Positions 1 through 64,000 of a stretch of DNA of 64,000 nucleotides are shown here, piece after piece. Location of the stretch: contig NC_068985.1 of NCBI RefSeq assembly GCF_001194135.2, positions 31,734,348 through 31,798,347 on the forward strand, read 5' to 3'. This stretch comes from Octopus bimaculoides (Eukaryota). Position 1 is the stretch's first letter, and every line of letters starts with the position of its first letter. The notes beneath the pieces were generated by a model. It had not been told where the DNA came from, ran no database searches, and was given only the letters and a program-made list of their open reading frames with translations. The translations under genes and the position numbers were made by a program.

Positions 1-654
1 ATATATATACTTTTTCCAGTGACATCCACTGGTTTTCAAAAATAGAAATATTAATATTTCTAAGTCTCGAAAAAGTGGAAACAAGCAATAATAAATCTCT
101 GAGCGAGTTATAAACAGTAGCTGCACAATATCATGAAGTATATTTGCCACCTAAATGTAGCTAACCCTTAAGGGGCTACAAGCTACAGTAGCATCGACCA
201 AAACAACTGAAACAAACTTAATCCTACTGAGCTTTGATGTAGTAATCCTTTACACCAATATCCTACATGATTCAGGAATAAAGGCGANNNNNNNNNNACT
301 GGTTTTCAAAAATAGAAATATTAATATTTCTAAGTCTCTCTAAAGGAAACTACGGTTCTCAAAGCAAATATATATACTTTTTCCAGTGACATCCACTGGT
401 TTTCAAAAATAGAAATATTAATATTTCTAAGTCTCGAAAAAGTGGAAACAAGCAATAATAAATCTCTGAGCGAGTTATAAACAGTAGCTGCACAATATCA
501 TGAAGTATATTTGCCACCTAAATGTAGCTAACCCTTAAGGGGCTACAAGCTACAGTAGCATCGACCAAAACAACTGAAACAAACTTAATCCTACTGAGCT
601 TTGATGTAGTAATCCTTTACACCAATATCCTACATGATTCAGGAATAAAGGCGA
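1..654. repeat. Direct duplication (1-287 = 368-654) flanking a 10-N gap; probable assembly overlap artefact
   Basis: Apparently identical 287-bp copies offset by 367 bp, with an N-run at 288-297 between them. Confidence 0.7.
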
Positions 655-720
655 TTAAATACTGGGTAGATAAACAGAGAAGCAATTCCCAACAGATTCA
701 TAGTGTCATTTATATGGAAA
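1..720 (+). mobile_element. Degenerate Penelope-like (PLE) reverse transcriptase fragment
   Basis: Translation at about 590-690 reads LSFDVVILYTNILHDSGIKAIKYWVDK, resembling the PLE RT motif SFDVxSLYTNIP..GIxAI. Stops upstream. Confidence 0.5.
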
Positions 721-804
721 CAGGTGTAAGACCTTCTATTTATAAATGTTCTATATTATACACAGCCTTGGTTTTTTTATCTCATTACAAAAAGTAAATC
801 CTTA

Positions 805-818
805 TATATACATACATA

Positions 819-876
<58 letters not shown>

Positions 877-907
877 CACACATACACACACACACATNNN
901 NNNNNNN

Positions 908-964
<57 letters not shown>

Positions 965-969
965 CACAC

Positions 970-1002
<33 letters not shown>

Positions 1003-1020
1003 CACACACAAAGATATATA
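805..1020. repeat. (TA)n/(CA)n compound microsatellite with gap
   Basis: Directly visible. It generates the spurious YIYIYI ORFs. Confidence 0.95.
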
Positions 1021-1099
1021 AACATACATTGAGTAGAAATGGTTTCACAATTACTAAATTCTTGCAGCTGTCACAATTGAATGATACATAAGAAATCAA

Positions 1100-1940
1100 A
1101 CTGAAGGTGAATATATTCTAAGAAAAAGAAAATGGACTGAAGTTTTAAAGAATGACTATTCTCAAAAAGAATTTCAGCATAGTGAAAAGTTTGAGATGAG
1201 AAATAAAACATATTTAGCAATGATAAGTGATGTATGTAAATGATGGAAAAGTTCAAGTGAATGTAGCTGGTAAGTTAAAAAGAAAAAAGTCCACTTTTGA
1301 AATGGTAAAAGCTGGAAAAAGAGTATACAACATGAAGCTGGAATTTGAAATTTTTCAATATATCATCGACTGAATGGCTTTCTTTTGAATATAGAGTCTA
1401 TAAAAACAGTGATCAAAGATGTATGACGTCGCATATAAGAGCAATACTGCACAGAGGGGTATATATGGGCCTTGAATAGGATTGGCAGATTTCTTGGTTC
1501 TAGATAAAAGGTAATTATCCTTAATGCAGTTTTAGAAATGTTAAGAATTTCAAGCATCTGTGAGTCAGGGCATGTTTAATACAGAATATACTATAAGCTG
1601 GGGATCATTCACGGGAATTCAAGAAGTGTTGTAATTGTTCTTTTCAAAATGATTGCATCTTATTGTCGCTAAATGTAAAATTTTATTTACTTTACAATTC
1701 CGTCTTGCGGACAGGGCTATTCTCATAACCTTCAAATGAGGAAGAAAATGATATTGTGCTTAATGCAGTGCCTGAAGGGAAGGAACACAATATTGTGATG
1801 AGGTGATATGAGTGGTCAGGTGAAGATGGCATTAGACTAACCAGCTCTATGAAGCAGAGGTCACTGTTGTAGCAGAGAAAAGGTAGAACAAAATGACAGT
1901 ATGAACCAAAGGTTTGTGTATGAGTATGACTCCATGCCAA
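1100..1940 (-). mobile_element. Degraded non-LTR retrotransposon (CR1/Jockey/I-like) RT C-terminal remnant
   Basis: ORF 1363-1557 contains ILFKAHIYPSVQYCSYM, resembling the LINE motif LYKAxIRPxLEYCSxVW. Related sequence recurs near 43280. Confidence 0.4.
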
Positions 1941-2173
1941 TCATTGCTTCTAGTGTAGTCTAGGAACAGTAAGTAATGCCATCTCAGCGCCTCTTTGAAA
2001 AATAAAATGGAAATCTCTTTGGAGAAATTGATTCTAGTAAAGCAGCAGATATCAAGTGGGTTTTAATGAGATTAAGGTATAAGCTGTCACTTTCATATGA
2101 GAGAATGGACTAATGAAAACTGATAGAAAATCATTCATGGCAAAAAACAAAAAGAAAAAACATCTAACAATAT

Positions 2174-2548
2174 AGGTGTGCAGATGGTAAGAAGCTTGCT
2201 TCTCAACCACATGGTTCCGCATTCAGTCCCACAGCATGGCACTTTGGGCAAGTGTCTTCTACTATAGCCTCAGATTGATCAAAGTCTAGTGAGTGGATTT
2301 GGTAAACAGAAACTGAAAGAAGCCTGTCATATGTGTATGTGTGTGTATGTCCCCTACCACCACTTGACAAACTGGTGTTAGTGTGTTTAAGTCTCCATAA
2401 CTTAGCAGTTCAGGTAACGAGATTGACATAATAAGTACCAGGCTTTAAAAAAAGAACTGGGATCGATTTACACAACTAAAAACTCTTCAAGGCAGTGCCC
2501 CAGTATGACCACAGTCTAATGACTGAAACAAGTAAAAGATAAAAGATA
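2174..2548 (+). mobile_element. SINE family A copy (tRNA-like head, central microsatellite, AAAAGAT tail)
   Basis: Head ggtaagaagcttgcttctcaaccacatggttccgcattcagtccc... and tail caatgactgaaacaagtaaaagat are shared with many other copies in the window. Confidence 0.8.
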
Positions 2549-3482
2549 ATATAAACTACTGAAAACATTGGCATTGATGGAAGGTATTGACAGGACATCA
2601 CTGACATGGTCACCTATAATAATGACAGTGACAAATCCAGATGATTTGTTCTTCTCATAACTCATGACACTCCATTAAAAGCTTTTCATGCTATACTTTG
2701 TCAAAAGGCTTTGCTAATATTGAGTACAACAATTTATGTTTTTCCGGGTTTTAGATATCATTGTGAACAAAAATATGTGCAGGAACAAAAAGGAGAAAGA
2801 GAGACAGAAAGCTTCTAGTTGCTATGTGAGATCATCTAAATAGTCTACAGTTCCTGTAGGAAAAGAAAGTTTGAAAAAGCTAAAGATAAAAACAAAGTTT
2901 GATATACATAGTTTAATTGTAACAGCTGAAATTCCATTAAATCATTTTCAAATGATTTTGAAAGTGCTTAGAATATGAAAGAATTTTATGAACTTAGTCG
3001 TTTGTTATGTATTTTTGCTAAACGTAAGTGAAATCAGCATTACATTTCAAACAAAAATAAGGAAAACTTGGCTATGCAAATATTACCTATTTCTGTTCTG
3101 GCCATCTTTAATGATACTGAATTTCAGAAATATAAAACCAATGTTTAATAATAAATCTGGTTTACATATATCATCTTAAATAGAAAAGATATTCTAAATT
3201 TTTGACTAGAGTAATAAATTTACTTAATATACTAAAATTTAATAGTCTTAGGTTGTTGTTAAAAAGAGCAAAATAGTCTAGTAAAAATTGCTCAGAATAT
3301 TCTCATGAACAGGAATCAAGCTAAACATCCTAATTTGCTACATAGCTTCACATACACATGTATGCGTACACACATGCATGCATGCATTAAAACTGTGTCG
3401 GGCCATTTATTCACTGATCCCAGTGTATGTGGGGAAGGTGGATTGTGTAGATGAATATATATATGAAACATTAACATAATGA

Positions 3483-4652
3483 TACACAGAGCAATTCAGA
3501 AGTTCTGAGACTTTTTTTAGGAGAGGCAGTTACTGTAATTTTAGTATATCATTACTATATATCTAATAAGCTGACCTACCAATTTTTTAAAATTATTATT
3601 CCAGATTGAAGGAAATGGCTGTAACAGCACTTTGAACAAGCACTACTGAACACTGCTTGTCACAGCTGATGAAGCTTGTTATGCAATAAAGTTTCATCTT
3701 AAACTGAGCAAAAATGCTACTAAGATTTATGAAATGCTCCAGACTGCTTATGAATTAACTAGTAGGAGCTGAGCATTTGCTTTTCACTGGCACGAGAGAT
3801 TTAAGGATGATAGAGAAGAGGTGAAGGACGTTAAGAGGTGTGATGAGAGGTGTGGACATCAGAACATCAGAGCTGGTTGAGAAAATTCGCAATTTTCTAG
3901 ATGAAGACCATCATGTGTCTATAAAGACAATATGCATACAGTTTGGACTTGTTGTGGCAATTGTGCACAGAATTATGCATGAAGATCTGAACATGCACAA
4001 AATTTGTGTAAAGTTTGTTCCCAAAATGCTCAATGATGAACAGAAAGAAAGATGTATTGGTAACAGCAGGGAAATCGTTGAGCTCATTACCTACAATCCA
4101 AGAGTTCTTGAATCTCTGGTGACCTGTGAAGAAAGTTGGATCAGTTGTTATGATCCAGAGACCAAGAGACAGAATGACCAATGGAATCATCGTGGCTACC
4201 CCAGGCCCAAGAAGACCAGGCAAAGGAAGTCCAATGGGAAGCTTATGATGGTCCTCTTTTGTGACAAGAGCATCATCTACATCTACTGGCTTCCCTCTGG
4301 CCAGACAATCAGTGTTCTGAAGGAGTTCAGGAAGAGATTTGATTGCAAAAGACCAGAGCACCTGCACCAGGACAATGCAGTTCACAATTCCATCCTGGTA
4401 ACCAACAACTTGACAGAGATGGGCATCAAAATTGTCCCTCACCCTCCCTACACTTCAGACCTTGCTCCCTGTGATTGTTGGCTGTTCCCCAAGCTGAAAG
4501 AGAACCTTAGGGGCAGTTGTTTTGACGGCATTGAGAAGATAAAGGAGGTCCTTGATACCTTCACTATGGAGAACTTCCATGGGGCCTTTACAAAGTGGCT
4601 GGAGTACTACAAGTGCATTGAAGTCAGAGGCTCCTACTTTGAAGGAAATTAG
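3483..4652 (+). mobile_element. Mariner (irritans/Himar1-like) transposon, defective transposase
   Basis: N-terminal HTH remnant (YAIKFHLKLSKNATKIYEML, about 3680) plus a 270-aa ORF 3840-4652 with FVPKML, LVTCEESW (first catalytic D replaced by E), HQDNA and HPPYTSDLAPCD. Putative 5' TIR near 3483-3512; no 3' TIR seen. Confidence 0.85.
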
Positions 4653-4790
4653 TTTTGCAAGGATCTCATCATACTCGCACTTGTACTGGTCTTCTTCCAG
4701 TGCCCTAAGGTATCCAGTCAAAATATGGTTCAAGGTGCAAAGAGTTACTCTGCTTGCAGGATGGGTCTCTTTCTTTGCACCATATTTCAG
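4653..4790 (-). mobile_element. Fragment of a HERO/R2-clade-like (REL endonuclease) non-LTR element, zinc-knuckle region
   Basis: Minus translation TLNHILTGYLRALEEDQYKCEYDEILAKL resembles the remembered consensus TLxHILSxCxxALxxGRYRWRHDQVL. Confidence 0.4.
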
Positions 4791-5171
4791 GGTTATTTAG
4801 GGTCAAGAATAAATTAGCAACAGCACAAACGAGGAAGGACACTCTTCCCTGGTCGGTGCTCTTCTATTATAATTCCATTCACATCTAGGATGTTATTTCA
4901 TTGACAAAGATGAATGATAGACAACATTGACCTTCATAGGACCTAAACACATAACATAAAGGTCTGTAACTAAATACCACAAGGCATTTTATCCAACACT
5001 CTAATGAATCTTCCATGTTAACATGTTTTATAATAAAGAGCTTGAAAAATTATAAAATAACAATTTATTCATAAATTATCTTATCCCTTATTTAAAGTAA
5101 CTAAATGGGGAAACAGTCATATAGTCAAAGTTAACTTGCTTACAAGAGAACTTCAATACTTGCTGATCAAG

Positions 5172-5215
<44 letters not shown>

Positions 5216-5363
5216 NNNNNNNNNNNNNNNNNNNNNNNNNNNNNNNNNNNNNNNNNNNNNNNNNNNNNNNNNNNNNNNNNNNNNNNNNNNNNNNNNNNNN
5301 NNNNNNNNNNNNNNNNNNNNNNNNNNNNNNNNNNNNNNNNNNNNNNNNNNNNNNNNNNNNNNN

Positions 5364-5403
<40 letters not shown>

Positions 5404-5844
5404 ACAGTGGCATTAATCAATATTTATTTATGAACATCATAGCATAAATCAAAAGAAATTAAGTGAATTTAAATATTAGAAAGCCTCATTGACTTGAACA
5501 ATATAAACACGTTCTATATACACTATTGATATGTGAAAAATAGAGGGAGTTTTCTGATGGACTATTATGCAGTTTGTTGACCACTCCTCAGAGAAGATGT
5601 ACCTAGCTTCCTTCCCATGCTTACTTTCTTATTCATCCCACAGTGAGGCATTATAATATTTAAATTTATTTCAGTTCTTCTAATTTATGCTATGTTGTGC
5701 ATAAACATATTACGTATAATTAATGATAAGCCACCAAAAGTACAAATATGTAAATTAGAGTATCCACCTTGATGCTAGCCTAAATCAGGACTCATTTATA
5801 AGCAGCTGATCTATGCCAAGTATGTCTTCTCTGGTACAAGCATT

Positions 5845-6000
5845 GTTACATGGTTATAAAGCTAACCTTGCAACCATGTAGTTTCAGGTTCGTGCCATTA
5901 CACAGCATCTAGGGCAAGTGCCTTCTACTATAGCTCCAGCCCAATCACAGTCTTGTAAGAGGATTTGGTAGACAGAAGCTGAAAGAAGTCCATTGAAGAT
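5845..6000 (+). mobile_element. SINE family A, partial (head)
   Basis: caaccatgtagtttcaggttc...gggcaagtgccttctactatagc...ggatttggtagacagaagctgaaagaag. Confidence 0.65.
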
Positions 6001-7657
6001 ATGTGTGCATGGGTGTGACCATGTGTATATGTGCCTCCTTGTCTTGATATTACATGTTAGTTGTAAACAAATGTTAGTGCCATGTATGCAGTATCATTCA
6101 TCTGCTATCTCTCAGGAAATCATGTCCAGCCATTATGCTGATCATGTTTCGGAGACAAGAGGAAATATTACCTTACTTGGTAACATGCAATGGTTAGTGC
6201 GAGGAAGAGCATCAGAGAAAATCTACCTCAGCTAATTTCAGCTGACATATGCAAGTATGGAAAAGTGGACATTAAAATGATGACGAAGATGATATATATA
6301 TATAATGCATCAACAAGCTTGTAGAATGCTGTGTTCATCTTCATCTTAATGACATAGACTCCTTTCAGTTTATTTGTAACATTCATGTCTTCTATGTGTA
6401 TTATTTTTGTATTATTCTCTTGGTGTTCAAGTAAAAACATATTAAATGTACTATTCATAACAGTCAATATAGCTTGTCACAGCTGCATTGATTCATTATG
6501 TAGAGAATATAAATAAAACTATTGTTTAGCAGTTCTGTTTATTATGGACTAAATTAATAATTCCCAACAATGGTGATCATGACATGATTAAACATATACC
6601 CTTCTCACATAGCAGTTTCATGATGTATTCCAATTTTTCAAGACTTCCCTACAAATAATATTTTTTATTCTACCATCAAAACTTTTTTTTCTGACTGTAA
6701 CAGTTACATTCACTAATCACTATTTTAAAAGCAAGTAACAATTGCTGTTCTTTTCATGAACAGCTATCTAGGAGGAAACTGATATAGTTGAATACCTCCT
6801 GTTGATATATTCACGGTGCCCAGTGTATATGAAATCTCAAATCAGCAGTTTGCTTTCATCAACAACACCAGTGAAGCTGATATCAAGAAACATGCCAAAA
6901 TGATCATGATTCTGGACTAATCATCTGTTAGAATATCTGTTCATTCAACCAGAAACCCTGCCATCAACAGTCATGTTTATGTCTTCACCTTTTGAACCAA
7001 TCAGCTTGTGCATCCACTTAGTCAATAGATGTGCCTCTGTCATCACATTTGAGCTAAATGGCTATTGTATCTACTTCATAAACAGACATGTGTATATCAT
7101 CATCTACTGACCAATCATATTTGTTAATACTATTTTAACAAACATCACTTTCAAGATGAACTATGAGGTATTGTAAAAGAGCATTCCAATTGGAACTGTT
7201 GATCATGTTTGTGAGGCATGCAGCTAACTCAGACTAGCAGAGCCAGTCAACACAGCCTAGTGATGCAATGTATTAGTGAAAACAGCTGAAGTACCAGTAG
7301 TCACAGTGGCAGAAGTTACAGCAGAGGTATATACAACAGACATAGAAGTGACAAACTACAGATTGTTTTTATCTTTGAATAATGATGTTTCTGTTGTGTA
7401 AATCATTAGAGAAAGGACTTTTCATATCAACAACCTGTTCTTTTGCATTACTACAATCATGATGATTATGGACCATACTCTACCAACATGCCAAAGACCT
7501 ACATGGAGGCAACCTGGGTCAACTTGACATCTGCATTTTATCCAAGCACCTAAAGGACTGAACACTCAGACAAATACAGGAGTATGTCTTCGTAAATGAA
7601 ACATGCCCAGTACTAAATAGGAAATAAACATAGTAGGTAGTCATACCCCTATACCCA

Positions 7658-7699
<42 letters not shown>

Positions 7700-7702
<3 letters not shown>

Positions 7703-10680
7703 CCACACCACCACAGAGATAATAACCAATTCACCAAAGGAACTTTTAGGACCAAGAAAACTCCTCCACTAAACAGCCACTTAGAAGCATTTGAAAACGA
7801 AATATGGAACACCATCAAAAACATCAAATTCAAGCGACACCCACTAAGGAATAATTACCAAAGATACCTTAAGGTCCTACTGCACAAACTAAAATCCCAG
7901 AATGGAATTATTGTCCACTCAGACAAAACTAGAAACTCTTACACTATGGACACCAACTTATACCACCAACTCCTACACAAAGAAATAACAAAAAAATACA
8001 AAGTAACATCAGATAGCACCTTACGGTCCATGAACTTAGCAGCCAAGGACATCATGTTAGAATACAACTTAGCCGAAAAAACTGAACCATTTATACCCCT
8101 TAGGCCGAGAATCACTTTAAAAGACCATAAACCCAATTTCCTTACAGACACTAAAGTTAGATTAATATGCCCTAATAGATCAGACCTATGCAAATTAAGT
8201 AAATTAATACTTGATAAGTACATCCCCACACTAAAAAGTAGACTCTCCCTCGAATTATGGTCTAACACATACGAAGCCCTTAACTGGTTCTCTAAAATAC
8301 AAAATACTAGTAACTACAAATTCATACAGATAGATATAGTAGACTACTACTCCTCAATTAACCCCACGATATTAAATAGTGCCCTAATATATGCCAAAAA
8401 TAACTCACAACTAACTAGGAAAGAAATTAATGTAATACTTGAAGCTAGAAAATCTATTATAAGTTTCAATAATAAGCTCTGGGTCCGTAAAGACTCCCTT
8501 AACTCCTTCGATATCACCATGGGAGCCCCGGATTCAGCTCAGATAAGTGACTTAGTGGGAATTTATCTGCTCTCCTACATACAGGAGGAATTCCCAGACC
8601 TGGAAGGTGGATTATACAGGGACGACGCACTATTTGTAATTAAAAGTCCCTCGAATAGGTAACTAGAGATCATTAAGAAAAACTTGCATAAATTCTTCAA
8701 AAGATTTGGACTAGCCATTTCTATAGAAAACGAACACACATCCATTAAACTATTTAGACGCCAATTGCAACCTAGCCACAGGAACCATACATAAAGCCCA
8801 ATACCAACCTAAAATACATAAACGCATCCAGCAACCACCCACTATTCCTCAAGAGAGGCCTAGCACATAGTATAAGTAATAGGATATCACGCCTCTCTTC
8901 TAACCAAGCTATTTTTAATAAGCATAAGGAAACCTACAACATCGCACTACATAAGGCAGGATTTAACCATAAAATTAAATTCAACGAATCCAATAACCAT
9001 AAAAAAGACCCAACTACAAGGAACCCAAACGCTAGAAACACACACACTACTAACACACCAAACACCGCTGGAAGCCACACTAATGATATGAATGACAAAG
9101 ATAAACATAACANNNNNNNNNNAAATTCACCAGCCTTCCCAATTATGATGGCAGGTTCTATACCAGATATGGCCATAATAGCAGCAAGAACAATAAGGAT
9201 ACGACCTGGCTGATCATTCCCTATAACATGAACCTCAAATCTAACATAGTCCGCTCGCTAATGAACATAATTGATAAACACCTCAATGTGAACAATAAAT
9301 ACACAGAAATATTTAAGAACAAAATAAGAATAGGCCACAGCCTGACATGTAACTTAGCTACCATAATAGCATCTATTAATAATAAGAAATTAGACTCATT
9401 CTATACAGCTAGAAACACCACGAACAACCAAATCAACAACCTCCCAAATAATAAAACTAACTCCAACCCTAATCCAACACCCCTTACTAGGAGGCACGCA
9501 CACCAAAAAAACAATAGGACCACACAACAACACACAGACAGACACCCCTTACAACCTATGTGGCTGTAGAGACAGGAATAAATGTAATTTCTCCAATAGA
9601 TGCAAGACAGATAACATAGTTTACCAATGTGACGTACAAACAAACAGCCACACTAAATCTTACATTGGGGCCACGAAAAACCAAATACGTCTTGGATATA
9701 ATGAGCACCTATCTAGTTTTAAAAACAGAAATAAGGCAAATTCAACAGGGCTTAGTAGGTATATCTGGGAACTAAACGACAATAAGATAGAATATAAACT
9801 AAAGTGGCACATACTAAAAGTAGCTAATTCCTATAACCCNNNNNNNNNNNNNNNNNNNNNNNNNNNNNNNNNNNNNNNNNNNNNNNNNNNNNNNNNNNNN
9901 NNNNNNNNNNNNNNNNNNNNNNNNNNNNNNNNNNNNNNNNNNNNNNNNNNNNNNNNNNNNNNNNNNNNNNNNNNNNNNNNNNNNNNNNNNNNNNNNNNNN
10001 NNNNNNNNNNNNNNNNNNNNNNNNNNNNNNNNNNNNNNNNNNNNNNNNNNNNNNNNNNNNNNNNNNNNNNNNNNNNNNNNNNNNNNNNNNNNNNNNNNNN
10101 NNNNNNNNNNNNNNNNNNNNNNNNNNNNNNNNNNNNNNNNNNNNNNNNNNNNNNNNNNNNNNNNNNNNNNNNNNNNNNNNNNNNNNNNNNNNNNNNNNNN
10201 NNNNNNNNNNNNNNNNNNNNNNNNNNNNNNNNNNNNNNNNNNNNNNNNNNNNNNNNNNNNNNNNNNNNNNNNNNNNNNNNNNNNNNNNNNNNNNNNNNNN
10301 NNNNNNNNNNNNNNNNNNNNNNNNNNNNNNNNNNNNNNNNNNNNNNNNNNNNNNNNNNNNNNNNNNNNNNNNNNNNNNNNNNNNNNNNNNNNNNNNNNNN
10401 NNNNNNNNNNNNNNNNNNNNNNNNNNNNNNNNNNNNNNNNNNNNNNNNNNNNNNNNNNNNNNNNNNTATACCCACCAATCACTTCTCCTACATCCCTCGC
10501 ACCACGAACTCTCAACATACTCCTCAACATTCTGATGAGATCTGCCAAACCATTGGCTAGATTGAAACGTAAGTAAATGACTATTACATAACATTCACAA
10601 TGACTCACTACATAACCTCAACCTCCACAATGACTCATTACATAACCTCCACACAATAAAACAACGGCTAACTAACCCAA
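7700..10680 (+). mobile_element. Penelope-like element (PLE): RT + GIY-YIG endonuclease, 5'-truncated, frameshifted, gap inside
   Basis: Frame open from about 7700 (HSDKT motif). RT ORF 7946-8662 has IQIDIVDYYSSI, ITMGAPDS and GGLYRDD. GIY-YIG at 9613-9839 reads NIVYQC...KSYIGATK...HLSSF...LSRYIWEL...KWHIL. The terminal-repeat region after the gap holds a hammerhead motif. Confidence 0.9.
10528..10579 (+). ncRNA. Minimal type I hammerhead ribozyme in the PLE terminal region
   Basis: Stem I CATT(10528-31)/AATG(10576-79). Core CTGATGA 10532-38. Stem II GATCTGCCAA-ACCA-TTGGCTAGATT (10 bp, one bulge). GAAA 10564-67. Mini stem III AC-GTAA-GT. Cleavage triplet GTA 10573-75. Confidence 0.75.
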
Positions 10681-10720
10681 CAGAACTGCTTCTTCTCGTA
10701 TTTGTTGCTCCATTCTCCAC

Positions 10721-10766
<46 letters not shown>

Positions 10767-10769
10767 GTA

Positions 10770-11200
10770 GAATAGTTAGTGAGCTGTTACGTAGACATAT
10801 GTGTGTGTGTGCATGCGTGTGTGCATGCGTGTGTGCATGCATGTGTGGGTATATATGTATAAACATATATATATAAAAAACACAAAAATGGGACAAGAAC
10901 ACAAAACATCCAGACAGATGATACAAAGAAAACAAGGACAGGTCATTCGGAGTTTTCTATCCTCAGTCGAGTTCCAGATAATCTTTGCAATTTCAGCTGG
11001 TTATACGCGAGATTGCTCCAATCTGGCCAGCCTCAAGGTAAAACTAAGCTAAGAGCATTAGATTCCTTCGAAGAAAGCAGTGAATGTATACGAAAACAAG
11101 GACAGAAAAAAAATGGAGAAATGTTACACAAATACAAATGCAATTAACAGGATATAAGAACAGGTGTCTTTCGACTAAGGACAAATTAAATTAAGCTGGC
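10770..11200. repeat. Unclassified interspersed repeat adjacent to the PLE (possible PLE terminal-repeat-derived unit)
   Basis: The unit aaacacaaaaatgggacaagaacacaaaacatccagacag (about 10877-10917) recurs in both orientations at 11605-11800. Confidence 0.45.
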
Positions 11201-11604
11201 GTGAGTGGAAGTAAAGCCTTATGGCAGGGACATAAGATTAGACAGGCACAGGGAGGAATATAGATGTTGCACGTATGGTAGTTGAACCAAGAAAGAAAGG
11301 TCAGGCTTGGCCGAACACCGGTCACGTGGGAAGAGAAGAGAGAGAGGTAGAGGCATAGAAGAATTAAGGAGGAGCTAGAAAAAAATGAAAGAAACACAGT
11401 GAAGTGAAAAAGGAGGGAAAGTGAGCATGAAGAGAAGGCCAGGAAATGTAAGAAAGGGGGAATGAAAGAACGAAGAGTGGAATGAACGAAATGTGAAAGG
11501 GCTGATAGAAAGAAGGAAGGAATAGAAAGAATAATAGAGTCATACCATATTTAGATATATATATATATTTACATATAATAGACCAAAGTGTACATACACT
11601 GCTA

Positions 11605-11800
11605 TATTTTATATATAAAAAATATAGAAACAGGACAAACACGCAAAACCTCCTGACAGTTAGGTGATACAAAAAAGGGACAACAAAACATCCAGACAGA
11701 CGATATGGGATGTTTTGTTGTCCATTTTTTGTATCACCTAACTGTCTGGATGTTTCGCGTTCTTGTCTCATTTTTGTATTTTTTATATATAAAATATATC
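11605..11800. repeat. Palindrome/hairpin: 39-bp arms (11655-11693 / 11708-11746, 1 mismatch), 14-nt loop, imperfect extension
   Basis: gacagttaggtgatacaaaaaagggacaacaaaacatcc ... ggatgttttgttgtccattttttgtatcacctaactgtc. Confidence 0.85.
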
Positions 11801-11819
11801 GACATACGTACACTTTAGT

Positions 11820-11823
11820 CTCT

Positions 11824-11872
<49 letters not shown>

Positions 11873-12017
11873 CACATATATACATATATATTATATACAC
11901 ATATATACATATATATTATATACACATATATGCATATATATTATATACACATATATGCATATATACTATATACACATATATATATACATATATATACATA
12001 TATATGTATATATATAC

Positions 12018-12048
<31 letters not shown>

Positions 12049-12665
12049 CATATATATATGTATATACATATANNNNNNNNNNATGTATATATGTATATAT
12101 ATATATATGTGTGTGTGTGTGTATACATATATATATATATATACATATATGTGTATATATATATATATATATATTACGTATATATACATATATATATATA
12201 TGTATATACATATATGTATATGTATGTATATATACATATATATATGTATATTCATATATATATATATGTAGGTAAATGGATATGAATGTATACAGATAGA
12301 TAAGTACATAGGTAATATGAACATACATACACAAATGAAGACTGAAACACATGACCATATACACACATGCACACTTGACACAAGGACACATATGAAGACA
12401 CACATCTCTACATAACAGAAGCAAATACATAGTCAGAAAAACCCTTACACAGACACACTTAGACATGCACACACAAGGAGACAGAGGTACACACACACAC
12501 ACACACACACAGGCAAACAAACACAAACACATGAATATGCAGAATACATACATACATATATATATATGCATACACACACACACACATACATGCATACACA
12601 TATACATACATACATACATACATACATACATACGCACACTGACCCACACACAAGCACACAAACAA
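11820..12665. repeat. Long degenerate (TA)n/(TACA)n/(CA)n microsatellite field
   Basis: Directly visible. Confidence 0.9.
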
Positions 12666-13199
12666 ACAAAAAGAATACAGCTTGGATAACGAACAAAGTC
12701 AATGACTATTGAAAACGTTGCAAGACACAATGAAAATTTTAGAAAGAATAAATAAGTAAATGAGTGGGAACTGAACCAGTGAGTATGTGAAATAATAAGG
12801 CATTAAAAGAGGATGACTCTCCCCAGACACAACAAAACAAATTTATAATCTATTATAAAAGAAAAGCTATACTTAACAAAGTGATTACTTTAAGCATCTG
12901 AAAGCCAATGAAAAACAAGCCAAAAGAGTCATATGCTAGATTGACCTACATGTAAGGTGATTGTACACAAAAAGTACTTTGTTGAGAAGATGATTTATTC
13001 ATGTTGTCCTGAGAATCTTTAGATTTTAATGTATTTGAATAAAATATGCAGAACATACATGGTCTGAGCCATAAGTGTCTGGACTGTTGCCATAGTAATG
13101 AAGCTAAAGCACACAGAGTAAAGCTACTTGACAAAGATTGACCTTGAACTCTGCTGTGCATGCACATGCACAATAAGTTTTAACGTTCAAGCTCATTTT

Positions 13200-13320
13200 T
13201 GCTGTTTACAACAGTGCTTGGAAGGAAGGTGTGTAGCATGTGATCATCACACTGACCATGACAAGAAGTAGAGCAGAGAATCTGCATCAAATTTTGCCAA
13301 AAGAGATTGAGTTGACCTCT
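13200..13320 (+). mobile_element. Mariner 5' remnant
   Basis: gagcagagaatctgcatcaaattttgc translates to EQRICIKFC, a typical mariner transposase N-terminus. Confidence 0.5.
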
Positions 13321-14436
13321 CAGATCTTTTTTCAGTTATAGAAGAGTAAGAACAAGTATAGTTTAGAAATCTTATTGTTCTCAGTTGACCTACTTTAATT
13401 AGCAATGTTATAAAACCACAAGCAAATAGCTATCTGTTGCTTTTGATAACCCCATGCCAACCAAGAGCATTCAACCAGTCTCTAGTTAAAGAATAATGTG
13501 CGAGACTAGACTTATCACTCTCTCTAATTATAAAGGCACTATTACCCTTTCCCTCTTTCTAGCAGCACAGAGATGAAGCTAGCTCCTACACAGAATGAAT
13601 CATGGAATCAGAATATATTTTACTGCAACAAACAAATAGTGTGTACACATGCAACTTGCTACAGTTGTATATGGTCATCTTAATAATGGCAACTTTTGTT
13701 TTTTCAACCATTTCTCTGCTGCATTATGATATTAAAACTTCATCATTGTTACAAATCTCTCCCACTGTATTGTACCTTGGGCAAGTGTATTCTGCCATAA
13801 CCTTGGGTTAACCAAAGCCATATAGGAGAAATTTAGTAAATGGAACTTGAGTGGAAGACATTACAGAAGGGCCATTCCTGATCTCAGGGAGTTTATTAAA
13901 TCCATTGATTATTAACAGTATAACATGGTACTAAATGCAAATGACCTTATTGTTAGCGAATAACTTCCTCCCTTCCAACTTCAGCCTTGGAGGCCTTGGA
14001 AAAAGTCATATCTAAGTCATGTAAGGAAAAAAATTAGTATAACTATCAAATGAAAACCAGCATTGAAAAGCAATTGATCATGATAAATGCAACGTATCAA
14101 ATCTTTCCTGTAAGTTAATGCATAATTAGATACCAGTGATACAATATGTAATATAACTATCAAAACTATTTGTTGTATTAACTAATTTATATTACATTGG
14201 TTTTTGAGACTGATATTAAATAATAATTAATGTACATTAATATATTATACATACTGTATTTCCACTACACTTTGAATATCTTTTTATATTGTTTGGATAG
14301 CTGAATTGCTGTCTTTAATATAACTGGAATATATTTCTAATGAATACAACAATCTGCATGCTATCAGCTCAGTCTGTGATATCATTGTCATGCTAATGCC
14401 ATTAGGACATTGCATACCATTTACATGCTTCTAGAG

Positions 14437-16815
14437 TAGGGTTGCTAGATTAGAAAATTAGATATACGGGACACTCTTAAAATCTCTCTGTGTATATATA
14501 AATTTATACATGCCTACACACCCAGAACAGTATATCATAGAAAAGTAGAGACATAAGTTAAAAACATAAAGCAAAAGTTGTGTTTCATATGGAGAACATG
14601 AAAAGAAACAAAACTGATAAACTTATATGCAAAATTTTCTTAACAGACCACACGAGAATTAAACTTGAACCTTTACCTTTAGTTATATTTCACTGATGAT
14701 TTGGCTTTTGTTAACAGGTCCTTGTTTTCTAACACATGCCTATAAAATTCTTTACATTGACACTTAAGGTTTCATGTCCATTGTAAGATGGCTTCTACAG
14801 TAGCCACATCCAACTCATTTCGTTCTTTAGTCTACTGAACATTCATTTTTGAGAAGACACACTCAACATTAGCATTATGCACTGGTATGCTAAATAAGAA
14901 CTGGCACAAAATTAACAACTCTTGGTATTGTTCTTGAAATTCAATCTGCTGAAGGATAGAAAACCATCTTTCATGGCACAGTTTGGTCTTCCATTCATCA
15001 GCAAGGAGTTTTTTAAATGCTGACCACTGACAGAAAAAAATGTTGTCAATTTTTATACCTTTGTTTTTTAACACTGGACAAGATGATTCTACATGTTCCC
15101 ATGCTGGAAATGTATCTAATATGTAAAGTTATCAAAATTTTCAAAACACAAAACCCATTTCTCAAGATAAGTCAATGCAAGTGCTGTAGAAATTTCTTTT
15201 TCTCTTCAGATTTGACATCGTCATTATTAAGGCAATCCTTCACACTGAGAGGAATAAACTTTTCATTAATTCTTTCCTTTATAACTGCAACGAGTTCTTT
15301 TAAACAATCAAGCACTTCAATAATGCTGTTTTCTCTCTATTCTATCTTCATAATCCTGTTTCTAAAGACATATTGAAAACTATGAACAAGATATAAGTAG
15401 GCTTTGCTCAGCAGATTATTGAAGAATTCTACAAGAATTCACAATAAAAAAAATATTTCAGTGATTTAAATAACCTTAGGATTCTCTCAACTGCTCTCTT
15501 CAAAGAAAGTCAATGAGTTTTAGAATGTGAGAGAATTGAGGCATACTGCACACCAACAAACTCACAGAAATCTTCTCAGATTGAACAGTGTAAATACTAA
15601 AGTATGAAAACAATTTAACAATAATTACTTCAACATCAACAGAAAAAATATAAGCTGCAGTATGAGCAGCATTATGCAGAATATGGGCTGGACATTCAAC
15701 ACCTTCCATTGATTCGTTCATGCTTTCCTTGAATTTTGAATAGATATTATTTATGCCTATGCACATATGTCCACCAAAGTTAGTATCCGTGTTATCTCCA
15801 TCAAAATCTATACATTTCTTCACGTCCAGTCCTAACTTGACAAGGCTCTCTCTGCAGAAGCTTGCTATTGTTTCTGAGGTCTCATTTGGGAGGAATCTTG
15901 CAATAACTTTATCAGCAAACCTTTCTCACATGAAAAACATTGCACAGTCAACGGGAAAATTTTCTCACTATTGTAATTACTTGCATCTATAGATATGCCA
16001 TAAAAAGAAGAGTTATTTATATCTTTAACAATCTCTGCAATAGTGTATGGAGCCACAACATTCTTATTATTACAGCACATTTAGTCCTAACACTTGAAAA
16101 TTTGCCTGCAATTTTGGAATAGTAGAACGTTTGTACAGTCATTTGAACTGAATGACTGATGATGATGAACAATATAAAATGCCATTACAACTTCTGCAGC
16201 TATTATTTTACTTTTTTCATCTGTGGTTTTCTTGATCAAGAAGTTTGTTATTTTACCAGCTTCTTTTGAAGTAGAGGCAATGCTACTTTTGTGCTTTGCT
16301 GTTTCTATGTGTTGCTTGATATCAGACTTCCCACCATGTTCAATACTGAAAGTGCAATTACATACACCACAGTTTGCTTCAAAACAGCTTCTGCCTTTGA
16401 CAAATGTCCATTCGATGAAATATTCATCCTGAAATTTACACTTACGTTTTTGGCATCTGGGGATGGATGAATTAGTTTTTAAATTAGAAGAAAAAGTGGA
16501 TCATGGCAAGTAGTAACAACACACTTTGTTGACAGTATCAAGTTGCAAACATGTCAGTTTTGTGTAAACTTCTAGCAACACTAGTTTCCTCGTTACATTT
16601 AGGTTATTTTCGTCAAGAGAATAGGAAAAAAGAAAGCAGTTACTTGTAAAGTTACAACTAAGAACCTTAAGAAGGTAGTAAAAATATATTTTTATTACGA
16701 GATTTGAAAATTAACTAGGACATTTTGGGTATCCCTGAAAGGTCAGTACGGGAATGGGGACAAAATTATCAAATATGGGACATGTCCCGTATATAAGGGA
16801 CGTCTGGCAACCATA
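14437..16815 (-). mobile_element. Full-length hAT DNA transposon with 8-bp TSD; frameshifted transposase
   Basis: TSD TTCTAGAG at 14429-14436 and 16816-16823. TIR TAGGGTTGCTAGA / TATGGTTGCCAGA. Shared subterminal ATATACGGGACA. Transposase about 16456 to 14679 has a BED finger (C..C...HGGKSDIKQHIETAKH), FYGISIDASN and a C-terminal SIPVHNANVECVFSKM dimerization motif. Confidence 0.9.
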
Positions 16816-17120
16816 TTCTAGAGGTATGGACTATTTAAGACGTTCCAATTCGTTGTATGGGACACGTTTGGTCGTGTGCTGCTTGGATGACGTTAGAGAA
16901 TCTCAAACTGCTACAACATATATCCGAAAATTCAAATTTAATTACTGTTGTGGAAGTCTATAATTATTATCATAAATACACCATCTTTAAAATGTCAATC
17001 TAAACTAATAGACTGAATTATTTAAATTGTAAAATGTTAACATAATGTTCTAAACGCGATTGCATGCATTGATGGGAGATAACTAAAGATGGGAGATAAC
17101 CAAGGATAAATACAGTCACA

Positions 17121-17399
17121 AATTTAAAGGGAGTCGACTAAATTATACCCAAATAAGTTACTGATATTTCATATTAGCGACTCTACAACAATAAAAAGGA
17201 AAGTCGATACTAGTGAGAATTGAACTTATAACCTAAAAGGTGCATAACTAAATATGAGAAGTTATTTTTCTGGCCCTCCACGATTTCTACCGTTCACCAG
17301 CCTTGACAGTTTAATATGGAGGGGAGAGCATTAGCTGACAGAAACAATAAGAGTGCTCAACACATTAATTTGAGATATTTAGTGTCGTCCCTTTAAATT
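17121..17399. mobile_element. Possible MITE with imperfect 23-bp TIRs
   Basis: aatttaaagggagtcgactaaat vs reverse complement of atttagtgtcgtccctttaaatt (19/23). Confidence 0.4.
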
Positions 17400-17848
17400 C
17401 TGAACCAATATTGAGAATTTAAGTAAAATTACCACCATGGGAGATCATCAAATATTGTGTTTTATTTGTAATGCTTTTGAAAGGTTTAGTTGTGTACTTA
17501 AAAAGAGTAAGTACAAGTTTGTTTCTGTGATATGTGTAGTGATTGTATATTTGTGCTGCTGAAAGAAACTGTCATCTCATTTGAAGGATGTTTTCAATAT
17601 CTCTAATTAGTTCTGAAAAACAAGCTGTTATTGAATTTCTGAAATTGAATACTATCAACCAACTCTTGACTTAAATGTACCACTTTATAATCATGTTAAA
17701 AAATATCTTTCAGAAAAATAACTGTAGTTACAGGCATAACTGATTACAATGATAGCATTGCAATTGTTATCATAGTGAGTGTAGTCAAAACTATTTTATA
17801 GACATCAGTAAGGAATTCAATCAAAACAAATTAAAACTATTCACTCAC

Positions 17849-17986
17849 CATAGTTGCTGTAATAAATCTCTTCATCTCGTTTTTTCTTCCATTTATTAAA
17901 ATAGGTTGCCAGAAAACTCTTTGCAAATATTAACAGTAAAACAACAACAAGTAAAATCCATCCATATTGCTCTAACAAAAATTTGG
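17849..17986 (-). CDS. SELENOS: SELENOS-like exon 2 (TM helix)
   Basis: 138 nt. Acceptor tttctatatttcag, donor G|GTGAGT. Encodes QYGWILLVVVLLLIF. Confidence 0.75.
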
Positions 17987-20900
17987 CTGAAATATAGAAA
18001 CCAAATATAGCTTTTGATAATATTGGGAGAGAAATATAACCAAGAAAATACTTAAATATAAATTGACATTTGAAATATAAAGTATTAAGTTTTGAATATA
18101 ATTAAAAACTAAAGAAACTTCAATAAATTTTCATACACCATTCAATATAGAACTGAACTGTAGGTGAGAGAAGTGGAGTAAGAGCCCAATCAGAAATACA
18201 GACAAATGAATCATTACAATGTTCCCTGGTGAGATGGTTGTAACAACTAAATTTAATTAATACTTAATATGTAAAAGAATAAACAGTAGCATTCCATTCT
18301 AAATGCTTTATGTGTGTTTAATTACATCTTCTTACATTCCATATACAAATTCTAAGATTGTTGACTTTGCTTTTCACCCCTCTTACTGTGGCTGATTAAA
18401 TTGACTGCAACTCTTCTCCAAAATTTGAGTCTAAAATATATTTTCTTTCAGATTTAGTTGTTTTTTTTTTGTTTTTTTTTTCTTGTCTACTGATACAAGT
18501 GTTTTTACAGTTAAGCACTTTTTGAATTTCTAACCAGTCATCAATCAGTGTGATTAGAGAGATAACTGTTGGTTACACTGTGGCAAGCCTTCTGGAGATC
18601 CTTTTATATTCTGTGTAAAATCATGCTCAAGACCAACTGCTTAAACCTCACTTATGTGAAAAGTTATTGCATCAAGATCAATTAAAATTAATAATTGGGT
18701 AAATCCTATAGATTAATATACAGTGTAAAGAATTCTTCCATCATAAAGCAGATTGTATCACATTGGGAATTACTAAAAGAAAACTATTAATCTTCGTTTT
18801 TCTATCTGGTTTGCAAGATTCTTTATGTGAATTCGTGTGTTGAAACAAATTTTGCTGTGTCTAGGGAGAGTCATTATGCCATTATAATTAACACATACAC
18901 ACTGGTTCAGTTCCACTCTTTTTCTTTATCATTAGTCAATTGATTAAATATCCAACTAACTAATTTGTTTGTCAAAGTTGTTTCATTGCTACTTGCAATC
19001 TTTTCAATGACTCAGCCCATTATAAAGGCTGTGTTTGTCTGTTGGATATTTAACTAATTGACTAATAATAAGAAAAAGAGTGGAATTGAACCAGTGTGTG
19101 TGTATTAATTATATTGGCATAATGACTCTCTCTGGACAAAACTATTAAAGTTTTTCCAAAAGGTAAAAGAAAATATCTTTACTTAAACAACTACAAACAT
19201 ATTAATACAGATATTCTTCATATTGTTCTAAAAAAAAACTTTAAGTTCTTTTCAATATCAATAATGTGTTGTGAAATTCCAACATTTTTAAAAACAAAAA
19301 AACATGTAATAAACACAAAGTGTATCCAATAAATACAATATGTATATACAAAAATAGAAACAAAATGAAGCATTCAAATTATAATATATATTTTCTAATC
19401 AGAGCACAGTGGTACTACATGTAAGAGCAATATTGAATACCAGTCTAATGCCATATATGTAAAGAAATAATGTCACTTTTATGAATTCTTTTTTTAAACT
19501 TTACAGCAGTTACTATCAGATTGGATTTAAAGACTGATACATCACATATAATTCTTTTCATCTTAATACTGTAAGGCAAGTATTTAAATTAGATCAAAAC
19601 AGTGTACAGTATGAAAATCCTAAGGGGAATTTTTTAAAGAATTCTTTCCATAAAGCAAAGAAGTGCTATAACATAAAAATCTATTCAAGCACTGATTATG
19701 ACTAAGAGCTCCATATAAGAAAACAATTAGTATAGACTATGTAAAAGGGTTAAGGTAGACTTGTACTATTCTAAAACATAAATGGATGTAATTATCATTG
19801 ATTATTTAAAACACAGCAGCTACGTTGGGAAAAGTAAAAAAAAAATTTTTTAAACTCTGAATATTTTTCATAAAGATAGGTGCCAGCATGGCTGTGTGTT
19901 TTAGAAGCTCACTTTACAACCGTGTGATGCTGGGTTCAGTCCCACTGCATAGCACCTTGAGCGAGTGTTTTCTACTATAGTCTGGACTGACCATTGCTTT
20001 GTAAGTGAATTTGTTGGATGAAACTGTGTGGAAACCCGCCATTTCTCAACCACATGACAACTAGTGTTGGGTTTTTATGTCTCTGTAACACTTAGCAGTT
20101 CAGCAAAGGGATCCAATAGAATAAGTACCATACTTAAAAAAATTTACTGGGGTCGATTTGTTCAACTTAATTCTTCAAGGTAGTATACCCCAGCACAGTT
20201 GCCGTCCAATGACTGCTAAAAGATAATGCATTTCCCTCCCAGCTAGGATGGTATATGAAGTGTACAAAATAAAATTTACCTTTTTTCCCCATATATAGTA
20301 ACTAGATTTAGTAAACAATCTTTGTCACTTAATTATGGTATATAAAATGTGAATAATGAATATGACAGTGGAGGCGCAATGGCCCAGTGGTTAGGGCAGC
20401 GGACTCGCGGTCATAGGATTGCGGTTTCGATTCACAGACTGAATCGAAACCTAAAGCTCCTCAAGGCTCTTTCACCACAACTTTCTCTCACTCTTACTTC
20501 CTGTTTCTGTTGTGTCACGCTGGGTATACGTTAAGGGTATACGAGGCTGTTCCGTTGATCCCTCGACGTCGTAAGCGACGGAGTGCCAACAACAACAAAT
20601 GAATATGACAAGCCAACATGCAAAGAGGGCAGATGCAGATAAAAAACAGATTCATTTGAATATGTTATTGGAGGTGCTCTTTCAGTTAGTCTGCACTTTG
20701 TTTTTATTTATGTCGCAAATGGTTACGAGCCATATCTGATGGCGAGAGCGACAAGGAAGGAGTGTCGGTGACCCAGACCAGAACAAATATCACGTGGAAC
20801 TTCACTCAAACAATACCCGTTCTACAGTTTTCGTGTTGATGTTTACATCCTTCGCCGACGTACATCGGTGAAAGACATTGCCTCACGACAAGCGTCTGTG

Positions 20901-21766
20901 TCTTTCTGGGTTTTTTTTTTGGGGGGGGGTCTTTTACATTTATGATTACATTTTCCACTATATCTTTTCTTTAAGACTGATGTGTATAATTTGAGGGAGG
21001 TTTGACAGTTATTTCTAATGGGTGTAGTGACTCCTGTAAAATCATAACCTAAAATAAGACGTTGTAAGGAATAACACATCACAAAGTACAGCTAAGATTA
21101 CACAACGGCCTTTCTGATGAACTAAACTAAAATTTAATAAAAATGTTGAAAGCTTCCTATTTTATTTGTGAATGTCCGATGATGAAATATTATAGATTTG
21201 CCTTACTTTCATTTTGTTGGGGAACAAGTGAGCGAAGACAAATAGAGTATTTTAACTATGGACCTGAAATATATTGAGCTTAAAGTTATTTAATTGATAA
21301 AAGAAAAAGAAATTATGAAAAAGTAAACTTAGGCATGTTACTGTTAGTTACTTAGTCCCATGGTAACCCTCACCGAGCAGACAGACGATTAAAGACACTC
21401 CAATCGTGACCATCGTCCTCTTAGATATGTAGGATTTTTGTGTCCATTGTGCCCTTTCCCTTCTTCAGACAGTCGGGTGTAAGTGAATATAATTTGGCTG
21501 TTGTTTTCAGCATATCCTGTGACCGCATAGAAGTTTCCTCGTTGTTTGATGTCGTGTCATAATCACAGTCAACATTGTTTTGAAATTTGTATGATTCCTA
21601 ATAATTCTCACTACAGATACATATATAAAATATTTTTACAAGAAGAATTACAAAAGTAATTGTACTAACCCGCTTCGAAAAAACTCAAAAGAAAAGCTGG
21701 GTCCTTATTGACAATATTTTCCGGTTCTTCTTCTGCGATAACGTTTTCCACGTCCGCTTCTTCCAT
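17849..21766 (-). CDS. SELENOS: Selenoprotein S (SELENOS/VIMP)-like gene, 5' part (exons 21670-21766, 17849-17986); downstream exons not found
   Basis: Spliced peptide MEEADVENVIAEEEPENIVNKDPAFLLSFFEA-AKFLLEQYGWILLVVVLLLIFAKSFLATYFNKWKKKRDEEIYYSNY. It has the acidic N-terminus, the YGW motif before a single TM helix and the basic/acidic coiled-coil start typical of SelS. GT-AG sites and phases (1/1) agree. Confidence 0.7.
18858..19138. mobile_element. MITE with ~98-bp inverted arms
   Basis: Left arm tgtctagggagagtcattatgcc...aaatatccaac (18858-18955) pairs with right arm gttggatattt...ggcataatgactctctctggaca (about 19043-19138). Confidence 0.8.
19878..20220 (+). mobile_element. SINE family A copy
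   Basis: Same head/body/tail as the 2174-2548 copy. Confidence 0.75.
20368..20597 (+). mobile_element. tRNA-derived SINE (family C) with 13-bp TSD and (CAA)n tail
   Basis: A-box TGGCCCAGTGG and B-box-like GGTTTCGATTC. TSD AATGAATATGACA at 20355-20367 and 20598-20610. Confidence 0.85.
21670..21766 (-). CDS. SELENOS: SELENOS-like exon 1 (ATG at 21766)
   Basis: 97 nt, CpG-rich, ends G|GTTAGT (phase 1). Confidence 0.7.
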
Positions 21767-21894
21767 ATTGGATTACCATATGTGAATTACGTGACTTTAG
21801 TGGTTTAAGAGTGACTTCCCCTTACTCAACAAAACGCGGTTATTAATGTTTAAAGTTACAAGATTTGGTAGAGTCGTTGCCCGAAACATTAGCA

Positions 21895-24080
21895 TTTACC
21901 TCATCTGCCACACACGAAAGCAACCTTATCTGATAATCTTACCATGCTTCCACTGCATCTCTTATGCATCCATAGGTTACACTTGGTGCAGCGAATGGAA
22001 TTACATCCCACTCCTTTCCTACATGTTGAACATGGCTATTTGCCAGCCAGAATGAGAGTCTCGCTAACACCAACTTCAGTCTTAGCTAAGTTAACTTTAA
22101 GGCCCTTTAATTCCAGGTTTTGCTTCCAAACCCAGAACTTCTTCTCCACTTCTGCTTCAGATTCTGCAATAAGAGAGCAAGATCATCAGCATATAGTAGT
22201 TTCCATGGGCATCCACTATGAAGATGGCATCTGAGGTACTTCTCCCAAGAACAAAACCAAACTGCATCTCATCTAGTTTAATTCTATTCCTAGTTAGTTG
22301 AGATATAACTCTCTCTGTAATTTTCATGACCTGATCCAGCAGTTTGATACCTCTGTAATTGTTTCTATCTAAGGCATCATCTTTACCCTTGTAGCAGTTG
22401 ACTATAGTACTGCTACACCAGTCTTTGGGGATGATGCCTTCCTGAATAACCTGATTAACTATGCGAGTGACTAGGCTGTATTCCACACTACCTGATATTT
22501 TAATCATCTCAGCAGGGGTTTTCCTAGTCTTTTCTTAATTGCCTTATTTATTATACTACTGTCCACTCTGATGGCTGGTCCCTTAATTGGTTCAATATTT
22601 GAAAGACTTTCCTTCCCCCAATCATTCTCCACATTTAACAACCTTTCATAATGGCATCTCTATGCATCTTTCTTCTCCGAGTCATTATGTGAACAGGTCT
22701 TCCCATACCATCATCCATTCACACACATTTTTCACCTACCACGTCTCTGTTCTCTCTGATACACTGCTTTGCAATCCTGAACACCTCAAACCTCTAATCC
22801 TCACATTACATAACATTGGCAAACTTCTTACCTTCTGCTATTCTTTTTGCTATGTAAACCTGTCACCTAGCCTCCCTTCTAGCTCTCTGATATAATGCTT
22901 TGCTTCCACTGTTTTTCCAGTCTTTCTAGGTCTGTCTCTTTGCTTTTGTAGCACTGTCCACCTCCTTATTCCACCACCAAGTCATCCTTGGCCTTGCTGG
23001 GACTTTACATCAACCACAGATTTGGTCAAGAACGCCCAATAAATTGTCCCACAGTAACTTCCAGTTGTCCTCTAAGCTATATGTCCCCTCCTCCTTCTCC
23101 TCCTCCTCCTCCTCCTCTTGCTCCTTTCTATCCTCAGAAATCTCCAGTAGAATGTCTCTAAATTTTTGTTGGCTTGCTGGGTCTTTAAGCTTCTATAATC
23201 TTTTCCAGCATGGTTTGTCTTTGAGTCTTTCTAGCCCTAATTCTGAAGTCACTAACTAGTAGCCTATGTTGGAGTGTACACTCCCCACCTGGAAAAGATT
23301 TTGCATTTGTGAGCATCTGCCTGTCTCCTTACCTGGTGAGGAGGTAATCAACCTGGCTTTTATTCCCACCAAACTAATAAGTAATTAAGTGGTCAGCTGG
23401 CTTTCTAAAGTTAGTGTTGCAAATCATAAGATCATTTGCATCACAGAACTCAAGTAGCCTTGTACCTTCCTCATTCCTGGTACCAAAGCCACAACCACTA
23501 TGCACACCATGGAATTCACGGGAATGTTACCCAACATGTCAATTAAAGTTGCAGGCCACAATAATGAAGTCTCTGTCGTTTGTGATTGAGGTAGTCTGCA
23601 AAAGGACCTCATATGTTGGTCCTTTAGATCATCAGCCAACCCAGCCTGTGGCGCATAGGCAGAGATAAATGTAATTGTTAATCTATCTATGATAAGTTTC
23701 AACTTAATAACCCTATCACACACTCTGGCTACCTCAATTACCTTACCTATCCACTTTTCCACTAAGAGTATGCCTACACCACCCACTCCATCACTCCTGC
23801 CTACCCAGAAGAATTTAAACCTCTGTTTCTTACCCATGAGGAATCTAGCAAAGGCTCCTTTCCATTTCACTTCTTGCATACTACATACATCGACATGATG
23901 ACACTCTATCATTCCAACAATCTCAACAGATCTCCCCTTCATTGTGCCAATGTTGATGTTTGCAGCCCTAAAATTGTACACTTGGGAAGGACAAGGGGAA
24001 GGTAATCGCTGAGGGGCTTTTGTTTGTGTTTGAAAAGATCTGAGTAAACATTTGCTAGGTAGTTTAGTGTACATCATGAA
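21895..24080 (-). mobile_element. RTE-clade LINE, degenerate (APE endonuclease + RT with internal deletion)
   Basis: APE: NINIGTMKGRSVEI...QEVKWKG...GVGILL...ISAYAPQ. RT: YKGKDDALDRNNYRGIKLL...QFGFVLGRSTSDAIF, then LKVNLAKT and a Cys-rich CSTCRKGVGCNSIRCTKCNLWMHKRC segment. Confidence 0.85.
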
Positions 24081-24084
24081 TTTG

Positions 24085-24305
24085 ATTCAATGAAGTATAA
24101 TTTTTCGCTCCCTCCCATACAGCATCCAGATTAAGGGCCAGCAAAGAGAGGTGGGCAAGAAGGGCATGAAGTAGCCTTATATATATGTATACACACTTTG
24201 CCACAGCATATATTCAATTCAATGAAGTACAATTTCCTCACTCCCATACAGCATTCAGATTAGACCCAGTAAAAAGAGGTGTAAGAAGGGCATGAAAGTA
24301 GTCAT
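24085..24305. repeat. Imperfect ~130-bp tandem duplication at the RTE 5' end
   Basis: attcaatgaagta...ctcccatacagcat.cagatta...gaagggcatgaa occurs twice. Confidence 0.65.
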
Positions 24306-25849
24306 ATATATCCATTTATACATATGCAGAATTACTAAGCTAATACACACATATATTGTATATATCTACATATACAAACACTACACAGCATGGTATGACT
24401 CTCACATATTCATATATACAAACACATACACACACTTATACACACACACACACCCATACATCTACACATCTGCACACATCCATATACCCACACATACACC
24501 TGTGAACATGTAGTACACACACAGGTACACATAAATGTAAATATATACTCATAATCATATACATATATACTCATAAACACATACACCCATACTAACACAT
24601 ATAGATAATGTTATATAAGTACATAGAGACACTTTGCATAAGTACATAGAGACACTTATATGGTAAGCTGACAGGCACATGCACTCAAAGTCATGTACAT
24701 TTATAAATAAACAGTTACAGGCATAACGTTTTTGCAAGATGGACACTGTTTATAACTTATGTTAATATTTAGAACTTTTACTATAATTATTATCAATATA
24801 CCCTAAGCTACATAATATTATAGATTAACATTTCAAGCTATATATTATCGTATAAATGTAGAAGCATATGAAAAACCATATTGTCCTTTTCTAACATAAA
24901 ACTTGTCTAATCAGTATAATATACAGGATGCTGTACAGGAGAGAAACATTAAGCAGTAATTACATGAAATAAACTAAAACAAGATTAAAAAACTTTACTT
25001 CTGTTTTCACTTCCAAGCTTTATTGTTAATAATAATTTGAAATGGAACACAACCATTCTAGGAAAAGAAAACAAAGCAGAATCAAAAATCAGACTTATGT
25101 TGTGGCTTGATTCTACAAGAAAATGTTATGCTTGCCTTAGTGATTTATTTGGACAGCTTGTGTGATCATGTGTAGATGAAAGAGCAGGAGAAAGAGAGAA
25201 TAAGTAAATGAATATGAGTCTCCTTTGCGATGGTTGATTTGTAAGTTAGTAGCAGTTTGGGTGTTGTTAACAGTTCCTTTTGGCAGGTCTGGTTGATGAA
25301 CAACAACTGATATTGAATTTAGCTTCACATAATACATGACTCTATCCACCATTCTCCTCTGTCTGTCTCTCTGTGAGTATGTCCATCTGAACCCCCCTAT
25401 CTGTCCTTTGATCTTGTTTTTATAAAGTATGTTTAGTTTAATCAAAGCTTGACTAATTTGTAATCAACAACTTTTGATTCATCAGTAGGAGATATATTTA
25501 AGAATTTACAAAAAATTTACAATTATGCGTGTGTGCATGTGTGTGTGTGTGTGTATGTGTATGATCAGTAGTTCATATATCTGAAAAAGAAACATGTCTA
25601 AAACATTAGAGCAGTAATATATTTAGAAGGTTGATTGTTATGGCTGGTCAGAGAGTGACCATTGGTTTCACACCTATAAAGTGCTTAGCTGTATAGGTAA
25701 CTCATTAGACTCAAATGGCTGGAGGCACATAATCTCTCTACAATTGGCAGGAGGAAGCGTCATAGTCAGTTAGTTTTGTAAACAAAAAATATATCCAGAA
25801 AACAAAAAATATATCCCTGCAGGTGGGATAGGGTTTTCTCCCTTACATC

Positions 25850-26240
25850 GGTTCCAACTTGTGAAGGTTTACAATGTTGGTGGCATGTTCCTATTTGGTA
25901 AATGGGGAATTTCAAGCTTGCAACAGGAAACGTCTCTGACGAGGACACTGACTAAGCACTCCTTTTCTGGAGTTCAAAAAGGCCCCCAAGTTTTTCGGGA
26001 TTCTTTTGCTCCTGTTGATTTATGACCTTCAATTGTTCGAGAAACCTCCATTTAATTATATATGGCATGCCCTCCTCCCTTAAATGCCATAAGCGGCTGA
26101 CCAGGGATGTTATGTTGTGGCAATCCACTATGCAAAAGGAAGACCTGTGGTTGCTCAAACACTGCTTAAGGAGGCTGCCTATAGAACCAACATATTCCCC
26201 TGTCTGTGCATTGTTTGTGTTACAGCCATTGTTGTTGCTT
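25850..26240 (-). mobile_element. PLE GIY-YIG endonuclease C-terminal fragment
   Basis: GEYVGSIGSLLKQCLSNHRSSF...SLVSRLWHLREEGMPYIIKWRFLEQ parallels the GIY-YIG at 9613-9839. Confidence 0.6.
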
Positions 26241-26299
26241 TTGTTAACTCTACTGCTGTTGCTACTGGACCCAATGTAGGCCCTATCACCATTGTTTTT

Positions 26300-26419
26300 G
26301 TTGCTGCATTGTTTTGAGTTCAGTCCCACTGTATGGCACATTGACTCAGTGACTTCTACAATAGCTTCAGGCTGACCAAAGCCTTATGAGTGGATTTGGT
26401 AGATGGAAAATGAAAAGAA

Positions 26420-26477
<58 letters not shown>

Positions 26478-26620
26478 CCCCACCTCCATTGCTTGACAAC
26501 CCATGTTGGTTTCTTTACAGACCAGTAACATAATAGCTCAACTGGGGTTGATTCATTTAACTAAAATTCTTCAAGGTGGTGCTCCTGCATGACCACAGTC
26601 TAATGGTTGAAACAAGTAAA
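26300..26620 (+). mobile_element. SINE family A copy with (GT)n core
   Basis: Family A body and tail. Confidence 0.7.
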
Positions 26621-26989
26621 AGATGAAATGTGGCTATAAGTTAGTGAGGTTGTAAAGAGCTGGTGAAAGAAGGTTTATTTATCAGATTCATGACCTTTGT
26701 CAAGTGGAAAGGCAATTGAAAATGATTGATAAGAACAATGTATATCATCAGACTTTAGAAGGAAGGAATATAATTTAAAGGTAACATATTGGGAGATAGA
26801 GTTTGTGGGTAATGAGAAATGTGTGTGATCATCATGAAAGACTTCAGAAACTCTGGGATCTAACAGTTGTTGGAAAATGTGATGGTTTTAGCTATGTTGT
26901 GTATGTGTAATAAGCAAATAGTGGTATGTGGATATCTTTTGGTTAATGCAGGAGTAAGTCAGATTCAAAAATAAAAAGAGAAAATCCCA

Positions 26990-27390
26990 TATAAGTGCAG
27001 ACATGGTTGTGAAGTTAAGAAGCTCACTTTGCAACCATGTGGCTTTGAGTTCAGTCCTACACAGCATCTTGAGCAAGTGTCTTCTACTATAGCCCCAGGC
27101 CAACCAATGCCTCATGAGTGAATTTGACTGATGGATTGGTATATATGTATAGGTATATGTGTGTGTATGTTTGTGTTTGTGTTTGTTCCCCTTATCACCA
27201 CTTGACAATGGGAGTTGGTTTGTTTACATTCCCATAACTTAGAAGTTTCAGCAAAAGAGGCCAACAGAATAAGTATAAGACTTTAAAAATAATTAGTATT
27301 GGCCAATTTGATTGACTAAACCCTTGAAAGTAGTGCCCCAGTGTGGTTACAGTCCAATGAATGAAACAAGTAAAAGATAAAAGATAAAGA
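26990..27390 (+). mobile_element. SINE family A copy
   Basis: Family A head, body and AAAAGAT tail. Confidence 0.75.
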
Positions 27391-27699
27391 TATTATTCCA
27401 AAATTTTTGTTGTTTTTTAATCAAATAATGTTCTTTAAACAAGAAGCTAGTTCCTCAATCTGGAAGATGGCATTCTAATTAAAACAAATTGTCTATTTCA
27501 TTACTTAAAAAATGCTCTTATTTGGACACAATTGTTCACATAAAGAACATATTAATCACTTATTATTCATTTCATACTCTGAAGGTGGTGCTCCAACATG
27601 ACCTTAACTCAGCTGACAAAAACAAACTGACGAACTGTAAGAGAGGATTCAATTTTGGTTACAAATTCTGGTACAAGGCTATTCATTTCAGAGAAGGGA

Positions 27700-27860
27700 T
27701 ATGTCAATTACATCAAACCCAGTGCTCAACTGGTTTTTATTTAATTGACCACAAAGGGATTTAAGGCAAAGTTAACCTCAGCGGAATTTGAACTCAAAAC
27801 ATAGAGAAATGCCGCTAAACATTTTGCCCAGCATGCTAATGATTCTACCAGCTCACTACC
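27700..27860 (-). mobile_element. SINE family B copy (partial)
   Basis: Reverse complement of the 30641-30864 element (gcggaatttgaactcaaaac...gcatgctaatgattctaccagctcac). Confidence 0.65.
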
Positions 27861-28810
27861 TTGAGAGGTTACAATATTAATGTTGTAAACTACCAATGGT
27901 GAGCCCCGAGATTCATTGGTTAAATAGCCAACTCTTAAAATGTTCATCTTTATGCAGCTGTAACTAAGGCAGAATTCATTTCTGTTCAATTTATATGTGT
28001 GAGACTATTTGAAATCAACATTTCAAGGTAATGGGATATTCATAACTTATATAATGCTAATTGTGGAAGTGTGTGGCTTAGTGGTTAGGGTGTTGGACTA
28101 ATGAGCACAAGATTGTGGTTTTGATTCCTGGACAATGAAATGCATTGTGCTCTTGAGCAAAACCCTTCATTTCATGTTGCCCCCATCCTCTCAGCTGACA
28201 AAAATGAGTAATCCTGTGATGAACCAACATCCCACCCAGTGAGGAGTACATACATCTGTGCATCAAAGTTAACTTTACTTTTCATCCTTTCAGGGTCGAT
28301 AAAATAAGTTCCATTTGAACATTGAGGTCAATATAATCAACTTACCTCATCCCCTGAAAATGCTTAGCAACATTTCATCTGGTTCTTTATGCTTTTAGTT
28401 TAAACTCCTCTGAGATCCCTTTGCCTTTCATCTTTACCAGCTAAACACTGGGGTTGACTAGTCCTCTCCCCCAAATTTCAGTCCTTGTGCCTATAGAAGA
28501 CTCTTTTTTTTCTTTTCCCCCTCTCTCTTACTGTTGTATACTATGTATACTTCCCTTCTTTTATTGTATACTATGTTTACTTTTCTTTCTTTTTATCATT
28601 CCATTATTTGTAAACCCCAACACTTTATGTCTGTCTTTGTATTGTCCACCTCGTACTTCACCCTGGTGGCAAATAAAAGAAATCATTATTATTATTTTTA
28701 TCTAAATTGTTGTTGTTATTGTTCTGCTTCTGCTTTGTCATTATTATCAGTCCTAATCTCCTGTCACCATCACTACCATTTTGTCATCACAGTCGTTGTT
28801 ATTGACTTTG

Positions 28811-28849
<39 letters not shown>

Positions 28850-29377
28850 GTCATAGCAGCACTACCACATTTCTTTAATAAAATTTGTTTTCCATCTAGC
28901 ATTGAATAGTAACATAACTCTGCTTAATTTTTCATCTTCTCAATCATTTCATCAGTAATCACTTGGTTTTTTTATTGTCCTACAGAGTTTCTTGTTTTAA
29001 CTATTCATCATTTACTCTTCACTACTTTCAACTAGAATTTTAACCTTCAGCTTTGTTAAAACTGTTGACCTCTGCCTTAAGTATTTATAACTTTCTTGAT
29101 AATGAAATATATTTTTCTCATTTGTTCATTTATTTAGATATCTCAATCTTATCATGGTTACATAATACTGTATAAATGACTTACCTTAAAAAAAATTTAC
29201 CATATTTGCATAAATTAAGAGATATATGTAAACGTGAATAATAATGTTTCAAAGGTCATTTCAAGCATTTACCCTCTTGTATTTATATTAATCAGTAAAA
29301 GAAGAGTCCTGTAAGAGATTATACACGTTTTCTGTTTAAACATTATTTGGTAACATTTATCATTAAAAAAAAAAATT

Positions 29378-29538
29378 ATGGCTGACCCTCTTCCTCGCAA
29401 AATGGAAGCTCTTGTGAAAACATCTGAGAAAGAATCATTTGAATTTAAAACTTTAGATTTACCAGAACCTGTCGGGGATGAAGCACTCATAAAAATTGAA
29501 GTTGCATCACTGTGTGGATCAGATATTAATTTATACAA
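29378..29538 (+). CDS. tdh: tdh-like exon 1
   Basis: MADPLPRKMEALVKT...ASLCGSDINLYK; donor AA|GTAAGT. Confidence 0.85.
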
Positions 29539-29904
29539 GTAAGTTTTTGCTGAAATGAAAATATTTTACTAATATAACTTCATATCATTTTCAAAATCAA
29601 TCTGCTATTTTTATTGTTTATTTTTTATTTTGTTTTGTTTTTGTTTTTATAAGGCTATATATTCAAAATAATGTATATCAACTTTTATATACTCTTTGAA
29701 ATAACATTGTCACAAAATAAGATATTTCCTATTTGTCATCATTGTCTTCTTCTTCTTCTTCATTGTCATTATCATCATCATCTTCATCTTTTCCACCATT
29801 ATCAGTGCTCTTGCCATGGGCATCATCTTACATTTAAGGGAGCATTACAAATTGCAATGGAATCTTCAAACAACACTAGAATCTTTACTATTCTTTAAAC
29901 ACTG

Positions 29905-29966
<62 letters not shown>

Positions 29967-32239
29967 AATATACATACACACACATGCATTCATGCACACA
30001 CACTCACATGTGCAAAAACACATGGGTTCAACATTCATATGCACACAAGCAAACATATTTCATATTCAATATCAAAGAAATTACAATCTGTATTTTGGAA
30101 AGATAGTCAAAATTAAAATGGAACGGAATAATACAAGAAAATTATTATTTTTCCATGAGAGGATTTTTATGGACTTAGAGAAAGAAAAATACTAAAATTA
30201 TATTAATTCTATGACCTCATCCATAATTTCCCAACAGCTTTTCCATATATTGGTTTTTAACTTTAGCACAGGACCAACAATTTTGGGGGTGCAGGTAAGT
30301 CAATTACATTGACCTCAGTGCTCAACTATTATTTATTTTATCAACCCCAAAAGGATGGAAAGCAAAGTCTACCTCAGTGGAATTTGAACTCAGAATATAA
30401 AGATGGATGAACTGTCAATAAACATTTTGCCTGGTGTGGTAACAATTCTGCCAGCTCAGTATTTTAACTTTTCTACACATTAAGTATAAGCTTGACTGTG
30501 TGATAAGAGACTTGCTTCCCAATCATGTGGTTTTGGGTTCTGTCCCCTGCATAGCAAACTTGAGCAGGTGTCTTCTACTTTAGCCCTGGGCTGACCAATG
30601 CCTTGCAAATGGATTTGGTAGACAGAAACTAAAAGAAGCCGGCGAGCTGGCAGAAACGTTAGCATGCCGCGCGAAATGCTTAGCGGTATTTCGTCTGCCA
30701 CTACATTCTGAGTTCAAATTCTGCCGAGGTCAACTTTGCCTTTCATCCTTTCGGGGTCGATTAAATAAGTCCCAGTTACACACTGGGGTCAATATAATCG
30801 ACTTAATCCGTTTGTCCTTGTTTGTCCCCTCTGTGTGTAGCTCCTTGTGGGCAATAAAGAAATAAGAAACTGAAAGAAGCCTGTTGTGTGTGTGTACGCA
30901 CACGCGTGTGTGTGTGCACGTGCATGCGTGTGTGTGTGTGAGAGAGAGAGAGAGAAAGAGTATGCGTGTGTGCTTTGACAACCAGTTTTGGTGTATTTAC
31001 ATCTTGTTATTTAGTAGTTCAGCAAATATTAAGTACTTGAAGCAATTTGTTCCACTAAACCCTTCAAGGCAATACCCCAGCATGGCCACAATCCAATGAC
31101 TGAAAGAAGTAAAAGATAAGAGATATTCTTTCACAAATTTGTATTATATTGAAATTTGTATTATAGTAAAAGAGATTATATAGGCTATGATTAATTTATC
31201 TTCTGACTGTATAAAGATGTCTGAACATTCTATATTCTCATTGCCATTCAAACCACAAGGCCTTATTTATGCTCTCTTGGCAGAATTTGAAATTCCCTAT
31301 AGATTAGATATTAGAAAAGGTAATTGAAAATATTTTTTGAAATGCAACTTCCAATGTGTTAAGCTTCCATTTATTTTTCATGATATTTCTCCTGTATTTG
31401 AACATTGATGTCCTGCATACTTTTTACCCTTGAAATTATAGTCCAAAACTGGAATTGTCAAATATCCCATTAGTGTTTTTAATATAAGGCTTACTCTTCT
31501 CCTCTTATATCTTGCTATTTGTTAGCCAATAGATTTCTGCTTGATTTTGATCCAAAGGTTTTCGTTGTTCACACTTTCAGGATATTTTAATGGTTGAGAT
31601 ATTCCTTAGGCATCTGTTCATAAATGTTTGGAGCTTTCAAAGGATATTTGCATTCATTTGCCATATTTTGGAATCATATAGCAGGACAGATTTAATGTTA
31701 CTAAAGAAAATTCTCAGTTTAATAAGTTTGGACAGAATCTTTGCCTTCCAAACATGCTTTATGAATTTGAAGGACATGACTTACTTTTCCAAATCTCACT
31801 TCAATGTCCTCCTCTACACTTCCAGTTGCAGATATAATGCTTCTTAGATATAAGAAACATTTCACTTCATTCAACATATGGTTTTTCAATCATTATTGAG
31901 CCAAAATTTGCTAAATCACCTCTCTTGTATTTCTTTGAAAGAGGTGATGCAACAAATCTTCATATTTTTACATTTAAATTTTTACATTTACAATATTAAT
32001 TTTATTGTTATTAATGTCAGTTATGTTTCAGCTTTGAAGAACGCAGGGCTGAAGTATTTCCTGACTCTGAAGAGACATCTTAATCTTTATTATACTAGTT
32101 TGGCAATGTTATAAGTGTGGGAATATCATGAGTGATCTTCAAATTGTGAGGTTTGGGATTTACAGTGATTTGTGAATTTTAATTGTATCATAAATATTAT
32201 TTTAATATTATTATTATTGTTATTATTATGATGACGATA

Positions 32240-32293
<54 letters not shown>

Positions 32294-35200
32294 TTGATCT
32301 TGTTGTTGTTGCTGCTGTTGTTGCTGTTGTTGTTGTTGTTAAAAACTAACACTGAACACATTGTGCCGCAAACAGAACAGAACTCTGCACAGTTGCACTG
32401 CAGGCAAATAACAGCAATCGAGACAATCAAAGTCACGGGATCAAAACTAAAATCACAACATTCCCTGCCCCCAAGAAAAAAGAACAAATTAACCAACAAA
32501 ATGCAAAATACAAACATAACCATGAGCCAATCACAACATAATAATGAGGCATTTCATAAGCGTAACACATCATCAATCATGAATTTAACCTATCAGGAAC
32601 TTTTTTGTTCTGGATGAATGCCAGTGCAAAGTAGTTTGAGGTTCTGGTTCTTGAGCTGGTGTAGGTGGGACAGAATCAGTCATGGTATCTGAAAAACCAC
32701 CACGGTGTTCATGCACTTGAATAGGATTAGTGTCAGCAACATCAGTTTGATCCTTATTTGACTGATACTCCTCAGTCATTTTGCCAGTGAACACTGAATC
32801 ACTAATGGACACAGTACTTTCACATCCATCTGGGTACTGCAACCTCTCGTGGTTAGGGTTAATTTGTACCAGTTGGGCTTCATCTAATAACGGATCATAC
32901 TTATTGTGTACATGTCATTTAACAAACACTTTGTCAGGTCCTTGAATTAGCCAAGTAGGAATGGAAACACTACACGTAGAATGTCTAGGAAATTTAAAGA
33001 ATCTCTCATGCGGAGTTTCAATAGTTGCCGTGCATAATAATGAACGTTGCAAATGTAAAACTTCTGGAACCATGACTTCCCACTGAGAAACTGGTAAATT
33101 TCTGCTACGTAAGGCCAATTTAATGTAATTCCATATTACTCCATTATACCTTTCACATTGAGCATTTCCATGAGGATTGTACTCAGTAGAATGAGTAATC
33201 GCTATACCCCTATCATACAGAAATTGTTTAGCATTATCACTATGAATAACAGCAGGAAATCCGAAGAAAAGATTAAACAAAACCTTCAAATTACTAATAA
33301 CAGAATGAGCACTAGTATCAGTACATGGAAAAATAAATGAAAAATGTGAATACTCATCCACAAGAGTCAAAAAATAATGGTTCTTTGACACTTAAGATAG
33401 GGGTCCTTTAAAACCAACACTCAATCTTTCAAAAGCTTAAGTAGATTTAATTACTGATGAAACAGATGTTTTAGTAAAGTGAGGCTTCACCTCACAACAT
33501 ATTACACAATTGTTAGTTATACGCTTTACATCATCTACAGAGTATGGTAAATTCTTAACTTTAATATAATAACACAATCGTGTAATCCCAGGATGACATA
33601 CCACTGTATGAACACGGTACGGTTCATTATCAGTTGTAGATGCACAATAGGTACGTGATGAAGCATCAGATGCAACATAAAACTTATCTTAATGGTAAAT
33701 GATATCAAATTTATACTGGGCTAGTTCAATTCGCCAATGCGTAATCTTTTCGTTTTTAGGTTTACTGCGCTTTTGACAATTAAACATAAAAGCAACACTG
33801 TTTTGATTATTTATTAGTGTGAAGTTATGTCCAAGAAGAAAATGAGACCATTTCCTCACAGATTCCACAATCCCTGTCACCTCTTTTTCAATACAAGAAT
33901 AACGACGCTCACTTGAGTTGAGGGTTCTTGAAAAAAATGCAACTGGCTTTCCATTTTCATGCAAAATGCCAGATATAATTGCCTTCAATGTGTCTGTTTC
34001 TATTGAGAAAGGAAGGCTTTCATCAATCACTTTTAAGGTAGCATTTGCTAAATCATCTCATAAAGTTTTTAAACTTGACAAAGCTTGTTCACTCAAAGGA
34101 AAATATTTTGTATCAACCAACGATTTTATCTTGTCAGAGAATTTTGGAATCCATTTGGAATAATACGCAAATAGACCAACAATTTGACTCAATGCTTTGT
34201 GGGTAATAGGAATAGGTAGTTCTAGTAAGGGTTTTACCTGGTCAGGGTCAGGTTTCAAGTTACCATTTTGAATTTCATAGCCAAGCAATCAAATCAGTGT
34301 AGTGCTGTAAATGCATTTGACATCATTAAAAGTTAAATTACAGTCTTTAGCAACTTGAAGAAAATGTTTTAAATTTTGATCAGCAACAATTGGAAAGTAA
34401 TAAGTTGCATATGAATTTTTGGGTATCCAATGACTATTTACAAGAATGTTGGGTATTAACAAAATTACATGTGTGCAGAGAAACAGCTATGTTTGTACAT
34501 GTAAGGGGAATAGATTATTCAGAAATACATATCAAATGAGGATAGGCTGTACCTTTGGCTGAGAAAAACAAAACAAATGCAAAAGGAAGTTGTTAGGACA
34601 TGTCTGAGGATGCCAAGCTTTACAGAAGAGATGAGGTACAAGAATTTTGTCTAAAACATTGGTGATGATTACAGAGGTGGTGGTGTTACTGTGCTGGTGG
34701 TATTTGTACCATTAAACTGTTTAATCAGAATTTTTAAGATATATTTTTATAAATATAACAAATAAAGCTATTTTATATTCAGTAGACAATGTATAATTTT
34801 ATTTATTCATTTATTTTTTTTATTTCTTTAGGTGGAATGAAGTTGCAAAACTCCTAGCCAACATTCCATTTACTCCAGGTCATGAATGTGCTGGTACTGT
34901 AGTGAAATGTGGCCCATCATCCACAGTCATCATAGGCCAACGTGTCACTGTAGAGAACCATTTTTTTTGTGATCACTGCTACCAATGTAAACATGGGTTA
35001 CAAGGTATCTGTAAGAACATGGGGCAATATGGTCATGGAAACAAAACAATTTATGGAGGATGCTCCCAATACAGCATTGTACCTTCAAAATATTTATACT
35101 GTTTAAAGACTAATATATGTAAATATAAAATTATCTTATTTTTGTTTACTCTTTTACTTGTTTCAGTCATTTGACTGCGGCCATGCTGGAGCACCGCCTT

Positions 35201-38200
35201 TAGTCGAGCAGATCGACCCCAGGACTTATTCTTTGGAAGCCTAGTACTTATTCTATCGATCTCTTTTGCTGAACCGCTAAGTTACGGAGACGTAAACACA
35301 CCACCATCGGTTGTCAAGCAATGGTGGGGGGGGACACACAGACATGCAAACACACATACATACATATATATACATATATATACGACGGGCTTCTTTCAGT
35401 TTCCGTCTACCAAATCCACTCACAAGGCTTTGGTCAGCCCGAGGCTATAGTAGAAGACACTTGCCCAAGGTGCCACGCAGTGGGACTGAACCCGGAACCA
35501 TGTGGTTGGTAAGCAAGCTACTTACCACACAGCCACTCCTGCGCCTAGAAACTCTTATTCTTTTATACATTTCAGCCCTGGTGAACTTCATAATCTAGTT
35601 GGTGATAAGAGAACTAATGAAGATATTGTATTCATATAGTGCATTAGTCCTCAACCTTTTGTAGCTCAGTGCACCCTTTCACTGAACGATCTTTTATAAA
35701 TGGCTCCTCCCCATGTTTTACCAAAAAAAAGAAAAAGGCAAAAAAAACACCAAATAGTTGATTGTTTTAATCAAACATAAAAAAATTTTGCACTAAGATT
35801 TATAGTCTATATTTCTTATGCATTCTAACCCAGTATATGCTTCCTTTTTATTAGGTCATCACGTATGATATTTTGTAGTAAGGTATATGGTAAACTTTGA
35901 CAGCTGCTCATTTTGCGCCATTATTATATTTTGACAATCTTTATTTCTTGTTAGGAATCTGACACATCTATTTCTTTATTCTAACTCATTTTGTGCTTTA
36001 TAAAGTATTTATAAATCGTTTTTTGCTATTTTTGTTTAGAGATGGATAAGTCGGAAATTTGTACACTTTTGAAATATGAGTTCTTTCTTGGAAATACAGC
36101 ATCACAGACAGCTCAGAATATTAATGGAGTGTTTCATTCTAATGTTATTACACAGCAGACAGTATCAAATTGGTTTGCAAAATTTTGTTCTGATAACTTT
36201 GACCTCACAAATAGGAAAAAAATTTAATTTCGATGATGCTGTAAAACAGGTCTTCCAAGATTTCACTGACTCTAGATTGCCAGGCTTTTACAGTTCCAGG
36301 CTGGACAAGCTACCGCTGAAATGGAAAAAGTGTATTGACAATATGGGTGCATACTTTGATGAATAAAACTATTCCTTGTGTTTATACAACATTAGCAAAC
36401 TTATTTTCTTTTCTACAAATTTCATACTTGACAACCTAATAGATATTTGTCGAGATTAATGCTCTTTATGCTAAATTTTAATGAAAATTACAAAAGAATG
36501 TGAAGTTTGATATAATTATATTATATTGGCCCTAGTCATATTATCAGTTATATTTCTGCTCACTGATAATACAATGTCCTATTTGTATCCTAATGCCAAC
36601 AAAGATTTTTTTTATTGTAAATTCTTTTTACTATTCAGCTTTCCTTGAGGCTACACTTTTAGAGCCACTTGGAGTGTCTCATCAAGCAATAGAATCTTTA
36701 GAAGTGCAAAATGAAGATGTTTTGATTATTGGATGTGGAGCAATTGGTTTATTAGCAACATCTGTGGCAAAAGCTCTTGGTGCCAACAGGTAAAATTTAT
36801 TATCATTCAACCATGGTAGTAATTGAATATATTCTTAAGTCCACCATTTCATCAATCGCAGCAGCTTCCAAGCTTCACCACTAATTCAGTTCTCAACTAA
36901 ATTGCAAACTGGTAACAGCTTTAAAGAGAACATCCCCTCAGCTACACTTTGGCATAAATAGTTTGAGATTTGGTTCAGTAGAAAAAGGTTACATCAAAAT
37001 ATCTGCAACCTCAGGGGGGGGGGGCANNNNNNNNNNNNNNNNNNNNNNNNNNNNNNNNNNNNNNNNNNNNNNNNNNNNNNNNNNNNNNNNNNNNNNNNNN
37101 NNNNNNNNNNNNNNNNNNNNNNNNNNNNNNNNNNNNNNNNNNNNNNNNNNNNNNNNNNNNNNNNNNNNNNNNNNNNNNNNNNNNNNNNNNNNNNNNNNNN
37201 NNNNNNNNNNNNNNNNNNNNNNNNNNNNNNNNNNNNNNNNNNNNNNNNNNNNNNNNNNNNNNNNNNNNNNNNNNNNNNNNNNNNNNNNNNNNNNNNNNNN
37301 NNNNNNNNNNNNNNNNNNNNNNNNNNNNNNNNNNNNNNNNNNNNNNNNNNNNNNNNNNNNNNNNNNNNNNNNNNNNNNNNNNNNNNNNNNNNNNNNNNNN
37401 NNNNNNNNNNNNNNNNNNNNNNNNNNNNNNNNNNNNNNNNNNNNNNNNNNNNNNNNNNNNNNNNNNNNNNNNNNNNNNNNNNNNNNNNNNNNNNNNNNNN
37501 NNNNNNNNNNNNNNNNNNNNNNNNNNNNNNNNNNNNNNNNTTATATTCTAAATTTACTTTTTAAATTTCAAAATTAATTAAAAGGGATTTTTCATAAATC
37601 AAATTTATATTAATGGGATATAGTAATTTTAACTTGTGTATATCTGATATGCTTTTATAATTACTGTTGTATTAAATAATTATTGATAGATCTAGATTAG
37701 TAGCAGTCAGTGCTATTATTCCCAACTCAAAATCTAGGTTACTTAAGGTGAGCCTAGTAACTGATGGTTTTGGGGTCATGCTTGTAACTTTTGGTGAGCC
37801 ATGGAAATCCCTGCCATTAATTTGGTGTGGATGGGTAATATCAAATAACTCAATCACAATATATATTTAAATTAAACTTGAAAAAAATTGAAATATCATC
37901 ATCACTTACATGGAAAAACTGAAATGTTATCTTTCAGTATTTTATAAGTTAAAATCTTAAATTATTAATTGACACATTATTAATTATCTTATAACAGCAA
38001 TGCCTGGAAAAATCATGGATTACATGAAAAAATGCAAGCATGAAAATAATAAGTAATTATGAAGACAAAAATATTAATATGATAGCAAGCAATTACAAAG
38101 GAAAATTCATAAAATTAATTTCTGTAATCTTTCTAATAAAGTATCAATCAAATATTAAGCCATTAAAGGCTAATGAAATAAGATAGATAAATGCACACAC

Positions 38201-38769
38201 ATACACACACACAGAGACAGACACACAAAATAGTAATTACATGGAAAAATGGGAGCATGAAAAGATTATAAAAGATTATAATCTTAAGATTATATACCTG
38301 GAAAAGTACAGGACAAGTTATTACACCTGGAAAAGTATATGACAAGCTATTACTTCTAGTAAAGTAAAGAATAAGAAACTTTTTACTTAAAATATTGCAG
38401 CTAAAATTAAAATTTGAATATTAAAACTTATTTTATTATAATTTATAAATAACACTATACTTATTGAAGTAGAATTTGGTTAATTTACCTTAAATACAGA
38501 AAAAAGTGACTAGTTAGACAAACTTACAAATTAAATGAGCATTTTTGTATAATAAATTTAAAAGATGAAAATTGATAAGAGTGATAAATTAGAAGAACTG
38601 GCATTCTTTGCGGCAATATTTTAAGTAAAAAGTTTCTTATTCTTTACTTCACTAGAATAGCTTGTCCTATACTTTTCCAGGGTTATAATCTTAAGAGTAT
38701 TACTTTTCATGCTCCCATTTTTCCATGTAATTACTATTTAGTGTGTCTGTCTGTGTGTTCATGTGTGTG

Positions 38770-38806
<37 letters not shown>

Positions 38807-41800
38807 ATTTATCTATCTTATTTCATTAGCCTTTAAAGGTTTATTTGATTGATACTTTATCAGAAATTAATTTTATGAATTTTCCTTGGTAATTGCTTGC
38901 TATCATATTAATATTTTTATCTTCATAATTACATATTATCATAATTTTCAACATTTCTAATAGATACATCTCAATGTTTGCTTCAAAACATCAAATATCT
39001 TTGCTTATTTATTGTTAACAACAGCTAGAACTGTTATGTTTTATCTACCAACATATATAGCTGGGATGTAACAGCATTAACAAGATTGGAAAAAATATCT
39101 TTCCCCTACCAAGTCCAATCTAATTATAATTATTATCTAGCATGTATCATAAATTTGTGTCTCTCACAAATTGGATGGCTAGCAGTGGACCCATTTATAA
39201 GAAACTTCTTTAAGAAAATACTGTCTATGCCCATGCTATCCATATCAACAATGTCTTTTATAGTTTCATCTAGATTTTAACATTTTTCCCCTAATTATTC
39301 ATCATCCTTTCTCTTTTCTCTCCATATTCTGCTTTGGCAGTTCAAAGACACTCAACTGCCAAGTTTCTTAACACACACACACATTTGTGTAAGAAATGAT
39401 GATTACATGAATTTTGAGGATATTAGTGGCTGTTGCTCTTTAGCCCCATTCAATGCTGATCAAAGCATCTGGTCATGACCTTCCAGTTTTTTTAGGAGTC
39501 CCTAGAACTACATTATGTGAAACAGTGAGGTGTTATTTGAAAGTGATATGGTTGCAATTTCAAGCAGGTTGGAAAGCCATCTTGAAGCTCCTCTCACTGA
39601 CTCAAGGAGAACAGAGATAATTTGTGTAAGCTATACTGAATCCAGAAAAAATATGAAACGGTAAAATTACAGTGGTGTGCAGTGAAAATCAGTATTCCAC
39701 ATGGTGCACTTGTGTTTGGAGACAAGTTTACATTTAACTTATAAACAGGAAAAAATAAACATTAAATAAAATATTGGTTTTATTTTCAGAGTTATCTGTA
39801 CAGATGTGATAGATGAACGTCTACAACTAGCAAAAAAGATGGGAGCAGATGTAACTGTCAACTCTTCAAACCAGGATCTCAAAAATGTTAGTGTTTTACT
39901 TTATACTTAGACTCAAATATTTCAAATTTCTGTGGCATGAAGTAAGAGAATTTCAGAATTGAGAAATCAGGTTATTTAATAATAAAAAACCCCTAAAAAG
40001 TCTTTACTGAGTGAAGTTATAACAATGAGCTAATATAGAAAATGCAATTTCTCTCTGTCTGTCTGTCTCTCTCTTTTGTTAAAGATTTTGTTGGGAGGAA
40101 AAGACCATCGGAAGCTGTTGAAATTCCATACTGATTGGTTGATGTTCAGCTTAAGAAGCTGCAAGTCAAAGTATGCAGGAAAAACAGGGTGGAAAAAGAA
40201 TTCTGGAATTGACATTCTGAGGAGCAAAGATGAAGCAGAATAGTTAGTGTGAGTCGTAGAAGGAGAAACACAGAACAGGTGATAAGATGGGGAAAGATTT
40301 GTGCGCTCTGGTGAAAGTAATATGCAACTAGCAAGTTCTATGTGCAAGAGGTTGCAGTCTGTTGGTGAATTCTTACCATTGAACTAGATGACTTTCTTTT
40401 TGATGAAATCTGGGATGCTTGTAGGTCTGCAATTTAGTAACATCTTTCCAAACATGAGAGTAGTAGTCTTTTGTGAATCTCGCCTGAGTTTTGTAAGTGT
40501 TTAAGCTGAAGTATTTTTTAGCTCTGAAGAGGAAAAAGTTTATGCTATTTTACAAATTTCTCACTAGGAATGATCATCAGATATTAATGTTTGAAATTTT
40601 TATCTGTTTGAGAGTTTTAGTTCTGTTATCCAAAGCTAGAATTAAAGCAAATAGAGATAATGGGTTCATTAATTTATTTGATCATTTTATGTGTTTTACC
40701 ATGCTAGCATGGGTTAGATGAACACATTAATAAAACATTGTTTTACAGCCAAATGACTTTCTTGCTCTCCAATCCTTACCTGTTTTTCAAGTGAGGAAAC
40801 TTTCATTCCATTAAATGTTTAAAGCACAGAGAAACTGAATGATTTACTAATAAGGATACGTCTGCTATTAATTCTTACATTTCCCGTTAATTCTTACAGC
40901 TTCATTTTCTGTTTAAGCAATTCTTAACATTAACTTCTTAATGCCTCTTCTACTTTTTCCTAGCCCCCATACTTACCGAAAACATCAATTAAAACTTTTT
41001 CTAATGCAATTCCCCTTTCTTCTGCCATTAACACAACCAGTTGCTCACACACCTTACAGTTTCTCATTCAAACTACATAATAGGCAGAATTGTCAGATTG
41101 AGACAGTAGGGTTTTTTGAGGGAGATTTGGCTGCTATTTCTACCAGGTCTACCTACCATGTAGAGACGATAGTGGATTTATGGAAAAGAAATTTAACATA
41201 TCCTTTCCATAAATCAACTATCGTAAAAATTTTCTACAATGACCATACATTTTCTATGTATGTGTGTGTACCTTAAGAAACGTCAATCATCACAACACAC
41301 ACCTTCACTCACTCTCTCTTTCTCTCTCACATACACACACACAAGCACGCATGCACACCCACACACACACACGTCCATTTCATATATCTTCTTTCAATTT
41401 CTGCTCTCTGTAAATAAAATTTTTATGGATACAACTGCTTACAAAAATAGGGATTAATGTATAATTTCTTTCTATGTTCATAATTAAATCAATGTTTTAA
41501 TGATTAGACAGAGATCCAACAGAATAGCTCTCAGAAACAGACTACATGTAAATTCGTTCTTCACAACTTCTGAAGCTGTTTTCTGACAGGGGTGGGGTCA
41601 GGAAATTTTCATACAGCTGGAGGCTTCAATTGAAACAGGGGACCTGAAATGATAAGGTTGAGAAACGCTGTTATAGATTATGCCTTACCGAAAATGATCA
41701 CAGCCACATCATCCAAACAGACCAGGTGAAACCAGGCTTAGCTGCTAGTGATCCAATATTTTTAAGGGAGAGGAAATAAAGAATGATAAAATTTGTGCCT

Positions 41801-44800
41801 TTCTAAAAAGTGCTAGTAGCACAAATGAAGTGAAATGGCATTGCCTAGAGATTGAAATCATCCCATTGATACACAAGACATATTTTCTTAGCATCCATGC
41901 ATCATATATAGGAGACACATTCCCAATTTTTTTATACCGGGACTTGTCAGTGATCCTTTTCTTCCAGCCAGTGGTGTTTTAGATTTTTGGAAGGGTTGGG
42001 CCACTAACAACAAAGTTCTTTTCATCATTGGCAGCTCACCTTACTGAGGTGTCAGGTGATGCGTGTGAAGGTACTTGGCTGTTACAACACCTTAGACTCA
42101 CCATCATCTGTGGTAATGCCATGAGCATGTTGGCTGGCTTCAGTAGATTCTGTTGAACCTTGTGGTGAGCAACTAATTGAGGCAATTGGTGTTGAATTGA
42201 TGCTTTTCCCCCCTTTCTTCCTCTTTTCCTTTCATTCTTTGCTCCTGTTTGTGTTTTCTATGGTTTTGGATTTGTATTTTATTGTGGTTTTATATTATAT
42301 ATGTATCATATACATATGTGTTATATTCAAAAAAATATAAAAACCAAACTTGGGACTTATGAAGAGAAAGTTTTACATTACTTAGAACATATGAAACAAA
42401 GATTGAAAACAAACATGGACTTTTAGAACAAAGTTATGAAAATAACTTGTTTCATAAGCTTTATATGGTTTACTTTCATGTCAGTGATACAGGTGTAAAT
42501 TGTAAAATCAAAAAGAAAAATTAGTATGACAATTTTACAAAGTGAATATCATTTCTGTTGTTCCAGTTCATTATGAATTTAACAAATGATGATGGTATTA
42601 ACCGAATTTGTGAATGCAGTGGTTCAACAATTATGGTGAATTCCATGTTTGGTATGCTCAGAAAGGGTGGTCATATTGTCATGGTTGGTTTGCCAAAAGA
42701 ACCAATCCACATTGAAAATACCGTTCAAGACATACGTAAGTGGTAATGTTTCTCACTAATTTTAATTTTTTCACAACAGGCAGAGGCATAGCTGTGTGGT
42801 TAAGAAGCTTGCTTCCCAACCATGAGATCTTGGGTTCAGTCCCATTATGCAAAACCTTGGGCAAGTGTCTTCTACTATAACTCCAGGTCAACCACAGCTT
42901 GTGTGTGTGTGTGTGTATATATATATACACACACACACACAAAGCTTTGGCTTGGCTGCAGTCCAATGACTGAAACGAGTAAAAGATGATAAAATAGAAG
43001 ATATTTTATAATTGAAACCAAACTAGTCTATTTCATTTTTATTGGCTTAATCTAGAGGGAAAGAATGTGTCCATATCTTCATTGTTCCTCCAAGACCAGT
43101 AGTATCAATTGCTTTAGAAATGTTGAAAGTTGCAGGAAAAATATTAGCAAGGAAGGAATTCAAGAGAACCAATGTTCTGAGGAAGGAGTACAGTGTGAAA
43201 CCTGTGAAGATGAACACAATATGAATGGTGTATATGGAAGTGAGGAATATCTGGGTGGAAGTGATACAAAGCCAGCCAACTCTGTGAAGCAGAGGTCACT
43301 GTAGTAGCAGCAATGACAATGCTCTAGATTTTGCCCCTTATATTCATCAAGCTCTTCAGTCTCTCTCTCTCGCTCTCTCACAGTAGGTATACACTCTGAT
43401 CTTTAGAAACAGATTACAGTATGTCCCATTCCCAAGAAAGATAACTCCACTGATTCTTTCAGCTATTGCACTTGCAGTATTTCAAACATAATAGAGACAG
43501 CCATTAATAGTGAAGTTCTGACATCTCGAATCTTTCTCTCTTTTAAACTAGTACCAGTACAGCATCTATAACGCTAAAAGATTCACTGGAAACCTACTCT
43601 TCCATGTTTCTCAATGGGGCTCCCATTTAGAAAAATTCAATGGAAGTAATATTCTTATCTTAAATATCAATAAAACTTTTGAAGTGTCTGCCATGTGGAT
43701 CCTCTACTGAAATTTCACATCCATGAACACCTCCAGATTGCACCACCAGTGTATTGACAGAGTTCTGTTCCACATTCAATCAACTCAACGCCTACTCTTA
43801 TGCAGATGATACAACCCTTCATTCCTCCTTAACACTTCCCAATACATTATTCACATCCAACCCAAAACCCCACATGTGAAGCTTACACTAACTCTATGAA
43901 TGGAGACCTCCACAGCATTTTCCAAGGGACTATGCCCATCTTATCTCTTACAACAGAAGAAGAAAAAAGAAAAGAAAAAGGCATTCATATTAAGTAAACA
44001 TTGTTACATCTTACTTCTCTCAAACATGGGCAGTACTCAACTAGAGCTTTCGTGATTGCTCCACATATTAGGTCTCACTATCACCAAGGATTTTCTCTAT
44101 GAGAAGTGCATCCTTAGCTAGAACCACATCCCAAAGACTGACCATTCTCTTCATGATCAAAAATACTTCAGTTTCCAACAGTTGCTGACACTCTACAAAG
44201 CTCAATTGATGCCCACAACAGAAAGGTGCTGCTGTTACACAAACATTCCTGACTGTATTCAGAGAAAGAACACTTGAATGATTGGCCTAAAATCACTATC
44301 AGACATGCTCCGACTTCTGATCAACAGGTATACTGTCTTCTCTCTGACTTTTCTACATTTGCTATAATGGCCCTTATAGCCTGTTTCTCATAGCAGGCTG
44401 GTCTTGTGCCACTTCCACTCAAGCACTCCAAATCAACTCTTTTATCCTCCTCTCAACACTCATGCTGTGTCCAATCTCTCAGTCTAATCCCAACACTTAG
44501 TCCTGAGCCTCCAGAACATTGGCTCTCTAGAATTTCTCCCTTGCAGGTATCAGCTTGGAACAATTTAAGTAAAACAAATGGCATCAATCTCACCAGTATT
44601 TGAGAGTGAATCTGCAAGGTTATGGACACAACACTTTACCAACTTTGTATTGTACTTTTTTTGTTATTTAAATAATTATTTTTATTACAAGTTGAATTCG
44701 CAAATATTATAAATTAAATTAGCTTTTTCTAAATTTTCGTTTTCAGTTTTTAAATCTTTGACTCTAAAAACAGTACATGGTAGACGTATATTCCATACTT

Positions 44801-44943
44801 GGGAATGCTGTGAAATGTTGGTGTTTAGTGGTCAAGTTGATGTTAAGCCACTGATTACACATAAGTTTCCAATGAGAGAATTTGAAGAAGCATTCAAGAC
44901 TATCTTCAGTGGAAAGTGTGTTAAAGCTATCATTGAACCCTAA
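29378..44943 (+). CDS. tdh: Zn-dependent MDR dehydrogenase resembling prokaryotic-type L-threonine 3-dehydrogenase; 6 exons, 353 aa
   Basis: Exons 29378-29538, 34832-35118, 36639-36789, 39790-39886, 42567-42735 and 44747-44943 total 1062 nt; all GT-AG with compatible phases (2,1,2,0,1). Motifs: CGSD..YKWNE, GHE, CDHCYQCx7C, LLEPLG, IGCGAIG, ICTDV, IFHTW, ITHKF. The MDR family is secure; the substrate is inferred. Confidence 0.85.
30480..31115 (+). mobile_element. SINE family A copy interrupted by a SINE family B insertion (30641-30864)
   Basis: 17-bp TSD agaaact(a/g)aaagaagcc at 30624-30640 and 30865-30881. Confidence 0.8.
31430..31900 (-). mobile_element. RTE LINE RT C-terminal fragment
   Basis: Minus translation SVLLYDSKIWQMNANIL*KLQTFMNRCLRNI resembles RTE VLLYGSETW...KLQTFxNRCLRRIL. 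Confidence 0.6.
32200..32340. repeat. Compound (ATT)(GAT)(GTT) trinucleotide microsatellite
   Basis: Directly visible. Confidence 0.9.
32335..34440 (-). mobile_element. Gypsy/Ty3 LTR retrotransposon 3' half (RT end, RNase H, integrase, PPT, partial 3' LTR), degenerate
   Basis: LLGYEI...GLFAYYSKWIPKFS (RT). KPVAFFSRTL..ERRYSCIEKE (RNase H). LTLVDEYSHF...IHSDNA...YNPHGNAQCERYN (integrase). PPT GGGGGCAGGGAA (32461-72) is followed by TG at 32460. Confidence 0.85.
34832..35118 (+). CDS. tdh: tdh-like exon 2
   Basis: WNEVAKLLANIPFTPGHECAG...FFCDHCYQCKHGLQGIC...LKTNI. Confidence 0.9.
35150..35546 (-). mobile_element. SINE family A, near-consensus copy just downstream of the tdh exon 2 donor
   Basis: CpG-rich, near-identical in reverse to 48179-48750 and 56375-56860. 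Confidence 0.85.
35851..36439 (+). mobile_element. Non-autonomous mariner deletion derivative with TIRs and TA TSD
   Basis: TA|ttaggtcatcacgtatga ... tcatacttgacaacctaa|TA. Transposase N-terminus (MDKSEICTLLKYEF) is joined to the C-terminus (LPLKWKKCIDNMGAYFDE). Confidence 0.8.
36639..36789 (+). CDS. tdh: tdh-like exon 3
   Basis: SFLEATLLEPLGVSHQA...IIGCGAIGLLATSVAKALGANR. Confidence 0.9.
38041..38950. repeat. Long inverted repeat/foldback element (~350-bp arms, ~210-bp spacer)
   Basis: 38041-38401 is the near reverse complement of 38610-38950, including an internal (CA)n/(TG)n tract. Confidence 0.85.
39790..39886 (+). CDS. tdh: tdh-like exon 4
   Basis: VICTDVIDERLQLAKKMGADVTVNSSNQDLKN; donor GTTAGT. 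Confidence 0.88.
42567..42735 (+). CDS. tdh: tdh-like exon 5
   Basis: FIMNLTNDDGINRICECSG...GGHIVMVGLPKEPIHIENTVQDI. Confidence 0.88.
42780..42990 (+). mobile_element. SINE family A, internally deleted copy
   Basis: Family A head plus tail. Confidence 0.7.
44747..44943 (+). CDS. tdh: tdh-like exon 6 (stop TAA 44941-43)
   Basis: LFKSLTLKTVHGRRIFHTWE...PLITHKFPMREFEEAF...KAIIEP*. Confidence 0.9.
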
Positions 44944-45028
44944 ATTGGAATACCATTGGCCTCAATCTAAATATTTTTTAAGTTTTGGTTTTCACTAAAG
45001 ATTGCTAATTGTAATAAGTTGAATTTAT

Positions 45029-45034
45029 AATAAA
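45029..45034 (+). terminator. Candidate polyadenylation signal for the tdh-like gene
   Basis: AATAAA 85 nt after the stop; a second AATAAA lies near 45178. Confidence 0.5.
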
Positions 45035-47884
45035 GCAAAAATTTCATTGGTATTTAATATTTCACTTATAAAAAACATGTTGCTTTCCTGAAAGGACCAT
45101 ACCTATTCCTCTAAAATATGTTGATATGTTTATCACCTGGAGAGCATTCTGAAAAAAAATTGTACTACAATTGTTCAATAAAGTCTAGTTACTCTTTATC
45201 ACTTGTCAAGCTTGGAATATTGCTTATGATTTTATCTATGTCATTTTTACTAACACTTCACAACACATTCTCAGTTAAAATGTAAGAGAATTGGACTCAA
45301 TATTGTAACCATATGTACATGTTTGCATAAAAGTGTATATGCATGCACATATGCATGTGTGTGTCTGTTCATGTAAACAGGATTACTTCTTAACCTGTTG
45401 AAGAGTATATTAATACTGAACTCATATGTAACCCTGCATAGTTTAAATATGGCAAATATTTATCACACTTTTGACAAAATATTCAGAGAGTGGTAGAGGA
45501 GGAGAGTGATGAATAGTAATAGAGATAGACAATGGGAAGAATAAGCAATGTATGTCAATAAGAAGTGGTTTTGAGAAGAGGGAGTGATAACTGACAATAC
45601 AGAAAGGGTGATGGTAGGATTTATCATGTACTGCCATCCTCGGTTATGCTAGCAGAATAATAGTGACTATAAGAGAAGATGAGAGGAGAGAGGATAAATT
45701 GGTTCCTAGAATATTAATGAATTTCTTTGCATTACTAGCAAGTATAGTGCTATTTGCTATATAGATACAGCAAATAATTTTTACAAGTAATTTTGAAGCA
45801 AATGAATTTTACAAACGGTTTTGTAGCAAATGATATTTTTACAATAATAACATATTGAGGAAGAGAAGAGAGTAACAGCTTAAAGATATTAGAATAATGT
45901 GAAAGATAAAAAATTTGTGAATGCCCACTTCTAACTAAAGAAACTTATATTGATAACAGCAATTATTGAAATTGCTTCAGTTATTCAAGGTCCAGCTCGA
46001 TTCAACCATTTGTAATTTGGTAGTTGAGAAGACTGATTGACATTGTAATTTTAACAGATTTAGATTCATTAAAAGTCAACTTCAGCAGCAAACACATGTT
46101 TACAACATGTTCTGCTTGATGTCAATCACTGATTTTCCCTTAATTTTGTAAGGGAAAATGTCACGGAAGTTCTCTTCTTCCATGTGTTTATTTATAGTTC
46201 TTTAGAAGACAGCATCAACATTGGTAACACCAAACTATATTCAGGTAAATTGATTGCTGCAAACACCATAAAAGTCTTATCACAGTCAAAATGTTCAGAA
46301 GGTCATATACACTTTTACGATCAAAAATTGAGAATATGTGATAAATTGTTAAACTGTTCCCCATAGTCTCCATGCTTGGTAAAGGGTATAAATGTTTATT
46401 GTAGACAAATAATTAATGCACATTTGCTTCTTGTTATGCTTAAGAGTCATCTCTTACACTTGCACACACCATGTTCTATAATCCCTTCAGAAAATAATCA
46501 CTGAATTTCTTAAGGTATGAACTCTTGATCAGCAGGACTAAACTTCCTGGACTGAGTAGCTATAGGTTCACATCTTTCTTTATGTTTGCAAATAACAATG
46601 GCTTGTACATTTTCCTTGTGGCCACACTACATACAGAATTATTTACAAAGTTTGAAATCTTGAGCTCAGATCTATTTCCTCTGTATACTATTGTAACTGA
46701 GAACATTGTTTAAAAATCTGTTTTGAGAATCACACCACTAAAAAGATCCTTAAAAATGCCCAGACAAGTGTTTGGATATGGCGTATCATTTAAGCAAAGA
46801 TCATCAGTGCACTTGTTTGCTCATCACAGAAGCAGTAACTAAGGACTTGTCAGTGAGAAATAGGTTGAATAAGTAACCAAACTTACTGGTTACCAAAAAT
46901 CTGATAAGACATGAACCTTACTTTCCATTAACTGTGATTTTGCAGTAAAAGAGTGTAAACACCAAGGAGCAGCAATTGAGAAGTCACAAAGAAATGACGT
47001 AAACCATAACTTTCTTCTTCATCAGGCAAACTCTTACCCAGTGACATTTTTCCCACATGAGAAGTATTCACTTTACTCATGGATAAATATTAGAGCCACA
47101 AACCCAGCAACATTTCTTACTTATTATCCCTGCAAGTGCTACATCTTTAAAAGGAGCATCAGCTTGCTGAAGAATACATAAAGGCTTATGAGCTTTTTCC
47201 ATATACCCTGATATACTGCTACAACCATAGAACAAAGTTGTTGAAATGTCTCAGAGTTGTACTGTACAAGAACCAAAGCTCTAGTTTGATCATAACTGTG
47301 AGAGTTTCACAGATGTTGGCATATACATCATCATCATTTAATGTCCATTGTCCATGATGGCATGGGTTGGACGATTTGACCAGGGCTGGCAAGCTGGAAG
47401 GCTGCACCAGACTGGAGTCTGGTGCAACCTTCCAGTCTGATATCTGTGTATGACAATTCATTTACGAAGGCACTCCTTACCAGCTACTCATGATATTGTT
47501 CAGTTGCTGCACTTTACAATGTGCAATTTTTACTGAGATCGTACAGAAATTGAAGAAAATCATCTAAGACTTTACCAAGTACGTGACACCTTGTACCAAG
47601 TTATTACTAGCAAATAGATTTCCTTTTTTATATCACCTTTTCTGATGTTGAAATTACTGTATCAAAGTCTATAGTATCCACTGTCACTGACACATATTTT
47701 GTTTAGTAGTGTAGTTTGTCAAGTGTTCTTTCACCGCATTCAGCAATGAAATTTAATTTCCAAAAGTTCTTAACCAGTCAACAGCTACTGAGTTTGCATC
47801 TACATCAAATTTGTCAAAGTAGACTATGCATTTTATGATGTTGGTTTATAAGGTGAATAAATTAATATATATATATATAGACTG

Positions 47885-48178
47885 GCTCCTGTAGGATTTT
47901 CGAGCGAGATCGTTGCCAGCGCCCCTGGACTGGCTTGTGCGGGTAGCACATAAAAGACACCATTTCGAGCGTGGCCGTTTTCGTGCGGGTGACACGTAAA
48001 AGCACCCACTACACTCTCTGAGTGGTTGGCGTTAGGAAGGGCATCCAGCTGTAGAAACTCTGCAAAATCAGACTGGAGCCTGGTGTTGCCATCCGGTTTC
48101 ACCAGTCCTCAGTCAAATCGTCCAACCCATGCTAGCATGGAAAGCGGACGTTAAACGATGATGATGATGATGATGATA
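47885..48178 (+). mobile_element. RTE-type LINE 3' end with (GAT)n tail
   Basis: ttggcgttaggaagggcatccagctgtagaaac...catgctagcatggaaagcggacgttaaacgatgatgat. Related copies lie at 47330-47450 (-), 60510-60615 (+) and 61375-61630 (-). Confidence 0.7.
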
Positions 48179-48750
48179 GGCGCAGGAGTGGCTATGTGGT
48201 AAGTAGCTTGCTTACCAACCACNNNNNNNNNNNNNNNNNNNNNNNNNNNNNNNNNNNNNNNNNNNNNNNNNNNNNNNNNNNNNNNNNNNNNNNNNNNNNN
48301 NNNNNNNNNNNNNNNNNNNNNNNNNNNNNNNNNNNNNNNNNNNNNNNNNNNNNNNNNNNNNNNNNNNNNNNNNNNNNNNNNNNNNNNNNNNNNNNNNNNN
48401 NNNNNNNNNNNNNNNNNNNNNNNNNNNNNNNNNNNNNNNNNNNNNNNNNNNNNNNNNNNNNNNNNNNNNNTATATATATATATATATTATAAATATATAT
48501 ATGTATATGTATATATGTATGTGTGTGTGTATATGTTTGTGTGTCTGTGTTTGTCCCCACCAACATCGCTTGACAACCGATGGTGGTGTGTTTACGTCCC
48601 CGTAACTTAGCGGTTCGGCAAAAGAGACCGATAGAATAAGTACTAGGCTTACAAAGAATAAGTCCTGGGGTCGATTTGCTTGACTAAAGGCGGTGCTCCA
48701 GCATGGCCGCAGTCAACTGACTGGAACAAGTAAAAGAGTAAAAGAGTATA
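48179..48750 (+). mobile_element. SINE family A, near-consensus copy (gap inside)
   Basis: ggcgcaggagtggctatgtggtaagtagc head and AAAAGAGT tail. Confidence 0.85.
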
Positions 48751-48797
48751 TAAGCTGAATAAATTGTTATAAATCAAAAACCTCTGACATCAAAGAT

Positions 48798-48803
48798 TTT
48801 ATT
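48798..48803 (-). terminator. Candidate ZPR1 polyadenylation signal
   Basis: AATAAA on the minus strand about 205 nt after the stop. Confidence 0.5.
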
Positions 48804-49009
48804 CAATCCATAACATAATGCAGTCAGCAAACAACTTACATTGGTAAAAGAAAAGGTTTGCAAATAATTAACATAAGAGATAACATAACTAAGATTTCAC
48901 ACTGATTGTAAGCTATGAATAAAGATAAGAACAAATATCTTTAAAACCAATAAGCAACTTTATAGTATTTTAAAATCAAAATGGATATGATTTAGTGCAT
49001 TAAATCTTC

Positions 49010-49120
49010 TTAATAATTCTCAGTTTTCATATCATTTAAGCCTAGACTTTCATTCTGTTCAAAATTCCTTTCATAATATGTGATTTTAAGGTCAGGGTCT
49101 TCTTCAGGAAAACATAAATC
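49010..49120 (-). CDS. ZPR1: ZPR1 last coding exon
   Basis: [36 protein letters not shown]. Confidence 0.93.
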
Positions 49121-52100
49121 CTGTAGGAAAGAAAAAAAAAATTATAGCCAATTTAAGTTTAAGGCACAAATGAAGCACAAATGATTTTTAAAAAACTATT
49201 TAAGGATATTGCTGATCTATGTAAAAGGATAAATATCAATACAGAGAATGACAATGTGGTTAAGTGTGTGTGTGTGTGTTTACATATTCTCTCTGAATAT
49301 TAAATACCGTGAGCTACAAGAAGTGACGTTGTTGCCATTTTCCATGTTGATAAATTATTTGCTGCCTTTGTGCCTGCAAAGATGTGTGAAATAAGGCATC
49401 CTTACTTGAGAAACTGGTAAGGATTAGCAACAGGAAGGGTATGTGGCTGTAAAACTATGTGCTTCAATAATACATTCATCTAAACCATGCTTGCATGGAA
49501 AAATTGTAAATAATTTTGTACCAGTGGTACACTTAGAGAGAGAAAGAAAAGTGACACAAGATCACTCAGCAGCTCTGAAGAGCAGAGACTGATGGAGTAG
49601 TAGTAAAAAGAAAGAATGAGAAGACAGCACATATAGGGATTAGAGGTTAGATTATGTTGGTGAGTGACATCATGCCAATCAGCAGTGAGGCCTGAAGTTG
49701 ATGAAACTCAACTAGGTTAAAATCACAACCCTTCAGACATTATACTAACATGATCCTTCTAATTACACACAATCTCAAAACTGTTTTAGATTAAGATTAT
49801 AATTATTGTGATATTTTTTTATATTCAAGTTATAGTGATTAAATACAAATTCTGTAAAAAAAAATATATATTGGGTTGTCCGGAAAGTTTGTGCCGATTT
49901 TTAAAGGAAAGAAAAAGGTCAATAAATACTTGTCATTACATTTTTAATCAACCAAATATGAACCATTTTGTTGCACAATGCATCTCCATCTTTCCTCTAA
50001 CTTGAAAATACCCTCTTCCCAGAATTGAGGTGGTTTCATGGCAAAGAATTCATCAAGGTATCTTTTTACATCATCCAAGGAATTGAAATTTTTACCATTA
50101 AGACTATTCTGCAGAGACCTGAATAAGTGGAAATCCAAAGGAGCAATATCTGGTGAATATGGAGGGTGGAGTAACACATCCCAGCCGAGCTGCAGCAATT
50201 TTTGTCTGGTTCCCAAAGAAATNNNNNNNNNNNNNNNNNNNNNNNNNNNNNNNNNNNNNNNNNNNNNNNNNNNNNNNNNNNNNNNNNNNNNNNNNNNNNN
50301 NNNNNNNNNNNNNNNNNNNNNNNNNNNNNNNNNNNNNNNNNNNNNNNNNNNNNNNNNNNNNNNNNNNNNNNNNNNNNNNNNNNNNNNNNNNNNNNNNNNN
50401 NNNNNNNNNNNNNNNNNNNNNNNNNNNNNNNNNNNNNNNNNAAAAAAGGTGCCTTTTCATTCCGTTTATAAAGTGAATCACAGATGGAAATGCGATCCAA
50501 AAGGTTCTTCTCACTCAACTCATGTGGTACCCAAACATCGTAGCGATTTGTGTACCCAAGTTTTACCAGGTGCTCATGAACAACGGATTTTGATAGGTTG
50601 AGGCTTTCTGCCAATTCTCTGGTTGTGCAATGTGGGTTATTCTCAATTAATGACTTGATTTGGTCATCATCTGTAATGGGTGGTTTGCCTGACTGCGCTT
50701 TATCAATAAGGCTACAATCTCCAGCTCGGAACCTTGCAAACCACTTCCATACAGTTTTTTCAGATAAAGAAACATCACCGTAAACTGCGCATATTTCTTT
50801 GGTTGCTTGTGAGACTTTTTTCACTTTATGGAAAAAGAAAAGCATCAAGTGCTGAAAATGAACTTTCTAGTCTTCCATTTTAAAGGGTTACAGAATTAAC
50901 ACAGGTTATAGGAACATAAACCTTCTTCCACGAAAAGATAGCTTAAACTGTGTTCCAAATGGAGGTGTAGACAAATCCTATTTTATGGACTCAACCATGT
51001 TCTAAAATAAGTCGAAAGGTAAGCTACTATAAATCGGCACGAACTTTCCGGACAACTCAATACTTTACATAACATTCAATGTTTTCTGTCCTAAAACCAA
51101 AATTGTGAATCTACTGAAAGATACATTTTTTAATGTTTTTCTTGAGCCCTAAGACTCAAAAGACCAGTCACTCAGTTCCCATGGCATACAAGTGTCTGAG
51201 ATCACAACATCCCCCTTCAACAGGATGTCACTCCATTGCAGGGTTCAAGGCCAGCAATTTTAAGGGAAGGGAACAAGTCAGTTACATCAGCCCAGTACCT
51301 GACAGGTATTTTATTTTATTGACACTGAAGGAATGAAAGGCAAAATTGACTTCAGCAAGATTTGAGCTCAGAACATAAAGAGCCAGAAGAAATGCTATAT
51401 AAATATTTTGTTCAACATGCTTACAATTCTGCCAGCTGCCAGATATATTAATGAAATATTTTTCTTCAAATCTTAGATTTCTAGATGCCCTAAATACAAA
51501 AGAAAAATTAACTCTACAGCCTTCAACTTCAAATAAATAGTTTTACAAACTTATTCTGTTTTTACATTTCCTGTGAGCCAAACTTGAGTCAGGTCTATTT
51601 CAAACCCCAACAGTCCCATTCTTCGTTTGATGTAGTTATATATATATCATTCAGAATATGTCAGTTCTTATATTATTCTGTAACATTTAACAATTATTTT
51701 AGCTCACCTGGATATAACTATTGCCTGCAGGATCATCAAGGATCAAATGGACATTAAGCTTTTCTCCTGATATAATCTGTAGAAAAGGAAAAATTTATAA
51801 GTTTCCAACTATCAGATCATTAAGAATGAAATGTCCAATTTTCTTATGCACCAAGTTTGACAGTCGTTAACTCTAATGTTTAATCCTGACAATTCTTTGT
51901 TTTACAAAACTCATTGAAGAGTTACATCACTTTACAAAATGCAATTCATTGTGTCTGATTATATTGAGTTTTCTCTTGTTAGTCAATTTTTGTGATCCCA
52001 TAGATAGATCAAAAATTCGTGTTGTTTATGAATTTGAGTCCCATCATGGAACCAATGCATTCCAGACAGCTTGAAACATCAGTGAGGTGTTTGGTGAAGA

Positions 52101-55100
52101 TGTGGCAAATGAGCGCACTGAACATTGATGGTTTGAGAAGCTCTAGTCTGGTGACTTTACTCTTGAAAATCAGTCCCATGGTAGACTTGAGACCAAGGTG
52201 GATAATGATGAGCTGGAAACTGTAGTGAGTTAGCAGCAAGGTTTGATGTTTTGATTCCAACTGTATTGGACCATCTGAAACAAATCAGCAAGGTAAAGAA
52301 GCTGGACAAGTGGATACCACACAAACTGAACAAGCATCAAATGACACATTGTCTTGAAACTTGCTATTCTTTGCTGTTATGGCATAAAAGCAAACCATTT
52401 TTGCATCATATTGTTATGTATAATGAAAAATAGATTCTTAGCAAGCATTCTGCACAGTGGTTTGATAGAGATGGAGTGCCAAAACACAATCTAAAAAAGA
52501 ATATTCATCAAAAAAAGTTAATACTGTCTCTTTGGTGGTCCAGCACTGGTGTCATCCACTACAGCTTCATGACAATTGGTAAGTCAATTACAATAGATGT
52601 ATACATCAACCAATTGGATGAAATTTTGAGAGAACTTGCAATTAAACAACCGAGATTGGTCAATACAGACAGACCAATACTCTTGCAAGACAATGCTCAA
52701 TCACATGTTGCACAAAGAATGCTATTCAAGTTACAGGAATTGAACTTGGAAGTACTCTGTCATCTAACATATTCACCAGACCTTGCACCAACTGACTATC
52801 ATGTTTTCCAGGCATTAGACAACTTTTTGCAAGAAAAAAAATTCAAATCTAAAGATGCAAAAACAGCCTTTCATGATTTCATCACTGCTTTCTCACTAGA
52901 ATCCTTTACTGTTGGCATAAATAAGCTACCGATAAAATGGCAAAATTGTGTTGATAATTTAGGTACATACTTCNNNNNNNNNNNNNNNNNNNNNNNNNNN
53001 NNNNNNNNNNNNNNNNNNNNNNNNNNNNNNNNNNNNNNNNNNNNNNNNNNNNNNNNNNNNNNNNNNNNNNNNNNNNNNNNNNNNNNNNNNNNAACTACAT
53101 TGCTTTTTACTGATAAAGTAAAATTTTGAACTTACAGTTCAAAATTGGACATTTCATTCTTAATGACTTGATAATATACATCAAATATCATAGAACAAAT
53201 CAAGGGAAATATTTTACATATGAATTATTAAAATTTTTTTTCTTGTCACAAATAAATTACTTTTACTTCAATATGATACAATATAAAACTAGAGTTTTTT
53301 TCTCTGGACTATAGCTAGATGTTAATTTTAATTTTCATTAAAATTTTTTTTAAACTGTTTTTATATTTTAGCTTACTAACAAAAAATTGAATGAAAAGTC
53401 AATAAAAAGTACTTTTTAATTATTTTATGGTTCAAGAAAATACAATATTTCTCATCTATGAAATTTACCCAAAATGAAACCATCAAAATTTCATTTTACT
53501 CTAAAGACGAAACCCTTAAATTGCTTACAAAACTGCGCAACAGCTGCACAGGCAATAATCACCACACCTAGAGAAAAATCATCCATCTTCACCAATTGGG
53601 AAGCACTCATACACCTGTGTAATGTCTGCAACGTAATTATCAGGAAATAAAGGCCTACAAGTTCTCTCTCTCTCTCTCTTTCCAAATTAAACCCAAATAT
53701 TTTAAGTAACTGGCAAGAGGATCTGTATCAAGCTAGAAAATGTCTTATATCCCTTTCCTCAAGACTTCTTAACTAAAATGACTCAATAAGTAACACAACT
53801 GTAAATAAAGGCAACCACCTATCCTGGTTATATTTTGCTTCTATTTCAACACTGCAGACACAATAAAATTCTACCTTAACTCTTTTTTCCAGCCATTTCC
53901 CCTGTCCCATGTGCCTCACCTCTAAGTGCACAAAGCTGCCAAGTACAAACACTTTTCTAGTCACTCCAATCTAAGTAGTCCAGATAGCATTCAATCCATT
54001 CCCATCAAGCAAACAGTGCACACTTGATCTAGGTCCTATCTTCTCCAAGAAAGGCAATTTCTTTGAGTCGGTCAACTAAGGTGACCTTTAACTTTGTACA
54101 ATGATGCAAACAACTGATGTTGTGAACTGACTGGGACTATCTAAACCGAGCTTCTATCACTAGAACTTAAAAGCAGATTAGACAATGAAAAAAAAACTAG
54201 ACACCCAAACTGCCACACTGTACCCTATATAATAAACTACTGGATGTTAGAGCAAACAGTATGGTTCACTTTGAAAAATCATATCTAAAACAATAAATCT
54301 GTGGTTTGGACCTACTCATTCAATTAATAACCCATGTGCACTCTAAAAGATATGACAACTTAATCTCTTTAACAGCACCAAAACACAGTGACTGTGCATA
54401 GCAAGAAAACAATCTCACAATACTACATGCTCCTATTCATGAACCACAATACACAGTTCACACTATCAAAGACTGGTATTGATGTAATTTACAATAAAAG
54501 GCAATGCCCCAGTTTCATGACTAAAACTAATAAAAGAATAAAAGTATCATAAGCATTAATTTAATAGCAAAGAATAACAAGTATTAGCTTTCAATTTTTA
54601 TTTACTTAAAGCAAATAGTAAAACAGTCATAAAATGTTCACCATTACAAACTGCTTCTGTCTTACTTTAAAGCTAGAAACAGTTTTACTTCAAAGTTACC
54701 AGCTGTCTAGAGATAGAGACATTTCATACAATTTAACAGGAACCTAAGTTTTTTAATATGTCTTACTGAACAGAAACTTTTCATTAATGGAACATTCACA
54801 AAAATATAGGTAAATTATTAAAAATTAAAAACTTACCTCGGAAATGTTATTACTGAATTCATTCAGTTTTGCTTTTGTATCTTCCTGAGCAGAGTCACCA
54901 AAGCAAAAGGGATTGTTCTTTGACAGCTTCAGAATAAAAGAGAAATATTCATGAATTTATGTTTAAGTGGATAACTGCATACAATTACAAATGTGTGTGA
55001 GTGTGTACATTAATAAAATACAGAAAAGTTATTTGCTTTATGTATTTTGTCAAATTAACTGCCAGGATTACATAATTGTTTGTTCAAAATTATATAATCC

Positions 55101-55306
55101 CATCAAATCACCAACTCAGTGTTTAGCAAAAAATACAAAAAGTGGTGTTAAGTGCTTTATATATATANNNNNNNNNNNNNNNNNNNNNNNNNNNNNNNNN
55201 NNNNNNNNNNNNNNNNNNNNNNNNNNNNNNNNNNNNNNNNNNNNNNNNNNNNNNNNNNNNATGCAAATTATCAACAACATCAATAGAGTGGTGAAACTGA
55301 AGGCAT

Positions 55307-55365
<59 letters not shown>

Positions 55366-55596
55366 TCTTTTATCTTTTTCAGTCATTAGATTGTGGCTAT
55401 ACTGGGGCACAGCCTTGAAGAATTTTTAGTTGAACGAATGAATCAACCTAAGTACTTATATTTTTTTTAAAGCTTGGTATTTATTCTATTGGTCGCTTTT
55501 GCTAAACCACTAAGTTATGGAGATATAAACACACTAACACTTGTTGTCAAGCAGTAGTGGAGGACAAAGACATACACACATATAAACATATGTAAA

Positions 55597-55627
<31 letters not shown>

Positions 55628-58600
55628 GACAGGCTTCTTTCAGTTTCCATTTACCAAATCCACTCACAAGGAGAGTAGAGGACAGTTACCCAAGGTGCTA
55701 CACAGTGAGACTGAACTTGGAACCATGTGTTTGAGAAGAAAGCTTCTTACCTCATAGCCATACCTCTGCCTATATATGTATGTGTGTGTGTGTGCGTGTG
55801 TGTAAATATATATACGTACTCACACACACATATACCGTCATCATCATTTGTGTTCCAGTTTTGGCATCACACAATAGTTGTAAATGAGCATCACCATTAT
55901 ACAAGCAATACCATTTATTTCCAGTCTTCTGTGAAACCACATCTCATCACGAGAAAATATATATTACCTTGCTTGGAAACAGATGGAGTTTTACAATAGA
56001 TAAGGCAACTTAGCCTTACCTGATGGCCTTATCACAGAAAATTTGCGTCAATGAATTCTGTCTAACCCATGTTAGCTTTGTGAAAAGTAATGAGGTTTTG
56101 GCAAATTCTTCTCATAAAAACTGCTTGGTTAGTGATATACATGATTACAAGAAAATCCATAAAAAAAAATTTAGATAAGAATTAAGTTAGTTTTGTTTTC
56201 TTTCTTTCTTTAAATATTCTAATATTTCCTGAAGAAAATTATGCTTATGTCCATCTAGTATAATCCACCGTAAGAAAGGTTTAAGTTTTAAAACATCACC
56301 TTTGTACAGTACTTACATTGGCTGACATTTGATTTAGTGGTAAAAAAAAAAAAAATTTAAAAAAAAAACACTATAGGCACAGAAGTGGCTGTGTGGTAAG
56401 TAGCTTGCTTACCAACCACATGGTTCCGGGTTCATTCCCACTGCGTGGCACCTTGGGCAAGTGTCTTCTACTATAGCCTCGCGCCGACCAAAGCCTTGTG
56501 AGTGGATTTGGTAGACGGAAACTGAAAGAAGCCCATCGTATATATGTATATATATANNNNNNNNNNNNNNNNNNNNNNNNNNNNNNNNNNNNNNNNNNNN
56601 NNNNNNNNNNNNNNNNNNNNNNNNNNTGTGTGTGTGTGTGTGTATGTTTGTGTCTGTGTTTGTCCCACTAGCATCGCTTGACAACCGATGGTGGTGTGTT
56701 TACGTCCCCGTAACTTAGCGGTTCGGCAAAAGAGATTGATAGAATAAGTACTAGGCTTCCAAAGAATAAGTCTGGGGTTGATTTGCTCGACTAAAAGGCA
56801 GTGCTCCAGCTTGGCCACAGTCAAATGACTGAAACAAGTAAAAGAGTATAAAAGAGTATACTTTCATTTCTTTCATTGTAAATCATTTTTCAGCCTACAT
56901 TTGGTAAAAGTAAAACAAAATTCCTTGACTTACTGAGTCCTTTATATCAGTAAGTAAACCTTCAACTGTTGTAAACTTTCCTCCTAAAGAACCAATCGTA
57001 GCTTCAAGGTCAAGTTCTGGAATAGAAATGCTGCTGGTTTCACTCTGTAATAGACAAAAGCAATTCATCATTAGTTAAAGATGCAATAATTGGCAAACAT
57101 ATTTTGAATTATCATCAAGTAAAACAATTTTATATATTTGAAAACATGTCATAACTCATTTACGTGATTAAATATTTCAATAAACTAGGATAGCTATATT
57201 AAAAGTGATGTCAGAAAATAGTTATCTAAAGAGGAAATTTCTAAATTCAGTTTCATACAAAATGTTACAACCAACGTTTTCAGAGTGTTAAAATAAAATT
57301 AAAAAACTGATAAAGATTAATTTCAATCAATGAATGAGAATAAATTCTCAAAATTACATTAAGAAAACTAAAGAAGTAATTAAAAAACAAAGAAAATGTG
57401 TACCTTCAAGACATCTCGAGACAGATCAGAAATTGTTCGTATTCTCAAATCCAAGTGTTTCCCTTTTGGTTCTATGGCACCACTACTTTTAACTTCATTA
57501 TCACGATGGCCACATTGATCACAAGTTGTAGCCATTATAACAACTTCCTTAAAGTGAGGAATATCTAGCAGAGTTAAGGTGATGGCATTAACAAATAGCA
57601 GTTATTTATTTCAGAGAAAGATTTTTAATTTGTAAAAGTTGTAATAGCTTCTTCAACACTATCAACATGTGAGTTTCTATATATGTGTGTATATATGTAT
57701 ATGTGTGCATAATTTATATTGACAGATTACAAAACTATTTTTATCAATAATCCTCTTAACTATCATTCCAAAAGAAAGTTGTAAGGCTCAGAAAAAATGT
57801 TTTGCTCTTTAGCTGTTGCTTCTATTAATGCCATATTTGTTTTACTTTTTCCTCTTTCCTTTACTTTTTCACTTTTCTCTATAATATTTTGCAATGTTTA
57901 GAAAAAATTATTACTTTATGCATTAGCCTTTATTCTAAAATGCAACTCATCACCAGAATAAAACACAATATTTATTTAGTAAAATATATCTTACTTAATA
58001 AACTTTAGCTATTTAGCAAATGTAGAAAAGGAAATATTTAATTAAATTTTATTAAAATAAAAGGATACTGATTAATTTCATGTTAGTAGAACACAATGCA
58101 TTGCAGTTAGGACAATTTATGTCAAAGGATAACACCTGCAATAAAAGAAATATAACAGAATATATCAATTTATGTCAAGCCAGTCACAAGCTTCGTTTCC
58201 AAATATCATCACAAGAAAATACTTCAAAATACAAACATTTCTTACAAATAATAATTTTCAAACAACATTTTAGACAATAAATATTTAGTAGAAACATCTG
58301 TTGCTCTACTCTCACACCCTAATGAACTTATCACCCACCCATCCTAATCTTCTGTCCATACTTTCTCATACTCACTTTCTTGTAAATTATAATTGTGGGT
58401 AGGAAGAATTGGCCATATCATTTAATATGAGGTTTCTGGTGTAAGCCACAGTAAGAATGACAAGAAAAGAACAGGTTGATGCATTTAAGTAGGTGTGGGC
58501 AAGAGTAATACACAACTTGATAGCTCAGAAGAGTAGGAACTGTCACAATAACAGAAGAAAGAAAGAAAAGAGATGGTATGTTGGAAAGATGATTGGGCTT

Positions 58601-61600
58601 CCAATTTTTTTTAAATTGGTGAATTCTTTTATATATTTTAGATGCTATTAAATGAGACAAGTTCATCATGCTTCCTTTGACATAACAACCTTTGAAGTTC
58701 ATTGCTCATAGAAGTGGGGCTGACGTGGATGGAGCTAACAAAGTTAAATGTGGATGATGTTTGTATAGACAAGGTTATGGAGAAGTGAAGGGTGGAATTG
58801 TGGCATCATTTGCACAGAAATATGTTTAATTAGAAGTGACAATATTCTTTGTAATTTTGGCACAAGGCCAGCAACTTTGAGGGAAGAGGGAAAGTCAATT
58901 ACATCAACCCCAAATGGATGAAAGGCAAAGTTGACTTTGGTCGGATTTGAACTCAGAACCTAAAAAATTGGAAGAAATGCTACTAAGTATTGTGTCTGTC
59001 ACATTAATGATTTTGCCAGTTTGCCACCAACAATGTGGAACCCTAAAGTATGCCAGCATTCAAAGATTGTGACTTGGACAGCTTCTAGTCAATACACTCT
59101 CTGCTGGGAAAATTTAGAAATGAAAAATTGATGGAACCCAAAGGCAGAAAAATCTCATACTAAATATGGTCAATACTAAATGTGTTCATTTGATATCAAG
59201 ATAATTAATATTTTTTTTTTTTGTCAAAGTTCTCAAGAGATAACAACCACAAAGGTTAAGCATTCAAAATCAAACACTGAAGGAATTGGCAAGGCAGAAG
59301 CTGTAGGTGGTCACTAAAAAGGGAAAGACATTTAAAATAATAAAGTAGGTAAATTTAACATAATCAGGAGATGAAACTTTCACCAAAAATAGCTGCAAGT
59401 GGTAGATTTTAAATAACAAACGACACCTCCTTTCAGAAGAAAATTTGGAACTGATGTAGCCTGGATAGGAAAAGATAGGAGCTGGATGTTATATGTTTCA
59501 GAGAAAAATTGTATGTATGTGATTTGCATATTAATAGGAGGTAGTTTGCAGGGTCAAGGATGAAGGAAATTTCCTGAACACTGGTGTAAACACACACACA
59601 CACATTTAGGATCTTTGCATAAGAAATTTTATATAAAGTGTGTTGAAATTTAATTTTGTAATGAATTATTTCTATATACCTCATCTTTAAGGTTCAAAGT
59701 ACTGTCAGCAGGAATTCCAGCACTTGCAACAACACTCCGATCATCTTCTTCAGGCTATAAATTATATGTAATACAAAGAAACAGAAATATTACAATGATA
59801 TACAATAAAAAATTAGAGAGAAAAGTGTATCAAATAAAAGGAAACAACAACAATATCACCAATAATAATTTCTCAAACAAAAGTTTCCATATACTCAAGA
59901 AAGTATTTCCTCTAAATCATAAGACAATGAAAAGAGGTTATATTTTCTTTAAAATACACTGAAACCCTTACTGCAGCCATTGTGTCTCATGTCTCCCACC
60001 CTGCTATAAACCTGAAGAAATTCAAGCTGAATGTAAACTTACTTGACCTTAATAGTATAAATAAGCCTGCAAAAAAGGCTTGGTCACTCCTCCTTGCAGG
60101 AAAATGTAAAGAAAAGGCTGACCAGCACAACTGAGCAATAAGTACATTGTAATATCAGTAACAAGGTTCTGAACAACTTAAGCATAACAAAAGGATCCAA
60201 AGTGTGTGGTAAGAGGTTTATTTCCCAACCACATGGTTTCAGGTTCAGTCCCACTGCATGGCACCTTGGGTGTTTTCTACTATAGCCTGGGTCAACCAAA
60301 GCTTTGTGAGTGGATTTGGTAGTCAGATACAGAAATAGCCCATCACTTGAGTGTGTGTGTTTGCAAGTGTGAATGTGTGTATTTGTATCTCCTTGTCTTA
60401 ATATTGTGTGACAGTTGTAAAGTGTTACTATCACACCAGCAATGTCATCATTTTGCAATATTCTGTGCAAACATGTCTAGCCTTAAGGTAAATAATCTTG
60501 GAAACAGGTGAGAGTTGGCAGCAGGAAGGGTATCCAGCCATAGAAAGTCTGCCTCAATAAGCTCCATTCAACCCACACAAGCATGGAAAAGTGGGCATTA
60601 TGATGATGATGATGATTATGAATATAAATATCAGTGGAAATAAAAATTACTCACTGGTATGCCAAGTGATACATTCTGTTCAGCAGACCTTTTAAAGTTG
60701 TGCACAACCATTTCTGTATCTTTGTTTGGAGCATGAGTGGAAAAGTAGATTAAGGATCAATAAATGGAATGAAGAGAGATTTGCTTTTCATAAATACTGT
60801 ACACTGTGAAAAATGTGCCATATGTATTTGAGTATATTTAATACATACTACAAAGGAAATGAGCATTAAGATGATAAAATGTTGTTTGTTTATTATACTA
60901 ATCACAAAAGTGTAAAATGAACAATAGTTATTTTTTTATCCTTTCAAGAATATGACTTTCATTTCTATCTACCCAAAGTTAACAAAATTTGTACTTAGCA
61001 CCTATGAACCATGACTAGAAGAGCCTCTACAATTAGAATTAGCAATCCCATCCTACTCTTCTAAAAAATAGAAAAAAAAAGAGGACACATTGAATAATGT
61101 AATCCTAAATACACTATGCTTGAATAAAGATTCCAGGTTCTGAGTTCAAAGTTCTTCATGCCTGATGTCTGTTCATTCATGTGGACAATTAGTGCAGCAA
61201 TATATCAGACTATCCTCAGACAAGAGACATGGTCCAAATGCTTGCAATATAGTGGATTTGACTAAAAGCCAGCCGCTGGCATTGAAACAGGTGACATATT
61301 AAGTCTACCACACAAAGGACGAAGCAATTAGGGTTTTATAGCATTTTGATCACTCCTGATGTAACTGTCACAAAGCTCATCATCATCATTTACCATCCAT
61401 TTACTATGCTGGCATGGGTTAGACAGTTTGACTGGAACTGGTAAGCTAGGTTTCTACAGATGGATGCCCTTCCTAACACCAACCACTCCAAGGGTGTAGT
61501 GAGTGCCTTTTTTATATGTCACTGGCTCTGTCCACGACTACGATATCACTGGGCTTGACAGTCTTCTCAAGCACAGGAAATCGCCAGAGGTCTCAATCAT

Positions 61601-64000
61601 TTGTCATCACCTCCATGAAACAACAGTTCAAAATGATGATAGTGAGGGAGGCTGGGATGCATAATGTATCTATATCCACATTTGGATCTCTCATCCAATA
61701 TACCCCTGTCGAGTCTACACCTGTCTCCCCATTTCTTTGATACCCTCTTATCTATCACTCTTCCTCTCTTCTATTTGCTATACTATGCTTCCTGTCTAAT
61801 ACTCTTTTCACTCGGGCCAGTCACACGGTACTGGCAACATCCACGCTCAAAATGGTGGTTTTTACGTGCCACCTGCACAGGAGCCAGTCCAGCGGCACTG
61901 GCAATGACCTTGCTCGAATGATTTTCTAACGTGCCAGTAAGGCGATGCTGGTAACGATCATGCTCAAATGGTTCTATTTATATGCCACTAGCACAGAAGC
62001 CAGACAGCTGCTCTGGCAATGTTCACGCTCGGACGGTGCTGTTAGTACTCTACTGGCACAGGTGCCGGTCATCGAATATGGTTCAATTACGATTTCGATT
62101 TCACTTGTCCCAACAGGTCTTCGCAAGCAGTGTTTAGTGTCCAATGAAGGAGAGGTTGGCATGGGTGCCAGTCGTCAAATTTGGTTCAATTTCGATTTCA
62201 ATTCACTTGCCTCAACAGGTCTTCGCATACGAATAAGTGAGTTGACTACACTTCTGGCAGAGGCCACAGATTATGCTCTCAATTGGCTTGCTGGGTCTTT
62301 TCACATACTGCATATTTCCAAAGGTCCCGGTCACTAGTCATTGCCTCGGTGAGGCCTAAAGTTCAAAGGTCGTGCTTCACCATCTCATCCCAGCACACTC
62401 TTCCCCGCTACTAACTTCGTCACCTAGATAGCGGAAGCTATCAACTACTTCTAGTTTTTCTCCCTGGAATGTGGCAAAGGTTGTTTTCTGCACATTTTCA
62501 GTGTTTATTGCTCCTGAGCATCTGCCACATTCAAAAATTATCTTGCTAGTTAGCCTTCCTTTGATATTGCTGCACCTCTTATGTGTCCATAGCTTACACT
62601 GGGTACAACTTATGGAGTTTCTACCTACGCCTTTTCTGCAGATTGAGCAGCGCCATCTACCTGAAGTGGTTTGTGTTTTGTCTACCTTTCTGCTTATTAG
62701 GACTTTGGTTTTAGCTAGGTTGACTCTAAGGCCCTTTGATTCTAGTCCTTGCTTCCACTTTTAGCTAGGTTGACTCTAAGGCCCTTCGATTCTAGTCCTT
62801 GCTTCCACCACTCGTATTCAATAATCCCTTATCATTCCCCCCTCTCACCTATCATGAGATCACTGTATAAGGGATTGCAATGGATTTGTTTGACCCCAAT
62901 ACATTTACCATATCCCTTTCTATAACTGCCAGTTATCACACCCTCTCTCCCAAACCTCTTGTTATTGACAACTATCACACCCTCTTACTTTCTATCTACT
63001 TCTATTACTATCTATCACTCTCTCATCCCCTCTACCAGACTTTCATCCCTCTCACTCAGTTTCTACCATCATATTCCAGTTCTCTTCACTTGAGTGTTTT
63101 GTTCTTCTGTCGTTACTGCTCTTCCATTCACCTTACCTCGAGTAGACAAATTCATCATAGAGTAGTGAGGACTCATTAATCTCACAGGGTACAATGCAAT
63201 CTCAATAGTGCTTGTACCACGAGCTATATGCACCCAGTTCACTCTGTAAAATGGCAGTGTGGGAGTGAGAAGACATTTTTAGTACAATGGAGGACATCAT
63301 AACCTCTCTAGTTTTAGTGCCATGTTAAAAGCACCGAGAACACCATGAAGTAGTTGGCATTAAGAAGGGATCTAGCATAGAAATCAAGTCAAAAATGAAA
63401 GGTACAAGTGATACATGGCCATCAAACATATCTACAAGGGCAGTAACTTCAAACAGTAGCTAACATGGAGCATTACAACCTCTCCAACACATGTAAACAT
63501 GTGAAATGGACATAAATATATGGTTGGATATATATAGAGAGAGAGAGTGGGGAAGAGAGAGGAATGTGATTCACATCTCTTTTGAGTAAAATGCTGTATG
63601 TATAGCTTGTACGAAAGACACAATACTAGTTAGTTGAGTATCTGGATTGAGATAGGTAGGGGAAGTAACTGCACTAACATGTGATATGAATAGATAACAA
63701 ATACTGAATGGAAGGTACTTGTGACAGAGAATGACCAAAACATGGGGAATAACGGTGGTGGTGGTGGCTGTGGTAGTGGCAATTGCATAAGATTTCAGGA
63801 TGTTTGGTATCACAGGCAAGCTGACACAAGAATAATGGATATTAATATCATCTTTGCTTAATGGAAGTTATGTTTATTAGAGATTAGGTTTTTTGCAGGA
63901 AATCAAAGGAAAATAGCATTTCTGAAATGATTCCTAAGAAAATGTATCATTAGGAAAAGAGTATATCTTTAAAGGATATGGATTCTCCACAAAGCTGTTA
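49010..64000 (-). CDS. ZPR1: Zinc finger protein ZPR1, 3' part (9 exons, first partial)
   Basis: Exons 63980-64000, 60655-60736, 59680-59754, 58069-58135, 57404-57564, 56934-57044, 54837-54926, 51708-51776 and 49010-49120, with consistent phases. Peptides: NSFVENPHAP, CPNC...[35 protein letters not shown]...[33 protein letters not shown]. Confidence 0.95.
49871..51060 (-). mobile_element. Full-length mariner with 30-bp TIRs and TA TSD, in the last ZPR1 intron
   Basis: TIR ttgggttgtccggaaagtttgtgccgattt vs ttgagttgtccggaaagttcgtgccgattt (28/30). Transposase has WVPHEL and [16 protein letters not shown]; stop at codon 4 (MED*) from the ATG at 50878; gap inside. Confidence 0.9.
51708..51776 (-). 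CDS. ZPR1: ZPR1 exon
   Basis: [23 protein letters not shown]. Confidence 0.92.
51990..52973 (+). mobile_element. Degenerate mariner (Hsmar1/cecropia-like) in a ZPR1 intron
   Basis: [41 protein letters not shown]; multiple stops and frameshifts. Confidence 0.8.
54837..54926 (-). CDS. ZPR1: ZPR1 exon
   Basis: [30 protein letters not shown]. Confidence 0.9.
55370..55760 (-). mobile_element. SINE family A copy
   Basis: Reverse-complement family A tail, body and head. Confidence 0.75.
56375..56860 (+). mobile_element. SINE family A, near-consensus copy
   Basis: Full head-body-tail. Confidence 0.85.
56934..57044 (-). CDS. ZPR1: ZPR1 exon
   Basis: [37 protein letters not shown]. Confidence 0.95.
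57404..57564 (-). CDS. ZPR1: ZPR1 exon (ZnF2 second half)
   Basis: [34 protein letters not shown]...DLSRDVLK. Confidence 0.95.
57565..58068 (-). other. U12-type GT-AG intron of ZPR1
   Basis: 5'ss GTATCCTTT, branch site ACCTTAAC 8 nt upstream of the end (..TCTGCTAG), no polypyrimidine tract. Confidence 0.85.
58069..58135 (-). CDS. ZPR1: ZPR1 exon (ZnF2 first half)
   Basis: [22 protein letters not shown]; U12 donor GTATCCTTT. Confidence 0.9.
59680..59754 (-). CDS. ZPR1: ZPR1 exon
   Basis: [25 protein letters not shown] (linker), phase 0/0. Confidence 0.75.
60200..60345 (+). mobile_element. SINE family A head fragment
   Basis: caaccacatggtttcaggttcagtcccactgcatggcaccttgg...ggatttggtag. Confidence 0.65.
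60655..60736 (-). CDS. ZPR1: ZPR1 exon
   Basis: [27 protein letters not shown]; AC acceptor, GTGAGT donor. Confidence 0.85.
60737..63979 (-). other. U12-type (minor spliceosome) AT-AC intron of ZPR1
   Basis: 5'ss ATATCCTTT (63979-63971), branch site TCCTTAAT (60756-60749), 3' end ..TTTTCCAC. Splicing restores ENP|H in frame. Confidence 0.88.
61375..62830 (-). mobile_element. RTE LINE 3' portion (RT C-terminus plus sub-repeated 3' UTR), with a 50-bp tandem duplication at 62711-62808
   Basis: 62390-62830 matches the RTE segment at 21900-22140. 61800-62250 is a sub-repeated reverse complement of the 47885 family. Confidence 0.7.
63980..64000 (-). CDS. ZPR1: ZPR1 exon (partial, window edge)
   Basis: NSFVENP, followed by the U12 donor ATATCCTTT. 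Confidence 0.85.

What the first reader, a model, noticed from the sequence alone, without database searches (positions are those of the whole stretch)
29378..44943. Intron-containing, prokaryote-type Zn-MDR threonine dehydrogenase-like gene in an animal genome
Seen: a complete 353-aa ORF over six GT-AG exons with consistent phases. It has catalytic Zn ligands (C46, H71/E72, E in LLEPLG), a structural-Zn CxxCxxCx7C, a GxGxxG Rossmann motif with Asp (NAD preference), and no obvious mitochondrial presequence. Known: characterised animal TDH is a mitochondrial SDR/epimerase-type enzyme, whereas Zn-MDR Tdh is the E. coli/Bacillus/Pyrococcus type. The YKWNE (cf. YEWNEW), FKSLTLK..GRRIFHTW (cf. FKGL.IKGIYGREMFETW) and ATLLEPLG (cf. 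ATLQEPLG) motifs look closer to Tdh than to sorbitol dehydrogenase. Inference: either an old horizontal acquisition that has since gained introns or an ancestral gene lost in vertebrates and insects, possibly a cytosolic route of threonine or amino-alcohol/polyol oxidation.
Basis: partly seen in the sequence, partly recalled or inferred. Interest (0 to 1): 0.75.

Follow-up and report, generated by a model that had tools for sequence, protein, structure and literature searches.

The report
Octopus threonine-dehydrogenase-like zinc enzyme gene
This is a real, spliced and expressed octopus gene for a zinc-dependent dehydrogenase that most resembles bacterial threonine dehydrogenase; it is already annotated, its animal-wide family is already published, and nobody has measured which substrate it acts on.

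Summary
Six GT-AG exons (29378-44943, + strand) encode a 353-aa Zn-MDR protein. RNA contigs confirm all five junctions, and the mRNA has a 110-nt 5'UTR, an AATAAA signal and a poly(A) tail. The N gap (37027-37540) lies inside intron 3, and exon 3 joins exon 4 directly in the mRNA.

The protein is 100% identical to the NCBI entry 'L-threonine 3-dehydrogenase [Octopus bimaculoides]'. Orthologues at 48-62% identity occur in molluscs, brachiopods, annelids, cnidarians, sponges, tunicates, malacostracan crustaceans and Capsaspora. A 2026 paper (PMC13576164's neighbour in this report, PMC13390645) already describes this clade and poses the same question, ancestral gene or HGT.

The protein is nearer to Tdh than to sorbitol dehydrogenase in sequence, HMM score and predicted fold. 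It nevertheless scores below NCBIfam's Tdh cut-offs (300 vs 380 bits), lies outside the subclade of validated TDHs, and has its own invariant active-site changes. L-threonine oxidation is therefore an inference, at about 50-55%.

Four introns are shared across Lophotrochozoa, which excludes a recent transfer. None of the 12 sponge/cnidarian intron positions is shared with the octopus gene. That is unexplained, and I found no report of it.

Verdict: an ordinary, already-known gene with an untested function.

The parts
29268..29377 (+). 5'UTR, contiguous with exon 1; in-frame stop TAA at 29351-29353
   Evidence: The RNA contig of run X1 starts at 29268 and lies on the genome without a break; sequence read.
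29378..29538 (+). Exon 1 CDS (M1 to the first 2 nt of K54); holds catalytic-Zn Cys46 and Ser48
   Evidence: donor GTAAGT; the letters beyond the exon end match the start of exon 2.
29539..34831 (+). Intron 1 (5293 nt), seen only in octopus among the genes compared; holds LTR-retrotransposon pol fragments on the - strand
   Evidence: rve at 32915-33391, RT_RNaseH at 33689-34030.
34832..35118 (+). Exon 2: H71/E72, N96-H97, the structural-Zn Cys4 (C100, C103, C106, C114) and the Q-Y-G-H-G loop (119-123)
   Evidence: contigs end at 34832 and 35118; overhangs are exon 1 and exon 3.
35119..36638 (+). Intron 2 (phase 1, after the first nt of codon 150); position shared with Lottia, Capitella and Lingula
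36639..36789 (+). Exon 3: E158 (LLEPLG) and GxGxxG (181-186)
   Evidence: its 151-nt length fits contig positions 559-709.
36790..39789 (+). Intron 3 (phase 2, codon 200), which contains the assembly gap 37027-37540; position shared across Lophotrochozoa
39790..39886 (+). Exon 4: D205 (NAD+ preference)
   Evidence: overhangs are the end of exon 3 and the start of exon 5.
39887..42566 (+). Intron 4 (phase 0, after codon 232); shared with Lottia and Capitella
42567..42735 (+). Exon 5
42736..44746 (+). Intron 5 (phase 1, codon 289); shared across Lophotrochozoa
44747..44943 (+). Exon 6 coding part: H299-G300-R301 and the ...FHTW motif; stop TAA at 44941-44943
44944..45198 (+). 3'UTR; AATAAA at 45177-45182; poly(A) addition near 45196-45198
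   Evidence: (contig end and A-run overhang).

Best explanation
The locus is the single-copy Octopus bimaculoides gene already annotated as L-threonine 3-dehydrogenase. It is a normally spliced, polyadenylated nuclear gene for a 353-aa Zn-dependent medium-chain dehydrogenase.

Shown here:
- The protein has the two MDR domains, a complete catalytic zinc site (C46, H71, E72, E158), a structural Cys4 zinc site, and a Rossmann GxGxxG with Asp205, which points to NAD+.
- It has no N-terminal extension and no PTS1-like C-terminus, so it is most probably cytosolic.
- It belongs to a eukaryotic clade (Holozoa plus a few protists) that is the sister or neighbour of prokaryotic Tdh and Tdh-like enzymes.
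- Its intron structure was inherited vertically at least since the lophotrochozoan ancestor.

Inferred:
- It oxidises the 3-hydroxyl of L-threonine, or of a closely related small hydroxy-amino or hydroxy-acid, by hydride transfer to NAD+ at the zinc site.
- The product, 2-amino-3-ketobutyrate, would be made outside the mitochondrial GCAT compartment. It would therefore tend to decarboxylate to aminoacetone and go on to methylglyoxal and D-lactate.
- That route would fit the reported observation, which I know only second-hand, that threonine is the best precursor of D-lactate in octopus tentacle.
For: - Gene model and expression.
- Identity to the annotated protein, on a 127-Mb chromosome record.
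- Domains.
- Best curated family is Tdh (300 and 287 bits; the next family scores 188).
- The five best solved-structure hits are all TDHs by sequence (193-212 bits) and by fold (TM 0.88-0.92; model pLDDT 92.9).
- It keeps Tdh-specific residues that E. coli's non-Tdh paralogues lack: K14, W55, H97 (E. coli His90), G161, G300-R301, T306.
- Clade breadth and monophyly (bootstrap 97).
- Introns shared across Lophotrochozoa.
- No close prokaryotic donor. The best prokaryotic identity is 38-41%, and a motif scan of 185,579 species genomes found only five loci at 32-34%.
- Published tree and the link to octopus threonine metabolism: PMC13390645.
Against: - It scores below both Tdh equivalog cut-offs (380 and 458). 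Validated TDHs score 413-648. The non-Tdh proteins YdjJ and YdjL also have Tdh as their best HMM, at 189-218 bits.
- In the NJ trees it lies outside the subgroup holding all five validated TDHs, and the deep nodes are weak (bootstrap 25-66).
- The whole clade lacks the His of the TDH 'C-G-T-D-x-H' proton relay (octopus N51). It replaces the TDH-invariant GNA with GV[AS]H, and it has an invariant Q-[YF]-G-H-G-x-x-T loop with a 3-residue insertion next to the substrate pocket.
- PbfG is 32.5% identical to E. coli TDH, about as close to it as the octopus protein is (33.6%). PbfG is a 2-hydroxyethylphosphonate dehydrogenase (PMC13576164).
- No enzyme assay of any member of the clade was found.
- I did not test whether octopus also has the SDR-type mitochondrial TDH, which could account for the reported threonine flux.
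Confidence: 0.55

Rival explanations
1. Same gene and same fold, but the eukaryotic clade is a separate MDR family whose physiological substrate is not L-threonine. It could be another small hydroxy-acid, amino alcohol, diol or phosphonate. 'Threonine dehydrogenase' would then be a best-hit annotation error.
For: - It scores below the equivalog cut-offs, while non-Tdh paralogues also hit the Tdh HMM best.
- It lies outside the validated-TDH subclade.
- The clade has its own invariant pocket residues: N96, H122, V162 and H299 stand where B. licheniformis TDH has T94, a GVD-type loop, N157 and T293.
- The proton-relay His is lost.
- PbfG is a precedent for a TDH-like enzyme with another substrate.
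Against: - His97, the equivalent of the E. coli His90 specificity residue, the G-R...T-W motif and W55 are kept. These are exactly the positions that separate TDHs from E. coli YdjJ, YdjL, GatD and IdnD.
- TDHs are clearly the nearest solved structures.
- Octopus tissue is reported to metabolise threonine to D-lactate (cited in PMC13390645).
Confidence: 0.35
2. The lophotrochozoan gene, including the octopus copy, did not descend with its introns from the sponge/cnidarian-type gene. It re-entered the genome as an intron-less copy, either a retrogene or a lateral transfer from another eukaryote or a bacterium, in a stem lineage. It then gained four new introns, and a fifth in the octopus lineage.
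For: - None of the 12 intron positions shared by Actinia, Amphimedon and Sycon is found in Octopus, Lottia, Capitella or Lingula.
- A third, disjoint set is shared by Homarus and Clavelina, and the Styela copy is intron-less.
- Near-coincident positions are no more frequent than chance.
- From my own knowledge, lophotrochozoans normally keep most cnidarian intron positions.
Against: - The protein tree is broadly congruent with animal phylogeny: non-bilaterians against bilaterians, with molluscs together.
- No donor lineage is identifiable.
- Wholesale intron turnover by other means is not excluded.
- Only 11 loci were sampled.
Confidence: 0.3
3. Recent horizontal transfer from a bacterium, or bacterial contamination or misassembly in the octopus assembly.
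For: The nearest characterised enzymes are prokaryotic.
Against: - Five spliceosomal introns of 1.5-5.3 kb are filled with octopus repeats.
- The mRNA is spliced and polyadenylated in several RNA runs.
- The gene sits on a 127-Mb chromosome record.
- Orthologues with the same introns occur in other phyla.
- The best prokaryotic identity is only about 40%.
Confidence: 0.01
4. It is the octopus sorbitol/polyol dehydrogenase (a SORD orthologue).
For: It has the same superfamily and fold. One tunicate orthologue is labelled 'sorbitol dehydrogenase-like' in UniRef.
Against: - SORD scores 127-142 bits against 193-212 for TDHs.
- Identity to human SORD is 28%, against 35% to archaeal TDH.
- In the NJ tree, SORD, LAD and YdjJ group apart from the octopus clade.
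- The published tree agrees.
Confidence: 0.02

Closest known systems
Metazoan 'MDR-type TDH' clade: NCBI 'L-threonine 3-dehydrogenase(-like)' of molluscs, cnidarians, sponges, crustaceans and tunicates; Ciona KY21.Chr9.903 in PMC13390645
   Same: The window's protein is a member. It is 100% identical to the annotated O. bimaculoides entry and 48-82% identical to the others. It has the same length, no presequence, and the same invariant motifs.
   Different: Nothing differs at the family level. Octopus has one extra intron (codon 54, phase 2) that Lottia, Capitella and Lingula lack.
Bacterial and archaeal Zn-MDR L-threonine 3-dehydrogenase (E. coli Tdh; P. horikoshii 2DFV/2D8A; T. kodakarensis 3GFB; T. 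thermophilus 2DQ4; B. thailandensis 5KIA)
   Same: - Same fold (TM 0.88-0.92) and both zinc sites.
- Same NAD+-type Asp.
- His97 corresponds to E. coli His90.
- The Y-x-W-N/D-E and G-R-x-x-F/W-x-T-W motifs are present.
   Different: - Identity is only 32-35%.
- It scores below the NCBIfam cut-offs.
- It has no relay His (N51).
- GNA is replaced by GVS.
- It has a 3-residue insertion with an invariant His122.
- It has no kbl partner in an operon, being eukaryotic.
- It lies outside the validated subclade.
Animal mitochondrial SDR/epimerase-type TDH (for example mouse TDH)
   Same: Only the proposed reaction is the same.
   Different: The fold is unrelated: Pfam finds ADH_N and ADH_zinc_N, not an epimerase/SDR domain. 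There is no presequence. I did not test whether octopus also has the SDR type.
Sorbitol dehydrogenase and polyol dehydrogenases (human SORD 1PL6, whitefly ketose reductase 1E3J)
   Same: Same Zn-MDR superfamily, of similar size.
   Different: The scores are lower and they branch separately in the tree.
PbfG, a TDH-like 2-hydroxyethylphosphonate dehydrogenase (PMC13576164)
   Same: It is about as far from E. coli TDH (about 33% identity) as the octopus protein is. It shows that TDH-likeness does not fix the substrate.
   Different: PbfG's catalytic zinc uses Cys45, His66 and Cys166. The octopus protein keeps the TDH-type Cys/His/Glu ligands plus Glu158.

Membership tests
Zn-dependent medium-chain dehydrogenase/reductase (MDR) superfamily | GroES-like catalytic domain plus Rossmann zinc-ADH domain | tested here: met
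   PF08240 scores 80.5 bits and PF00107 scores 105.9 bits, both above gathering scores.
Zn-dependent medium-chain dehydrogenase/reductase (MDR) superfamily | Catalytic Zn ligands (Cys, His, Glu) and a structural Cys4 lobe | tested here: met
   C46, H71, E72 and E158, plus C100, C103, C106 and C114. All are invariant in 26 orthologues.
Zn-dependent medium-chain dehydrogenase/reductase (MDR) superfamily | GxGxxG with an acidic residue about 20 residues downstream (NAD+ rather than NADP+) | tested here: met
   G181, G183, G186 and D205 are invariant. The cofactor preference itself was not assayed.
L-threonine 3-dehydrogenase, MDR type (NCBIfam NF003808 / TIGR00692 equivalogs) | Whole-protein score above the curated cut-off | tested here: not met
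   300.1 against 380 bits, and 287.3 against 458 bits. Validated TDHs score 413-648 and non-Tdh YdjJ/YdjL score 189-218.
L-threonine 3-dehydrogenase, MDR type (NCBIfam NF003808 / TIGR00692 equivalogs) | Groups inside the clade of biochemically validated TDHs | tested here: not met
   In the NJ trees it sits on the Tdh side of the SORD/YdjJ split, but in a different half from all five validated TDHs. Deep bootstraps are 25-66%. No ML tree could be run.
L-threonine 3-dehydrogenase, MDR type (NCBIfam NF003808 / TIGR00692 equivalogs) | TDH-invariant and TDH-specific residues around the active site | tested here: inconclusive
   It keeps 57 of 94 TDH-invariant columns (YdjL also 57, YdjJ 48). Of 23 TDH-specific columns it keeps K14, W55, H97, N116, G161, L178, G300, R301, T306 and G344. 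It changes T to S at 48, W to V at 58 and V to H at 122, along with others. The relay His of the TDH 'C-G-T-D-x-H' motif (octopus N51) and the Asn of TDH GNA (octopus V162), which E. coli paralogues share and so are not among the 23, are also changed.
L-threonine 3-dehydrogenase, MDR type (NCBIfam NF003808 / TIGR00692 equivalogs) | Functional coupling with 2-amino-3-ketobutyrate CoA ligase (kbl/GCAT) | not tested
   No kbl-like sequence is in the window or beside the five nearest GTDB homologues. I could not search for octopus GCAT elsewhere in the genome.
L-threonine 3-dehydrogenase, MDR type (NCBIfam NF003808 / TIGR00692 equivalogs) | NAD+-dependent oxidation of L-threonine to 2-amino-3-ketobutyrate | not testable with these tools
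   This needs an enzyme assay. No assay of any clade member was found.
Eukaryotic (holozoan) MDR-type TDH-like clade | Monophyly with metazoan and Capsaspora orthologues, and shared signature motifs (ENH[FY][YF]C, Q-[YF]-G-H-G, GV[AS]H, HGR) | tested here: met
   Bootstrap 97 for the clade including protist relatives. The motifs are invariant in alignment A1. The 50%-identity representative search collapses the clade onto a single representative.
Eukaryotic (holozoan) MDR-type TDH-like clade | Shared intron positions with orthologues (vertical descent) | tested here: met
   Four positions are shared with Lottia and Capitella, and three of them with two Lingula paralogues. None is shared with the cnidarian/sponge or the crustacean/tunicate orthologues.
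Sorbitol dehydrogenase (SORD) | Closer to SORD than to other MDR families | tested here: not met
Animal SDR-type mitochondrial TDH | Epimerase/SDR fold and a mitochondrial presequence | tested here: not met
   Pfam finds only MDR domains. An in-frame stop lies 24 nt upstream of the ATG in the expressed 5'UTR.

The most novel reading that the evidence does not exclude
The eukaryotic 'TDH-like' clade is a distinct cytosolic dehydrogenase family with its own conserved pocket: N96, H122 in an inserted loop, V162 and H299, with no relay His. Its substrate is something other than L-threonine. The three disjoint intron sets (sponge/cnidarian, lophotrochozoan, crustacean/tunicate) record repeated re-insertion of intron-less copies, or animal-to-animal transfer, rather than simple vertical descent.
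Probability: 0.2. Interest if true: 0.55.

Novelty: already known. Interest (0 to 1): 0.25.

Why it matters
Animals are usually said to degrade threonine through a mitochondrial SDR-type TDH coupled to GCAT. A second, unrelated, apparently cytosolic Zn-MDR enzyme is present in most marine invertebrate phyla and absent from vertebrates and insects. If it really oxidises threonine, it would give those animals an extra route from threonine to aminoacetone, methylglyoxal and D-lactate. That could explain old octopus biochemistry.

The gene and its distribution are already recorded, so the value here is limited to three points:
- The octopus gene model is solid and the assembly gap is harmless.
- The 'threonine' label rests on weaker evidence than the annotation suggests.
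- The intron positions pose an evolutionary puzzle that bears on the published claim of arthropod-to-tunicate transfer, because Clavelina shares five intron positions with lobster.

Tried and rejected
I laid the exons one at a time instead.
- A motif scan of 185,579 prokaryotic species genomes found only five loci, at 32-34% identity. It gives no donor candidate. The scan is pattern-limited, so it is not proof of absence.
- tblastn with E. coli Kbl found no kbl within 3 kb of those five loci or anywhere in the window.
- The Capsaspora locus was not on record, so its intron positions are unknown.
- The amphioxus 'novel ADH' preprint (10.1101/2022.05.18.492404) looked related. Its protein is 64% identical to an Anaerolineae protein, so it is a different MDR.
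- I asked whether near-coincident intron positions between the sets are slid homologues. Five or six pairs were seen against 2.4-3.5 expected (P about 0.09-0.13), which is not significant.
- A loose literature search was uninformative. A tight one found only the 2026 GBE paper. Akagi and Ohmori 2004 is not held, so I cite it only second-hand.
- The N-terminal CxxC...CxxC motif of protist homologues P0121 and P0139 looks like a RanBP2-type zinc finger by eye. Pfam did not call it.
- No ML tree program was available. The NJ trees have weak deep support.
- I could not test whether octopus also has the SDR-type TDH or GCAT. No suitable query or listing depth was available.

Full report
1. THE OBSERVATION

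The window is AT-rich (34.5% GC) and has 12 N runs. One of them, 37027-37540, lies within the finding.

Joining the open frames at canonical sites gives six exons on the + strand: 29378-29538, 34832-35118, 36639-36789, 39790-39886, 42567-42735 and 44747-44943. Every intron is GT...AG. The phases are consistent, and the CDS is 1062 nt, giving 353 aa and a TAA stop. tblastn of the protein back onto the window finds only these six pieces, so the gene is single-copy within the window.

2. THE GAP AND EXPRESSION

- Contigs stop exactly at the predicted borders. The letters that overhang are the neighbouring exon at every one of the five junctions.
- One 1427-nt contig (depth about 280) has exon 2 at 272-558, exon 4 at 710-806 and exon 5 at 807-975. 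Exactly 151 nt remain for exon 3, so the gap contributes nothing to the mRNA. It is intronic and the frame is continuous.
- The same contig starts at 29268 and is colinear with the genome up to exon 1. An in-frame TAA at 29351-29353 precedes the ATG, so there is no hidden presequence.
- At the 3' end the contigs stop at 45196-45198. An A-run overhangs there, and AATAAA lies at 45177-45182.

This is a normal eukaryotic mRNA.

3. IDENTITY

The protein is 100% identical to 'L-threonine 3-dehydrogenase [Octopus bimaculoides]'. It is encoded on a 127-Mb chromosome record (CM046605.1 of GCA_001194135.2), at the same exon spacing as in the window.

Orthologues at 48-82% identity are listed for:
- other cephalopods, gastropods and bivalves;
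- Lingula, which has three copies;
- annelids, anthozoans, hydrozoans and scyphozoans;
- demosponges, homoscleromorph sponges and calcareous sponges;
- ascidians and malacostracan crustaceans;
- the filasterean Capsaspora.

No vertebrate, insect, nematode or echinoderm appears among the 120 best hits.

A search of 1.84 billion 50%-identity representatives collapses the whole animal clade onto one representative (412 bits). The next hits are eukaryotic transcripts at 43-47% identity: an MMETSP protist, and two proteins with long N-terminal extensions. Below these come prokaryotic 'Tdh-like' proteins at no more than 41% identity.

4. WHICH MDR FAMILY

Pfam finds ADH_N and ADH_zinc_N.

| Measure | Result |
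|---|---|
| NCBIfam, best two models (Tdh equivalogs) | 300 and 287 bits; next family 188 bits |
| NCBIfam curated cut-offs | 380 and 458 bits |
| Validated TDHs (E. coli, P. horikoshii, T. thermophilus) | 413-648 bits |
| Capsaspora and Amphimedon orthologues | about 300 bits |
| Priestia 'zinc-dependent ADH' | about 300 bits |
| E. coli non-Tdh paralogues YdjJ/YdjL, whose best HMM is also Tdh | 189-218 bits |
| Solved structures, five best (all TDHs) | 193-212 bits |
| YdjJ | 152 bits |
| SORD | 127-142 bits |

An AlphaFold2 model (pLDDT 92.9) gives the same order by fold. TDHs have TM 0.88-0.92, followed by YdjJ and then SORD.

I built NJ trees of 136-139 sequences with 200 bootstraps.
- The eukaryotic clade has 97% support.
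- SORD, L-arabinitol dehydrogenase, YdjJ and YdjL fall in one group. The octopus clade and all validated TDHs fall in the other.
- The octopus clade is not inside the subgroup that holds the five validated TDHs.
- The deep nodes have only 25-66% support.

So the protein is Tdh-like and not SORD, but it is not demonstrably a Tdh equivalog.

5. THE ACTIVE SITE

Kept: both zinc sites, the NAD+-type Asp205, Ser48, His97 (E. coli His90, reported to tune specificity), W55, G161, the G300-R301 and T306-W307 motif, and K14. Several of these are absent from YdjJ, YdjL, GatD and IdnD.

Changed, and invariant or nearly so across the clade:
- The relay His of the TDH 'C-G-T-D-x-H' motif is variable (Asn51 in octopus).
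- The second Trp of W-x-x-W is lost.
- TDH's invariant G-N-A becomes G-V-[AS]-H.
- After the structural-zinc lobe there is a 3-residue insertion with an invariant Q-[YF]-G-H-G-x-x-T motif.

A docking and mutagenesis study of B. licheniformis TDH put T94, H95, N157, T293 and G294 in the pocket (PMC12276384). The octopus equivalents are N96, H97, V162, H299 and G300.

PbfG is about as far from E. coli TDH (32.5% identity) as the octopus protein is (33.6%). It is a 2-hydroxyethylphosphonate dehydrogenase (PMC13576164). The substrate therefore remains an inference. I put L-threonine at roughly 50-55%.

6. EVOLUTION

I mapped annotated proteins exactly onto 11 genomic loci and projected the introns onto one alignment.

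- Octopus introns 2-5 (codon 150 phase 1, 200 phase 2, 232 phase 0, 289 phase 1) are at identical positions in Lottia and Capitella. Three of them are shared with two Lingula paralogues. Intron 1 (codon 54 phase 2) is seen only in octopus among the 11 genes compared. The structure is therefore at least as old as the lophotrochozoan ancestor. Recent HGT and contamination are excluded.
- Actinia, Amphimedon and Sycon share 11-12 other positions.
- Homarus has eight further positions, five of which are shared with the tunicate Clavelina. Styela's copy is intron-less.
- No position is shared between the three sets. Near-coincidences are no more frequent than chance.

From my own knowledge, lophotrochozoans usually retain most cnidarian intron positions, so this pattern is unusual. 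It suggests an intron-less intermediate, either a retrogene or a transfer, in bilaterian stem lineages. I could not resolve this.

No close prokaryotic donor exists in the data searched.

7. WHAT IS ALREADY KNOWN

PMC13390645 (Genome Biol Evol 2026) lists the Ciona orthologue as an 'L-threonine 3-dehydrogenase' HGT candidate.
- It reports homologues in sponges, cnidarians, spiralians, ecdysozoans and bacteria, but in no deuterostome other than tunicates.
- It shows that the gene groups with bacterial TDH rather than with SORD or ADH.
- It states the same two scenarios, ancestral metazoan gene or HGT, and favours arthropod-to-tunicate transfer.
[quoted passage not shown] I could not read that primary paper.

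I found no biochemical characterisation of any member of the clade.

8. VERDICT

The gene is already annotated and its clade already published.

What remains open is the real substrate, the compartment, and the disjoint intron sets. Interest is low to moderate.

Noticed in passing
window 35143-35190 and onward (intron 2): A repeat begins about 25 nt after exon 2. In all four RNA runs it is covered by thousands of contig pieces, with word depths of 1e4-1e5 or more. It is probably a very abundant SINE-like octopus element. Similar translated motifs (…RRHLPKV…GTEPG…) recur in introns 2 and 5 and elsewhere in the window.
   Followed up: no
window 32915-34288, - strand (intron 1): Decayed LTR-retrotransposon pol fragments: an integrase core (rve, 32915-33391) and RT RNase H (33689-34030).
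   Followed up: partly
window 3840-4652 (+), 50066-50848 (-), 52476-53129 (+): Mariner/Tc1-like transposase fragments. The Pfam Transposase_1 DDE part was found at the first and third of these sites. Two of the three sites are interrupted by assembly gaps.
   Followed up: partly
window 22157-22507 (-) and 23424-24077 (-): ORFs that look like non-LTR retrotransposon pieces. There is a weak RVT_1 hit at 22157-22507. The 217-aa ORF has no Pfam hit.
   Followed up: partly
window 29294: One contig of run X4 carries 22 unmatched letters (CAATGAAGTCGCAGGGTTGGGG) immediately 5' of 29294. This could be an alternative upstream 5' exon or a chimeric contig. It does not affect the ORF, because the in-frame stop at 29351 lies downstream of that point.
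   Followed up: no
window 39875-39940, 42520-42596, 44680-44776: Low-depth contigs (5-12x against about 120x) in run X4 run from exons into introns 4 and 5. This is unspliced pre-mRNA or minor intron retention.
   Followed up: no
L020 (Clavelina lepadiformis) and L011 (Homarus americanus); L012 (Styela clava): The tunicate Clavelina shares five exact intron positions with the lobster orthologue (octopus-numbered codons 42/0, 70/1, 107/0, 197/1, 265/0), while the Styela gene is intron-less. This bears on the published arthropod-to-tunicate HGT proposal. Any transfer would have been of intron-bearing genomic DNA. Otherwise these introns are ancestral to both lineages.
   Followed up: partly
L010 (Amphimedon queenslandica) 501-2228 and 2310 onward: Two orthologues lie head-to-tail, about 80 nt apart (a tandem duplication). 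Lingula paralogues a and b are on one contig.
   Followed up: no
P0121 and P0139 (representative-library hits; transcripts of unknown protists): The closest non-holozoan relatives carry long, low-complexity N-terminal extensions with a W-x-C-x2-C…C-x2-C motif that resembles a RanBP2-type zinc finger by eye. Pfam did not call it.
   Followed up: partly
NJ tree: Capsaspora nests inside the sponge and cnidarian group (bootstrap 60-86) instead of branching outside the animals. The divergent Lingula paralogue c branches at the base of the clade yet has the lophotrochozoan introns, so these placements are probably long-branch or NJ artefacts.
   Followed up: no
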